From assembly GCA_026936335.1 (NCBI GenBank), contig JAPMXV010000057.1, positions 186,001 through 250,000 of the forward strand: a stretch of 64,000 bases of DNA, written 5' to 3'. Made by a program: the position numbers and the translations under genes. This document shows positions 1 to 64,000 of the stretch, one piece after another; position 1 is the stretch's first letter, and every line of letters begins with the position of its first letter. This DNA comes from Mantamonas sphyraenae STR306. Taxonomy: Eukaryota > Protista > CRuMs. The notes beneath the pieces were generated by a model. That model worked only from the letters and a program-made list of their open reading frames with translations. It ran no database searches and was not told where the DNA came from.

Positions 1-3000
1 TGTGCTCGCCGTGGCGCCAGTTGGTCACTCCTGCACACACTTCGTGGTAGATTGCCTGCTCCAGCGCCTCCAGACGGCCTCCGCGCAGCGACGGGCCCAG
101 GTTGCGCGGCGTAAAGAAGCACTTGTGCTCCTCCACGAAATCCTCCTGCGGGTCCACAAAGGGCCTCCACTGCAGCGGGTCGTTGATGTCATACTTGATC
201 TTGGTCGGGTCGCTGTGTTGGATGTTGGCCCAAATGTTTTCCGCGTTGAACAGCGTCTCAATGGACATGTATGGCACGTTGACCTTCACCAGCTTCTCCG
301 ACCCCTTGGGCAGGGACATCTGCGGGCCGTCGTCCACCTCAAACACCTCCACCTCTTCCGCCTCATAGGCTGCGTTCTCTCGCTGGATGTCCTGGCGGTC
401 CAGCACCACGTCCTCGTCATCGCGCAGCATGTCCGCCGTGATCTTACCCTTGCCCTTGTTGTCCGCCGACACGTCCACCGCCACGTCGCCCATGTCCACC
501 TCCTCCTCTTCCTCGTCCGAGTCATCGTCGTCGCCCATCAGCGCGTACCGCTGGTGTTCCTCGTCGCCAAGCCAGCGCTCAGGCAGCACGTACCGCTTGC
601 CGTTTGTTGTCTCCCAAAAGATCACCGAGCCGTCGTTCTCCAGCGTCACCACCCACGTGTGATCCTCGCCGTTCTTGGTTTTGCCGTTTGCGCAAAACGC
701 GTTGATTTTGGTTGGCGGCTTGCCCTCGACCTCCTTGACCGTGAGACCCAGAAACAGGTTGCACATGAGCATGGCGTGCTCCTCTGCGTCGCCCTTTTTC
801 ATGTCCAGGAAGTAGTTGGTGGAGCACCACACGTCGTCCATGCCCTGGAATGCGTCGACGTCGCTGGAAAAGGTGAAGCACTGCACGGTGCGTGCCACCT
901 TCAACGTGTTGCCCTGCAGGTCCTTGGGCGGGTTGATGGGTTGGATAAAGGTGGGGAGGAAGCGCAGGGCGCCCGATTCGTCGCCTGCCTCGATGAAGTA
1001 CTCTCCGTCCTTGAGCAGGGCGGCCGGGATGCCCTCGCGCCAGGTGACTTCGCGCTCTTTGTACACGGGCGGCAGCTCGCGCAACTGACTGGTCATGTCC
1101 TTTTCCAACACCATGCTGGACGGAAAGTCTGGCTGGAACCAGGCGGCAAAGTCGACTGTGGCCTCGCTGGGCTCGTCTGCGTTTGCGGTGAACAGCTGCT
1201 GGGCCGCGTTCTTGTACATGCGCGTGTTGCTCTTGTTGTTCTTGGGGTCGTACTGGTCGGTGGCGCCGTTGAGGATGTCGTAGAGGTCGATGTCAAACTG
1301 ACCCTGCTGGTCGTTGCCGGCCTCGTCCCAATCCCACGCGTACACCTTGACAGGACCCTTCTTGGCGAGGGCGTCGGGGGTGTCGCTCACAAGACGCACG
1401 GGGAAGTACAGCGTCTCGTCGAACTTTGGGTTGAGGTTGCGCTTGACAATCTTGGTGGTTTGCGTGACGCCGCCCCAGGTGATGGTGAAGAAACAATCGG
1501 TGGAGCCGTTGTCGTCTGTGGCACGAAGGTTGCTGGCCGAGTTGATCTTCACGGCCAGGTAGCGCATGCCCGGAACAGGGATAACAATGTCACCCTCCTG
1601 CTCAAAGCGAGGCAGGGTGTCCGAGGTCACCATGCCCTCGAGACCGCCCGCGGGGGTCACTTCGATAAGCGTCTCGCCGTTGCGAGTGACCTTTTTGGTC
1701 TCGCGGATCTCCAGGTCCATGGAGCCGTAGTCGAGGACACCACGCATGAGCACGTCCGCGGAGCCGATGAGGTCGTCCTTGCCGACCTGATCCCAGTCGA
1801 AGCACTCGATCTTGATGATTTCGTTCTCCAGCTCGCTGCGTGTGCCACGGTAGGTGATCTCGCCGACCTCGGACCAGGTGGGCTGCAGTGTTTTGATGCA
1901 GTGTTCGCTCTGGCAACTGCGGTTGAGGCCGCCCTGGAACATCTGCGACCAGTTGTTGTCAAACTTGATCTTGATGTACGGATCCGAGGTGCCGCTGCTG
2001 TCCTTGGCCAGAAGGTTGCGTCCCTTCCAGTCAGTGAAGCTGAGCTTAAAGTCCCACACCTCCTGGAAGTAGCCCATAAACTGGATGTCGCCGGCAATGA
2101 CGTTGCGGCCGCCCTGACGAAGGCGCAACTCGTGTTCTGTGGCGGGCCATGGGGATGGTGTGTGTGTGTGAGCGAGAGGCGAAAATGGGAGGGTGTGTGG
2201 TCTGGAAACGGGGCGCACTGGCAGTGGGAGGACTCACCCTGGGCGATGGTGCCGTCGGCCCACTTGTGGAGGTTGAGACGGGCTTCGCCCATCAGCTCTT
2301 TGCTGCAACCGCAGCAGCTGTGAGGAGAGGCAAAGACGGGACACAGTGAAAACAGGGTGTGGTGTGATGAGGGCGGTGCGCAGGAGTAGGCGCACACAAA
2401 GGGGCACGGAGGTGGTGTGTGAGCGGACACAGCAAGTGCGTGAGGAGGAGAGATTGGCGGCGCCGAAGCGGTTTGAAATCCAGGACGCAGGCGAGGCAAA
2501 ACACGGCGGCCTCAGGCTCGCAGGGTGGGTGGAATGGAAGGTGGGGAGGGATACAGAGGTGATGCAAGGTCTGTGTGGCAAGGGTATGCACGCGGGGATG
2601 TGTGTACGTGCGTGTAGGGCAGGTTGGAGCGAGACAAACGGCGCGTCAAGAGGGAAAAGGGGTGACGCGTTGCTCGCGCGCACAAAGGGAGGTCGAGAGA
2701 GAGTGGCCACGGGTGGACGCACATGAGGGCCAAGGGTGCCACAGGGAGATGCAAAGGGCGGTGGAGGGAGGCCCGGAGGAAAGGAGGAGGGGAGGGTGGT
2801 GTGTGTGCGCAGCAGGGGGTGCGAGAGGGAGGTGGCCCAAAAATTCGGGCGGTGGAAGCCGAGGAAAACGAAAAGGGGCGAAAAAACGGGCACGTACCCG
2901 ACGTTGAAGACCTGGATGAGGAGCTCCTGGTCCTTGAGGTCTTCGTAAGTGCCTTGCCAGTACTTGACAAACTCTGTGTCAAAGGTGGCGCCGTCCTTGT

Positions 3001-3283
3001 CGTCGTAGCCCTTGATGGACTCTGTGGTGAACTCGGGGCCCTTCTTGCCCGTCTTGACGATGCCCTCGCCTGCGTGACGGCGGTCCTCCTCGTGGTAATT
3101 GCCTCCGAGGGTGAATTTGACCTTGGGGCGTGTGAGATCCTTTGTGTTTTTGAGCTGGATGTTGCGCAGGGTGCACTTGAAGGTGCGCTCAAAGGTGGCC
3201 GCATCCTGGTTGAGGATCAGCGAGTCGGAGCCACTGTAAACCATTTCGTCCTGCTCGTCATCGTCGTCAAAGGCACTGGACAT
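1..3283 (-). CDS. Multi-C2-domain protein with CEP76/CC2D2A-type transglutaminase-like domain (3' end runs off the window)
   Basis: Predicted exons 3283-2898, 2317-2238 and 2136-<1, joined in frame by GT-AG introns. C2 motifs NLLAKDSSGTSDPYIK and NLRATDDNGSTDCFF...NLNPKFDETLYFP. Later motif DVWCSTNYFLDMKKGDAEEHAMLMCNLFLG...HTWVVTLENDGSVIFWETTNGKRY resembles CEP76/CC2D2A. Confidence 0.8.
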
Positions 3284-3455
3284 GGTTTTTGGATGTTGGT
3301 GGCGCTTGTGTTTTGGATGGGGACGCACGCGCGTGGAGGCAAAAAGTCGAACGGTGCAGCACATTGCACCAGAGGAGCTGGGAGGGACGCACAGACGCGC
3401 GGGTGAGAGAGAGAGAGCCAACGAGACGACGCGAGTGCAGAGAGAGGAGCAGAGT

Positions 3456-5880
3456 ATGATGGGACGTACGGATGAGCAGGGGGCGTCGTCGACGTCGCAA
3501 AAGCGACATGGGGCCGGCGGTGTCAAGACCGACCGCGCGAGCCAGGCGTTCCAAGCACAACTGGAAGCGCGACGAGCAGAACGAGAGCGCAAGCGGGCAC
3601 AGATTGCGGAGCGGAAAGCAGAACGCAAGGCACAGGAAGAGTGGGAGGCGGAAGAAGCACGCAAGGTAGGTCTTTTTGCTCATTTCAACGGACATCCGCA
3701 AAGGCAGGCGGGAAAACGGCACCAGGCAGCTGACACGGGAGGAGCGGGACATGCACACACAGGCGGAGCAGCAAGCACGGATGGAAGAGCTGGAGAGGAA
3801 ACGGGCGTGGCTGGAGGAGGAGCGAGCACGGCTGAATGAGTCGTTGAACAGCAGTCGAGACGCAAGGAGTGTGTTGACGGAGGCGGAGAGACGGCAGCAG
3901 CGGAGCGCAGAGACGGACCCGCTGAGCCGGATACTGGAGGAGAGCGCAGGAATGGAAGTGAACGGGTCGTTACTGGACGACTTTTCGGGAGAAGATCCGA
4001 TGGAGTTTGTGGAAGGCGGGGGAGGAGGCAGTGGGGAAGTGGAGGAATTGGGAGCTGGGACGACAGAAGCCACAGAGACGCAGGGGAGGCATGGGACGGG
4101 CAAGGGCAATGGAGAGGCGTGGGAAACATCGTCGGTGGTGTCGAGGGGATCGAGTATGAGCCAGAGAAGCAGTGTACAGAAAAAGGGAGAGGCACGACGG
4201 GCTCGCGAGCGCGAGGCGAATCTGGAGGCTATTGCACGGCGGCAGGCACGGGAGGAGCGTGCACGTAAGATGCGGGAGGCTCTTGAAGAGACGGTGGCAG
4301 TTGGGCAAGGGACACCACCAAGCCAACATGAGCTGCGTGCACGGAAGCACAAGGAAAAAGTGAGTGGACGCAAGACGGCGCCGGGAGAGGTGGTGAACGG
4401 AGAGTACCAGTCGCCGTACAAGGTAAGGACACAGGGGAAAAGGCCGAAGAAGAGCCACTTTGAAGGATCTAGCAAGTCGAGTGGGGCTGGGGCGGACGAG
4501 AAGGAGGGAAGGGAACGAGTGGACCCGCGCAAGGCAGCACACAGTGCGAGTGCACGTAGTCTGAAGGGCACGACGGTGCATGGACGCAAGACGAAGCGGC
4601 TGGCATGGAGCGAAAAGGCACACAAGGAGGAGGAGGAAGAGGCGAGGGTGGCACGTAGGGTGAGCCAACACCACCGGACGGCGGACAGGAACCCACGCAG
4701 CAAACCATGGTCGGCAAGCAGCAAACACAAGGAGATTGTGGCCAACGCGCCGCTGAGCTACACTGCGGGGGCGCCGCCAATTCTGCATATGGATCGAGAG
4801 GATGTGACAGTGGTGGAGGAGGAGCCGAGGTCGCCAAAGCCACCTGTGCCACGGCTGGGAGTGCGTGGCGGGAGCACACAGAGGGAGGAGCCGGAAGAGG
4901 GGGTGCAACAGGTGCCGCTGAAGCCACCCGTGCCTGTGGTGAAGAACAAAAAGGTGCCGAGTGAGGAGGAGCCGATGAAGGCGAGCGATCTGCCGCGGAA
5001 GCCTGCAGTGCCGCGGTTTGACAATGTGGTGCGACGGCAAAACGCAGTGAGGGAGGAAGTGGAGCGAGAGAAAGAGCGCAAGGCGGAGGCAAAGAGGAAA
5101 CGGAAGCAGGAGGTGATGGCGGAACGGCGAGAGAGGAGGCGGCGTGCGCGCGTGGAGAAGGAGAGACATGCACAGCACAAGAGGGGGAGCAAGGGAAAGG
5201 TGAGGGTGCCACAGGGGGTTCCTTCACTCAAGTGGGACCCGCAGATGTTGACGAACGAGCTGGACGAGTCGTTCGAAGAGGCTGAACGGCAGGCGAGCGC
5301 ACGGAGCAGTGCGTTTGAGAGCGAAGAAGCGGAGCGGAGCTCGTTGATGGAAAGCATTTCCCCGCGCAAGAAGATGCAAGAGGAAGAAGAGGGGCAGGGA
5401 CAGGAGACAGAGGACGAGGAGGAGTGGGAGGAGGACGAGGAGGAATGGGAGGAGGACGAGGAAGAGGACGGGAGTGGAGGACGGGAGCTTGCGGAGAGGA
5501 GGAGCGAGAACAGTGAGGCGCTGTCGGACATGTTGTACATGGGCAGTCCGCGAAGTGGGAGCGAACGGGATGGAGGATGGTCGTCTGCGGGAGAGACTGA
5601 GTCAAGCGTCAGCACTTTGGGCATGGGGGGATTGACACCCAGGAGTGCGGCTGAGCGAAGGGCAACCCTGCTGGCACGAGCACAGGCACGCATTCAGGAG
5701 AGGATGGAAAAGAGGAGTGCCCTCATGGACGAGTGGAGTGGAAGCGAGAGCGAAGGGGACGTGGCTGTGGACGTGGAGTTTGATGTGAGGCGGGCCTTGA
5801 CACTACGGGAAAGGATCGAGGCGGCAGTGCGGGGAGATGTGGTGTCTGTGGGTGGATTGGAGGGCGACAAGGAGGTGTGA
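3456..5880 (+). CDS. Low-complexity, charged (E/R/K/S-rich) coiled-coil/disordered protein of unknown function
   Basis: ATG at 3456. Intron 3666-3762 (GTAGGT...gctgac...acacag) joins EEARK to AEQQARMEE in frame with the 734-aa ORF. Confidence 0.7.
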
Positions 5881-5947
5881 GTCGGGAGGGGTATTGCGAC
5901 AACGCGCGCAATCCAAACATTAACAAAACCCAACGACAATTCCGAAC

Positions 5948-6581
5948 ATGAACAAGAGCTGGATTGCCCTGCTTCTGATTGCCCTTAGCGCCTTTGCCCT
6001 CGCCGAAGAGGCTGCCGCCACAACGGAGGAGACTGCCGCGGATGCGGAGGTCGCCGACCAGGTGGAGGACGATATTGCCGCTGAGACGGAGGAGGAGGAT
6101 GCTGCGGTGGACAGCGATGACGCCGAGGAGGACGCCGAGGCCGATGAGGAGGAGGAGGCCAACGAGAGCGAGGAGAGCGACGAGGCTAGCCTGTACGTCG
6201 TTGGCGCGAGCGAGAAGAAAGCGCAACCCGCTCCCACCATCCCCCCTTTTTTTCCGCATTCGGCCGTTTGTGCTTTTGCTTTTGTGGGTGATTTTGGAAG
6301 AGCTGACACGTGTGAATGGATGGGATGACCACAGTGACACCGAGGTGAGCGACGCCGACGCAGAAATCGAGGAGACCGAGGACGAGACCGATGCTCTGCC
6401 CGAGGTGAGCAGCGACGAGTCGAACGAGGAGGATTCCGCTCTGGAGCAGTCTGACGCCTCCGAGGAAGATTCTTCGGACGAGGAGGACAGCGACAACGAG
6501 GAGGGTATCTTCAGCAAGCGTGGTGGAAGCAGTGGATACCGCGGTGGCCGCATCGGTGTCAACCCTTGGGGCGGCTGGTAA
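5948..6581 (+). CDS. Small secreted prepropeptide, copy 1 (163 aa): signal peptide, D/E-rich spacer, cationic Gly/Trp C-terminal peptide
   Basis: MNKSWIALLLIALSAFALA signal. Phase-2 intron 6193-6334 (GTACGT...gctgac...accacag). C-terminus GIFSKRGGSSGYRGGRIGVNPWGGW*. Paralogous to 15931-16635. Confidence 0.85.
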
Positions 6582-6765
6582 ATTGCGACCACACGTGCCG
6601 GGCAGTCGCCTGGCAGCAATTTGGTGATGTCGGTGGCAAAACGAGTGAATGAAAGCACGCGTGTTGTCCGCCAGTAGGGGTAGTTGCTGGTGTGTGGCGT
6701 CGGAAAAGCAGAGACCTGGGCCAACGCGGCGCAGGCGCTTCCAACGATTTTTGTCATCATTCACG

Positions 6766-9700
6766 ATGCACGAGATCGACGTGGATGGGAGAGACGTGGA
6801 GGGCAAAGACACATGGAAGCTACGCGTGCCGTCATGGGTGACACGAGGGCGGAGAGTGGCGGGACAAGGACTGCTCCTGCTTCTTCAGTGGCAGCATCCA
6901 ACTCCAGACTGGATGGTTGCCGTGTCCCTCTTTCTTGTGCATAGTCAAGCAGTAGCACTGCTCGCACCAGCAGGTGAGTGTACTTGGGTGCATTCAACCC
7001 AACACCGCGCAGGCGGAAGGTTGACAGACCTTTTCGTCCAGTTGTTCTTCCTGCGCGTCGAAAGAACACTTTTCGTCCAGTTGTTCTTCCTGCGCGAAGG
7101 AAGAACAACTCGACAAAAGTTCTTTGAACACAGCAGCACTGAATTGTGGTGTGCCAGAAGGGGACTTGGTCGTGGAAGACATATAACTCCTTCGAGTGAA
7201 CGTGTGTTTCGGGAGAGGACTCGTGGTTGTGATGAGTTCGCAGCGGCGGGCCCTTTTCGTCAAAAATCTACGATGAAAAAGAGTTCGACCCCAGGCTCGC
7301 AGAAACACGAGTGCTGGCACGAAACATCGATTCCAGCGGATTGGAAATGACCCTTACAGCATGCGATGAACCCATACATTGGTCGATGAGCACGTACGGT
7401 GAGCTCGTCGGAGAATCTGCTGACACCAAAATCCTTCTTTGCGAACAGGCATCCTGAGCGGACATGAATCTCACAGCGGCGGATCTCCCGTCGAACAAGT
7501 GATGCGTGCGTTGTTGCTTCTGACAGTGGCCGAGCACTTGACGGCGTGGGTTCAGGCCTTGGTGCTGGTCGTGTTTGGGCTTCTGGCGTTCACGATTTTG
7601 GCCACTTCCAGACAGTTCTTTCTGCTCATCTTCCCCGTGCGTGTGTTGCGCCAATTGCTTCCCGTGGCATCTTCTGTGCTGTACACACCGATGGTGTGTG
7701 TCCTACTGGCGGATGGCAGCGGACTGAGCTGGCTTTGCACGGTGCTCTTGTTCTTCATTGGATTCGCGTGGAATCTACTTGGATTTGACTCGAATCCAAT
7801 GTCCACGTCGGCATTGGCACGTCCGCATGGACGAGGCACCGCCATGTGGTTTGTGATCCGCAGCGCCTTGGCCATCGGTGCAATGACGAAACTGGGGGGC
7901 GTTTTGGACGATGAAGAGCGCGCACGGCTGTTTTTCATGGGCTATGCGGTGTTGGAGAGTTCCTGCGTGCTGGTGCAGTGTGTGATGATGCCTTTCTTTG
8001 CGCAGTGGATGAACCAGCTCTCGATCGCGCTCACAGTAGCTGGGATGAGTGGGACGCTGGTGGCAGCCGTGATGTCATCGGAAGAAGCATTGACGTTCAA
8101 CGTGGTGTGGGTTGTGTGCACTGGAACGTGTGCCGGCGTGGCGTGGATTGGCGTTGGACAACTTTACGACCGCAAGTTTCGCATGCCCATGGCCGGCGTG
8201 TGCGATCAAGACACTCGTATGGATCAGTGGGTGTATGTGGATCCATTCAACAGTGTGCTTGTGGTGGGTGGAGAGCCGCTTGAGGTGCGCTCAGCATTCG
8301 AAGTGGAGGTGTTTGCACGCTTGTTGGAGAACGAAGAGGACATGATGGCCTTCTACAAGTGTGCCCTGGCCCTGTTTCGACACAGTGCCTACTTGTGGCT
8401 GTGCTACCACCGACTCCAGCTCGCCGTGAGAGACGGTAAGAGCTCAGTCGACTTGGACAGTCTGTACGACTTGTTCCCACGCACAGACATCTCTCTGATG
8501 ATCGCGCTGGAGCGCACACGTATGTTGGACCACTCCAAGGATCTGTCTGGCCTTGCATCCCATATGGAACTGCAGGCAAGCCTGGATTTGGCAGAGTCGA
8601 GGCACGTGATGACGCTGCAGTTGCTGGAACGCTTCTGGAGTCTGCAGCAATTTCAGGAGGTGGACATGAACGAACTGGAGGCGCTGGTGTCCACCATTGT
8701 TCTGTGCCAGCGCAGGACACGCGCAAAGTACCTGGCGATGATCGATCGATTTCCACGCAAGCCGCGAGTGTTTCGAGCGTACGCTCACTTCATGGAGGAG
8801 GTGATGGGCAACGAAAGCGTCGCATTTCAGCTGCATGCCAAAGCAAACCAGCTGGAGGTGATTGTGGAGGCTCGGCGGAGGTGGGAATCGGGATTGGGAC
8901 ACAGCAGGTCATCGCTTGTGGTGAACCGAGCGTGTTCGATTGTTGCGGTGGACACTGAGTGTGTGCTGGATTGGAACTGCGCAGATCTTGTGCACAAACC
9001 CATCAGCAAGCTGTTTCTGGGCGACGGGATGTCCACGTCACACTTCAAAGAGAAGCATGTGTGGGCTGCTGTGTCGACTGAAGGCGAGCTCGTGCTGATC
9101 GAGGCTGTTGGTGAGGCGATGGAGCACGGTTTGACGTCAGTGGTCATCCGAAACGACCCGATGAAGTACGCGGGCCAGCTGCTGCTCGGATTCGAGGTGC
9201 GAGGAGTCAGCGTACCCACGTTGTGCCTGGTGGCGTGGAACAACTTGGCAGCTGTGTGGTGCAAAGAAGCAAATGTGCGCATCCAGACCTTGCGAGGCGT
9301 CCATGTGGACTCTGTGGTGGAGCCTGTGAAAGGTGGCAAGCGTGCGAGCGAACTGATGGACACAGCAGCGAAGGAAGAAGATGGACGGGCATGGGGCAAG
9401 TTCACTTTGCCTTTGCTTGCGTGCGGAGAGGTCAAGTGCCAGCTGATGTGGAATGAGCACCAGAAGGTGCTGTGTGTCGCCGTTGCTTCCGCACAGGTGT
9501 CCCATGCTCAGGCCGTTGTTCGACAACAGCGACGCAGGGTGTCCCACAGGGCACCTTGGGGTCGATCAACTCACACAGTGACACCGCCGACGTCGTCGAT
9601 GCTCACATCTCGTCGTGCATCCGTCGCCCCAGAAAGAAATCGACACGCAGCCGCAACAAGAGAAAGTGTGTGTGCCCAAGCATGCTTTGCTCTCGAGTGG

Positions 9701-12700
9701 TGGGAGCACATTGCAATCTGTCGACGAGGAGTCCGACACCCGCGCGCGTCACGAGGCAATTCTCGCCCGCGTTCGTGACTTGCGTGCACGGGTGGCACGG
9801 AATGGGTTGACATCGAGCAGCCTTGATGCTCGCCACAACGATGCGGTGCAGAGTTTGAAGCGTGTGGTGATGGCTTGCGTACTTCTAGCGCTGTCGCTGG
9901 TGGCACTGAATGCGGCCCAACGCATTTGGGTGCATCCCAATGGCACGTCCGCAATGACCCTACACGAAGTTCTCCATCACACTGGACGGGCAGTAGGCAA
10001 GAGTGAGCTTTACGCACGCATCCTTCAGGCGGACGGCGAGCGCGTAATGCTGCAGCGGAGTGCATCCACGAGCAATCAGTCGACGCATGGAAACTCGACC
10101 CGGAGACAGGCGTGGCTGGAGCATGTGCTTCAACTTGATGGTGTTCGGGACTATGGATCTCGCTTGCGGGTCTCGGGTCATCATTTGGCCGAAGCGAAGC
10201 AGAACATGCACGTCCTCCCGCCAGGATCGAGCAGGGCATCGGGTAGAATCATGTCCAACTCCTCTGTGCGTGTGTTCAGACGCAGCAAAAGCGGCGTCAA
10301 GGGGGGTTCAGACATGACTCTGTCTCCCATGGCGGCTACCTCGATAATGGCGCATTCCGTGTTGGCAGGAGCGGATGCAAACGTGTCTGCCATCAATTTG
10401 ACAACAGGGGCCTGGGATCGGCTCATGCACGGTTTTCACTTTGTGGTGGACAATGGCAAGGCTCTGCGTGGGGTGCTGGAGACCCAGTGCCTCGATGTGG
10501 TTCTCGAGTTTGTGGATGTTGTGCAACGGTTGGGGCTCGAGACGTCGTTGCGTGCGGCCAACGCCACAATTGTGCTGTTTTGCGCACTTGCGCTGGTGAT
10601 GCGCAAAAACGTGCATGCAACGTCATTGGAGAGGCGAAGGGCGACGATTGCGATTTCAAAGCTGGCCAAACCGGTCTTTCGGAGGCTTGCCACCCAGTAC
10701 GAGGCTTATGTTGCACGACACTCAGGTGCAGTGATGCCTGGAGTGGAATCGCCCTTGGATGTGATAGGGAGCGCACAGGCAAGCCCTCAATACGGCACGG
10801 AGGCTGGTACGCAAGGAGAGTCGACGCCGTCGATTTTGGACATGGAAGCGAGCGAAAGTGAGGATCTGAGGACACAACTGCGTTCAAAGGACAGGCGACT
10901 GTTGTTGGGCTTCGGGGTGACGTTCCTTGCACTGGGCATGGTGCTGGGACTGAGCCTGGCAACCCAGGAGCAGTTCTTGGCGAGAAACGAAGGACTGCGG
11001 GTGGCATGGGGCCTGCACAATGCGATCAATGATGCAAAGCCAATGGTGGTGGACTTTGTGCTCGCCGGATCCGTGTCGAATGCGACGGCGATGCGGGCGG
11101 CAGCCGGAAACGTGCGCAGATGGGTGGATTCCATGAATCGGGTGATGGCAGCGAATGGCACGGAACAGGACTTTGAGACGCTTCAATTGGTTTACACGCT
11201 GGATTTGTGCACGAAACACGCGTGCAAGACGGCGTGGGGGAGGCACCACGCTTTCCGGGGTGTGCTGGCGCTGGTGACGTCGTTTGCCAGAGAATTGGAA
11301 GATTGGGCGTCGCAAGGGACGATGGAGGGGAGTCGCGAAGTGGTTGCGAAACAGGTGTTGATTGAGCAGGAGGGGGTTTTGGTGTTTGCGGTGGAGAGGC
11401 TGGTGGACATGCTGATGGCTCGGATGGAGAGATTGATGAGTCTGTGGATTCCCTCGACTGTGATTGTGGATGGACTGGGAGTGATCTGCATTGTGTGTGT
11501 GTTTGGGGTGGTGTTGTGGCCAACAACACGGGATCTGGACGATGAGGCACAGCACATGCAATTTGTGCTGCTGACGATGCCGGACGAGGTGCTGGTGCAG
11601 GTGCCTCAGATTGGAGAGCTGCTGTATCTGTTCGATGATGATGAAGATGACAGCAATGTGAGGTCTGCCTCAGGGCAGTTGCGACAGCACCGGATCCGTC
11701 GCGTTTCCGAAGCAAGCGAAGACACGAACGGTGCATGGGCGGGGATTTTGCGGATGGCCAGGGGTCACAAGGTTGCATTAGCAACAGGTATCGCGGTGTT
11801 GTGGACGGCTGGGTGGTTGGTAGGCATGCTTGTGAACGAAAACGAGTCCGCTGACGGATTGGGCATCGTGCAAGCGGTGGTGGGCTGTGGCATCAGTGCG
11901 GTGCTGATACCGACGCAAGTGTCGACTACGATGATGATAGCTGGGCCTTGGGTCGTGGGGGCAGGAGGGTGGTCCATGTTGGAGGCGGTGACTGTGCTCG
12001 TGCCTGTGCAGGCCGTGTGTGCGAGCATGACGGCCTTGTGGCTGGTTTGGGGATTGCAGAAGGATGTCGAGTGGAAGTATGTTCGCTCAGTGGGTGTGGG
12101 GGTCCTTGTGGGAATGGGTGCGATGGTGCTGATGGGATTTGGGATCGGGGAGCAGGGGATGATGGGGTGGATGTTTCGCCGGATGGGCAACTGCTTTGGC
12201 CTGACCATCATGATCTGGTGGAATTCCCGTGAGGGCAGCCAAGACGACGGATTGGTTGGACCACGAACGCACGCGCTTGCACCGTACCTTGGGATTGTTG
12301 TGGCTGGGTTGACGCTGGTGGATTGGCAAGTGGGCGGGGTAGGGCACATCCTCGTCGCGGCGTCGATGACGCTGCTTCAAGGCAGGAAGATGAGGGAAGC
12401 TCTTCCGACCACAATGTGTGTCCTTGCACTTTCGAGCTGGATCCAAACCGCAGGCATGGCTGCAGGAGGACTGTACGCAAACATACGCGGGGAAATCGCT
12501 GCCGTTGGAGGTTGGTTGATGGTTTCATCCGTGTTGCTGAGCGTGTCGAGTCTGTGGGCGTTCAATCATTGGGAGCTGTGTCTGCGCTTGTTTGTTTTGT
12601 GGGCGTACTCCGGCTACGCTTTGGGGTATGCGCGTTCAAGAGCGGCGACGGAGGCAATCTCACTGGTGTTTGAGGTTTGCATTGGCCTCGGGCTGGGCTA

Positions 12701-12842
12701 CACCCTGAAAGCAGGGCGTTCTGCAAATGACCAGGTGGAACGCGCGACAAGGAATGTGGTGGGGCCAGCAGAACCGCAGAGCGATGGCGAGAGTCTGCTC
12801 CTGCTTGTCTCGGCAAGATTGAAAGAAGAGGACGTGAAGTGA
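6766..12842 (+). CDS. Large multi-pass membrane protein, TmcB/TmcC (tiny macrocysts)-like with degenerate PAS region and a C-terminal TauE/SafE-like hydrophobic domain
   Basis: Predicted exons 6766-6973, possibly 7360-7398, 7449-9496 and 9633-12842. N-terminal TM bundle. TmcB-like segment FPRKPRVFRAYAHFMEEVMGNE. PAS-like segment VVNRACSIVAVD...LVHKPISKLF. LLTMPDEVLVQVPQI motif. The intron joining the two long ORFs (9497-9632) has a weak donor. Confidence 0.6.
7030..7119. repeat. Intronic 39-bp-period tandem duplication plus imperfect inverted repeat (hairpin)
   Basis: cttttcgtccagttgttcttcctgcgcg occurs at 7030-7057 and 7069-7096. gaagaacaactcgacaaaag (7100-7119) is a near reverse complement of the repeat's first 21 nt. 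Confidence 0.85.
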
Positions 12843-12882
12843 TTGTGGAAATGAATCGGAGATGTTCATTCGTTGGATGTGA

Positions 12883-15823
12883 TCACCAGCGACCTCCACC
12901 GCGGCGACCTCCACCGCGGCGACCTCCACCACGTCGGCCACCCCAGGAACGACGGGAACGGCGCGAGCGACGAGCACGAGCAGCACGGGCACGAGCAGCA
13001 CGGGCACGAGCAGCGCGAGCACGAGCAGCGCGAGCACGGGCAGCACGAGCAGCAGCAGCGCGCGCACGGGCAGCACGAGCACGAGCGGCGCGAGCACGAG
13101 CAGCAGCAGCAGCGCGAGCACGAGCATGGGCGGCAGCACGAGCACGAGCAGCACGGGCACGAGCGGCAGCAGCAGCACGAGCACGAGCAGCGGCACGAGC
13201 ACGAGCAGCGGCGGCAGCACGAGCGCGAGCAGCACGGGCACGGGCGGCAGCAGCAGCACGAGCACGAGCAGCAGCACGAGCACGAGCACGAGCAGCAGCC
13301 TGGGCACGAGCGCGAGCAGCAGCACGAGCACGAGCAGCACGGGCACGGGCGGCAGCGGCAGCACGAGCGCGGGCAGCAGCACGAGCACGAGCACGAGCAG
13401 CAGCCTGGGCACGAGCACGAGCCTGAGCACGAGCACGGGCAGCGGCACGAGCGCGAGCTTGAGCACGAGCACGGGCCTGAGCGCGAGCACGAGCCTGAGC
13501 ACGAGCACGAGCAGCCTTACGAGCGCGGGCCTGAGCACGAGCACGGGCACGAGCAGCAGCCTGAGCGCGAGCACGTGCCTGAGCACGAGCACGGGCAGCC
13601 TTACGTGCGCGAGACGCAGCCTGGGCACGAGCACGAGCAGCCTTGGCACGTGCACGAGCAGCCTTGCGAGCACGCGATGCAGCCTTTGCGCGAGCACGTG
13701 CGGCCCGGGCGGCACGAGCGCGGGCCTGAGCCCTTGCGCGAGCAGCTTTGGCACGTGCACGTGTGGCACGGGCAGCCTTGGCACGAGCACGAGCGTTGGC
13801 ACGTGCCGCACGGGCCTTGGCGCGCGCTGCAGCACGGCCGCGCAGACCTGCCTTGCGAGCGTTGGCACGAGCCTTGGCCGCAGCGCGTGCAGCCAGGCCG
13901 CGGGCCTTGCGTGCTGCGCGCTCCTTGGCGCCACGCAGCGCAGCAGCGGTGGCACGGCGAGCACGGCGTGCCAAAGCACCAAACGACTTGGGACGCGATG
14001 TCTTGCCGTTCGTCTTCTTGCCCGAGAAGCGGTTGGAGATGCGGGACACCAGCCCCTCAACTGCCGATCGGTACGTGGACTTGATCTTGTCGTCCACCAG
14101 CCCCTTGACGTAGTTGCGTGCAAACGTGGCCGGCCCAAGCCCAGCCAACTTCTCCTTGGCCGCCTTCACAGCCTTGTTCACCAACGCACGTCCGGCCTTG
14201 GTGGACGTCAGGCGGCCCACAATGCTGCGTGCAGCCTTGCTGCGCAGCATGTTGTTGACAGCCTTGCTTGCGGCGAGACTCTCAAGACGCGTCAGCGCCT
14301 TGCCCTTGCGCACCGCCGTGGTGAGGGTCTTTTGGAGACCCGCAAGGCGCGGGTTGTTGGCAATGGCCGTCATCAGGCGCTGCTGGGAAGCAGTGAGTGC
14401 CCCCTTGCCCTTGGTGGCCAGGGAACGCAGAGGTCCGAAACGAGTGGCGAGATTGCCTGCAAACTTGCCAGCTCCCAGAGCCAGCTTGCCTGCCTTGGCC
14501 ACCGGCACCAGACCCAAGACTCCGCTTACAGCTGCTGCCTGCAGTTTCTGCTTCTGCGTGCCATCGGTAGCCAAGTAAGAGCCGAGGGCGCCGCCTGCAG
14601 CTGCGCCCACGGGCACACAGCCCGGTCCGCACGCCGCAAACCCAGCTGCGCCGCCTGCCACCATGCCAATTGTCTCGGCGTTGTCTTTGGCAAACTTCTT
14701 GCCCTTGGTGTATGCCACCTGGGCACCGTTGCCAATGGCAACACCGGCCGTGTGCAGCGCAGCTCCAGCCTCGCGAGCCACCGTCTTTGCTCCGTTGCCC
14801 ACTGCGCTCACAATCTCACCCGTCGTCATGGCTTTGATTTCGCCGTTGCGAACACGCTCACGGTTGCGGCGACGGATCGCAGCACCGCGCTCGTCCTGCA
14901 CCTCGCTGTCGCTGTCGCTGTCGCTGCTGCTGCTGTTGTTGGGGTCAACGGCACGAGTTTGCACAGGGTAACTCTTGCAAACGGCACGCACACTGAGCAT
15001 GGCATGCTGGAAGCGACGCATCTGCTTGCGGAGACGCCAGCGACGCTTCATCATGGCCGCGCTGGAGCGCAGACCCTTGGTGCCCACGCGTCCACTGGCC
15101 ACACGCGACGCGTAGTGACGCTGGTAGCGTTGGTAGCGCTGGATGCGCTGCATGGTGCGCGTCATCAGCTCACGTGCGTTGCTCAGCGACTTGGCAAAGT
15201 CTTCCGACGGCAGCTCTCGTCCACGCACGGCCTCCAGCAGTCGACGCTGCTGCAGCAGGTCTCGTCGCAGGTGCGAGAACGCACGGTCCGACTTGCTCAT
15301 GTCACGCGCAAACACGGCGTAGACAGGCTGTGCGATGCGGGGCTGCACGCTGTGGGGGGGAGGGGGGAGAGAAAAAAAAGGGGAGGGCGCGGAGGTTCGT
15401 TCGTTGGTGAGTTTTCGGAGGGAGGGATGGCGTTCTTTTTTGAACCCCCCTTTCTTTTGCCAACACTCACAAGCGACGGCGACGCAACCAACGTCGGAAC
15501 TGCCTACGCTCCTGATCGTCGGCGTCCATGTCTTCGATGTCGATGTTTGTCTCGGAATCGTCGTCCTCGTCCGAGTCTGCATCGGCGTCGTCCACGGCGT
15601 CGTACTCGCCGTCATTGTCCGACTCTGAGGAGGAAACGTCGTCGGCATCGTTTGCACGCTGCGTCTCCTCTTCAGGCAGGCCTTCGTCTGCCTCGCTGGA
15701 CATGGCCGACTCCACCGCCGACTCCGAGTCCGAAGACGACGACGCAGACGCATCGGACATGCACACGCACGCGCCAACCATCAAAAAGAGAAGGAAAAGA
15801 GCAAACTGTCTGTGGGCCGACAT
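12883..15823 (-). CDS. Secreted 939-aa protein: signal peptide, acidic pro-region, cationic helical region, glycine-zipper, long Ala-Arg repeat, GRRGG/Trp tail
   Basis: ATG at 15823 (MSAHRQFALFLLFLMVGACVC). Intron 15470-15350 (GTGAGT...ccccacag, phase 2) joins ...RRWLRRRRF to VQPRIAQ in the 964-aa ORF frame. Confidence 0.8.
12890..13970 (-). repeat. Coding low-complexity tandem repeat (GCT-CGT/GCT-GCT units) encoding poly(Ala-Arg), plus a 15-bp repeat encoding GRRGG
   Basis: Plus strand shows degenerate gcacga/gcagca hexamers for ~1 kb, and gcgacctccacc x3 at ~12889-12930. Confidence 0.9.
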
Positions 15824-15930
15824 GGTCCGCTCGAAAAGAACTTGAATCGAGAAAAAAGGGTGTGGCGCAGCCGGCGCTCCGCTCGCTCGCGCCTTGCACC
15901 CAACCAAAAAACGACAAACACCTGCTAGCA
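15824..15930. promoter_or_regulatory. Putative bidirectional promoter between two secreted-protein genes
   Basis: Only 107 bp separate the divergent ATGs at 15823 (-) and 15931 (+). Confidence 0.5.
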
Positions 15931-16635
15931 ATGAGCAAGAGCCTGATTGCCCTGCTGTTGATTGCCCTGTGCGCCTTTGCCATGGCCGAAGAAACCGCCC
16001 AGGAGGCACCCGTCGCCGAGACGGCCGCGGAAGCGGACGACGCGGACCTGGAGAAGGAGATTTCCCTCTCCGCCGGCGAGGAAGAGATCCTGGCTGAGGA
16101 CGACGATGTCGAGAGCGATGCCGCCGACGAATCGGATGTGTCGGACGAGACTGAGGATTCCGAGGACAGCGAGGAATCTGCCCTGGACAGCGACAGCGCT
16201 GTGGAGGACGAGTACGTTTGCGGCCATCCATTTTTTCATCCGCCAATTCATCCGGGCCCGTTTCAACGCCCCTAGACACACATACACACGTGGTCGACAG
16301 ACATCCACGTGCTCACACACATGAACCCACCCTCCCCCCGCCCCCCGTCTTTTCCACACAGGTCCAGCGTGGACAGCGACGTCGAGAAGGACGCCCTGCC
16401 GCAGGGCTCGGAGGAGGAAGCGGAGGATGAGTCGACTGAGGACGACGACAACGAGAACGACGAGGACGAATCGTCCGAGGAGGACTCTTCGGACGACGAG
16501 GAGGACAGCGACAGCTTCATCCCGCGCCACATCACCATCCCGGGCTTCAAGACCCCCAAGAGGGGTGTGACGCTCAAGAAGGGCGGCACGAAGAAGCAGC
16601 CCGTTGCTGGCATCAACGGATGGTGGAACTGGTAA
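15931..16635 (+). CDS. Small secreted prepropeptide, copy 2 (184 aa): signal peptide, D/E-rich spacer, cationic Trp-ending peptide
   Basis: MSKSLIALLLIALCAFAMA signal. Phase-2 intron 16212-16361 (GTACGT...ccacacag). C-terminus FIPRHITIPGFKTPKRGVTLKKGGTKKQPVAGINGWWNW*. Confidence 0.85.
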
Positions 16636-16678
16636 TTTACACACATGGGTAAAGTCCACGTTTGGCACCCTCCTCACC

Positions 16679-17371
16679 CTACGTCGTCGTTGTGTCCTCA
16701 CTGTCGTCTTGGGCGTCCATCTCGAAACGTGGAGGCCTGTCCTCTTCGGGCAGCACCAGGCGCAGCTCGTCCAAGCCTTGCATGATGCGTGCCACGTGAG
16801 CGTTGACCTGGCGCAGTTGTTCGTTGATGCGAGCCAGGTTATTGTCCGCCTGCTTGCCAAAGCCCTTGAGGTCGCTCACTTTGAACGCCGTCCTGTACAG
16901 CACGTTGTTCCCTGCCACCTCCAGCGCACCCATGCTCGTGCGCAGGATCCCCTGCCGCCTGCATACCTCCTTCGAACACACCCTCAGGTAATTCTTGTAT
17001 CGGCCCATGATGCCCACCATGTGTTCGCCCGTAACCACGTCCAAGTTCTCCTCCGCTGGCGCTCCCAGCAACTTGCTCCACGAAAACTGCGTCTCCGTCG
17101 ACGACTTGATCAATGGCTCCATCGGAGCCAGCTCCCTCAGCCGCGCCACGTCCGGTTCCACCTGTTCCTTGCGCCCTTCTAGCCTCTTCTTCTCTGTGAA
17201 GCTTGTCACGGTGATGATTTTCCCTTCCCGTTCCTCCGCCTCGTTTTCCGTGCCCACTTCCTTTGAGTACGACGCGTACGGGATCTCCTCACCCGCGTCT
17301 GCGTTTGTCTCCACCTTGCGTTTGCCCTTGCTCTGTTCGCCACCCGTTCCACTCGACTGTTCGTTGCCCAT
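16679..17371 (-). CDS. BORCS5: BLOC-1-related complex subunit 5 (myrlysin/LOH12CR1)
   Basis: Myristoylation-type start MGNEQSS. RYKNYLRVCSKEVCRRQ and C-terminal LDELRLVLPEEDRPPRF match the BORCS5 pattern. Confidence 0.8.
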   Translation of the reverse strand: MGNEQSSGTGGEQSKGKRKVETNADAGEEIPYASYSKEVGTENEAEEREGKIITVTSFTEKKRLEGRKEQVEPDVARLRELAPMEPLIKSSTETQFSWSKLLGAPAEENLDVVTGEHMVGIMGRYKNYLRVCSKEVCRRQGILRTSMGALEVAGNNVLYRTAFKVSDLKGFGKQADNNLARINEQLRQVNAHVARIMQGLDELRLVLPEEDRPPRFEMDAQDDSEDTTTT

Positions 17372-17545
17372 GTGGTGTTTCGAATTCCCCTGCCTCTGCA
17401 TGGGCACCATGCACAGCACCCACGTCCCCCCCCACCCCCCCCGCGAGCACCCTGTGTGCCCGTGCTCGTGCGCATGCACCAGCAGACCGTTGTGTGGGTT
17501 GTTCAATCCAGTGCAATCACGTGTGCTTCATTGTCGCAATCTTGC

Positions 17546-19297
17546 TCACCCGTCCTCTTCTTCAACCTCATCCTGTCCCCACACGTCCTCTTCCCTGTCC
17601 TGACGGCCAAGGCCCTGACTCGACAACTTGAGCATTTGCTCGTGCAGTGCTCCCGACGAGGCAAGAACCTTCTGCTGCTCCTCAAACTCGGCCTCCATCT
17701 GAGCCAGCTCGCGATCGACAAGGCTGGCTTTGCCTGCTGCGTCGTTTGCCATCTCCTGCGCCACATCCTCCTCCTCGCGAGCCTTCTTCACCTGTTGTCG
17801 CTGCACCGCCGCACGAAGGCGTTTGGCAAACGACATGGTCACCATCGGGTTGGCTGAGCTTTCCTCCGACTTTGGGATGATCACCGTCGACATTTCCAGA
17901 TACAGGGCAATCATGGCCAGGCGGTCGATGCTCACCTTGTTCAACCCATCCGTCATGCTTGCCTCTGCGCATTTGTACATCGCCCGCATCGTTTGGTGGT
18001 GTGTCGTCTGCACTCCCGGCACCACAGGCACGAGCACCTCTTCAAACTCGTCAAACGTCAGGTAGTTGCGGTAGAAGAGGTCGTGGTTGCGCAGCAGCCG
18101 CCGCATCTTTTGGAATCGAGGCTCGATCTTCTTCAGCAGCAGCTTGTTGTAGTACTGCACCAGCGACTCTGCGCTCACGTTGTTTTCGCAGAACATCATG
18201 TAGTCCTGCACCAGGATTTCCAGCTGCTCCTTCAGATCCTCGTCAGGGTACAGCTCCGCCATGAGCTCGCGAAAGTCGGCCTTGGTTTCCATCGGCCTAC
18301 CAGTCTCGCGCAGATGCTCCTCCAGGTGGCGGACAATTCGCCACGCGCTGTCGTCCTCCACATCCAGGAACAACTGGATGAAAAGGTCGATTTCGTCGCG
18401 CGAGCCCTCGTACGTGTACAGCGCCTTGAGGTAGTCGTGCATCACGTTGAGCACCACGTTGTCCATCCCGCCGTACTTGTACTCAAAGTACTCATGCACA
18501 AACTCCTGGAACGGCTTGATGCTGCCGTGCAGGTTGTCGTTGGCCTCTTTCATCGTGTACGTCTCACGGATCATCATCATCAGCCTCTGCAGGGTGATTT
18601 CCCTCTGCACACGCGGCACAAACCCGCCCCACTCTTTGTAGATGTCAAACAGCGGCGATTCAGGCAGCTCCTCCGCCGTCCGCGTTCTGTACACGTTGCT
18701 CATCTTCTCATCCACCACAGACTGTTGGATGCGCAGCTTGGGCCGCGCCAGCCGCACGTGTGTGGTCCCGGGAGACACGCGAAGGGTGTACTCGGTTTCC
18801 AGCCGATGAGGGCACATGAGGATTCGGTCCCCGCACTCCACACACAGCTGGTCCCTGTGTTGCATCCGCTCCAGACGGAAGGTGTTGCCCTCGTCTTCCG
18901 ACGTCAGCACCTGGATCCCGTACGCGTTGCGTTTGTTCATCAGCACGCGCGCCACCTCGTCCTTGTTGTCGTTCACCTGTGCCTCCAGCCACTTGATTTG
19001 CTGCTGCACATACTCCAGTTCCTCCTGACACTTTTCCAGGTCCGACACGAGGCCCTTGCGCAGGTTGAGAATCAGTGTTTCCGCACTCATCTTTTCCAGA
19101 GCCTGCGCGTGATCCTGGTCGTATTTCGTCACCAGTGTCGACTGCAGCTCAATCAGTTGCATTTCCACCTTGCGCGCCTCCTCCAGATCCTCCTTGAACA
19201 GCTCCTCGCTCCCGAGCACGTGCTCCTCGTTGAACCGTGCGTTGCTCGTGAACCCCGCAAACGCTGTGCGTCCCCCCAGTTGACGTGTCAGTGGATC

Positions 19298-19341
<44 letters not shown>

Positions 19342-20923
19342 CCAAAAACATACTCTCTTCCATGGAGTCAATCTTTGCGTGCTGTGCACTCAGCTGCTTG
19401 TTCTCGCGCATCACATCGCGCAGATCCATCTCATGGCCCTCCACCTTTTCGCTCATCATCTGAAACAGCTTGACGTGCTCACGTTCGCTGTGCGCCTTGT
19501 CGCTCTCCAGCTGTGCGTATCGCTGCTGCAGCGTGTGCAGCTGATTCTGCAACATTTGGATGCGCTTCGTCTGCGCCTCCATCTCCACCATTTGCGACTC
19601 GACTCGTTCCTTCAAGTCTTCCACCTGGGTTTCCCGGTGGTACAGTTTCGACGTCAGCTGCTCGATTTCCTCCTGTTTGCTTTGTTCGCCGCTGCTCTTT
19701 TCAAAGTACAGCCGCTCCACAAGCACATAGTACGGGATGCGTTCAATGGACGGACCACTCGTGGCCGTGAATCCGTACGAGCTGAAGATGGCCTTGTACA
19801 GCTCCGAACGCACCAGATCAAACACCTCCTCAAACGGCGCAAACAGCCGCATGATCTGCTCAAACATCCTCCACGTGATGGCAGTGCGCAGGATGTGTGG
19901 CTTGTTCTCTGGAGTGCGTGTCTTGGCCAGCTCCTCCTTCAGCTTCACCTCGTAGTACAGCGCCGCGCTGCGTGCTTTGAACTGCATCTGGCTCGGATCC
20001 CCGTTCCAGTCAAAGCCCAGCTCTTCCATGTGTCCGTCCTGCAACTGGTACTGGAATGGCGAGTCGTCCAGATTCTCAACGCCACTCATGGATTCCAAGT
20101 ACCCGAGCCCTCCGCTGGCCCCTCGCTCGCTCTCACTCTGCTTCAGCATGCGCACGGGCATGCTTTGCGAGTTGGACATGTCCCCTTGCTTGCCACCACG
20201 CCCTTTTCTGTGCCTCCCCTTGACCCGTAGTCCTGAATATGTCTCTGGGCGCAGCTGAGCCTTGCGCCTGGCCGCCGCCTCAGCCGCCGCTGCCTCTTCG
20301 TCTTCTTCGTCGTCCTCTTCGTCGTCCTCTCCTTTGTCCAACCCTCGGTTTCTTCGGCCCCTTCCTCCTTCCATGGTCATGTCCTCCATCCCAAGTCCTC
20401 CTGGCGAGTCGATGGCATCCAGGTCCAGCCTCAGCGCCGCCTCCAACTGATGCAGCTCCGATCGGTCCTTGCGCACCGTCTCCATCTTTTCGTTGTCTTC
20501 TACAATGTGGTGCGTATGCAAGTCTAGGTCTGCGTCCTTTTCAAACGAAAACTGAAAGTCGTTGCCCTCCGACGCGCCAGTGTTTGTCGCCTTTGCATCT
20601 TCCTCGGACCGTTGCGCTTCCGCGGCGGCTCCTTTCCCGTGGCTCTGGCGCCCGCTCCTGCTTCCTCCACGCGACAAACTTTGCGATGTGTCCCCCTGTG
20701 TCTTCGGCCGTCCGTGACTGCTTCCCCTGCTGCTCCTGCTGCTTGCTGTGTGTCCTCTGCTCGGCGGCTTGCGTGTCTGGAAATCCGTTTGCCGGGCGTT
20801 GGTGTCAGCGATCACCCTCCTCGCACATCCATCTCTCGACGGCGTCGGTCCATGTGGACATTCCTCGGTGCTCGATGCACACACTCTCACGGACAGAGCA
20901 CACAAACTCACCTGGCTGCTCAT
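17546..20923 (-). CDS. Coiled-coil protein with C-terminal EF-hand-like region, TSNAXIP1-like (possibly flagellar)
   Basis: Long ORF with probable in-frame introns 20911-20777 and 19353-19264. Central coiled coil, CVECGDRILMCPH motif, FQEFVHEYFEYKYG and YLTFDEFEEVL segments. Confidence 0.6.
19299..19338. repeat. (CT)n/(GA)n microsatellite within a predicted intron
   Basis: About 20 CT units seen directly. Confidence 0.95.
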
Positions 20924-21276
20924 GGGTCGGGTCCGAGTTTCCTTTGCGGCCAACTCGCGTTGCTACTCTGGAGGACAAGAAGACACGGTCCAACAGTCGG
21001 GGATGGAGGAGAGGTGTCCATTGATTTGGGTTTCCATGAAAATCTCGTCCATCACCTGATCCATGGACGAAAACGCAACGCAACTCAGGTTTCAAGTGGA
21101 CCAAGCATGTGGCTTTGTTTGTTGTCGGCCTTGTGTGTGCGACTGACTGGATGACACCGCTACGGTCACTGCCCACTCTCTCTCTCGCTTTCACCCGCAT
21201 TGCAACGATCACGACGCGGCGTGGCAGCACGAGCCGGCGCGCAGACAGCTCCTTTCAGCACGCAAAATCACAACCT

Positions 21277-23976
21277 TCAAACACGGCGGCGCTTGCCCTG
21301 AGCCTTGGAACGAGCCTGAGCCTGAGTCTGAGCCTTGGCCTGGGTCTGTGCCTGGGGCTTGCCCTGGATCTTCGCCAGCAGAGCATGGCTGCGCTGGAGA
21401 AGAGCCTCGCGACGCTTGAGCATGGTCGCGTGCATCTTGCGCTGCGCGCGTGCCAGACGACGGTCCTGCTGGTTGAGGGCAGCCAGGTTCTTGGTGCGAT
21501 CGTTCAACGTCACGTTGACCTTGCGCACGTGCACCTGGTAGCTCGTCAGCTTGCGCTTCAGACGCTGCATCGCAGCCACCATGGCAGCGACAGCCTGCTT
21601 ACGCTTGCGCTCCTGCGCGGCTGTTGCCTTCTTGATGCCCTTCACGACGCTCGTGGTCTTGGCGTGCTTCTTCTGGACCTTGTTGGCCAGCTTGGTGCGG
21701 AAGCGGTTGATGCGCTTGTCCAGCTGGCTCACCTTGCGGCGGATCGTCACACACAGCTCACCTGTCGTCTTGCCAAACTTTTGGCAAGCGCGCAGAAACA
21801 CGCGGTGGTGCTTCTTTACGTTTTCCAGGCGGTTGCGGCGCGCGCGGTATGTGGCCAGCGCCCGGTTGTACCACGCCACCCACTGGTTCAGGGCTGCGTG
21901 CAGGCGGTTCGTCACACGGCGGAACGCCACCGAGCGGTTGTCGATCTGCGAGCGCGTGCGCAGCATGCGTGCGTGCAGCAGGCGCATGACCTTGACAAAG
22001 CGCTTCAGGGAACGGCGCGTCTTGGTCTGGTCGGCTGTGTTCTGGCGAACACGCTTCTGGATACGCTGGTGCAGCGTCGCAAGCTTGGTCTGCAGCTTGG
22101 CTGCGTCCTTGCGCGTCTGCTTGTGCAGGTTGCGGATGCCCTTTACAATGCGGCGACGCACATCGCTGGTCTGCATGTCCGAAACATCCTGGCTGCAGTC
22201 CGAGCAGTGACCCAGCTCGTGGGCCATCTCGTTGCGCAGCGTGTCGTACTCGATCGCTGTGTTGTAGTCCGACAGTCGCTGCTCTGCGTGTGCCTCGTCC
22301 AGCGATTCTTCCTCGCTGTTCGACGCCTGCAGCGACGCCTTCAGGTCGCGCACCTCGTCGGCCATGCCGCTCTCGCCTGCGCTTCCCTCCACGTCCTCGT
22401 AATCCGACGACGAGGCGCTCTCGGGCGCATACTCTGCCGTCTCCGAGTCCATGTCCTCGTCCTCGTCCACCAGATCGGCTGCCTCGCTGGGCAGCTCGGG
22501 CTGGCGGTCGGTGTTGCGCAGCAAGCCCATGTCGGCCTTTTGCGGTTCCTCCGTCAGCCACACGCCACTGTGCTTGGCACTGGCCGTCGCTCCGGCGCCG
22601 CCGCTGCTACTGCTGCTGCTGCTGCCGGCCGGCTTCTTCGTGACATGATGGTGGGACACGATACCCTGGTCCTGGTCCTGGTCCTCGTCGGCCACCAGGT
22701 CATCGTCGTCGGCGTCGTCCATAAGCGATGCCTCGTCGACCTTGGTGCCCTCGTCGGCCTCGTCCGCGAGGTCTGCGTCTTCCTCCGAGCTGCGCACCAC
22801 CTCCTCGTCCTCCACGTCCAGGTCCTCGTCGTTGTCGGCAATGTCCAGTTCCGCGGGTTCGTCAAGCGCAACCTCTGCGGTGCTGGCAACCTTGTTTGCC
22901 GTCGTTGTTGTTGTTTGCGTCTCGCTCAATGCGTCCGCTGTGTTCTCGGTCTTGCTGCTGCTCGCACGCTTGCTGGATGCTTCCAGCTCCTGTGCCGCTT
23001 GCTCCTCCTCCTCGCTGCTGTCCTTCAGGTTGTCAGCTGCGTCGAGGCTGCTGACCACGCTGGGTTCCGTGCTGCTCGAGTCCACCACAGCTGCCTCGGT
23101 GCTAGGCACCAGGCTGCTGCCGGCTTCATCGGCAGACGAGTCTTCGTACTCGCCTGCAGGAGTGGTCTGTTGCGAAACACTTTGTGTCACAGGCGCGTCG
23201 TCGCTGCTGTCCACCACCGTGGGCACTTCCGACGACGACACCGCCTGCTGCACGCTGCTCGGCTTCACAACCACATTCGTCAACTGTGCCATGTGCGCCG
23301 TCCCACATCCATGCCATGTGTGTCAGTTTTGACGCTGTGCATCCAGCCTCTTTGTCTCCCTCGTGCTCCAGCCTCCCGCGAAAGGACATCCGCAATCGCA
23401 CAATTCGCTGCTTGCGACGTTTGCCCTGGACAAACCCTCCTCAGCACTGCCGCACTGCACATCGACACGTCGCATACGCCTGCCCTGCGTCTACACGCAT
23501 TCACCACTCTGTGAAGCTGGCTCTGCGACGTCTCTCTGCGCTGTGTCTGGCTGTGGGGCGCCAGGGCGGTGCGCACGCGCCCGTTTTTTTCCCTCCCCAT
23601 CCAGCCCCGAATCTACCCGTCCGGCGTCTGCCTCCCACAGCCCACACATGGGCTACTGCACGACTGCACTGTGCGCACACATGCACCGACAATCTGCTGC
23701 ATGTGTGCGCACTGTGCGCCTGCATGCCCTGGGCGTGTCCCGCAGCGACGCAAGACGGGCATTCGTCGGAGAGAACCGGAAAAAGCTTCGAGCGGCCGCT
23801 TCCTCTTTCTCCCCACTCCCTTGCGTCCCTCCTTGTTCTCATGTGACACAACTTACCGAAGGGCTGTGTGCGTTTGCAGCGGACACAAAGGTGTTTGAGA
23901 CCAGCAACAACACAACAAAGAACACAGACACACGAGCGGACTGAACGGAGCGCATTGTGGTTTGCAACGTGCTCAT
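21277..23976 (-). CDS. Secreted ~708-aa protein: signal peptide, S/T/D/E-rich N-terminal half, K/R-rich helical C-terminal half
   Basis: Exon 23976-23857 (…VSVFFVVLLLVSNTFVSAANA; alternative ATG at 23955). Phase-0 intron 23856-23284 (GTAAGT...actgac...gcacag). Exon 23283-21277. Confidence 0.75.
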
Positions 23977-24233
23977 TCTTCCCGTAGTCTGTGAGTTCCT
24001 GTTGGGGTTGTCTTGGGTTCTCGTAAACGTCCTTGGTTCAGCTATTCCGGTACCGGTGATTGGTTTAAAATGTAAGCGGCTGAACGACTCGCTTCCTTGG
24101 TTCGGATGGTCCGGCGGGCGCAGGCGTCTGGTGAGCAAACACAAAAACCCCGGAAGCCTCGATGAGCAGCAGCAGCAGCAGCAGCAGTAGTAGCAGCAGC
24201 AGCAGCAGTAGCAGCAGCGAGGATCGACGGGAC

Positions 24234-27200
24234 ATGGCTGCCTTTGGCGCCGAAGGCGTGTCGTCGTCGTCGTCGTCGTCTTCAGATGGCCAGGACGACC
24301 AGCAACAACAAACGCTGCAGCAGCCGCAGCACTCCGACGAGGCCCTCGACAACGTCGGCAACGGCGAAGAGACCCAAGAGGTGGACGACGATGATGATGA
24401 GGAGGAGCAGGATGAGCAAGAAGAGACACCACAGCCGCTTTACGTGCCCACAGACTGGTCCGACCTCGCCCCGGAAACGCTGCACAACATCTTTGGCCGC
24501 CTTGGCTCCCTCGAGGAACTCGCCATGGCCTCCAGTGTCTGCACACACTGGCGCAATGCTTCGGTATGTCCTGTGCTCATTCCTTCTTTCATGTGCACTC
24601 GCTCACCCGTGTCGCCACGCAATCCACCACACAGACTGCCAAGCTCTGGCTTCCGCTGCTGGAGGCCGAGTGGCTGCCCAAGCCCCCGGCCCCGACTCCG
24701 GCCTCTCCTGCAGACGACGTCACTCCAGACACACGCACCGCCCCATACTTTTGCAACTGGATCAACCGTGTCGTACGTGTCCGCCCCCTCCCCCCAATCC
24801 GTCCTCGTGACGTGGCCCTTACACTCTCCCGTGCGACAAAATTGGCTCACTTCCGCTTCCTTCCATTTCTCTCCGCCTTGCCCCGTCCCGCCACAGATTG
24901 GAAAGCACCAGCTCTTTGTTGGCCAGAGCGTACGCCTGCGCGGTCTTTTGCGCCGCCTTCATCAAAAGGCTGTCTATCACGGCAACACCTACGAAGGCAC
25001 AAACGCCCTCCTCAGCGCCTTTACCTTTGCCAATTCCCACACCTCGTCCCGCGTCTTTATCTTCCCAGGTTCGTCCATATCACTCCATGCACACACACGG
25101 CACTCGCCCCATCCACTTCACCTCGCCACCACCACACCCATCCACCCACTCGTCCCATGCACGCAGCCCGCCGCGACGCCAGTTGCAAAGCTCACACCCA
25201 TCTCCCATCTCCCATCTCGCCACATCCCCCAACAGGCTCCTACGATGGCTCGCTCGTCATCACCCAGGCTGACCTGTGGCTCATTGGCGTCTCGCCCGAG
25301 GTGCGCAACTATTCGCCCCTGGTCACCATCCACTCGCCAAACTCGCTCATCGACATCAGCATGCGCGACGCCACCAAGGAAGCACACGTGTACAAAATTG
25401 CCCTCAACCGCGTCAAGGACGACAAGAAACACTGCATTGTCGTCCACAACGGCGGCGTGCGTCTCCACGGCTGCCGCGTCACAGGTCCTCCCGGTTCGGG
25501 CAAGGACAAGGGCTCCATTAACTGCGGCGGTGGCATCTTTTGCTTCAAGACAGGGCGCATCAACTTTGAGCACTGCGAGCTCGCCTTTTTCAACGAGTAC
25601 GGCATCAGCATCTACTCTGCCCAACAGAGTGAGATTGCCCACTGTTCCGTGCACAACATCGGCCTTTGTGGCATCATTGTCAAAGACGAGGCCAACGCCT
25701 TTATCCACCACTCGGACATCCACATCACAGGCCAGGCCGGCGTCGCAATCGCAAACACAGCCTTTGCCTCCATTTGCTACAACGGCATCCACGACGGCTC
25801 CCAATCGGGCATCTATATGTACGGCAAGGGCAGGGGCCTCGTCCACGGCAACGAAATCTACAGCAACAACTTTGACGGCGTCGCCATCAAGAGCACAGAG
25901 CATTCAGACATCCGCCACAACATCATCCGCCAAACAAAGCACACAGGAATTGTCATCTACGACGGCGGCGACGCCTCCATCGAGAACAACACCATCTTCG
26001 ACACCGCCCAGGCTGGCATCTGCATGAAGCTCGGAGGCTTTGCCACCGTACGCCAAAACACAATCTACGATGGCAAGCAAAGCGGACTGTACATCTACGA
26101 CAACGGCCGCGGCATCATCGAAAACAACCTCATTTACAACTGTGAGTTTGACGGCATCGCCATGAAGGGCAACGCAGATACCATTCTCCAGGGCAACGAG
26201 ATCCACAGCACCAAACGCACTGGCATTGTCGTGTACGGCCAGGGAACAGCCACCATCGACAACAACAACATTTGGGACACAGGCCAAGCTGGCGTCTGCT
26301 TCAAAGAGCGCAGCAGCGGCGTCGCCTCGCGCAACACCATCCACGGAGGCAAAGAGTCGGGCATCTACATCTACGCCGACGGCTCCGCGACCTGCGAAGA
26401 CAACGACATTTTCGACCAGAACTTTGACGGCATCGCCATCTGCTCAGAGAAGCCGTCGGTGCTGCTCAACAACAAAATCCACGACACCAAGCGCACGGGC
26501 GTGGTGGTGTACAACAAAGGCGTCGCTACCATCACGGGCAACGACATTTGCCGCTCGGGCCAGGCGGGCATTTGCCTCAAGCTCGAGGGCAACGCACAAG
26601 TGTCGGACAACCACATCCACGACTGCAAACAGAGCGGCGTCTACATCTACGACCAGGCGTTTGGGTACATAGAGAACAACGTGATCGAAAACACCACCTA
26701 CGACGGCGTCGCCATCAAGTCCAGCGTCGAGAGCAACATCATGAAGAACACCATCAGCAACACACAGAACCACGGCGTGCTGCTTTACGAGCAGGGCAAG
26801 GCCGTCATCGAGGCCTGCCACATGTTTGACATTGCCCTGAGCTGCGTGGCCATCCGCGGCGAGAGCGAAGGCCGACTCAAGAGCAACCACCTGCACGACC
26901 TCAAGCAGCACGCCATCACCGTCGAGGGCAAGAGTACAGCCGTGCTGGATGGCAACGACATTCATGACGTCGCCTTTGACGCCATCAACATCAGCACAGA
27001 GGACCACGTCACGGTGTCGCACAACACCATCCGCGACGTGCGCTCCGCCACGGTGATTGGCAAGTCAGCAAGCGCAGATGTGGAACTCAACACCATTTCG
27101 CACATCCGTGAAACCGGCGTGGTGATCAAGGACAGCGCGTATGCCACGATCTCAGAAAACAGCGTGACGGAGACGGGCCTGCACGGCATCCTGGTCAGCG

Positions 27201-30200
27201 ACAACGCCACGGCGCACATTGAAAAGAACAACGTGTCGCAGACACAGCAGTGTGGCATCTGCATCAACACCATGGAGAACCCGCTGCTGTGTCGCAACGA
27301 GATCCATCACACCACGCACGCAGGCGTCAAGATCTGCAGCAAAGCGTACGGGTCCATCGAGGACAACGACATCCACGACTGCGAGGCGGACGGCATCGAA
27401 GTGTGCAAGGGAGCGCAGGCCATCATCTCGCGCAATCACATCTGGAATAACCTGCACTATGGCATCTCGTTGAAACAGTCGTCGGCGCGGATCGAGCGCA
27501 ACAACATCTACGAAGCCTCGGGCGGCGTGCGCCTGGAAAACAGCAGCCAGCAAACGTACGTGAGCTACAACCTCATCCACAAGGTGCACCAGCCGCTCAC
27601 GGTGGACGTGAGCGGTAGCGGGCAAATCGACATCACCCACAACGAGGTGTACGACCCGCCCGCGGACGAATACGCGGACAAGTGGCTGTCGATCAGTGGC
27701 GAGGGCTCGCAGCCTGTGGTGGACGACAACGACGTGCACAGGGGCACAGAGAGCAAACAGAGGCGCCCGGAAATCCAGAGGCGACGTCCGCTGGGAACGC
27801 CCAGCACAGAGGCCACCGAAGAGGACTTTGACAACTTTTACCAGCTCAAGATCGACGCCGACGAGTTGTACACCGAGTACACGCCCGTGCTGGAGGTTGC
27901 GCCGGAGCAGAGTGGCAAGAGCGAACCAAACGGCGAGGGCAAGCAACAAGGAAACGACAGCAGCGGCAAGGAAGCAGGCCAGGAGGCGCCCGAAGCACAA
28001 GGCGACAGCGCAGGCAACGGACAGGGCAACGGCCAAGAGGAAGCAGCGGCTGTGAGTGACAGTGAGGCTGAGGAGGAGGCAGGCAAAGGAGGTGGCAAAC
28101 AGAAGGAGCAGGCCAAGACGGGCGGGGAGGCAGATGCGCTGGAGTCGGGCAAGCCGACGTTCCGCGTGCGTGCGGCAGTGGCAGAGATGGACCGTATGCT
28201 GGACGAGTGCCGCGACGCGATGTTTTTGCACAACCTTGGCACGGATGGGCGGCTACGACCGGAGGAAATGGACGAAGCGAACCAGGGGATCAAGTCGGAT
28301 CTGCCGTCACCGGAGTCGGTGTTGGTGGACCACACCTTTGAAAGCTGCTACTCCACGGCGTTTGGCGAGGTGTGGCGCAACTCGACACGAGCAAACACGC
28401 GCGACTGGAATCGCGAGTACCAGCGGTTGCTGAACGAGCGCAGCCTGGACGTGGACAAGATTGCAGCGCTGCGCCAGCTGGAAGTGGACTTTAAGGAAGA
28501 AGTGGCACGGACGTGCGAAACCATTGTGCGCGAGCTGATGCTGCCGGAAAAGGAAAAGAGCGTCAAGGTGCTGCCGTTGGGTGGCGTGCAAGGAGGCATC
28601 CACTACTTCCATCGAGGTCTTTTGGTGCGCATGGTGCCTCCTGACAACCTGTCACACAAGGCTGCGGGGAACGAGCTGATGGGCATGCGTGCGATTGCCA
28701 ACACAAAGATCCCCGGTGTGCACATGCCTCTGTTTGCACAGGTGGACTTTATGGGCATGCGCATGATTGCAGTGTCCTGTCCGCCCGTGGGCGCCGACAC
28801 TCTGGTGTACGGATCGTCGCACGACGGCATCAACGTGGTTGTAAGCAACCCGGTCGTGTACACGACGTTTGACCAGATCGGCAAGGCGTTGAACCTGCGC
28901 AAGCACGCTGTGGCGCATTCCGACAAGCTGCTGCACTTGAACGGCGACGTGGAGTGCCACATGGGCCTGGACTCGCAACCGTATGTGTTTGACACGACGC
29001 GTGTGATGCCGGCCGTGTTTCCCGTGCGCCACGTGGCCAACGCACACCTGCTGCACCTGTTCCGGCCCGAGTTTGTCAAGCAGTACGCGGTGCCGCTTAG
29101 TTCGGACGCGTTTTCGCACTGGGGCCTGCACAAGTACCAGCGGCACAACGTGGAGTCGTGGAAAGCAAGCCGTGTGCTGGAACAGAGCCACATCAAGGAA
29201 TACGTGGCCGACTTGGAGGAGTTTGAGCCGTTGGATCTGTGGAGCATGGAGCTGACGGAACACATGCACAGTGAAGGGGTCAACGTGCGCTATCTGGGCT
29301 ACATGTACACTCTGACGGCCCATCCGGACGTGGCGGCGGTGTTGCTGAGCGAAGCGACCATGCGTGCGCTGAAGCGCGTTGTGCGCGCAGAGCTGAACCG
29401 CCTGTGCATCCTGGACGCACGGGGAAAGTCGTGGGAGGAGGTCAGCGGCAATGTCAGGTCGTACATGGCAGAGGTGATCAACTGCGTCGTGCTGGGCGAA
29501 AGCGGCGGCGACGGCGACGTTACGCGCGCCGGGCTGATGGGCGCGGTGATGGACATGATGCATCACTACTTTGCACTCGATGTGAGTGTGGGTGTGGTGG
29601 ACAACGGGGCCAACCTGGGCTACGTGGGAAGGCGGCTGTTGGAAAAGCTCAAGGTGGACGTGAGCGATGCGGTGAGCAGCACACTGCTGGAGATGGAGCT
29701 TGCGTACAACGAGGGCAAGGAGCTGAAGACACGCAACCAGCCGAAAGACGGGTATGCACGCATGCGCGCGGAAGACGTGCTGAACTGGGGCGTGCACCTT
29801 CGCTCTGTGTCTTTTACGCACAGGATGCGGCACAACGACCAGCTGCACGAACTGATGGGCGAGATGGAAGACATGGATTTGGAAGACATCGACGAGCAGT
29901 TTGAAGAGATCTACAGGACGTACGCGCGCGCTGTGTCGAGCAAGAGCAAAGACCAGGAGATGCTCATGGAGTGGGCGTTTGCTATTCGGCAGCACGCCAG
30001 CATGCGTCGTGATTCTTTGGATTTGGAGGACCTGGAGGTGTACGACGAGCAATTGGAGGCTGCGTGCAACAAGTACAAGGCAGTGTTGGAATCGGACGGC
30101 GACAGCGACTTTTGCCTGAACGAATTTGGGCTGACGCTGCTTGAGTGGGGCGGAGCCAAGCTGGACCAAGGCCGTGAGGGCAGCGCAGAGCTGTTGAGTG

Positions 30201-30412
30201 CGGCCATGGAGCAGTTTCTGGACAGCGGCGACGAGGGGTTGTACAATCTGGCCCGCTTCTACTGCCTGACCAAGGACGAGGAACAGTGCCGTGCTTATTT
30301 GCTCAAAGCCAAAAAGGCAGGCAAGTTGCGTGCGTTGAGTGCCCTCAAGGTGGATCACTACTTTGCGTATGCGCGAGAGAACTGGTTCTGGTTCAATGAT
30401 TTTCTGTTGTGA
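24234..30412 (+). CDS. F-box + right-handed beta-helix (PbH1/CASH, FBXO10/11-like) + Clu domain + TPR-like protein
   Basis: F-box WSDLAPETLHNIFGRLGSLEELAMASSVCTHWR. Many NxIxxxxxxGI repeats. Clu motifs KAAGNEL, DFMGMRMIA, TLVYGSSHDG, LFRPEFV, SSDAFS, HSEGVNVRYLG. C-terminal YNLARFY. Several short 5' introns with first donor at 24564. Alternative ATG at 24162. Confidence 0.85.
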
Positions 30413-30433
30413 GAGAGAAGAATGGATGGGCGC

Positions 30434-31407
30434 TCAGAGCTCCTTTTTCGCAGGTGTGTGTGCCTTTGCTTTGCTACGCAGAGACGTCTTCCAGTTGATC
30501 TTGTGGCGAAAGGTGTGCTCTGTGGTCGGGAGGGGTCCGTTTGGAGCAGCGTTTGCCAGGCGGTCGCGCACGTTGGATGCAAAGAGGCTGACGTCATCCT
30601 GCTCGTCTTGAGAGGGACGATAGAGGTCGAGAATGGTGACATCCACGCGTGTGTGCCGCTGGCAGGCCAGGAGGATGATGTGGATGGGTGTTTTGAGTTG
30701 GACGTTGGCCCATGTGGGGCTGAAGTGCTTGTTGGCAGCATAGGAGATGTGCACAGGTTGCACAGGTACCCCCTGGGCAAAGGCACCGTGCTTGAAAGCA
30801 ATGAGCTGCTGGCCATTGCTGGTGGTTCCCTCGGGATAGATGGCCAAAGGCCGGTAGCCCGCAGCAGGCTGCTGCTGGCGCAGCTGGATTGCTTCTAGAG
30901 CAGCCGTACCACCTTTGTCCCTGTCCACAAAGATGCATTGCATGGTGGCCATCATGTGGCCGACGATGGGGGCACTGCGCATTTCCGCCTTGGCAACAAA
31001 GTTGCAGGCAAAGATGGCGCTGAGCACAATGCTGTCGAGCCAGCTGCTGTGATTGGCTACCACGGTGAGGACATTGCCGTCTGCGTCGGAAGCTGGGTCG
31101 CCAGTGACGTGGAGGGAAACGCCCAGGACGAGGAGGAGCACGCGGCTGAAGTGTTTTTGAAGAAGCAAGAGACGCCTGCGCCAGGCATTGTGGTGTTTGG
31201 GCAGCTCTGTGTCCAAGTTGTCGTGGATGCCGTAGGTGGCCAGGCGGGCGAGGAGATCGCAGGCGAGGACGATGATGGCGACGAGGAGCAAACGCACAGG
31301 GGCGATGACAACGCCCAGGGCAATTTTGAGGAGCCAACGCAGGTCCCACGGCTCAGGGGCACGACGGAAGGCAGAGGTGGGGTCAAAGTGGGAAGCGGGG
31401 GATCCAT
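30434..31407 (-). CDS. Lysophospholipid acyltransferase (LPCAT/AGPAT family)
   Basis: Motifs VANHSSWLD, FVAKAE, CIFVDR, IYPEGTTSNG and FKHGAF...PVQPV. The nearest ATG (31407) is out of frame by 1 nt at a C-run. Confidence 0.85.
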
Positions 31408-31603
31408 TGGGGGGGGGGGAAAGGAGGGGGGTGGGGGCGTCGGGAGAGGCAATTTGATTGTTGTTGTGAAAGGTGAGGGGAGTGGTGATTTTGTGAATGG
31501 GGTGGGGGTGATGGGGTGGGTGTTGGGGTGGGGAGGGGGAGGTTGGAGGTGGGAGAAAGGCTGACGTTTGGGGCGACAGGGAATCGAGTCGTGGAAAGTG
31601 GTG

Positions 31604-31939
31604 ATGGAGGACCGTGTGGAGACTGTGGAGCAGCGACTGGACAAGTCGATGAGGAAGATCAAACTGCTGGGGCGGAAGTACGGGGATGTGTTGGGTTGGG
31701 TGAAGGAGCTGCAGGTGGAGGCAGGGGCAGGGGCGATGGCGCGGGAGGTGGTGGTGGAGCTGAGGAAGAGATTGGATGAGACGATGGCAAGGCTGGAGGG
31801 GATGGGTTCGTCGTCATCAGGCGGGGAGGAGGAGTGGGTGGAAGAGGTGCGAAGTGCTGTGGTGGATCTGCAGCTGCAGCTGGACGAGCTGAAGGACAAT
31901 CAGGAGGCGAGTGGTGATGAGGGGGAGATTTCCGAATGA
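31604..31939 (+). CDS. Small acidic coiled-coil protein, unknown function
   Basis: ORF MEDRVETVEQRLDKSMRKIK... with heptad character and fills the gap between neighbours. It may have an upstream exon (ctgac...gacag at 31561-31579). Confidence 0.5.
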   Translation: MEDRVETVEQRLDKSMRKIKLLGRKYGDVLGWVKELQVEAGAGAMAREVVVELRKRLDETMARLEGMGSSSSGGEEEWVEEVRSAVVDLQLQLDELKDNQEASGDEGEISE

Positions 31940-32026
31940 AGCAACCTACTGTATCCATTCTTGGTTCCTATGTCGTTGAAGGGACAAACTCTCCCTTCCC
32001 ACCCCCCCCACGCCCAACAGAATCAA

Positions 32027-32962
32027 ATGCGGCGGTTGCTTGTGTTCTCCATGCTCCTTGCCGTGCTTGGGGTTGCACACACGGTGGGGGCTTTCCGAGT
32101 GGGTGACCCTGTGATGACGTTGAAGCGAGCGCAGTACAACCTGAAGCGCACCGAGTGGACAGACGTTCTTGCGTCGCAGTCGCCCAAATTTGCCCAGTCG
32201 TCGCTTGTGCTGCTCAATGCAATCAAACTGCATCAATACAAGGCGTCCGAGCCGTTGAAGATGTGGGTTGGGACAGTGGAACGTGGTGCTGGGGTGTCAA
32301 ACGCGAGATGACGTCGAACTCACACACAACACCCCGCGCAGCTCGTTCACGTTTGCCAACGAGTTTGTGACACCGTGGATTCTGGTGGCTGATGGCACGG
32401 GCACATTCTTGAAGGAACTTCAGATCCGCTTCCAGTATGCAGGCGGGGAAATCCGGGGATTCAGCTGGGAGGCCGAATGTAGGTGGTTGCCCAGTGTTTT
32501 CCGCGAGCACTGCGCCGCATACAGCTCTTTTTGTTCACAACGGACACTGACACAAACATGTGCAACCCTATGGACATTCAATCATCGACGACGTGCCACT
32601 ATTCAAACACAATTGCCTGCGAATTCTGCTCCCCTGCAGATTCGCAGGGAGAACTGCGCGGCAAGCTGCCGGACAACATCCACATCCACTATGTGTGGAG
32701 CGAAACGGTGGAGCGCGACACAACCAGGGGCCTGCAGTTCCTCTTTATCAGTGTGTTCCTCCTCATGCTGCCGCTGGGGGCGTTTGCAGTGTATGATTCC
32801 ATGAACCGCCTGCCTCGCAGCAGCGGCAGAGCGTCTCTGGCACGGCGTGCGGGGTCGGGAGTGCAGGAGAGCCCGAGCGACATGTCTGCACAGTCGATGC
32901 TGGGCAACCCGGATGGCCTTGGGGATGTGGGAGCGGCAGGAGAAGCAACAAAAGACGATTAG
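32027..32962 (+). CDS. Signal peptide + single C-terminal TM protein, similar to plant NPU (No Primexine and plasma membrane Undulation)
   Basis: AFRVGDPVMTLKRAQYNLKRTEWTDVLASQSPKF, FVTPWILV, FQYAGGEI and PDNIHIHYVWSETVERDTTRGLQFLF follow the recalled NPU pattern in order. Two predicted introns. Confidence 0.65.
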
Positions 32963-32968
32963 TCCACA

Positions 32969-35748
32969 ATGGCGATTGTGTGGCAGCAGGTGAAAGCGTA
33001 CATGCGTGCTCGCTACCAGATGGCTCGCAAGGACAAAAAGTTTCGCACAGTCGGCGCAATCATGCCTGTGCTGATGTGTGCCATGGCTGCGTTGATCTCG
33101 CTGTCGTTGCTCACGCTGGGTGACCTTGTACCCAAGAAGCCGTCGGTGCAGGACATGGACACGAATGTGAAGCTGAGCACAGTGCTGGACAATGCCGTGC
33201 CGTACTACGACGTGCAAAAGGACCCTTTGCAGGACCCTGTGGTGCTGCTGAACAATCTGCGTGCAAGCAGCTACCTGACACGCGTGCCACTGCACGCCAC
33301 CAACAGCACCAAGCAGCTCAACGACTACCTTCTCAGCCACAGCGACACGTATGCCGCTTATATCATCAACAGACTGGACATGAATGTGTACGTGGCCCGG
33401 AGGAGGGTGTAGCGGGTCGTGCGCGTGGATCGAGTTTGGTTCCCTCGCACGGTGTGAAGTCGCCGGCGCTCACTCCGCACATTCGTCTCTGCACAGCAAT
33501 GGGAACAAGCATGGCGTGTACAACGTCACGGCACTTTACAATGGCACCGTGCCCGGATTTCCAGACGAGATCCGGCTGCAGGAAGTGGCACAAACACAGC
33601 GCATGCTGGCACAGGCTGTGTTTAGCCTTGTGCGTGACGCCAGTGTCACATTCAGCGAGAACTACCAGCCGTTTGAGGTATCAGACCTGACACAGTCGTT
33701 CGACTCGATCACGTCGTCCATTGCCCTGCTGATGGCGTATGCGTTTACGTTTCTGATTGCCCTTTTTGCGTACCACCTGGTGATGGAGAAGGAGAAGAAC
33801 TTGAAGGACCAGCTTCTGATGGCGTCCATGGCACGTGACTGCTACTGGATTGCCAACCTATGCTTCGACTTTTCCTTCTTTGCCATTGTGGCGGCGGTTG
33901 CCATGGGGATCATGCTTGTCATCGGCTCACCGCTGCTTGTGTACAACAGTCCGCTGGTGGGCATCCTTATCGTGTACCTGTTTGGAGTGTGTGCCATTGG
34001 CATGGCCTACCTCGTCAGTTTCTTCTTTGACAAGATGCTGACTGCGTACAAGGTGATCAGCAGCGTCGTCACGTTCACGGTGCTCATTCCGTATCTGATC
34101 ATCGACGTGATTTTGGTCAACACCCCTGTACCCGAGTATGTCCATCTGCTGTTGTCTTTGTTTCCGCCGTATGCCCTTCTGTACGGCTTCCGTACGCTGG
34201 GATTGGCCGCTTTGCACCGCAAGCCAATCACGATGGCCAACCTGCACACGTCGCCGATCCTGGCCCTGATTCTGTTTCTTTTCATCGAGGCTGTGGTGTT
34301 CATGGTGGCTACAATGTGAGTTTTTTCGGAGGAGGGGGTTTTTGTTTTTGTTTGTGCTTCATTGCTCGCTAACGCAACACGGGTCCTCGCACTGTGACAG
34401 CTATCTGGATGTGGTGCTGAAGCGCAATCACGTGGCGTGCAAGCGCAAGAACGCGTGTGCAGGTGGGCAGAGCTGCAGGCAAAAGGTGCGCGTCAGCTCG
34501 AGGAACGGCGTGCGTACGCTGCAGCGTGAGGAGAGTGACCCGCTGTTGGTGCGGTCTGTGAACCGTACGGAGGAGCAGACGATGCAGGTTGCATCCATGG
34601 CGCGCGAGGATGAGGAGGTGGTCGCTGTACGCGATGAGATCGACGCGTTGGACAGGGAACAGCAGCGAAGATATCCTGTGGTGCTTTCGCACCTGTTCAA
34701 GTCCTTCCCCGACGCAGATAACCGTGGGGAGCGGGTGGTGGCTGTGAACGACGTGTCGTTTTACATGCAGGAGAACGAGTGTTTCGGCCTGTTGGGCCCC
34801 AACGGAGCAGGCAAGAGCACGATCATCAACATGTTGACGGGCATCGAGCCTGCAGAGGAAGGAGAAGCCTATGTGCTGGGCAACAGCATTCTCACAGATA
34901 TGGACTCCATCTACGCCAATCTGGGAGTGTGTTCCCAAACCGACCGCATCTATCCAAACCTGTCGCCGCGGGACCACCTGACGCTGTACGCACACCTGCG
35001 AGGTACAAGCGAAGAGCTGGTGGCCACCAAGGTGGAGCATGTGCTGGACGAGTACGACCTGCGTGAGCACGAGGAGACCCTCGCAGAGAAACTGAGCGGC
35101 GGCAACAAGCGCAAGCTGTCCATTGCCATTGCGACCATGGGCGACCCGGGAATCATCTTTCTGGATGAGCCTGCATGTGGGCTGGACCCGGTGGCTCGCA
35201 GGCACCTGTGGGACATCATCCTGAAGCTAAAGGAGAACAGGACAGTAGTGCTGACCACGCACAGCATGGAGGAGGCCGACGCCCTGTGTGACCGCATTGG
35301 GATTGTAGTCAAAGGTTCGTTGCGCTGTCTGGGCTCGAACCAGTCTCTCAAGTCGCGTTACGGCTCTGGCTACCGGCTGACGATCAAGTCGACGATGGAC
35401 TTCACGGCGCAGGTACAGCGCCTGGTGGAGGACATATTTGACGACGTGTCGCTCATGGACGAGTTGGCAGGCACACAGAACTTTGAGGTGCACGACAACG
35501 ACCTGCGACTGGGCCCTGTGTTTGGCCGCCTGGAGGCAGAGCGTGAGGCCTACGGCATTTTGGACTACTCGCTGTCCCAGACAACGCTGGAGCAGGTGTT
35601 TGTGCGCTTTGCAGCCGAGCAGTTTCTGGAGGAGGCAGACACGGTGGCAGAAAACGACGAGGATGGCCACGACGCGGTGGCCGACAGTGACGTTCAGTTG
35701 CGAGGCGTTTCGATCAGCGGAGCGGCCGATCGAGACAGCGAAGAATGA
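32969..35748 (+). CDS. ABC transporter subfamily A, half-size (TMD-NBD)
   Basis: LVMEKEKNLK, FGLLGPNGAGKST, LSGGNKRKLSIA, IFLDEP and LTTHSMEEADALCDRI. Three ORF segments joined by introns at ~33387-33495 and ~34316-34400. Confidence 0.92.
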
Positions 35749-35805
35749 GGAGGAGGAGGAGGAGGAGGACACAGTGGCTACATGTACTGTAATCCATTTC
35801 ACCCT

Positions 35806-38649
35806 TCACTTGCGTTTCAGCGAAAAGTTGCGCAGATTGCTGCAGATTTCAAAGTGCTTCTGCAGGCGGTCCGGCGAAAACTTGCGCTCGCACGAGGGAC
35901 ACACCTTGAGTTCGTCCTGCATGCGTTCAAACATGGTTTTGCGCGGAGCACGTGCAGTCTTGGGCGGCGACGGTCGCTTGGATGAGTTGCCCGATGTGCT
36001 ATTGCTGCTGCGCGAGCCGCCCACGCTCGTGCGTGCTCGTGGGCTCTTGCTTGGCCTCCTCTGTTGTTGTTGTTGTTCCAACTGTTGTGAATTCTGATGC
36101 TGCTGCTGCTGCTGTGCTTCTTTCTCCGCTCGCATGGCGCTGAGGACAACGTTGCCCATGCCGAGGGCGAGGGCCTTGCGCGGCGAACCGCCCGACTGCA
36201 TGGGTGCGTCGTCGCGTACGTCTGGGTCGCTGTCCATCTGAAAGGGAAAGGCAATGTTGCCAGCATGGCCCACGGCACAGCCCATGCCGTGCCTGTCCAT
36301 GCCACTGCAGCACAGCCATCCAAACTCTCCGTACGAAGCTGGATGGTGTCTGCATCCGCTTCGTCGGGCCTCTGTCTGCCTGGGCCAGGCGGTGGAGAAT
36401 TCCTGGTTGCACTCGGCACACTTGCGGACGCCCTGCTGCAACTCAGCCTTGGTGAACCACAGACCGTAGTTGAACGAAGTGGTGTCTGTGTCTGCAGGCA
36501 AGAGGACCACATCCACACGCCCCTGCACCGTCTCGGCGTCTCTCTTGTCCGTTCCCATTGCTTTGCGTTGCCAAGGATCGTACAACATCCAGGATGCGTC
36601 GTCTCCCGATCGCTCTGTGGCTTCCAGGACCTGTGTGAGCACGCGTGCCAGTTCGCCGTCTTCAGGCTCGGTGGCCAGCTTCACACTGGCCACCGGGTCG
36701 TTGCGTCCACCTGTATCCAGATTCCTGCGTGCGTGGTGCCTGTCCTGCATCTCATACACGTGCAGGACAACCTGTTGCTTCTTCTTTGCCTGCCCCTGCT
36801 GCGCACCAGAGTCCCCATCTGCTCCGAAATCCGCACCGCCTGCAGTGCTCTTGCGAGGCGACAGGCGTACGGGGATGCCCGGGCACACCGACTCGTGCTT
36901 GGCAATGCGGTCCTTCGCAAACTTGCGTTTGCACTGGCTGCACTGCTCCAGCTGCGACTTGACTGCCTGCTGCATGCGTTCGCGCAGACTCACTCGTCGT
37001 GTGCCACTCGTGCGTCGCATGTCATCGTTGCTGTTGCCATTGCCGCCACCATCACCGCCACTGCCGCCCATGGTGCCTGGTCGTCGACGCGGGGATGCCC
37101 CTTTGCAAACGCGTTCGTGTTTGGCAATGCGCGAGGGCATAAACTTGCGTGTGCACTTGCTGCATGCAACGAGGTCTGACAAGGACACCTGTTCCTCCTC
37201 CACGGGTGTGCTGCTGGCATCGGCGGTCATCGGACGCAACGCGCGTTCCTCCACCTCCACGCGCAGGGCAGGCGCCGCTGTGGAGCGTTTGTGACGTGGC
37301 ACACTCACATCCGCAATACTGTCTGTCTCTCCTCCACGGCTGTCGTCACCGGTGTCGTCGGATGGCTGCGGCGAAGCAAAGGCGCGACGTGGCGAGCGAG
37401 CTTTGACTTTTGTGCCTTTGCACACGCGCTGGTGTTTGTCGATGCGGTTTGCGTTGAAGGAACGACCACACTTGGAGCAAGGAACCAGTCCATCTTCGTT
37501 GGGTTGCACGACTTCGATGCCCTCGTCCAGGAGGGTCATCTCGTCGCCACCGCCACTGCCGTGATCCAGTGCTGGCAGCTTGACTTCGTCGTGTGGGTTG
37601 CTGCTGCGCGTGGTCGTGCTGCCATTGGAGGATGCTGTGAGGCGTGGCGAGGCAGAGGCAATCACGTGGCAGCCGCGCAGATGCCGTTCGACGCGTTCGT
37701 GGTCGGCAAAGGTGCGGCCGCAGTTGGGACAGGGCACCATCATGTGTGTGTTGTGGATGTTGCGTGCGGCCATGTTGTACTCCTCAAAGTACTCCTCCGA
37801 GTCCTTGGAGGTGGGCACACGCATGTCGGGTGCATCTGGCACGGCGGTGCGTTTCTCCTTGGGCAGCAGCTTCTGTGTCTTTGCTCGCTTTTCCAGGCAC
37901 TGTGGCGTGTGGATGTCGATGCTGGCTGTGCCAAACTCTTGTTGGCACACGTAGCACACCACCATCTTTGGTTTCTTCACCTTGTGATTGGGGCCGTACT
38001 GCCGTGGCGAGGCAATGCTGCCTCCAGACATGACATCGACGCCACCACCCATACCCATACCTGATCCGAGCATGCCACTCCCGTCGCCACATGACCGCAG
38101 GTGCACCAGCATGCGGTCTTGGTCCGAAAAGGTGCGTCCGCAACTGGGACACGGGACCATCGACGCACCCTGATAGATGGCCAACGCCTCTTCGTTGTAT
38201 GCGCTGACGTCCTCCCACGACGGGTTGTTGGACGGGATGGACAGCGACGGCGCCTTGGGCAGCTTGCGGCGCTCGTGTTTGAACAACTGCTTCTGCTTCT
38301 TTTTGAACTTTTGCTTGCACTGCGGGATATGGATGGCCAACGAATTGGTGCCAAACTGCTGACCGCACACGTAGCACGTCAGTGACTTGGGTCCACTGTG
38401 GATGTGTGTGTATGCGCGTGTGAGTGTGCTGAGCCTGCTCCAGCCTCGCCAGTGTCGGCCGGAGGTCGTTTTTGTCGCCAACGTCTGGAAATCCACACGC
38501 GAGAGCAGGCAGCAAGGTGCGCGGGTGTGTGCACGCCACACGGTCACGGCACATCATGAGGGCAACCCGGGGGAGGGAACTCACCGAGGCGACTGGGCAA
38601 CGCCCCAGTTCAGATTCTGGTTGTAGGTGGAGGAGCCAGAAAAGGACAT
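35806..38649 (-). CDS. Multi C2HC zinc-finger protein (ZNF474/ZC2HC1-like) with an extra Cys/His module
   Basis: Exon 38649-38585, then intron 38584-38396. Two CYVCxQxFGTxSxxIHxPQC fingers and repeated CxxCxRxF...RIxKHxxVC fingers. Confidence 0.85.
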
Positions 38650-38762
38650 GGGAACGGAGGGGGACAGAGTTGCGCCAACCACCGTGCATTGAAGCCGACA
38701 CACACACACACACACATTCTCTCACACATCCATTCTCCCTTGGCGGCGGACACAGAGTGCGC

Positions 38763-40295
38763 TCACTTGGTGACCTCGGCGATGCACTTGGCAAGGTAGT
38801 CGACATTGCCCGTGGTGACGCCGGCCATGCTGATGCGGCCGTCACGGGTCATGTAGATGGAGTGGTTCTCACGCAGCGAGTCCACCTGGTCGGCGGTAAG
38901 TCCTGAATAGCAGAACATGCCAATCTGGGAGGTGATGTTGTCCCAGCTGCGGGTGGAGCCGTACTCGTTGACGAGCTTGTCCTTCAGAGTCTGGCGCACG
39001 CTGATGATGCGGTCGGCCATCCCCTTCAGCTCCTTGATCCACAGTTCGCGCAGCTTGGGGTTGCTCATCACCTCGGTGGCAATGCGGGCCGGGTGCACAG
39101 GCGGGCTCGAGTACATGGGACGGATGAGGATTTTCACCTGCGAGTCGACCGCCTTGGCCTCCTCCTTCGTGTTGGCCACCACAGAGAATGCACCGCAGCG
39201 TTGGCCGTACAAGCCCATGTTCTTGGCAAACGACTGGGCCAGCAGCACGTTGTGGCCGTCGTTGACAAACAGACGCAGCATCGCCGCATCGTCGTCCAGG
39301 TTTCCGCTCGCAAAACCCTGGTACGCGCAGTCCACAAGCACTGTGTGGTCACGGTCCTGTGTGGTGGCGTGTGTGTTTGAGTGCGTGTGTGTGTGTGCGT
39401 GTGCGCGTGGACATGCCAGGGTCAGTCGCTTGCAAATCCAGGCAAACCCGGGGCGGGCGCGAAAACGCAGCCTGGGAAAACACGCGGGCGGCCAGAGGGA
39501 CGAAACGTACCTTGCAGACCTGAGACACCTCCTGCCACTGCTCAATGGACGGGTCAATACCCGTCGGGTTGTGTGCGCAGGCGTGGAAGAGGAAATTGCT
39601 CTGCTTCGGAGCGTTTTGGATGTCCTTGATCATGGCCTCAAAGTCCAGGTCCACGGTCTCCGGGTTGTAGTACGCGTACTGCTTGACATTGAGTCCCGAG
39701 TCGCGGAAGATGGGTGTGTGGTTGCCCCAGGACGGCGTGGGCAGGTACAGCTCCTTGCTCGGTGCAAAGCGCTCCAGAAAGGCGCCGGCAAGACGCAGCG
39801 CGCCCGTTCCGGAGAGGGACTGGGCAGACGCGACGCGCCCGTCGTTCAAAGCGCTGTTGTCGGCGCCCAGAGCCAGCTCTGCGGCCAAGCGGGTGAAGTC
39901 GGCCTCGCCACCGATAGGCGCATACTCCATCTTCTGTGCCTTGTCAAAGATGATCTCCTCGGCCTGTGTGTGTGGAAGCGGGAATCGTGTGAGCGGGCCT
40001 GGCTTTCCTGTGATTTCGCCTTGATTTCGGCCTGCCACGTTTGCGTGCACACACGTACCTCACGGACGGCGCTGAGCACATACGGGTTGCCCTTGTCGTC
40101 ACGATAGGCACCCACACCCAGGTTGATCTTGTTTTCGCTGGGGTCTTCCTTGAAGGCCACGGTGATGCCCAGGATGGGATCGGGTGGGCCCATGGGCACG
40201 TCCTGCCACTTGTTGCACACGCTGCCCGTGCTGAAAGCACGCGACACAATCCCGCTGCTCTTGGCTTGCGCTTGCTTCACACTCCTGCTGAACAT
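38763..40295 (-). CDS. GOT2: Mitochondrial aspartate aminotransferase
   Basis: Presequence, then [71 protein letters not shown] and DGRISMAG. Two introns. Confidence 0.97.
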
Positions 40296-40370
40296 GGCGA
40301 ATTCGATTCAGTTGAAGCAGGGCGCGCCTCTGCGTCTTCCCCGCCACTCTTTTGTCCTGTCCTGTGCCAC

Positions 40371-41514
40371 ATGTCCTCCGCCGTGGATGATGGATCGACC
40401 AAGACGGACGACACACAAGCGATGCACCCTCCGCCGCCTCCTCCTCCTGCGGCTGCGCTTCTTGGGGCCACCGCGTCTGCCGGCGGCGGAAAACTTGAGC
40501 GCAAGAGCTCGCTTGCTTTGTCGACGTCGAGTTCGTTCAACGCAGACGTGAGCTTTGGCGTGGATGACTTTGTGGACAATGTGCCCGAGCCTCAGGAGGC
40601 ACCATCCGCCGCCGAGGCAGCCGAACAGATTGAACGCCAGCTGTACAGAGAGTTTGCCGATCGCCAAGATGGCGTCGAGAGCACACAGTAGGTTTGAAAG
40701 GGGCTGCGGTTCAATGGGTGCGCTGGAAAGGAGGCGCGTGGGATGGAACGCGTGTGGTTGAGGATGTTGACACGTCCAGGGTTGCAGTTGGCGATGCTTT
40801 GCAGGACGGGTACCCACGCGTGTGCAGGTGGGACCCAGCTGTGGCGTGGTGGCCATTGCCATGGCGGGTGACTACCTGATGGGAGGGCTGCACTCGGGCT
40901 GGAAGAAAGAAAGTGGGGAATGGGAGGCTGCTGTGGACGATGTGGGGCTGCTGTTCAAAGCGGCTGTGGACGCAGGGTACAGCAACGAGGGTGAGCTGTT
41001 CAGTGCAGTGGATGCGTGTGCGCTGATAAATAGCCACTACCAAGGAGAGGTGTGTGCAGAGGTGCAACGGCGCTGGGACGCGGCAAGTCTGCTGGAATGG
41101 TTTGCCGACGGGGCCGTGGTGCTGATGGGGTACGACTCGGACAGAAACTGCACGCCGTGCTGCAGCAAGGGGGCACGAGCACACTGGGCACTCCTGGTGG
41201 GCTGTGTGGCTGTGTGCAAGGATGCAGACGGTTGCGAGGTTCCACACCCGCTTCCGCAGGACGATGCGGTGCACGTTGAGCATGTGGAGGACGTGTCCGC
41301 ATTGTCTGCATGGGAACCCGCCGATGTGCAGTATGTGGTTGCACGTCATGGCAAGAGCAAACGAACCTGCGTGTGGTCGTTGGACGCTCTGCAGGCCAGC
41401 AACGGAAATCTGAGCACAGGAGCATACGCAAGCAAGGATCCACATCGATGGGTGATCCCGCAAGACCTGGTGGACCTGCGAGATGTGGCCGTCGTGGTCA
41501 GGCGCCCAGGGTGA
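40371..41514 (+). CDS. ACTMAP: Actin maturation protease (C19orf54/UPF0692 family)
   Basis: GPSCGVVAIAMA, NEGELFSA, YDSDRNCTP...AHWALLVG and HGKSK...W...LQASNGNL. Intron at ~40688-40787. Confidence 0.85.
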
Positions 41515-41563
41515 CAAGCAAACCTCTGCATCCTCGTCCGCCCCATCTGCTGCCATCCCAACC

Positions 41564-43656
41564 ATGGCCACCACCGACAGCGCCAGGCTTGACCTGCTGT
41601 CCAACCAATCCCTGGGCCATTATGTCATCCCGTACCAGTGGCCCACCGCCGCGTTGCTGTTTCGCCGAAAGCCAATCGATCAGCTTGTCGATGAAGAGAC
41701 GTAGGTTCTCTTCCGCCACGTGTGGAAGGAGTGTGACCAAATGGAGCGGCATGCGAGTAAATGATGTGGTGCGGGCTTGTGCTCGTGGGTCCATGGAGAG
41801 GCCTGGTGCACTGTCACGTGTGCCCTGGGGCGTTCGTACAAGGTGCCCGCGCGAGAAATACACGCCGTCGTTGCATCGGCGCACAGCTCACACGCGATGC
41901 ATCAACTTGCCATCCCCACACCACAGAGCGGCCACCGACTCTGCCAATCTGGACAAAGATGCAGGCCAGCGCCACACAAGTTCACGTGGCTTGCCCAAGG
42001 TGTTGGGTCCACTCGATCTGATTGCGTACGGCATTGGCTCCACAGTGGGCGCAGGCATCTTTGTGGTCAGCGGTATTGTGGCAGCCCAACAGGCTGGGCC
42101 GGGCATTGTGTTTTCCTTCCTCATGGGTGAGTGTGCAGGCGGATCCATACGCAGAACGAGTGCCCTCCGAAATTGGCTCCTTTTTGCCTCTGCCACTCTC
42201 CTCTCTCCTCCCTCCTCTCTGCCCCTCCTTTCTCACTCCTTGCCTTGCACACACACTCACCCCGTCTCCATTCGAAGCCGCCATTGCTTGTCTGATGAGT
42301 GCGTTCTGCTACTCCGAGTTTGCGTGCCGCATCCCGGTGTCCGGATCGGCGTACACCTTCAGCTACGTGGCACTGGGTGAAGTCGTGGGTTGGTTCGTGG
42401 GATGGAACCTGACGTTGGAGTATGCCATCAGTGCAAGTGCAGTGGCACGCGGCTGGTCGGGATACGTCAGCGCGTTCTTCCACGTGTTTGGCGTTGACCT
42501 CCCATCGTGGCTGACAGGCGAAGGAGGCGATCCCAACGCACTGCTCCAGCCCTCTGTGCTGGCCATGCTCATTGTGATCGTGTGCACGGGTATCATGCTG
42601 TTGGGCGTGCAGGAGAGCGCACGTACAAATCTCATCATCACCGTCGTCAACGTCCTCCTGATCCTGTTTGTGGTTGTCTCCGGCCTGTTTTACATCGATT
42701 CGAGCAACTGGAGCCCGTTTCTGCCCTTTGGATGGAGTGGCGTCTTTCGCGGGGCCGCCACCGTGTTCTTTTCGTTTGTGGGCTTTGACTCGGTGAGCAC
42801 TCTGGCCGAGGAGTGTCGCCGTCCACAGCGCGATCTGCCGCTGGGCATCATTGGTACGCTGGCGTCGGCAACCACGCTGTATGTGGCTGTCTCGCTGGTC
42901 ATCACGGGAATGTCGCCGTACCATTTGATCAACGTGCAGGCGCCGCTCTCGCAGTCCTTTTTCGACAAGGGCGTGCAATGGGCAGGCATTGTGGTTTCCA
43001 TCGGGTCGGTAAGCACGCTGACGGCCACCACACTCTGCTCACTCCTGGGTCAACCTCGTATCTACTATCGCATGGCACGCGACGGCTTGCTGTTCAAGAC
43101 GTTTGGCAAGTTGGACAAGAAGACCGGGGTGCCTGTGACGGGCACGCTGGTGACGGGCGCATTCTCTGCCGTGCTTGCGTTGGTGCTCAATCTCCAAGAC
43201 CTGGCCGACATGATCAGTATCGGCACACTGCTTGCGTTCAGTGTCGTGTGTGCCGGTCTGCTTGTGCTGCGCCATGGCGACGACACACGCCCCACGCACG
43301 CCGCCGCATGGTCCTCGGGCCTCTTGTTTGGCTCCATGCTCACCATGTTCTTGGTGCAGTACAACACGCCCCTGTGGGTATCCATCCCCTGCGGCGTCCT
43401 CTTCATCCTGGTCCCCTTTGTCATGATCGCCCGCATGCCCGTCACCTCGGTGTCCGACTCCTTCAACACACCTCTGTCGCCCGTCACCCCGTTCCTGGGC
43501 ATTCTCATCAACACCTTTCTCATCGCCCAGCTACCCCTCGCCGCTTTTCTTCGTCTCCTGGTGTGGACGGCCATCGGTCTGGCCCTGTACTTTCTCTACG
43601 GCATGCGTCACAGTACACTCAACAACGAGGGATGGATTCAAGCTGACTACGAGTGA
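41564..43656 (+). CDS. Cationic amino acid transporter (APC superfamily, CAT family)
   Basis: GIGSTVGAGIFV, CYSEFACRIPVSGSAYTF, GWNLTLEY, FSFVGFDSV and ISIGTLLAF, with many TM segments. Two introns. Confidence 0.93.
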
Positions 43657-43710
43657 GTCCAGCAGTCGCAAGGACCTGCGCCGCGTGGCCCACCCTGACA
43701 GCAACAAAGC

Positions 43711-45128
43711 ATGTTCACTCGCACCACTCTCCGCACCTCATCGTGCATCAAGAGCGCCTCAGGCGTGGCCACGTCGGCCGCCCCGGCGATGCAGTTCAGC
43801 AAGATTGCCGTGGAGAACCCCGTGGTGGAGTTGGACGGCGACGAGATGACGCGTGTCATCTGGGCCCGTATCAAAGACCGTCTCATCCTGCCCTACCTGG
43901 ATCTGGACATCAAGTATTACGACTTGGGCCTGGAGCATCGCGATGCCACCGACGACCAGGTGACTGTGGACGCCGCACATGCCATCCAGAAGTACAACGT
44001 GGGCATCAAATGCGCGACCATCACCCCCGACGAGGCGCGTGTGGAGGGTGAGTGCACGTGAGAGGGAAACAGGGGTGCCAACGCCGCACGTGTGTACACG
44101 TGCAATGTGACTGACGCCGTATGTACCGTGGACGGGTGTGGGGTGGCACAGAATTTGGCCTGAAAAAGATGTGGCGCTCGCCCAACGGCACGATCCGCAA
44201 CATCCTGGGTGGGACGGTGTTCCGTGCGCCGATCATCTGCGAAAACGTGCCCAAGCTTGTCCCGGGCTGGACACAGCCGATTGTGGTGGCCCGCCATGCG
44301 TTTGGCGACCAGTACCGGGCCACGGACTTTCGTGTGAAGGGAAAAGGAAAGTTCACGGTGTCGTTTGAGAGCGAGGACGGCAGCGAGAACCAGTCGTGGG
44401 AGGTGTTTGACTTTCCCGAGGGTGGAGGAGTGGGCATGGCCATGTACAACACGGAGGAGAGCGTGCGTGACTTTGCACGCGCGTGCATGATGTACGCCGT
44501 CAGCCAGCAGTACCCGCTGTACATGAGCACCAAGAACACCATCCTCAAAGCGTACGACGGCATGTTTATGCAGGTTTTCCAAAAGGTGTACGACGAGGAG
44601 TTTGCGGACGAGTTTGAGGAGCTGGGTCTGTGGTACGAGCACCGCCTCATTGACGACATGGTGGCACAGTGTCTCAAGTCAAACGGCGGCTACGTGTGGG
44701 CTTGCAAGAACTACGACGGCGACGTGCAGAGCGACATTGTGGCTCAGGGCTTTGGGTCGCTGGGCATGATGACGAGCGAGTTGATGTGTCCCGACGGAGT
44801 GACGATGGAGAGCGAGGCCGCGCACGGCACCGTGACTCGCCACTACCGCCAGTACCAGGCGGGCAAGGAGACGTCGACCAACCCGATTGCTTCGATCTTT
44901 GCATGGACGCGTGGCCTGGCCCACCGAGCAAAGCTGGACAAGAACGAGGACTTGGCCCAGTTTGCACGCACGCTGGAGAGCGTGTGCGTGGACAGCGTGC
45001 AAAGCGGTGTCATGACCAAGGATCTGGCCTTGAGCATCTACGGCATGGACAACCTGGAGGGCAACTACAAGAACACGGACGCGTTTATGGACCACCTGAT
45101 CGCCAAGCTGGAGGAGCGCATGATGTGA
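43711..45128 (+). CDS. IDH2: NADP-dependent isocitrate dehydrogenase, probably mitochondrial
   Basis: [43 protein letters not shown] and [10 protein letters not shown]-terminal presequence. Intron ~44049-44151. Confidence 0.96.
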
Positions 45129-45185
45129 TGGTTGAAATTGAACAATGAGGAATGAAGGGGGGTAGGGTCTGCAGCGAGGCGCCAG

Positions 45186-45671
45186 CTAGCCCGTGATGAG
45201 GTCCAGTGTGAGGTGGAACATGGTCCACACGGAGCCGACGCCGATGCGGGCGGCGCAGGCGACGAGGAGGAAGATGATGGCTGTGGATGGAGCCAGCAAA
45301 GTCGATGTGGGCGACATCCACACAGAATCAGGGGTTGTCTTTGGGCCCAGAGCCAGGGTTTCAAACACACCACCCGTCCAAAACGTCGCGATGGCTGCTG
45401 CAAATGCTGCCACTGGCGCAGGGAGCAGAGAGATGCGCAACGGAGTGCTTGCACGCGACAGTGCATAGAGAAACACGAGATGGGTGCATGATTGGAGGAG
45501 AAAGGTTTGTACAAACACGGCGCGCCAGTAAATGGCGCGTCGGTGGGAGAGAGCGGGCAGGTTGATCGCCGTGCTCTGCCGCGAGCCCACGTAGTAGAAC
45601 ACGGCGGACGAGAGGGCATCCCATAGGAGAAGGGAGGCCCAATCTGTCCATGAGAAGGGCCAGGTGGTCAT
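45186..45671 (-). CDS. Small multi-pass membrane protein, unknown function
   Basis: 161-aa ATG ORF with about four hydrophobic segments that fills the IDH-MVD gap. Confidence 0.5.
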
Positions 45672-45829
45672 GTGGACGGCGCGGCAGAGATGGAAACGAG
45701 GTGTTGGGAGCTCCGGCGCAGCTCAGGAGCGTGAATGGTAGAGGGGTGATGGGCATGGCGGTGGAGATTGGGTTGGGGATTGGATGGAGTGTGTGGTGCC
45801 GTGCGCATGCAGAGGCACCTCGAAAAACA

Positions 45830-47307
45830 ATGGAGTTTACGGCAACGTGTACGGCTCCGGTGAACATTGCAGTGATCAAGTACTGGGGCAAGCGGGACAC
45901 GAAGCTGTTGCTGCCCACCAACGATTCGCTGTCGGGCACGCTGAACCAGGCGGATCTGGCCAGCAAGACGACGGTGCGCGTCTCGTCGTCGCTGGAGGAG
46001 GACTCGATTGTCCTCAACGGCACCAAGGAGTCCATTGAGAACGTGCGCTTGCAGAACGTGCTTGCTGCCGTGCGCGCTCGTGCAGCGGACATTGTGGACG
46101 ACGAGGGCAACGTTGTGTGCACCGGCGAGGAGCTGGCCAAGCTGCACGTGTCGATCGTCTCCGAGAACAACTTTCCCACAGCTGCGGGGCTGGCCTCGTC
46201 GGCGTCGGGCTACGCCTGCTTGGGTATGTTGCCAGTGGGGGAAGAGTGCGGAACAATGGGATTAGAAAGATGAGGAGGCAGGTGTAAGGAGGCATGGCTG
46301 GCAAGCGAGGTTGCTGACACACACACCCACCGGTTCACGGCAGTGTTTACACTTGCCACCGCATTCCAGCTGAAGGAGGCATACCCGGGAGAACTGAGTA
46401 GCATTGCACGCATGGGATCTGGATCTGCATGTCGCTCGCTGTATGGCGGGTTTGTCAAGTGGAACATGGGCTCGCAGGAGGACGGGAGGTGGGTTGTGCG
46501 CATTTCTCAGGAGGAGAGCGCAACGAGCGAAAGATTGACACGGACACACCCACACAACCGCACGGTGGGTATGCGTGTGGACTGACCGGCTGTTGCCATG
46601 GCATTTGCGTTCACAGTGACAGCTACGCGGAGCAGGTGGCCACCGAGGAGCACTGGCCGTTGGAAGTGTTGATCCTGGTGGTGAGCGACAAGAAGAAGAG
46701 CGTGTCGAGCAGCAGTGGAATGCAGCGCACGGTGCAAACGTCGAGTTTGTTCAAGCAGCGCATTGAGGAGGAGGTGCCGAAGCGCATGAAGTTGATGGAG
46801 CAGGCGATTGCCGAGCGTGACTTTCAGACGTTTGGCGAGGTGACGATGCGGGATAGCAATCAGTTCCATGCATTGTGCCAGGACACGTACCCGCCCATCC
46901 GATACATGAACGACGTGTCGCACTCGATTGTGCAGGTGATCACGGCGTACAACGAGGCGTGCGGGGAGATCAAGGCGGCGTACACCTTTGACGCTGGACC
47001 CAACGCAGTGCTGTACCTTCCGCCCGAAAGTGTGCCTGGTGTCCTGCAACTGCTCATGAAGTTCTTCCCAAGTGCCTCGGGCAACGGCGACGAGGACTGG
47101 GAAGCATACTTTCCCAACACCTCGCGAGCAAGTGCCTTGGGCATCGACGACGTGCGTGGGTTGGGTGACCTCGACGCAGAGTTGCTGGAGAAGATGGGAG
47201 CCGTGCCGGACGCTCAGCCCGGAGCCCTGTCGTACATCCTGCACACCAACCTCGGACCTGGAGCGCAAGTGCTGGGCGAGGCTGATGCCGTGACGGTGGA
47301 GGAATGA
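45830..47307 (+). CDS. MVD: Diphosphomevalonate decarboxylase
   Basis: [54 protein letters not shown] and [11 protein letters not shown]. Two introns. Confidence 0.97.
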
Positions 47308-47403
47308 GCGACACCAGGAGAGAGACAGAGAGACAGAGAGTCGGATCCATGAGAGGTGGAGAAATGCAATGCAAGGTGTGCTGCGCTCAGCGAGGCACTC
47401 CGA

Positions 47404-49386
47404 ATGATTCAAATGCGACGGACGACAGGAGCCGGAACTCCGAATCGTCCAGTTCCCTTGCTGGAAGGCAATGACGAGAAGGAAGGCGTGCGTGTGCGCC
47501 AACAGGGGCTTCGAGGCGCACTGGTGATCATCGTGGCGTGCGTGTGTGTGCTCGTCCTGTCAAAGTGGCTGCTGGACAGCGGGGCTCAGGAACAGCGACA
47601 GGCAGTGTTGCAAGACGACTCGCCTGTGGTGTACGGTGGGACGACCACACCGCCACACCCGTCAGTAGGTGTGTCCAAACACATTCAAACTGACGTGAGC
47701 AAGCTGTACGCGCAGCAGGGGAAGCTGTGGAAACAGCGAATGGACGCCGCCCGGAATGCATCCGACAGCGTGGCTGGCATGAAGAGCGTGCACGCCACAC
47801 GCTGGAAAGGAATCATAGATCAGCTGGAGCAGAGCAAGGGTAAGTTGGGAGCGCCTTGGGCGTTGACAGGCGAGGCGAACAAAAGGGCGTGCCAAATTGC
47901 GTGTCCGCGTTCCCGCCTCGCACATCCTCCGCAGAAACTGACCTGGATTCATGCCACACGTCTCTTGTACGTGTGCATTGGATGTGCGTGCTGTACCACA
48001 GAGGAGCTTGACCGCGTTCAGGTTTGGAAGGTGGATGGGATGTGCGTGTTCCAGCGGCACTGGGTTTTCGTGGCCGGGCAAAACGCAGACTGTGAGGCGT
48101 TTGGAAAGGCGTACGCAGATGCTTTTGAGTATGACCGCTTCTTTAGATACACATGCGTGAGCGAAGAGACCCTGCAGACAAAGGGCGAGCTGCGTGTGCG
48201 CCTGGTGAACTCCAAGGGGGAAATGGAGCCGCACGACGAGGTTGGGATCACGCAGGTGGTCTGGGACAAGACCCCTGTGTTTGTGAGCAACACATGGGGC
48301 AAGGAGAACCTGTACCACTTCTCGGAAGGCAACTTTCGCACTTTCAGCTACCTGAAACGATACGGGAAGAAACTTGCCGGGCCGGACGGGATTCAGGTGC
48401 TGTCGCTGACAAACGATATCACGTTTGAGTGGACACACGAAACACAGATGACAAGTGTGGCCAAAGTGCTTCGCAAGGGCGAGGTGCCATTGCTGCCGCC
48501 GATGCTTGCGGAATGGACCCAGTCGCAATCGACCATGGTTTGTTTCGACACACTTTACATGGTGCCGTTCTGGCCCGCCATGTTTGTGGTCAACCTTCCT
48601 GGTCGTGTGCACCATCGTGCAAAGGCGTTTCGGGACGAGCTGGCAGGGCGACTGGACGTGCCACCGCCAGCGAAACGCGTTCCATCGCCGCTCACGGGCA
48701 GAACCGCATTGCGCATGCTTGTTGTGGGCCGTCGCGGCTCGCGTAGGATGCTAAACGCGCAGGATGTGGTGCAGGAGCTCAAAGTGGATGGCCAGGCGAT
48801 GCTGGAACGGTATGGGATGGACAGCGAAACGCGGTACGTGGAGTTTGAGGGCTTGTCAATGGCCAAGCAAGTGGAGGCGGTGCAATGGGCAGATATTGTG
48901 ATCATGTCGACGGGTGCTGGGGTGATCAACGCGTGCTTCATGCAGAGGCACACGTGGCTGTGGATTCTCCTTCCGCCTGGATGCTGTCCGAAGCCGCGGG
49001 ATCTATGGACGGTACTGGACCAGTGCCGCTCGGGGGGAAACTATGTAGAGTATGTGTTGCAGGAGGATGAGGTTGAGGCCAACTTGCCGGAGGACAACGG
49101 TCTGGTGTGCGAGGGTGAAGCGGCAAGCAAGTGGACGTACGAACAGTGCCGTGAGATGGAAGAATGTCCCAAATACTGCGGCATGAAGAACCGCAAGTGG
49201 ATTATGGAACACCAAGAGCAGTACCGGGGTGTGTCGTACGAGGCATGCCACGCTGACGCAAAGTGCTACGATGTCAAGTTTGGTGTCAACATGAAGCCCA
49301 ATCCAAAGAGGCTGCGCTGGTCGATCGAGAGCAAACTAGGCTACTTTTTCAACGAAGGGCATACGTTGGCCAACGAAAGGGTGTGA
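47404..49386 (+). CDS. Type II membrane glycosyltransferase, GT61/DUF563-like
   Basis: N-terminal TM. NLYHF, RRGSRRMLNAQDV and FEGLSMAKQVEAVQWADIVIMSTGAGVINACFM. Probable in-frame intron 47840-48001. Confidence 0.75.
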   Translation: MIQMRRTTGAGTPNRPVPLLEGNDEKEGVRVRQQGLRGALVIIVACVCVLVLSKWLLDSGAQEQRQAVLQDDSPVVYGGTTTPPHPSVGVSKHIQTDVSKLYAQQGKLWKQRMDAARNASDSVAGMKSVHATRWKGIIDQLEQSKGKLGAPWALTGEANKRACQIACPRSRLAHPPQKLTWIHATRLLYVCIGCACCTTEELDRVQVWKVDGMCVFQRHWVFVAGQNADCEAFGKAYADAFEYDRFFRYTCVSEETLQTKGELRVRLVNSKGEMEPHDEVGITQVVWDKTPVFVSNTWGKENLYHFSEGNFRTFSYLKRYGKKLAGPDGIQVLSLTNDITFEWTHETQMTSVAKVLRKGEVPLLPPMLAEWTQSQSTMVCFDTLYMVPFWPAMFVVNLPGRVHHRAKAFRDELAGRLDVPPPAKRVPSPLTGRTALRMLVVGRRGSRRMLNAQDVVQELKVDGQAMLERYGMDSETRYVEFEGLSMAKQVEAVQWADIVIMSTGAGVINACFMQRHTWLWILLPPGCCPKPRDLWTVLDQCRSGGNYVEYVLQEDEVEANLPEDNGLVCEGEAASKWTYEQCREMEECPKYCGMKNRKWIMEHQEQYRGVSYEACHADAKCYDVKFGVNMKPNPKRLRWSIESKLGYFFNEGHTLANERV

Positions 49387-49447
49387 CAAGGTGGGGAAGG
49401 GGGCAGGGTGATGCGCCAACGGGCACAAGACCACGGCGAGCAGGAAA

Positions 49448-52258
49448 ATGGAAACCATTGTGAATGGATTGTTGGCGTCGACGGACTACAGCATTGGCAA
49501 GAAAGTGTCTGTGTTTCGTCGTGTGCTCGAGTCGACGCAGCCCGGTGATGATGCAGAGTGGGAGGAGTGGAACAGAGTGCTTGTGCGGTTGTTTGGCGAG
49601 TCGACCCAGGCCGGAAACACCTTGCTGATGCTGTTGCTGGACAGGATGTTTGAATTGGATGTAGAGCGTGTGCTGAGCGTGCTGGATGGGCAGTTTATGG
49701 CGCAGCAGCTCAATGTGGCGTTTGTGAGTTTTTCGAGCAAACTGAGTGGATCAGATCACCTGGAGCGGCTCGGCAGACCACTGACACGATCCACGTCGGC
49801 TTGATGGCACCTCCCAGAACTCTCCCGCCACGCGGGTACCCCCGTTGCTGCGGGTTCTGCACGAACGCAAACGTACGTACATGGGCGGAAACGGACGGAG
49901 CGCGTTCGAGCACGAGCGCCTGACACACACCACACACACACGCCCGCACATACACAGAGCAAATGAGCATGGCGGCGTTTCAGACCGAGTGTGAAGAGCT
50001 GTCTGGGATCCTGGAGCCTGTGTTTGAGCAGTGCGAGGAATTGAACGACCACAGGATGCACCTGACGGCAGTGTTCTTGGAGGCGCCGTTCCTGTGCCCC
50101 AAGCAACTGAACCTGCTGCAGTTGGGGATGTTTTGGCTGGCAAATGTGAATCCCGTGAGTGCAGCGCGCGCCATGGAGCTTCAGAGTGCATACAGCGTGG
50201 AGACGCACGTGCAAAACCTGGTGGCGCTGCTGGCACAGGCATCGGTGCTGGAGAGCGCAAGCGAACAGGCACAGGCGAGTGGAAGCCAGGCTGGAATGCT
50301 GCTGGTGCATGAAATGTTTGGCTATCTGGCCCAACACGAGCATTGCAGCGGACGAAAACACGTTTCCGATGCTCGCGCAGGTGTTGCACAGTCTTCTACC
50401 TGCAGAGATGGCAAGTGCAGTGGCCAGGCAGATGGCAAGTGACGAAGAGCGGGAGATTTCAGACGAGGCTATCCACAATGCAATTGTGCGCATGTGCCTG
50501 TGGCCAGTGAGCGAAAACGTGGCGGTGTGGATTCATGCGCTGCTCGGGGCGGTGGTGGAGTATCGAGAGGCGACGTCGCAGGTGATGGCAGACATTGCGT
50601 TGGCGGCAGCGGACTCCTTGTTTGGTCAGATCGTGAACGAAAAGTCGAACCGACAGACGAAGCGGGTGGGCCCGTTCACAGTGCTGCGCAGCCTGCTGCT
50701 GAGTGTAAAACACACACCGCACGCGTTTCACAGGTTGGCTGCACAGGTGCCTGCTTTCGTGAGGCGGTGCAGGTGGAAGGCAAAGCACAGTTTTGGGCGT
50801 GCGTTTGCCGATCTGGTGTACACGTTGATGGAGATGCACGAGGGCTACCCGGAGCTGTACTTGGACATGGCCAAGGTGCTGTCCAAGTTTGACAAACCCG
50901 ATGAAGAGGCGATGCGGAAGCTGGTGAGTGAACACAGTCTGACAGGTGGTCGGCTGCAATCGCTGGGAGTGTCGTTGGGCAGCGAGTTTGAATCTCGCAG
51001 CAGTGCCGGGTCGTACGGAGGCCTGGTGAACACGGGAAACACGTGCTATCTCAACTCGGTGCTCCAGGCGCTGTTCACGACGGATGCGTTCCGAATGGCG
51101 ACGTGCCGTGTCAACACCGGCGGCTCGGGCAATGGCTCCAGCAGCAGTAGCAACAACGTGCACAGCTCGAATGCGATTGTGGGCGGACTGGCACACAGGC
51201 TTCAGCAAACATTTGCGTTTATGTGCAGCACACGGCGTGCGGCGTACCAGCCCAGCGCGATGCTAGAGGCGCTGCCAGATTGGTTTGTGCCGCGGATGCA
51301 GCAGGACGCACACGAATATGTGAACTACGTTCTGGGTGGCGTTCAAGAGGAGCAAAGCGAGCTTACAGATCAGTTTCAGGGGTCGATGGAAGCGCGTACG
51401 GTGTGCAGCCAGTGCGGGACGGTGAGCACGCGCTCGGAGCCCTTTGTTGACGTGACGCTGACGCTGAACGACAACGAATGCGAATCGGTGCAAGAGCTCT
51501 TGGGACAGATGTCGCAACCGGAGGTGCTGAGTGGGGACAACGCGTACGCATGCAGCGTGTGCAAACAGTACGTCGAGGCGGAGAGGTCGATGCACCTGGA
51601 ACGCGTGGCGGATCAGATGATTGTGACGTTGGGACGGTTTGCATATAACACAGAGAGCGGGGTACGCGAAAAGATCGGGCGGCATGTGGATGTGCCACTG
51701 CGGTTGAACGTGGAGACCAGCGGCGGGGAACCGCGGACGAGCGAGTATGCGTTGTATGCTGTGGTGTTCCACGCAGGAACATCTGCACACGTGGGTCACT
51801 ACTACAGCTACTCGCGTGGGGCGGCATTTGCCGCACAGTGCAGCGAGGAGGAATGCATGGCGGAGGATGCGTCGCAGTGGTGGCTGTTCAACGACGAGCG
51901 CGTGTCGCGTGCCAGCTACAGCCAGTTTCGAGACCTGAGCAAGCACTTTGCACGTGACACAGCATACTTGCTGCTGTATGTGCGTCGGCGGGATGGAGAA
52001 GAGGAGGTTGTCTCGAGCGAGCTGGCTGACAGCGTCGAGGCCCTTCCTGGGGAGCTGAGGGACAAGGTGCGTGCAGACAACAGGCTGTTTGAGCAAGAGG
52101 TGGCTGCAGAGGCAAGGAGGCAGCAGGAGAGAAAGAAGAGGATGGCCAAGATGGCAAGCGTGTCGCCCGGAATGGTGTCGCGAGACAACGACGATTTTGG
52201 GCCCGGAGCAGGCGGGTTCGGACACGATTTCCTGAGTGGTGGGAATTACATCAGCTAA
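49448..52258 (+). CDS. Ubiquitin-specific protease, USP35/USP38 family
   Basis: METIVNGLLAS start and KHTPHAFH / HEGYPELY helical region. Cys box GLVNTGNTCYLNSVLQAL, QQDAHEY, His box HAGTSAHVGHYYSY, FNDERVS and DTAYLLLY. Several 5' introns. Confidence 0.9.
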
Positions 52259-52278
52259 AGACATGTACATTGGGGTGT

Positions 52279-52633
52279 TTAGCGTGCCAGAAACTCGATC
52301 TCTGTGGGCGACAAAGGAGCAAAGGCGGAGTGAGCGGGTGGCGCGGAATTGCACAGCAGCATGTGGGGCACGCGAACAAACGTACGCTCGGTGGTGCGCT
52401 TCTTGAACAGGATGCGCTGGCCACAGTCCTTGCAACGCACAGGTTCCTTGGGTTTGATCTGCGACTCTTGACCACAGGCTGCGGGTGGGGCGCAGTGGGA
52501 GGGTGGAACGCGTGAGAAATCGGGTGGGGTGAGGACAGCACAGGAAACGGGCGTGGGGAAGGGGCAGATGATGATTTGGGGGTGGTGTGTGTGTACATGA
52601 CAATGTGTACGTACCTGCGCAGATGTATTCCAT
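52279..52633 (-). CDS. RPB12: RNA polymerases I/II/III shared subunit RPABC4
   Basis: Exons 52633-52615, 52478-52386 and 52301-52279 give MEYICAACGQESQIKPKEPVRCKDCGQRILFKKRTTEQIEFLAR*. Confidence 0.93.
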
Positions 52634-52689
52634 TGTTTGTGTGAGTTGGTTTGGTTTGCGGTGGCGGGGGCACACAACAAGGGAGAGCA

Positions 52690-54444
52690 ATGGGCAACTC
52701 ATTGCAACATGGAGTGAGCATGAGCGAGCACGAAGATGACGGGTTGCAGGAGGTGCACATCGAGGACCTTCCGGTTGAGACGCAGTTGTCTACGTCGGCG
52801 TCGTGCGGCGGCGAAGATGAGAACGAGGAGGAGGAACTATACGAGCTTCACGCAAGCACGGGAATGCCCATCAAGAAAGCACAGGTGCTCATGGAACAGT
52901 TGAAAAGGGAATTGCCGCGTCTGTGGAGTGCGGTGGAGTTTCATGGGACGAACAAGCCGCACTACTCGTGGGACCTGGAGACGAAGATGGTGGCCAAGGG
53001 CAGACTGGACGCACACTCGAAACTGGATCTCGTGATGGTCCTCATGCGTCAGGGGCAGACGGGAAGGCACAAGTTTCCTGATCTGGATGCGGAAGGGTGC
53101 ACTGACGACGAGTTGTACACGTGGGTGGCGGATTTCTGCGGATCTGCCTCGCCCAGCCAGTTTCGCATTGTTCTCCACGGCTACTCTCTTTCCCACGGCT
53201 ACCAAAACGAACTTTCCAAGTTTCTCGCGCGCACGCCGAACGAAGAGATGCACGTGGTTTTGCGGCTGCGGCTTTTGAGCAGCACCGTGATTGTCCTCAA
53301 CGCAGTGCCCAAAGAACCCGTGCACAACGATGACGTCGATGACAAAGAGACACCAAACAGTAGCAGCAGCAGCAGCAGCAGTGGAAGCAGCGACATGGAG
53401 AGCAACACCACGGAAGGACTGCGGCCGACGTTGGGCGAGTTGCTGGAGATGATCCCAGAGGTGATTGGTGATCGTGTCGTGAGCAAGCTAGGCCTGGAGT
53501 CACAGACAGCATTCATGGAAACGTGCCATTTGGCGAACCGTGTCGTGAAAGCGTACCAGCAGCGTGTGGCGTTGCTGGCAGGCCTGACGACGGATCTGCG
53601 TGTGCACCATCTTGCACTGCCTCTGCGATACGCCAAATCCACGCTGCACACATTGCACATCCCTCACTATGGCTGCCTTCAGGATTACATCCACGAGCGA
53701 GCCGTCGAAGCTGGGGAGAGTCTGCTTCAGCCGTGGGTTGACACGTGCGTCAACCTGCGTGATCTGGACGTTTCGTACTGCACATGGATGCATCCGGAGG
53801 ACGTCGAGGTAATCGTGAATGGTTTGCAACGTCTCAAGCGACTCAATCTCCACGGCTGTGGGCTGACGGACGCAGTTCTGCCGGTGCTGGAGACCTGCGC
53901 CACCCTGACGAGTCTGGACCTGGGCCTGAACTGCATGATGAACTTCACCCTGCAACACAGCGGTCTCATCGAGCTGGAGCCGGACGTCCATGCGTGGATG
54001 CAAGAGATGCAGGTCAATTGGTGGGCTGTTGATGCTGCTGTCAACAACAAGCCCAAGCTGGACCTGTCAGGTTGCACTGCTCTCAACCGCGTGTATGTAC
54101 CGCCGGGTGCAATGCAAGTGGAAGAGTTGAAGCTCGCTCTGGATTCTCTGAACGAGCAGGTGGAGATTGTGGAAAAGCGGGTGCTGCGCGTGTTTGACGC
54201 GACCAGCAATAGCTATGTGGAGCGTGCTGTGTCCATGGAATCTTTGGAGGAGTTGAAGGACGAGATTGTGGCCTTGCAGACGTTGTGTGGTCTGCAGCAT
54301 CTGCACGTGGAGTCGTGGACGCCGCCTGCATCGAGTGGGCCGAGCCTCAGCTCAACATTTTCCTGCGAGGACGGTCTTGTCGTCCTGCGTCAGCGCAAGC
54401 GGGTTCTCGTGGCCGAAAGAACGTCACCATGGCATGTGGTGGTC

Positions 54445-54475
<31 letters not shown>

Positions 54476-54531
54476 TTGCCGGTTCTGGTCAACCGGTCTC
54501 TGTTGTGTCCAACGTGGATGAGGTGGAGTGA
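52690..54531 (+). CDS. Leucine-rich-repeat protein (FBXL/AMN1-like) with possible degenerate F-box and MG myristoylation start
   Basis: MGNSLQ start, LLEMIPEVIGDRVVSKL, NLRDLDVSYC, LKRLNLHGCGLTD and LTSLDLGLN. Confidence 0.7.
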
Positions 54532-54649
54532 AGAGAATTGAATGAAGCTGGTGGAAGGGACAAGTCAACACCGCGGGGTGGGCTGCGTGCTCGAGGGTCA
54601 ATGGAAGTGTCATGCAAAATGAAAAAGGGCGAGTGGTTTGTTGGGCTGA

Positions 54650-56001
54650 TCATTCGCACTGCTCGCTCAGCCACTGGAGACCGTCGTAGATGCCGTCGCC
54701 TGTCAGGGCGCAGGTGGGCACGATCTTCCACTCGTGGTCGGTGATGTTGACCAGTTCCAGACCCTGGGAGACGGCGTCGACCGGTTCAGCGGTGTCCAGA
54801 TCCTGCTTGTTGGCCAGCACCAGCAGGGGTACGTCTTTCATCTGGTCGTCGTTGATGATTTTGTGCAGTTCAATGGCAGCCTCTGTGGGGGATGTCGTCA
54901 GAGTGCGGTGTGAGCAAAAAGGAACGAAACGCACAGCTTGGCGGTGTGAATATCCCAGCAAAACCACAACGCGGGTTTGTGTGTGCACACGCACGACAAG
55001 GTGCGTGTGCATGTGCCATATGCCGACACAGGACAGGTACACGCCGATGACGGGGGTGAGAGTCCACGCCACATACCGTCAAATCGCTCCGGATCGCTGC
55101 TATCTACGACGTAGATCAAGCCTTGCGTGCCTGTAAAGTAGTGACGCCACAGCGGGCGGATCTGTGTGTGTGTGTGAAGCGGGTTGTTCAGCAAAAGGAT
55201 GCAATGCGACAAAAGGTGTGAGTAGTGTGCGGCTGTGGCATGTGGTGACCCACAAGGCACGGGGAGCGCCATACCTTGTCCTGTCCTCCGACGTCCTGGA
55301 TTGGGCAAACGGCAAGTTCACACACACAGACACACAGACACACACACACAGACGTGTGCAGGCCCATGGTTCAGAGACGGTGGCGGATGTGCGTTCAAGG
55401 GTGTCAGTGTGCTTGTCCTGTGCACATGCGTGTGCTCAGTGTTCGTGCGCTCTGGCAAAGGGGCAGAAACCCGGCTTGAGGCCGAATTCTCCGCATTTCT
55501 TGCCCGCCCCACAGCCCCGACGTTTGCTCCGACACCTCTGTGCAGTTTCCTTACCCAGACATTAAACTGTGTCTGTGGATGATGGCCGCAAGAGAAGGCC
55601 ACGCGGTGTGCGTACGTCTCTCTGTGTCAGTGACATCGTAGCTCGGCACGTGCGAGCTCAGTGAGCCCACAGCCCGTCCGTTCGCACCCCCCCAACTCGT
55701 GGTTCTGCTCGTGGCTCACCTTGTTGTACGTGACCGACTCCACGTTGAACCCCATCGTCGGAATGGTGTTCACCGTGTCCCCCAATTTCAGCTTGTAGAG
55801 TGTGGCTGTTGTGTGTGTGTGTCGTGTGTGTGAGCCTCGACACTTCCGCCGAGTTTGCGTGTGTCACCCGCCCTCTCGCCACCCTTCCATCCAACGTGGA
55901 AACGCACACGTCTTGCCAGCTGCATCCAGACCCAGCATCAACAGACGCAGCTCCTTGTTGCCAAACAATTTCTTGACCAGCTTCGACAGTCCTGTTCCCA
56001 T
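54650..56001 (-). CDS. ARF6: ADP-ribosylation factor, ARF6-like (178 aa)
   Basis: Six exons (56001-55908, 55805-55720, 55572-55555, 55295-55275, 55161-55077, 54882-54650; 537 nt). Motifs [45 protein letters not shown] and NKQD. Confidence 0.88.
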
Positions 56002-56065
56002 CTCAAACCGTGCGTTTTGGCCGAGCCTGCGCTGCCACACCCACACACACACACACACAGACCCC

Positions 56066-57619
56066 ATGCTGTCGTCGTCCGCTGGAACTGCGACGCTCCT
56101 TTCCGTGCTGCTGGTCCTCGTTGTGTGCAATGTGCAGCCTTGTGCAGGGCAGCAGGTGCCTACAGACGGTGGAGCCGCGCCAACACTGCCGGTGATGCAC
56201 GCGGGCAATTTTGCCGCGCTGACCAAACGCAACGACATGACACTGGTGCTGTTTAGCAGCCAGCAGAAGGACAAATGTCCACGGTGCGGCCGGGCAGAGA
56301 TGATGCTGCAGCAGGTTGGCCAGGATGCAGGGAGGTTTGCCGGTCTGGCCGTCGTGTACGTGGACACGGAGCCAGGGCATCGTCTGCTGGCCCAGCACTA
56401 CGGTGACGCCAAACCAGTGCTCCCGTTTGTGGCGCTGTGGCGTGATGGCGTGTTCCGACCCTACCAGGCACCCATGAACCCACAGTATCTGGTCGAGTTT
56501 GTGGCCTCCATCTTTGTGGCCGGCACACCCAAGGAACTGGTCAGCAAGAGCAAGAAGGACGAGTTCAACGGCTACAAGGACTCTGTGCGTGTGGTGTCCT
56601 GCTTCCCGGACACAGACACGCCCGAGTTTGACGCCTTTTACAGCGCAGGGCGGTTTGTCATGCCGCGTGCCATCTTTGGGTACAGCCGTGACTGCAAGAT
56701 TGTGCGTGCCTACAAAGTGAAGAAGGCCCATGAGATGGTGCTTCTGCGTCAGGGCCTGCCTGCCCTTACGTACAAGGGCAAGTGGAGTCCCGACGCCATC
56801 GTGCGTTGGGTCGAAGCAAACCGCAAGCAGCTGGTGGACGACTTCACCCCGGAGCACTTCCAGGACATTGCCAACGCGCGTGACGCAGCCACAAACGTCA
56901 CCTACGTCTTTCTCTTCCAGGACTCCCGCTCCCCAGACTATGCCAAGATGCTTGCGGAGATGCGAGCCCTGGCCAAATATGCGTCGTCGCGACGCTTCGC
57001 CAAGTTCAACTTTGGCTTCTTCTCCGTGGAGGCCCACCGCTACAAGGGATTCGTGGACAGTCTGGGGCTCAGCGCCAAGGATCTGCCCGCATTGTTGCTT
57101 GCCCGTGAGCTCACCAGCCAGCAGGGCAAGGAGTACAAGTACGAAGAGGCACAGTTTGGACGATTGTCGCTGCGGGGCATGAAGAAGTTCCTGAGCCAGT
57201 GGAGCGAGGGCAAGATTGAACGACGCATCAAGAGCGGCGAGGAGCCGGCCGAAAACAACGGACCGGTGCACGTGCTCACGGCCAAGTCGTTTGAGCGCAA
57301 GGTGATGGAGAGTGACCAGACGGTGTTGATGGAAATCTGGGCCCCGTGGTGTGGTCACTGCCGCAAGTTTGCGCCCGTGTACAAAGAGATTGGTGAGGCG
57401 TTTGCCAACGACAGCCGGGTGCTGGTGGCCAATTACGATGGCCAGGCCAACGAGGTGCGCAGCAATTGGGGTGTCCGCGGCTACCCCACCGTCCTCCTCT
57501 TCAAGGCCGGCGAGAAGGACGTGCCCATTCCCTACGAGGGCGCACGCACCTTTGAGGACGTCGTGGACTTTGTCAAAGCGGAGCTCGATGGCGGTGGTGA
57601 GGGTGAGAAGGGAGGGTGA
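56066..57619 (+). CDS. Protein disulfide-isomerase family protein (four thioredoxin folds)
   Basis: Signal peptide. First fold has CPRC. Last fold has KSGEEP...WAPWCGHCRKFAP and GYPTVLLF. Confidence 0.88.
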   Translation: MLSSSAGTATLLSVLLVLVVCNVQPCAGQQVPTDGGAAPTLPVMHAGNFAALTKRNDMTLVLFSSQQKDKCPRCGRAEMMLQQVGQDAGRFAGLAVVYVDTEPGHRLLAQHYGDAKPVLPFVALWRDGVFRPYQAPMNPQYLVEFVASIFVAGTPKELVSKSKKDEFNGYKDSVRVVSCFPDTDTPEFDAFYSAGRFVMPRAIFGYSRDCKIVRAYKVKKAHEMVLLRQGLPALTYKGKWSPDAIVRWVEANRKQLVDDFTPEHFQDIANARDAATNVTYVFLFQDSRSPDYAKMLAEMRALAKYASSRRFAKFNFGFFSVEAHRYKGFVDSLGLSAKDLPALLLARELTSQQGKEYKYEEAQFGRLSLRGMKKFLSQWSEGKIERRIKSGEEPAENNGPVHVLTAKSFERKVMESDQTVLMEIWAPWCGHCRKFAPVYKEIGEAFANDSRVLVANYDGQANEVRSNWGVRGYPTVLLFKAGEKDVPIPYEGARTFEDVVDFVKAELDGGGEGEKGG

Positions 57620-57677
57620 TGATGGGCCAGATGCGCCAGCTACAGTAGAACAAAAGACAGCAAATCTGCCCAGTGAC

Positions 57678-60600
57678 ATGTCATCGCGCCGTGGACACAC
57701 TGCAGAACGGTCGCCGAGTGCGGGCAAACGGACGCTGTCCGGTGGCGGTGGGACACGCAATGGGTCGTCACCAGCAACGACGCCGTCGTCGCCGTCGTCG
57801 CCGGTTTGGTCGAGCGGCACGCCGTCCAGACCCGTCACGGCAAGCAGCACGGCCAATCGGTTCACATACGACACCGAAGACGGCGTGGGCGCAGGCTCAA
57901 TCAACGGCGGGGGCTGGGGTGGCATGCGCATGTCGCCCGGGGAGGTGGACCATGCAGCGTTGGGCGAAGTGCGACACAGCTCGCCAGGAAACACAGGATA
58001 CAGCGGCGGACGTGGACGAGTCACCTCGGCGTCACTCGATTCGTTTGATGGCATCAAGCGGGCAGAAAAACATGTGGTGAGTGGACGGCCACGGGAAGAG
58101 AAAGGAGGGGTGAAAACTGCCGTGAGGCACAGCTGACCCACACACACACAAAAACGCACGAACGTCACCCTCGGCGCACACGACGATGACAACGACGGGC
58201 AATGGGCATGCGGGCCACACATGTGTCTACAGACGGCATCGTTGGATCGCATGCAACTGCCGTCGTTGTCGTCGACCCCGGTAAAGGGTCTGCAGGCCAA
58301 CAAGATGCGGCGCAGCCAGAGCGCAGCCAAACGGGAGCGGCTTCACTTTGGCCATGCGGGAGAACACGCACAATTGAGCAAATCGATCTCCATGCACCTG
58401 CTCAACGTGTATCTGAACGAAGAGGGACCCAAGTGCAGGCGGAACGGACGCACGGGGAAAAAGAATCGGGCGGCGTTCCAGCTGACGTTTAGCAAGTTTA
58501 CGAGGGACGTGGACGTGTCCTACCTCATCCGCAAGGCCCACAAAAAGTTGTTTGGGATGGAGCTGGGCACATCGCTGTGGTGGTTCTGCGAGGGAGCCAC
58601 GGGGGCGGTTGTGGAATCGCTGGACCAGCTGGGCGAGAGCATGGACCTGGTGTTGTGCGACAAGGAGTACCGTGTGGATCTCCATCTGCTGCCGGACGAG
58701 GAGCACACGGCGTGGCGCACGTGTGACCGGTGTGGCGAGTCGTTCTCGCTCGTGCACAACTACCAGCGCTGTCTGTACCACCCGGGCACGTTGGTGAACC
58801 GCACGACAGAGAATGGAGACGAGGAGCAGGTGTACGACTGCTGTGGGCGTCCCCACGCAGCGGATTACTCGCAGTGTGCAGAGGAGTTTGGTCACGTGGG
58901 CGACATCAGCGTGCCGGTGGAACACGTGCAGGTGGTGGAGCGCAGGCGTAACGAGTTTTCCGAAAACGAAGTCAAAGGGATGTACGACGAGCGACGCACG
59001 CGTGTGTTGACCCTCAACGTGTATGGCAACGAGAAGCGATCGCACGCACGGGCTCGGAGCAAACACACGGAACGCAACACGCCCGTGGCTCGGCTGATGT
59101 ACCGTTGGGGCTCGGATCTTCCCGAACAGGTGCTGGAGAGTCTGTTGCGCAAGCTGGTGCCCGAAGTAAGCGACCACGAGAGTGTGTACGAGGTGGGGTC
59201 GCCGTGGCGAATTGTGCACGCCGTCACGGGCCAGCTGATCACCAATCAGATGCTACTGGAAGACGACGAAGTGCGCGAGCTGGATGTGGTTGTGACACGG
59301 ACGCCGTTTGACTTTTCCCTTCACCTGCTTGTGGACGAGCTTGCCCTGGCCATGCGCGAGTGTTCCCGCTGCCACCAGCTGTTCTGCACAAAGTACAACG
59401 AAATGTGTGCCATCCACCCGGGCAAGGTGACCAAGTGGGTGGAACGGCGAAAGGGCAAGATTGGACTGGTCGACGTCAGCGTCACGGGCTATGAGTGCTG
59501 CGGCCAGAGCGTGCAAAGCGATCCTTGCGACGTGTCGCAAGGCCACAAGGGTACGGTGGTGCTCCCTCTGGAGTTTTTCGACGAACTGGACGAGGATGAC
59601 GAGGAGAACGCCGATCTCGTGGGGCGGCAGGCATGGACAGAAGGCAAAGGGGACCGCGGCCAAAACAGCCGTGCTTCGTCACGAGGCACGAGCCACGGGG
59701 GCGATATTGTGCGGCGCAAGGAACACGAAGAGCTGATGTATGCCCATCGTATGCTGCAACAGGAGCACGAGAACCTGTGCGAAGAGTACAACCAACTGCG
59801 CAGCGCACACACGGCGCTGGAGGAACAGTTTGAGGAGCTGGACAGCGGACACGCACAGATGCTGGACAGGTACTACACCATGGACAGAGAGTTTGGCAAC
59901 GTGCAAGCGGAGCTGAAGCGTGCCTTGGCCACAAACACTCGGCTACAGAGTGGCGCAGAGTTGCAATCGTTGAAGGAGGTGAACGCGGCCCTGCTGGCGG
60001 AGCTGAACGAGTTGCAATTGCAGCAGGAGAACAGTGGATACAGAGGTGGCGGAGGGACGGACGACACAGACACAGACGCAGACGAGGAGGAGTTGTCGGA
60101 CCAGCTTGCAGAACAGTTGGCGGCCAGATACGAGCTGCAGCAAGAGCTGGACATTCTGCGTCGCAGCCAGGCAGACACGGGCAAGGTGGAGGAGCTACAG
60201 GAGGAGCTGGAGGGACAAAAGGCTTCGAATTTCAATCTTCTGAGTGAACTGGAGCTGTGGAAGCAGAGGTATGAGGAGATGAAGGAGAAGAACGAGGCTG
60301 CGGACGACCGCGTTCGACAGCTGGAAGCACGGGTGCACTCGCTGGAGGAGGTGCGAGAGGAGGACGGTGACACGCGCAAATCGTCGACGGGGATGGTGCA
60401 GGTCATGTCCTTCGGTGGGGATGTGGTCGAGGAGGCCGAGGAAGACGAGACGTACAGCGACGAGGATTTCGAGTTTGATGCTGCGTCTGTTGAAGAAGAG
60501 GAGGAAAGGGGGGAGGAAGAGGAGGAAGAGGAGGAAGAGGAAGAGGACGAGACGTACAGCGATGAGGACTTTGACGACACAGTGGACGACAACAAAGAGG

Positions 60601-61419
60601 CAGAGTGGGATCGGCAGGAAGAAGAGCGAGAAAAGGAGTGGACCGCTGCTGCAGTGAAGATCCAGAGTGGATATCGAGGGCATCAGAGCAGGAGGAAAGT
60701 GAGAAAGATGAAGGAGGAGCGTGCACGTGCTCAGGCCGAGGCCGAGGCTGCTGCTGCGGCTGCTGCTGAGGCTGAACAACGCAAGCAGCAGGAGGCCGCT
60801 GCTGCAGTGAAGATCCAGAGTGGATATCGAGGACATCAGAGCAGAAGGCGCGTGCAGAAGATGAAGGAGGAGCGTGCACGTGCTCAGGCCGAGGCCGAGG
60901 CTGCTGCTGCTGCTGCAGAGGCTGATGCTGCTGCTGAGGCTGATCAACGCAAGCAGCTGGAGGCCGCTGCTGCAGTGAAGATCCAGAGTGGATATCGAGG
61001 GCATCAGAGCAGGAGAGTGAGAAAGATGATGCTGCTGCGAGGCCGAGGCTGCTGCTGAGTCTGCTGCAGAGGCTGAGGCTGAACAACGCAAGCAGCAGGA
61101 GGCCGCTGCTGCAGTGAAGATCCAGAGTGGTTATCGAGGGCATCAGAGCAGAAGGCGCGTGCAGAAGATGAAGGAGGAGCGTGCACGTGCTCAGGCCGAG
61201 GCCGAGGCTGCTGCTGAGTCTGCTGCAGAGGCTGAGACTCAACAGCGCAAGCAGCAGGAGGCCGCTGCTGCAGTGAAGATCCAGAGTGGCTATCGAGGCC
61301 ATCAAAGCAGAAAGAGGGTGCAAAAGCTCAAGACGGAGCGGGATTCCGCGGCCGCGGTGCCGAAGGAGGACGAGACCGCTGGGGACGATGAGGATGACTA
61401 CGAGGAAGACTTTGATTGA
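57678..61419 (+). CDS. Protein with two Cys/His zinc-binding-like modules, coiled coil, acidic tract and five IQ calmodulin-binding repeats
   Basis: Exon 57678-58076, intron 58077-58232, then the long ORF. AAVKIQSGYRGHQSR occurs five times. The reading frame breaks in repeat 3 at ~61017-61060. Confidence 0.75.
60640..61330 (+). repeat. Coding tandem repeat, five ~140-170-bp units each containing an IQ motif
   Basis: gctgctgcagtgaagatccagagtgg recurs at ~60645, 60798, 60967, 61105 and 61265. Confidence 0.95.
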
Positions 61420-61455
61420 CATTGCAAAAAGAAAACCACATTCCACTGCTCACTG

Positions 61456-63843
61456 TCACCTCCCTTTGCCCAGGAAGCGGGCGAGGACTTCAAACGCACG
61501 CATGTCGCGCATCTTGGCGAGATTGTCTGGGTGCTTGGCCATCTGGGCAAGGGCGAATCCCAAGCTGGACAGAGCGACCTTGTTTCGCTCTTCCAGACGC
61601 ACCTGTTCGACCAAGGCCTCAACCAGGGCCACATCCTCCATTGCCAAGCTGCTCCCCTGCTGGACAAGATGGCCCAAACATGTGGCTGCGTTGCCCAGCG
61701 TGGTCACAGACACGACGTCTGCCTTGCTCTTAATCACGTCCTTCAGCCATTCCACAAGCGTCTTGTCGCTGCCCACGTCTTCGCCTGCGCCATCGTCGAG
61801 CACACACGAAGCCACAATCTTGACACAGCCATCGAGCGCACGTCTGTACACGGCATCCTGGGCCAGCTGTGTGCGATCGTTGCGCTGTATCACACTGCAT
61901 TGGCCACGCACGCCTGCCAGCAGCTCCGCGCGTTGTGCTGACGAGGCATGCGGACACAAACGCGCGGAAATGGCCAGCGCATTCGTGTGCAGCTCGCCAT
62001 CGCCTTGCCCCTGCACGCCTCCCTCGCCACGCAGAACAAAGTCCAAGCGACCCAACAGGTCGCTGGCCACGAGCACCTGCGTGTCCACCGTGCTGAGGTT
62101 GTGCAACACCGCCACGAGCATCGACAGTACATCCTCATCCTGGTGGATGTTCACCTGCGCCACCATCGCTTCTACATACGCCGGATGCGCCAGTGTGGGC
62201 AGCAACGAGGCGATTGTGCTCATGCGAAACAGCATCAGCGCTGCACTCTTCACCTCCTGCTGCACGGCTGCACACACGCCGGCCCGGGCACTCTCTGTCC
62301 CCAGTACGCGTTTCAACACTCGCACCAGCGTCCCACTCGGTGATCCATCCACGTATGCACACATGGCACCCACATTTGTCACACTCGGACGCTGCATCGC
62401 ACTGCAAAGTGCCCCAACCACGCCTTCCATCTGATCCTCGCTCATACTGCTCTTGGTCGCCTCCGAATCGAGGCAGGCCTTGAGCACAGACACAGCAAGC
62501 AGGTTGCTTTCCGCCAGTTCCACCACAAGTCGAAACAGCAGCACATCCTTCACCAGCGCCGTCTGGTTGCCCTGGTTGTCCACGGCTTCTCGCAGCACAC
62601 GCAGAGCCCCATCGCTGTCCAGTGCCTCCAAATGGTCGCGCGCCACGTCCATTCCCTTCAACAGACGAAATTTGACGCGTTGCGAGTCGTCATCCAGCAG
62701 TGCAGCAATCCCTGCTGCTGCGATTCCCGCCTTTGCCTCATCTCCGCTTGCCACTGCCTGTGCCCACTTTGGCATCAACACACCCAACTCATCGCCCCCT
62801 GTGGCCAACGTCTCTGCTTCAGCTGCTTCCTCCTTCTCCTTTTGATCCAGCGCAGCCTGTGCTTTGCTCAAGCGCTTCAGCACCGCCTTGTTGTCCGCTT
62901 CCAGCTCGTGTGCACGCTCTAGATCCGCCACAGCCTCTGCATAGTTGCCTTCGGCCATGTGTGCGTCCGATCGCCGCACGTACGCCTTGGTGCATGTGTC
63001 GTCCAACCGGATGCAGTCGTCGCAGTCCTTGCGCGCCAACTCCCACTGCTCCGTTTTCAGGTAGCATTGGGCCCGATTGGTGTACACAGCAGCCACATAC
63101 CTTACTTCGCCCAGGGACTCGCTGTATCGTTCGATGGCCTCCTCCAGGTTTCCTTTGCGGAATGCCGCGTTGCCCAGTTCTCGCAGTTCGTTCGCCCGCC
63201 TTTCCCGCTTCTTCCGCGCCTCTGCTCGTGCTCGGATGTCCGCCTCCATTGGGCCAAGCGCCCCTTTGTTTGCCATCTGCCACGCACGTGCCAGGTCGTC
63301 CTCATCTGGTTCTGGCTGTGCGTGTTCCCGAGCATCCCACCGTCTGTGTCAGCATACCCCCCCCCCCCCCCTTGCCTATGCATCATGTGTTGAACCCCAT
63401 CCACTCCATCTGCTCCTACATCCATGCACCGTGGCTCTCTTTCTTCTTCCCTCTCTTTGCGTGGCTGCAACCGTGGCTGCGTGCGAACATCGGGCAAACG
63501 GGCGGAAACGCACCTCGTACTTGTCCCAAAACTCATAGTCGGTAATGCCCTTGGGCGTCTTCTTCACCGGCTTGGGCTTGGGTTTGGCTGCCACAGTGCC
63601 TGTGTCAACGCCTGCGCTGCTGCTGCCACTGCTGCTACTCCCACGGCTGCTGGAAGACGAGGCTGAGCCGTTGATCCGCGTCCCTTCTTCCACAACCACC
63701 ACATCGTCCTCATCGCCTGTTTTAATGGCTTTCATCACTTTGTTCAACTTGTCGTCATCCATGGTTCCCTTCTTGATGTCCTGGATGGCGCCGGAGACCA
63801 TGTCCACCTTGGCCATGAAGGACTCAAAGTCGTCGCTGCTCAT
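61456..63843 (-). CDS. TTC12: TPR + ARM-like protein, TTC12-like (axonemal dynein assembly factor family)
   Basis: MSSDDFESFMAKVDMVSGAIQDI start, intron 63513-63316, three TPRs (ANELRELGNAAFRKG, YTNRAQCYLK, KAYVRRSDA) and an ARM-like C-terminus. Confidence 0.7.
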
Positions 63844-64000
63844 TGCTTGCGCACCTGTCCGTTGCTTTGCCTACATCGTCGCTTCGGCCTCCGGAGACAC
63901 ATATGTCGACGAGGAAGACGACGACGACGATGACGACGACGATGACGATGACGAGCTCACACGCACGTCTCGCTCCTTGCCTGCACGGTTGGGTCGTGGC

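Follow-up and report, generated by a model that had tools for sequence, protein, structure and literature searches.

Four genes with signal peptides and acid-to-base charge switches at one locus of Mantamonas sphyraenae: candidate secretory pro-proteins in three apparently unrelated groups

The window analyzed here is a stretch of 64,000 nucleotides from Mantamonas sphyraenae, a gliding, bacteria-eating protist of the deep-branching CRuMs lineage, which is placed close to the base of Amorphea. Four genes, denoted g1 to g4, are located in it, the features of which are listed in Table 1. The whole genome of 25.06 Mb in 78 contigs was searched, and spliced models were searched for homologues exon by exon. 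All four genes are predicted to consist of two exons separated by a GT-AG intron, in frame and with internal stops absent. Their coordinates are those given in a preliminary description of this DNA. GC3 is 0.76-0.84 for g1, g3, and g4, compared with 0.66-0.78 for neighbouring control genes. The value for g2, 0.58, lies under the control range, so that codon bias lends its frame no support; the frame is instead accepted because it is continuous with both the conserved core and the C-terminal end. The 60 nt upstream of g4 exon 1 are 70% A+C, as in other family leaders. The hydrophobic signal peptide reported earlier for each gene was judged by inspection of the n-h-c layout with small residues at -3/-1, and these features are present at the N-terminus of g1, g2, g3, and g4. 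Canonical predicted signal peptides are found at all eight family starts when the four paralogues of g2, described below, are included. A tryptophan at the C-terminus of three of the four proteins had been counted correctly, but its weight as a shared trait is smaller than was implied, because a final Trp is also seen in 5% of all open frames with 100 or more codons in sampled DNA of this genome and because g1 and g3 are themselves paralogous. Pfam matches at E ≤ 0.01 are absent for g1-g4, which agrees with the earlier statement that none has a recognisable enzymatic domain, and none of the Pfam families exceeds its own cut-off for these genes.

Table 1. Genes and sequence features at the locus, in positions of the window.
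Feature	Position	Strand	Description
g1	5948-6192 + 6335-6581	+	163 aa
g1 exon 1	5948..6192	+	ATG, signal peptide 5948-6004, first part of acidic block, GTACGT donor at 6193
g1 intron (predicted)	6193..6334	+	142 nt, phase 2, GT..AG; phase and GTACGT donor same as in g3 intron
g1 exon 2	6335..6581	+	remaining acidic block to 6503, KR site, 19-25 aa Gly/Trp tail 6504-6578, ends in Trp
g2	15823-15471 + 15349-12883	-	939 aa
g2 exon 1	15471..15823	-	signal peptide 15755-15823, acidic block 15509-15754 (net -34), multibasic junction 15471-15508
g2 intron (predicted)	15350..15470	-	121 nt, phase 2, GTGAGT..CAG, at acid/base boundary
g2 exon 2	12883..15349	-	cationic body, net +193: basic helices, glycine-zipper core, Arg/Ala repeats, RGG-type end, final Trp
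g2 glycine-zipper core, CGPGC turn	14446..14820	-	sole block conserved across five-gene family
g2 Arg/Ala-rich repeat region	12958..13905	-	about 315 aa; tandem arrays 12964-13716
g2/g3 spacer	15824..15930	.	107 bp between head-to-head start codons
g3	15931-16211 + 16362-16635	+	184 aa
g3 exon 1	15931..16211	+	signal peptide 15931-15987, acidic block
g3 intron (predicted)	16212..16361	+	150 nt, phase 2, GTACGT..CAG
g3 exon 2	16362..16635	+	remaining acidic block, dibasic sites, cationic Trp-rich tail 16525-16632 (net +8), ends in Trp
g4	23976-23857 + 23283-21277	-	708 aa
g4 exon 1	23857..23976	-	40 codons, signal peptide, GTAAGT donor; join to exon 2 inferred
g4 intron (predicted)	23284..23856	-	573 nt, phase 0; least certain junction among the four
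g4 acidic D/E/S-rich block	22168..23283	-	net -79 including end of exon 1
g4 basic domain	21277..22167	-	net +73, begins at RRR junction; two long amphipathic helices

Analysis of the charge distribution demonstrates that the abrupt acid-to-base switch described previously is present in all four genes. In g1, the acidic block carries a charge of -61, with Lys and Arg absent over 119 aa, and is followed by a tail of +4, resulting in a net charge of -56. The corresponding values for g3 are -61, +8, and -52. In g2, residues 1-23 form the signal peptide and residues 24-105 the acidic part, while the basic repeats extend to residue 939; the charges of -34 for the acidic block and +193 for the basic body give a net of +160, and the basic part contains 173 R, 48 K, and 263 A. 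In g4, an acidic block of -79 is followed by a basic half of +73. The observed segregation was reached in 0 of 2000 residue shuffles, with z = 14.2, 36.7, 17.2, and 14.8 across the four genes. The products of g1 and g3 are overwhelmingly acidic overall because their cationic block is only 25-36 residues long. The earlier proposal that an anionic pro-piece neutralises the cationic part holds in numbers for g4 but fails for g2, g1, and g3. Multibasic stretches are found at every charge switch of g1-g4; since a basic cluster at such a switch is expected by construction, it points only weakly to a cleavage site.

The preliminary description had treated the four genes as one kind. As judged by sequence comparison, they are three unrelated entities, namely g1/g3, g2, and g4. 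No sequence similarity was found between g2 and g4, and g1/g3 scored no better than block-preserving shuffles against an HMM of exon 1 of the g2 family. Homology among the three entities being undetectable, a common function could be argued only from their design and proximity. Within the first entity, g1 and g3 are paralogues. Their signal peptides are 78% identical, and although the acidic blocks have diverged beyond alignment (E 2.2), the two genes still agree in signal peptide and intron phase, and each has a dibasic-GG site and finishes in G[VI]NxWxxW. A motif search of the whole genome located the G[VI]NxWxxW-stop tail in g1 and g3 only, the sole two such genes in the genome. For g4, no paralogue was found in its own genome. 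The AlphaFold model of its basic domain (pLDDT 71.7) contains helices at 2-133 and 135-270, the amphipathicity of the domain is z 3.5, and a Foldseek search with this model returned nothing beyond generic coiled coils, all with E > 1.

The g2 core has matches in the same genome at 1.2e-17 and 9e-14, and four paralogues lie on three other contigs, one on C19 (L021), one on C15 (L022), and a tandem pair on C12 (L023). Exon 1 of each paralogue encodes a D/E/S-rich block behind a canonical signal peptide, and a basic body comes next. A phase-2 GT[AG]AGT donor at the acid/base boundary is found in g2 and three paralogues, the donor having been checked in four of the five genes, and the boundary intron sits after the multibasic stretch. 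Alignment A2 of the family core contains 17 invariant columns, and the basic repeats are entirely different between paralogues. The five genes are defined as a family by a signal peptide with an acidic exon 1, a phase-2 intron at the switch (donor in four of five), the glycine-zipper core, and long basic repeats. As the four paralogues keep the exon-1 design while their repeats differ, the design has been inherited and maintained. With a profile of the signal-plus-acid exons, only six exons of this kind were found in the 25 Mb of the whole genome, three of them within 10 kb at this locus. Two further weak matches in the genome were rejected as relatives, L007 being a poly-acidic stretch and L005 a glycosyltransferase-like membrane protein. 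Structure prediction for g2 exon 2 gave an all-helical model of low confidence (pLDDT 44). The amphipathicity of the Arg/Ala repeats is below that of shuffles (z -3.6), a result that speaks against their forming a lytic helix of the classical type. The head-to-head arrangement suggests that the spacer between g2 and g3 is likely a shared promoter; no k-mer was enriched beyond shuffles when this spacer was compared with other family promoters.

Searches beyond the genome revealed no homologues. No match outside the genome was found in the homologous-protein search with the whole of g4, the g4 basic half, or g3 exon 2, and the metagenome scan likewise gave no homologue. PDB sequence searches gave no match, nor did the ESM Atlas for g4. 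For g2, the ESM Atlas returned weak PT-TG/LXG look-alikes (0.92, 147 shared features, recognition below the 2300 mark). An identity as a bacterial pre-toxin of this type (PF14449, PF04740) was rejected, the resemblance being one of ESM features only, with Pfam matches absent. A profile search of the g2-family core against 1.84 billion representatives recovered only generic glycine-zipper proteins, the best at 7.5e-11. Glycine-zipper Pfam families (PF05433, PF13488, PF20721 C19orf12, PF04306 DUF456) were sub-threshold in four of the five family members, the best score being 24.9 bits for a paralogue against a cut-off of 30 (gathering scores 24-30), and g2 itself had no match to them at E ≤ 1. 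Like such membrane hairpins (Gly-zipper_Omp, Gly-zipper 2TM, C19orf12, DUF456), the g2-family core has a zipper of the GxxxG type on either side of a GP turn, but those families have neither the signal peptide nor the acidic pro-region nor the polybasic repeats of the g2 family. A C-type lectin or defensin fold was not found in g1-g4, there being no Pfam or PDB match and only helical models. TMP/Grl proteins of the ciliate trichocyst and mucocyst matrix were not among the Pfam, profile, or Atlas matches of these genes. Furthermore, the link to extrusomes or dense granules that had been suggested for g1-g4 was not found, and the word extrusome is absent from the Mantamonas genome paper. The genome does encode a kexin/furin-type convertase gene with Peptidase_S8 and P_proprotein (P-domain) regions.

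Taken tentatively, and with a confidence that falls somewhat short of an even chance, the genes may be read as encoding secretory pro-proteins, the acidic pro-regions of which escort polycations that bind anionic surfaces. We infer that the products of g1-g4 would be secreted, cleaved, packaged together, and directed at the surfaces named below. A cleaved signal peptide would carry each protein into the ER, where the N-terminal D/E/S-rich pro-region would hold the cationic part soluble and inert in transit. Subsequently, a convertase of the kexin/furin type would cut at the multibasic junction at the charge switch, which in the g2 family would be the boundary between exon 1 and exon 2. The released polycations would then attack or bind anionic surfaces, either extracellular or within the food vacuole; the likeliest of these are the envelopes of bacterial prey and the gliding substratum. 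These polycations would be the g2 family, with a glycine-zipper hairpin and uniformly charged Arg-rich rods, and the helical hairpin of g4. The products of g1 and g3 would be essentially free polyanions with a short Gly/Trp-rich peptide behind a dibasic site, and as g3 is divergent from g2 over the short spacer, it would probably travel with g2 as a counter-ion. The secretory pro-protein proposed in the preliminary description is favoured by the design kept in the g2 family, the dibasic-GG site before the Gly/Trp tail of g1/g3, and the convertase gene, but its numerical neutralisation is confined to g4. The lack of a promoter motif common to the genes, and of an acidic gene head-to-head with the g2 paralogues, speaks against the reading.

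Known precedents for such an arrangement are proMBP-1 and the silaffin Sil1p. Eosinophil proMBP-1/PRG2 comprises a signal peptide, an acidic pro-piece of ~90 aa, and a product that is strongly basic. On the way to the granule, this toxic cation is believed to be kept neutral by the pro-piece, which is cleaved off before storage (PMC11483036). Its block order and balance are best matched by g4, while the balance is not matched by g2, g1, or g3. The MBP product has a C-type lectin fold with disulfides, whereas the present proteins are helical, repeat-rich, or of glycine-zipper type, with homology undetected. Precursors of defensins, cathelicidins, and amphibian antimicrobial peptides are built from a signal peptide, an acidic spacer, a dibasic site, and a short cationic peptide. 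This layout is common to g1 and g3, in which, however, the pro-region is ~6x the length of the peptide, the charge is far over-compensated, and cysteines and homology are absent.

A second explanation, which we regard as unlikely though it deserves serious weight, is that g1, g3, and the acidic blocks, as polyanions, share a store with g2 and the basic half of g4, as polycations, and that the two condense by charge complementarity into an adhesive, gliding, or prey-trapping matrix, without membrane attack and possibly without proteolysis. In the cement of the sandcastle worm, oppositely charged secreted proteins, namely phosphoserine polyanions and Lys/Gly-rich polycations, are held as separate proteins in separate granules and condensed by complex coacervation. 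The likeness lies in the opposite charges of the predicted proteins, and a Fam20C-type kinase had no match in the genome. The opposite signs of the net charges of g1 and g3 and of g2, the spacer common to g2 and g3, and the uniformly charged, non-amphipathic repeats of g2 would all suit such a glue. The charges are nevertheless unbalanced, with a sum of about +48, no acidic partner gene was found head-to-head with the other g2 paralogues, and it is not evident what the conserved glycine-zipper core would do in a glue.

It is improbable that g1 and g3 are prepropeptide genes, the product of which would be a C-terminal Gly/Trp peptide of 17-19 aa with antimicrobial or signalling activity, functionally unrelated to g2 and g4, the cluster having arisen by local duplication and chance. 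Conservation of the dibasic-GG site and the terminal motif in spite of the diverged acidic block, their restriction to these two genes, and the presence of the convertase gene are in keeping with it. The cleaved peptides would carry only about +2 net, however, a polyanion of 120 aa would be strikingly large as the pro-region of a 19-aa peptide, and the head-to-head layout of g2 and g3 is left unexplained. Quite improbable, too, is a non-secretory origin, according to which the genes encode fast-evolving low-complexity orphans, such as RGG/Arg-rich proteins of the nucleus or nucleolus, or the gene models are wrong in part, and no common function underlies the charge pattern. The RGG-type ends are reminiscent of the GAR tails of nucleolar proteins, and the lack of homologues outside the genome, the low fold confidence for g2, and splice junctions predicted from sequence point the same way. 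Against this stand the canonical signal peptides at every family start, the conserved exon-1 design and intron position in the g2 family (donor checked in four of five), the gene-like GC3 of g1, g3, and g4, and the rarity of signal-plus-acid exons in the genome.

Diatom silaffins, together with silacidins and cingulins, form a further comparison. The diatom silaffin Sil1p has a signal peptide at 1-19, an acidic N-terminal domain at 20-107, and a strongly basic repetitive C-terminal part cut at R-x-L sites (PMC4557024). The block order is the same as that of g2, but the Sil1p repeats are Lys/Ser-rich KXXK units with polyamine and phosphate modifications whereas those of g2 are Ala/Arg units, and sequence similarity is absent; moreover, the host of Sil1p silicifies, while the silicon transporter PF03842 had no match in the whole Mantamonas genome, a blank that is not proof of absence. 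A biomineral or scale precursor of this type, processed at R-x-L type sites, is very hard to credit, since Mantamonas is not known to have a mineralised structure and the repeats and transporter disagree, even though the domain order corresponds and exon 1 ends RRK-L/V-L in two g2 paralogues.

A more novel reading, speculative and with a low probability of its own, is that g3/g1 and g2 form a matched polyanion/polycation kit expressed from a bidirectional promoter of 107 bp, packed as a coacervate, and released for adhesive, prey-trapping, or bactericidal use, with the exon for signal peptide and acidic pro-region used repeatedly in this organism as a cassette that escorts many of its secreted polycations. 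If true, this type of polyelectrolyte cargo system would lack a described counterpart in protists. The principle of an acidic pro-piece with a basic product is already known from animals and diatoms. As described above, the acid-to-base pattern at this locus is real and has been kept in a small gene family known from this genome alone. A lineage-specific, conserved design of acidic escort and polycation, if true, would show by what means proteins of such high positive charge can be produced and exported without harm by a small bacterivore. The genes would also provide a tractable set, including a divergent polyanion/polycation pair, with which the use of charge-masked antimicrobials or coacervate glues by protists could be probed.

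The four neighbouring genes, designated g1 to g4, were rebuilt from the genomic sequence with predicted introns. All four models are in frame and free of internal stops, with GT..AG introns and strong donors; the weakest junction among them would be the predicted 573-nt intron that supplies the signal peptide of g4. Each N-terminus, read by sequence, displays a short, positively charged n-region and a hydrophobic core 11-14 residues long, with small residues at positions -3/-1, and all four products are apparently secretory. GC3 lies at 0.76-0.84 in g1, g3 and g4, compared with 0.66-0.78 in neighbouring control genes. In g2 it falls under this range, to 0.58, because of GCN/CGN repeats, and the frame is therefore without codon-bias support there.

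Analysis of the charge distribution demonstrates that the acid/base pattern is real and non-random. The acidic block of g1 contains 61 D/E and no K/R in 119 residues, and is followed by a 25-residue tail of +4. Net charge passes from -61 to +8 in g3, from -34 to +193 (the latter across 834 residues) in g2, and from -79 to +73 in g4. The observed segregation was reached by none of 2000 shuffles of the mature sequences (z 14-37 for g1-g4). A preliminary description had proposed a cluster of four genes with signal, acidic and basic blocks and without a recognisable enzymatic domain; models, per-block charges and shuffles bear this out, and no Pfam family was matched at E <= 0.01. It had also pointed to a terminal Trp in three of the four. 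The count is correct, but in sampled DNA of this genome 34/669 (5%) of the open frames with 100 or more codons end likewise, a share well over expectation from Trp frequency. A C-terminal Trp is therefore weak evidence in this GC-rich genome, and given this background and the paralogy of g1 and g3, its presence in three proteins is just mildly unusual.

Location of the genes and associated features
Feature	Location	Strand	Description
g1	window 5948-6192 + 6335-6581	+	163 aa, predicted two-exon model, donor GTACGT
g2	window 15823-15471 + 15349-12883	-	939 aa, predicted two-exon model, donor GTGAGT
g3	window 15931-16211 + 16362-16635	+	184 aa, predicted two-exon model, donor GTACGT
g4	window 23976-23857 + 23283-21277	-	708 aa, predicted two-exon model, donor GTAAGT
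Tandem g2-family genes (L023)	G000:C12:14000-23999, starts 7044, 4303	-	both G-x-W-terminal; RRPTRRV-type vs Ser/Arg-rich repeats
RGG-type repeat region (L022)	G000:C15:180000-189999, ~6500-8700	both	open in several frames
g2 Ala/Arg repeat DNA	window 12660-16275	both	open in nearly all six frames
A+C-rich leaders	window 5888-5947, 15871-15930, 23977-24036; L023 7045-7104; L022 5048-5107		composition
TPR_TmcB ORF	window 7439-9778	+	PF25474, 1.7e-15
Large membrane-protein ORF	window 9615-12842		continues TPR_TmcB ORF
Convertase (L024)	G000:C45:304221-307469, ORF 94-2394		Peptidase_S8 + P_proprotein + C-terminal SH3 domain (2.5e-13)

Judged by their sequences, the four genes fall into three unrelated entities, namely the g1/g3 pair, g2 and g4. 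The members of the pair are paralogues: identity between the two signal peptides is 78%, both genes carry a predicted phase-2 intron with the same donor inside the acidic block, and their tails align as G-hydrophobic-x-x-K-[RK]-G-G ... G-[VI]-N-x-W-x-x-W-stop. The acidic blocks have diverged past alignment (E 2.2). A whole-genome pattern search with the final part of this tail, from G-[VI] to the stop, returned g1 and g3 alone, and protein search of the genome found no third member. Comparison of g2 with g4 revealed no similarity, and an HMM of g2-family exon 1 scored g1 and g3 no higher than block-preserving shuffles. No g4 paralogue was found in its own genome; for its basic half, structure prediction gives two helices of ~130 residues each (pLDDT 71.7), and amphipathicity exceeds that of shuffles (z 3.5). 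The window corresponds to C57:186001-250000. The whole-genome searches covered 25,061,354 bases in 78 contigs, none of them human in appearance, at about 59% GC; the FALCON assembly of Mantamonas sphyraenae is described as 25.06 Mb in 78 contigs with a GC content of 59.19% (PMC10492846).

Together with genes on contigs C19 (locus L021), C15 (L022) and, as a tandem pair, C12 (L023), g2 makes up a five-gene family. The family shares a core of ~110 residues, a glycine zipper about a G-P turn, with C-G-P-x-C at the turn in three members and 17 invariant columns in the core alignment. In all five, the upstream exon codes for a canonical signal peptide followed by a D/E/S-rich block. Its last stretch is basic in g2 and three paralogues, where a phase-2 GT[AG]AGT donor marks the acid/base boundary. 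Further downstream, basic repeats extend over hundreds of residues in each member, with very different unit sequences (Ala/Arg in g2; RGG-like, RRPTRRV-like and Ser/Arg-rich in the others), and 3/5 terminate in G-x-W. Since the acidic exon and cationic body are kept across five genes while the repeats differ, the layout is inherited and maintained and the repeats turn over. The predicted model of the g2 core is all-helical at low confidence (pLDDT 43.8). The amphipathicity of the Arg/Ala repeats is below that of shuffles (z -3.6), and a polyanion-binding rod is a better fit than a lytic helix. Alternative ORFs of 400-1050 codons on the g2 repeat DNA read Leu/Val, Ser/Thr or His/Glu repeats; the Ala/Arg frame alone runs continuous with the conserved core and Trp end. 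At L022, the frame with the conserved core leads on to Trp/Ser/Pro-rich sequence, which requires an intron or frame change within the repeats.

Homology searches with spliced genes were run exon by exon. Word-indexed protein searches with g4, its basic half and g3 exon 2 gave zero matches. The g2 core, used as a profile in an exhaustive search, gave 66 matches at E <= 0.001. In every case the match was to the zipper segment, in bacterial and phage proteins of various kinds that themselves score below threshold with the glycine-zipper, C19orf12 or DUF456 models of Pfam. The g2 paralogues are likewise sub-threshold (best 24.9 bits, cut-off 30), and g2 itself matched no glycine-zipper-type Pfam model. 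A metagenome scan for relatives and PDB sequence searches were blank; for g4, Foldseek with the predicted model returned generic coiled coils only and ESM Atlas no match. Assignment of g2 to Bacillota PT-TG/LXG pre-toxin regions was not supported, the weak ESM Atlas look-alikes (0.92) being below the tool's reliability marks and Pfam giving no confirmation. The four proteins are apparently without known relatives, as far as the databases used reach; these apparently hold no Mantamonas proteomes, since no self-match appeared, and "lineage-specific" applies within the reach of these tools.

In sum, g1 and g3 form a polyanion family of two, g2 is one of five glycine-zipper polycation genes, and g4 is a bipolar singleton. 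A profile of the signal-plus-acid exon, built from six, recovers just the same six in the 25-Mb genome, three of which lie inside 10 kb of the window. Local duplication can account for the g1/g3 pair. It cannot account for g2 and g3, which lie head-to-head with start codons 107 bp apart, since no relationship between these two is detectable. No common motif was found in the family promoters. For five of the seven start codons in the family, the preceding 60 nt are 68-77% A+C (window 95th percentile 65%), which could be a general 5'-leader trait or a shared one. The TPR_TmcB ORF located between g1 and g2 is unrelated to both.

As to function, which we infer, all four have the layout of a secretory pro-protein. 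Every acid-to-base switch coincides with a multibasic stretch (K-R before G-G in g1; K-R and K-K before G in g3; a four-Arg run in g2; three Arg in g4), although, by construction, some clustering of basic residues is to be expected wherever the charge switches. A kexin/furin-type convertase gene is present in the genome, its product combining Peptidase_S8 (3.9e-44) with a P domain (2.1e-28). The C-terminal SH3 domain of this convertase is an unusual tail among enzymes of its type; a second P-domain locus (L025) was also observed. The same block order is seen in proMBP-1, with an acidic pro-piece (17-106) thought to protect the cell during transit and a basic product (107-222) (PMC11483036), and in Sil1p, a silaffin precursor in which a signal peptide (1-19) and an acidic domain (20-107) precede a basic, repetitive C-terminal part that is cleaved at RXL sites (PMC4557024). 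From layout, multibasic switches, convertase gene and these precedents, the favoured reading is that the acidic regions would escort the cationic parts and be taken off by the convertase. It should be noted that pro-piece charge balances the product only in g4, which limits the escort reading. Phosphoprotein and silica readings lose support, since neither a Fam20C-type kinase nor a silicon transporter was found in the genome.

Mantamonas, a flagellate in the CRuMs clade, glides and feeds on bacteria. Released by cleavage of their escorts, the polycationic products would bind anionic surfaces, candidate targets for such a bacterivore being the envelopes of its prey, either within the food vacuole or outside the cell, or the substratum. 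Animals and diatoms already offer examples of the design principle; what is new here is the proteins.

Follow-up and report, generated by a model that had tools for sequence, protein, structure and literature searches.

Paralogous genes of Mantamonas sphyraenae predicted to encode polyanionic secreted proteins with a cationic, tryptophan-ended tail

Cone-snail and frog families place one conserved signal-peptide cassette before unrelated payloads. Granins and serglycin-type proteins, which are secreted, acidic and disordered and carry dibasic sites, help to condense cationic cargo and can yield small bioactive end peptides. Precursors of the frog dermaseptin superfamily consist of a signal peptide, an acidic propiece and a single C-terminal cationic peptide, with KR as the usual processing signal (PMC3742671). 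In Hydra, genes of the arminin/periculin type encode a secreted precursor with an anionic N-terminal and a cationic C-terminal part (PMC10945409).

Two genes, A and B, within a 64,000-nucleotide window of Mantamonas sphyraenae (the whole stretch of DNA analyzed here) have a comparable architecture: a signal peptide, an acidic region of 120–135 residues and a short cationic C-terminal tail. We know of no report of a secreted effector or antimicrobial peptide from CRuMs, the deep-branching supergroup of eukaryotes that includes Mantamonas. The acidic, disordered design is analogous to that of granins, with no homology and no Pfam match; we know of no granule biology described for Mantamonas. The order of elements is that of the dermaseptin superfamily, whose leader is also conserved across differing payloads (PMC3742671), and gene B resembles these precursors in having KR directly before its C-terminal module, where A has EE. 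However, the frog propiece is 24–26 residues long and ends in KR, whereas the acidic region of A and B is about five times longer; signal peptides of the frog precursors have Cys as their last residue, those of A and B end in ALA and AMA; and the frog peptides are amphipathic helices, often amidated, while the tails of A and B are Gly/Trp-rich, non-amphipathic and Trp-ended (PMC3742671). Pfam and other sequence searches gave no homology of A or B to this superfamily. With the arminin/periculin-type genes, A and B share the condition of taxon-restricted orphans among clustered paralogues that arose by tandem duplication (PMC10945409). The cationic part of arminin has about 30 residues, a much higher charge and bactericidal activity (PMC10945409), whereas A and B are anionic by about 10:1; here, too, there is no homology.

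Both genes (A, 5948–6581; B, 15931–16635) lie on the plus strand and have two exons and one phase-2 intron each. Their parts, from translation of the exons and from the sequence of the introns, are the following:

5948..6192, plus strand: gene A, exon 1, signal peptide and Ala/Glu/Asp-rich acidic region
5948–6004, plus strand: gene A, predicted signal peptide of 19 residues, cleavage motif ALA-EE
6193..6334, plus strand: gene A, intron of 142 nt, GTACGT...CTGAC...CAG, phase 2
6335..6581, plus strand: gene A, exon 2, acidic region with DALP, acidic block, cationic tail and TAA
6459–6494, plus strand: gene A, exon 2, conserved acidic block SEEDSSDEEDSD
6504–6578, plus strand: gene A, exon 2, tail, a cationic Gly/Trp module of 25 residues
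15931..16211, plus strand: gene B, exon 1, signal peptide, then acidic region
15931–15987, plus strand: gene B, predicted signal peptide, cleavage motif AMA-EE
16212..16361, plus strand: gene B, intron of 150 nt, GTACGT...polypyrimidine...CAG, phase 2
16362..16635, plus strand: gene B, exon 2, acidic region with DALP, acidic block, basic insertion, tail module and TAA
16474–16512, plus strand: gene B, exon 2, conserved acidic block SEEDSSDDEEDSD
16516–16563, plus strand: gene B, exon 2, basic insertion of 16 residues with KR at its end
16564–16632, plus strand: gene B, exon 2, tail module of 23 residues

The intron of gene A splits a codon after its second base, the phase in gene B is identical, and the CAG at 6332–6334 is the only CAG or AG that puts exon 2 of gene A back in frame. 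GTACGT is enriched fourfold in the window (38 seen, 9.6 expected), which fits a preferred 5′ splice site. An earlier note on this DNA had described these genes from the sequence, and all that it described is confirmed at the places given: the signal peptides are nearly identical (17 of the first 21 residues match), a phase-2 GTACGT intron interrupts the acidic spacer of both genes, and the block SEEDSSD(D)EEDSD stands immediately before each tail. The tails themselves have 25 residues with four K/R in A and 39 residues with eight K/R in B (16516–16632), without D/E in either; each contains a single KR and ends in G[VI]NxWxxW directly before the stop codon.

Comparison of the two copies supports their reading as real paralogues, each predicted to encode a signal peptide, an anionic region and a C-terminal cationic peptide. 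Frame-blind DNA alignments place seven indels in the exons, all seven of them multiples of three, while upstream regions, introns and 3′ flanks give no alignment between the copies; A and B therefore look like real coding genes. Exon 1 retains 53% amino acid identity. Nonsynonymous divergence climbs from the signal peptide (0.12) through the acidic region (0.33) to the tail (0.55), each step with p ≈ 0.003, in the direction that had been claimed before. Nonsynonymous differences are fewer per site than synonymous ones within the acidic region (pN 0.33, pS 0.53; p = 0.006). Since dS between the copies is about 0.9–1.2, both have long been kept intact, and, as far as sequence comparison can tell, they are most likely functional, anciently duplicated genes of M. 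sphyraenae.

About 60 Asp or Glu residues fall within the 120–135 residues of the acidic region. Net charge is about −56 in A and −51 in B, of which exon 1 accounts for −31 and −32, and each protein has 9–10 S-x-[DE] motifs. The exported protein is thus most likely, on the predicted features, intrinsically disordered and strongly polyanionic. With a charge near −60, the acidic part exceeds the tail (+4 in A, +8 in B) by about 10:1; this excess is unlike charge-balanced propieces and counts against a precursor of the classical antimicrobial kind. Besides the signal peptide, no stretch is better conserved than SEEDSSD(D)EEDSD, which leaves room for a function of the acidic part itself. A secreted acidic phosphoprotein was considered and set aside, no Fam20C-type secretory kinase being detected in the genome.

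The tails had been regarded as hypervariable peptides under a conserved prepro region. The divergence gradient stands, but hypervariability does not, because the tails have a common, alignable scaffold: tail A matches the last 23 residues of tail B end to end, with a local score of 40 against 22.4 ± 4.6 in shuffled sequences (reached by 22 of 5000 shuffles). They are therefore alignable over a module of 23–25 residues, divergent yet not unrelated. This module has the form G[IV]xxK[KR]GG[ST]...G[VI]NxWxxW, with G, K, GG, G-N-W and the terminal W invariant, a charge of +4 in both proteins, and WGGW and WWNW as the last residues in the two genes; the extra length of tail B is the basic insertion of 16 residues. 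In the A/B alignment the KR sites are not homologous, that of A sitting within the module opposite KK in B and that of B directly preceding the module opposite EE in A, and no dibasic site at the boundary between acidic region and tail is common to the two.

The idea of amphipathic tails resembling antimicrobial peptides is weakened by their composition and predicted structure. They are Gly/Pro-rich, and their helical moment over the whole tail is 0.37 in A and 0.13 in B (0.05 for the core module of B); the best 18-residue segments reach 0.58 and 0.36, against 0.77 in three sister genes described below. AlphaFold2 predicted a disordered exon 2 product without secondary structure (mean pLDDT 59.5). 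Some antimicrobial peptides are Gly/Trp-rich and non-helical, so the tails may still belong to this class. The genome pattern search that the earlier note had suggested for the C-terminal motif matched A and B and none besides: back-translated with its stop codon, the motif occurs at exactly two sites in 25 Mb (0 and 1 for the reversed control), and a relaxed form of the search again found A and B only. As for the WxxW pair as a C-mannosylation site, an exon-by-exon search of the genome gave no Dpy19 (PF10034) match, and this role was discarded, although a search of this kind cannot prove the enzyme absent.

Database searches with A and B were run exon by exon. Single-sequence and profile searches with each exon found no further A/B paralogue in the whole genome; the weaker matches (L003–L018, L023, L026 and L030) were dismissed as unrelated acidic low-complexity open reading frames. 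No exon of either gene had a Pfam match above noise. An HMMER profile scan of 1.84 billion protein representatives, a collection without the products of A and B themselves, gave 0 matches. Word-index protein searches, in which exon-containing open frames served as queries so that full-length products stayed within the length limits, were blank even for self-matches, the collections again being without the products of A and B. Scans of JGI metagenomes were blank, and in the ESM Atlas only one cluster matched, with a score of 0.75. These searches support the view that A and B are probable orphans, without detectable relatives in the collections searched. The proposal of a new peptide family is borne out in part, by the paralogues, their orphan status and the antimicrobial-like payloads found behind the same signal peptide; against it, the family has only two members.

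Those payloads belong to three sister genes, C, D and E, on the same contig (C57), whose start codons are at these contig positions:

292110, minus strand: sister gene
294564, minus strand: sister gene
308555, minus strand: sister gene

The shared signal-peptide cassette can be written M-x-[KR]-S...L[LV]L[IL]AL[SC][AV]FA[LMI]A. A degenerate DNA pattern of its core, allowing at most one mismatch, finds exactly five genes in 25 Mb, A and B included, although the pattern was drawn from four of the five, so that only the fifth match is independent. Contig C57 carries all five in a stretch of less than 117 kb, from 191.9 to 308.5 kb. The occurrence of this cassette in five clustered genes is new here. 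A profile built from A and B alone had its best non-self match anywhere in the genome (E = 0.037) in the signal peptide of gene C, likewise on contig C57, and over the first 57 nt A and B are 68–72% identical to gene C. The sister polyproteins consist of repeated units of 139 residues, each a +11 module with a −9 spacer; the cationic modules (106 residues, charge +11, helical moment 0.77) are preceded by RR and acidic spacers. As in the sister genes, the signal peptide of A and B leads straight into an acidic segment, which a single intron interrupts, and acidic spacers give way to basic residues and then a cationic, Gly-rich segment. The introns differ, those of C, D and E falling at codon 39/40 in phase 0 and those of A and B at codon 82/94 in phase 2. 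BLASTP of exon 2 on the gene C polyprotein found no significant similarity of the payloads (E at least 10), and the tie between A/B and the sister genes is the signal peptide alone. On these sequence similarities, A and B most likely form a small branch of a five-gene, single-locus family sharing the cassette, and by analogy the conserved leader with variable payload supports a pattern like that of antimicrobial and toxin families.

Mantamonas feeds voraciously on bacteria (PMC10492846), and its genome encodes a kexin/furin-type convertase, an open reading frame (L024, 94–2391) with matches to Peptidase_S8 at E = 3.9e-44 and to P_proprotein at E = 2.1e-28; L025 is a further locus with a P domain. 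Our tentative preference, held at a little under an even chance, is that A and B are secreted precursors from which a convertase frees a Gly/Trp membrane-acting peptide that an acidic carrier had masked. Secretion, cleavage, peptide release and any activity are steps that we infer. The products would enter the secretory pathway through the 19-residue signal peptide and serve as precursors in the handling of prey, on a secretory or a digestive route. The acidic region could mask the C-terminal module and keep it in solution, or else pack it into vesicles, until the kexin-like convertase cut at dibasic sites, K[KR] in the module of both genes and KR before the module in B, and so freed a peptide of 17–23 residues. 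Its terminal Trp pair and few positive charges might then let it settle on cell surfaces or at the interface of anionic membranes such as those of bacteria. Further findings weigh against the precursor reading: the peptides left after the proposed cleavage would carry only about +2 to +4, and each sister gene pairs its +11 module with a −9 spacer, whereas A and B are far from balanced.

The gene next to B bears on a different role for the acidic region:

12883..15823, minus strand: gene for a signal peptide, an acidic block and a poly(Ala-Arg) polycation of about 330 residues

Its large open reading frame has a net charge of +211 with 187 Arg and matches no Pfam family. Its ATG (15823) lies head-to-head with that of gene B, 107 bp apart, a distance that suggests a common promoter.

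It is somewhat doubtful, though it deserves serious weight, that the acidic region is the functional part and that A and B are secreted counter-ions, condensing, neutralizing or chaperoning hyper-cationic secreted proteins in vesicles, as a complex coacervate or by serglycin/granin-type packing. Their partners could include the poly(Ala-Arg) protein encoded next to B and the polyproteins with cationic modules, and the Trp tail would be only a docking, sorting or self-association motif. The net charges of about −56 and −51 beside tails with just 4–8 basic residues argue for this, as do the divergent pairing of gene B with the +211 reading frame and the purifying selection on the acidic region with its near-invariant block; the signal peptide common to the cationic polyprotein genes could likewise reflect co-targeting. 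However, the polycations of this genome already bring their own acidic blocks in cis, no cationic partner adjoins gene A, and a pure counter-ion would not need a C-terminal module kept to its last residue. A further role for the acidic sequence, and one that we consider improbable, is that of a Ca2+-binding, matrix or surface-coat protein, forming a hydrated extracellular coat for gliding and adhesion with the Trp tail as an anchor at the cell's own membrane surface. Asp/Glu/Ser-rich disordered sequences with 9–10 S-x-[DE] motifs per protein would suit it, and Mantamonas does glide on surfaces (PMC10492846), but the genome search for a Fam20C-type secretory kinase was negative, no Pfam match to Ca2+-binding or matrix families was obtained and nothing in the proteins is specific to calcium.

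The released peptides, of 17–23 residues and rich in Gly and Trp, might alternatively act on a Mantamonas receptor instead of prey membranes, A and B then being signalling or pheromone-like precursors with a possible role in mating or as a density or aggregation cue. Low charge, low amphipathicity and a strict C-terminal motif suit receptor recognition over membrane lysis, and the existence of two diverged paralogues, the dibasic sites and the encoded convertase fit as well. We nonetheless judge this just as improbable as a coat: no receptor candidate adjoins A or B, the cassette is shared with polyproteins of antimicrobial, not hormonal, look, and a polyanionic pro-region of 130 residues is unusual among pheromone precursors. 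It is very improbable indeed that A and B are without function, as chance open reading frames or decaying duplicates in acidic low-complexity DNA. The lack of the spliced proteins from the protein collections searched, even as self-matches, could be read in that sense, but start codon, signal peptide, same-phase splice sites and open frames are kept in both copies despite a dS of ~1, the C-terminal motif and its stop are identical, the indels are all in frame and pN is lower than pS in the acidic region.

If the preferred precursor reading held and the peptides were released and active, a design of conserved leader, anionic pro-region and diversifying cationic peptide would have evolved separately in animals and in a single-celled eater of bacteria, and new Gly/Trp-capped peptide scaffolds would be at hand. 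A further step, and one that seems unlikely to be right, is to see in the contig C57 locus the first gene family recognized in CRuMs for peptides of host defence or prey attack, with a new WxxW-capped class released from a polyanionic carrier; it would imply a Gly-rich cationic peptide of 17–25 residues and a carrier that might also co-condense polycationic secreted proteins. Should the acidic part do the work, the locus would point to a protist that packs its secretions by pairing polyanions with polycations, a model for the handling of highly charged cargo. Either way this is a small orphan family, and its value is that of a well-defined, testable gene set, not a mechanism. As a minor observation on the leader shared by A and B, dS in the signal peptide is lower than elsewhere (0.37 vs. 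about 0.9), a trend only (p = 0.14).

The models of genes A and B, two plus-strand paralogues that encode a signal peptide, an acidic region and a short cationic tail, were derived afresh from the raw sequence, and the spliced models were searched exon by exon against the 25.06-Mb, 78-contig assembly. The raw sequence gives the following window positions:

5948-6192, plus strand, gene A exon 1
6193-6334, plus strand, gene A intron
6335-6581, plus strand, gene A exon 2, including the stop codon
15931-16211, plus strand, gene B exon 1
16212-16361, plus strand, gene B intron
16362-16635, plus strand, gene B exon 2, including the stop codon

Both introns begin with GTACGT, end with CAG and are in phase 2, between the second and third bases of a codon; with any acceptor other than the CAG at 6332-6334, exon 2 of gene A would lose its reading frame. 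The two strands of the window contain 38 copies of GTACGT where shuffled sequence predicts 9.6, an excess which suggests that the M. sphyraenae genome strongly favours this hexamer as a 5′ splice site. The signal peptides share 17 of 21 residues and carry AxA cleavage motifs, and a SEEDSSD(D)EEDSD block lies shortly ahead of both tails. On re-reading, the tail lengths (25 and 39 residues), their charges, the internal KR and the G[VI]NxWxxW-stop ending are as described in the earlier note, whose observation is confirmed overall by the re-derived gene structures and shared motifs; back-translated, this ending with its stop has two sites in the whole genome, those of A and B. We extend the observation to a five-gene leader-cassette family.

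Frame-blind alignments of the exon DNA contain seven indels (6, 3, 27, 6, 18, 45 and 6 nt), all multiples of three, while upstream regions, introns and 3′ flanks of A and B are unalignable. Synonymous divergence of ~0.9-1.2 indicates an old duplication, and despite this divergence neither copy has lost its start codon, its signal peptide, the splice phase, the open frames or the terminal motif. The predicted region-wise gradient of divergence is present, as seen in one sequence pair with low-complexity alignments: pN per site climbs from 0.12 in the signal peptide to 0.33 in the acidic region and 0.55 in the tail (p ~0.003 at each step). The acidic region has a lower pN than pS (0.53; p = 0.006), and the tail has similar values of both (pS 0.61). 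That A and B are non-genes is very improbable.

The tails had been reported as differing; they are indeed divergent, but still related. The whole of tail A can be aligned with the C-terminal 23 residues of tail B, at a score of 40 against 22.4 ± 4.6 for shuffles, equalled in 22 of 5000 shuffles (80 of 5000 once the last nine residues are removed). The common scaffold is G[IV]xxK[KR]GG[ST]...G[VI]NxWxxW, ahead of which tail B has an additional 16-residue basic insertion ending in KR. The KR sites are therefore not homologous: that of A lies inside the module, aligned with KK of B, and that of B is aligned with EE of A. The sole dibasic site conserved in position is the K[KR] immediately ahead of GG[ST], where a cut would release peptides of 19 and 17 residues.

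A profile built solely on the first exons of the two genes returned, as its top non-self match in the genome (E = 0.037), a third signal peptide ~90 kb downstream of gene B on the same contig, C57, of which the window covers 186001-250000. This match is the unbiased evidence for the cassette. A degenerate DNA pattern of the signal-peptide core has, with at most one mismatch, exactly five sites in 25 Mb, namely A, B and minus-strand ATGs at C57:292110, 294564 and 308555. Because four of these genes served to compose the pattern, 308555 is its sole independent match. Other secreted proteins in the window have clearly dissimilar signal peptides. The three sister genes, in loci L031-L033 on C57, encode polyproteins:

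L031:6356-8111, minus strand, sister polyprotein gene
L031:8387-9979 with L032:~35-565, minus strand, sister polyprotein gene
L033, ATG at C57:308555, minus strand, sister polyprotein gene

The L031 polyprotein examined in detail has three 139-residue units, each a 106-residue Gly-rich amphipathic cationic module (+11; best helical hydrophobic moment 0.77) together with a 33-residue acidic spacer (net -9) with RR at its end; in some units of the second sister gene a seven-Arg run replaces RR. Such units resemble antimicrobial precursors far more closely than either A or B does. Past the signal peptide, similarity between A/B and the sister genes is not significant, and the sister intron differs in position and phase (phase 0, after codon 39/40), which points to unrelated payloads behind one common leader cassette. 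Frog dermaseptin-superfamily genes likewise place one leader cassette ahead of unrelated payloads (PMC3742671).

Relatives of A and B were found neither in three word-index searches, nor in an HMMER profile scan covering 1.84 billion representatives (0 hits), nor in two metagenome scans; the ESM Atlas gave no usable match, and a Pfam search of the exons gave only noise. The products of A and B themselves were likewise not returned, which means that the collections lack this genome's version and may equally lack orthologues from other Mantamonas species. A and B form an orphan family in a deep-branching protist that has been little studied, and are a variant of a known precursor design.

By analogy, A and B may be processed precursors with an active C-terminal tail, a reading that we hold tentatively. 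It is supported by a leader cassette common to antimicrobial-like genes, a C-terminal module conserved up to its final residue, the presence of dibasic sites and a convertase encoded in the genome:

L024:94-2391 (contig C45:~304314-306611), plus strand, kexin/furin-type convertase, Peptidase_S8 + P_proprotein

A second P-domain locus is found at L025. The L024 convertase also has an SH3 domain at its C-terminal end, a combination that, to our knowledge, is not known from other convertases. Further support for a processed precursor comes from the diet of Mantamonas, a marine member of CRuMs that glides on surfaces and feeds on bacteria (PMC10492846), and from resemblance to Hydra antimicrobial peptide genes, which are bipartite, clustered and taxon-restricted (PMC10945409). 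Counting against a classical antimicrobial peptide are the charge (about -60 versus +4 or +8), the Gly/Pro-rich, non-amphipathic tails, the lack of a predicted structure and an acid/tail boundary without a conserved cleavage site. The earlier proposal of a peptide family, antimicrobial or pheromone-like, thus holds as an analogy of design and is unproven as function.

The main rival, which we consider somewhat less likely, is that the polyanion is itself functional, packaging or neutralising the polycationic secreted proteins of the organism. One such candidate partner lies next to gene B in divergent orientation, with 107 bp between the two ATGs, and its large ORF has 187 Arg and a net charge of +211:

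12883-15823, ATG at 15823, minus strand, poly(Ala-Arg) gene: signal peptide, acidic block, ~330-residue tract

A signalling role and a calcium or matrix role each take a smaller share. Neither C-mannosylation of the terminal WxxW nor phosphorylation of the numerous S-x-[DE] sites by a Fam20C-type kinase is supported, no DPY19 or Fam20C having been found in the exon-by-exon genome search.

The poly(Ala-Arg) gene has a probable GTGAGT intron immediately 3′ of its first exon. A "bipolar" ORF of ~670 residues on the minus strand (21277-23976), with an acidic N-terminal and a basic, coiled-looking C-terminal half, matches no Pfam family and has a candidate signal peptide on an upstream exon near 23839-23976. 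Gene spacing is very close on both sides of the pair: the stop of a 734-residue Glu/Arg/Lys-rich ORF (3676-5880, plus strand) lies 67 bp ahead of the gene A ATG, and an LOH1CR12-like ORF (16679-17506, minus strand; Pfam E = 1.6e-4, narrowly below the cut-off) is convergent with gene B, their stop codons being 43 bp apart.
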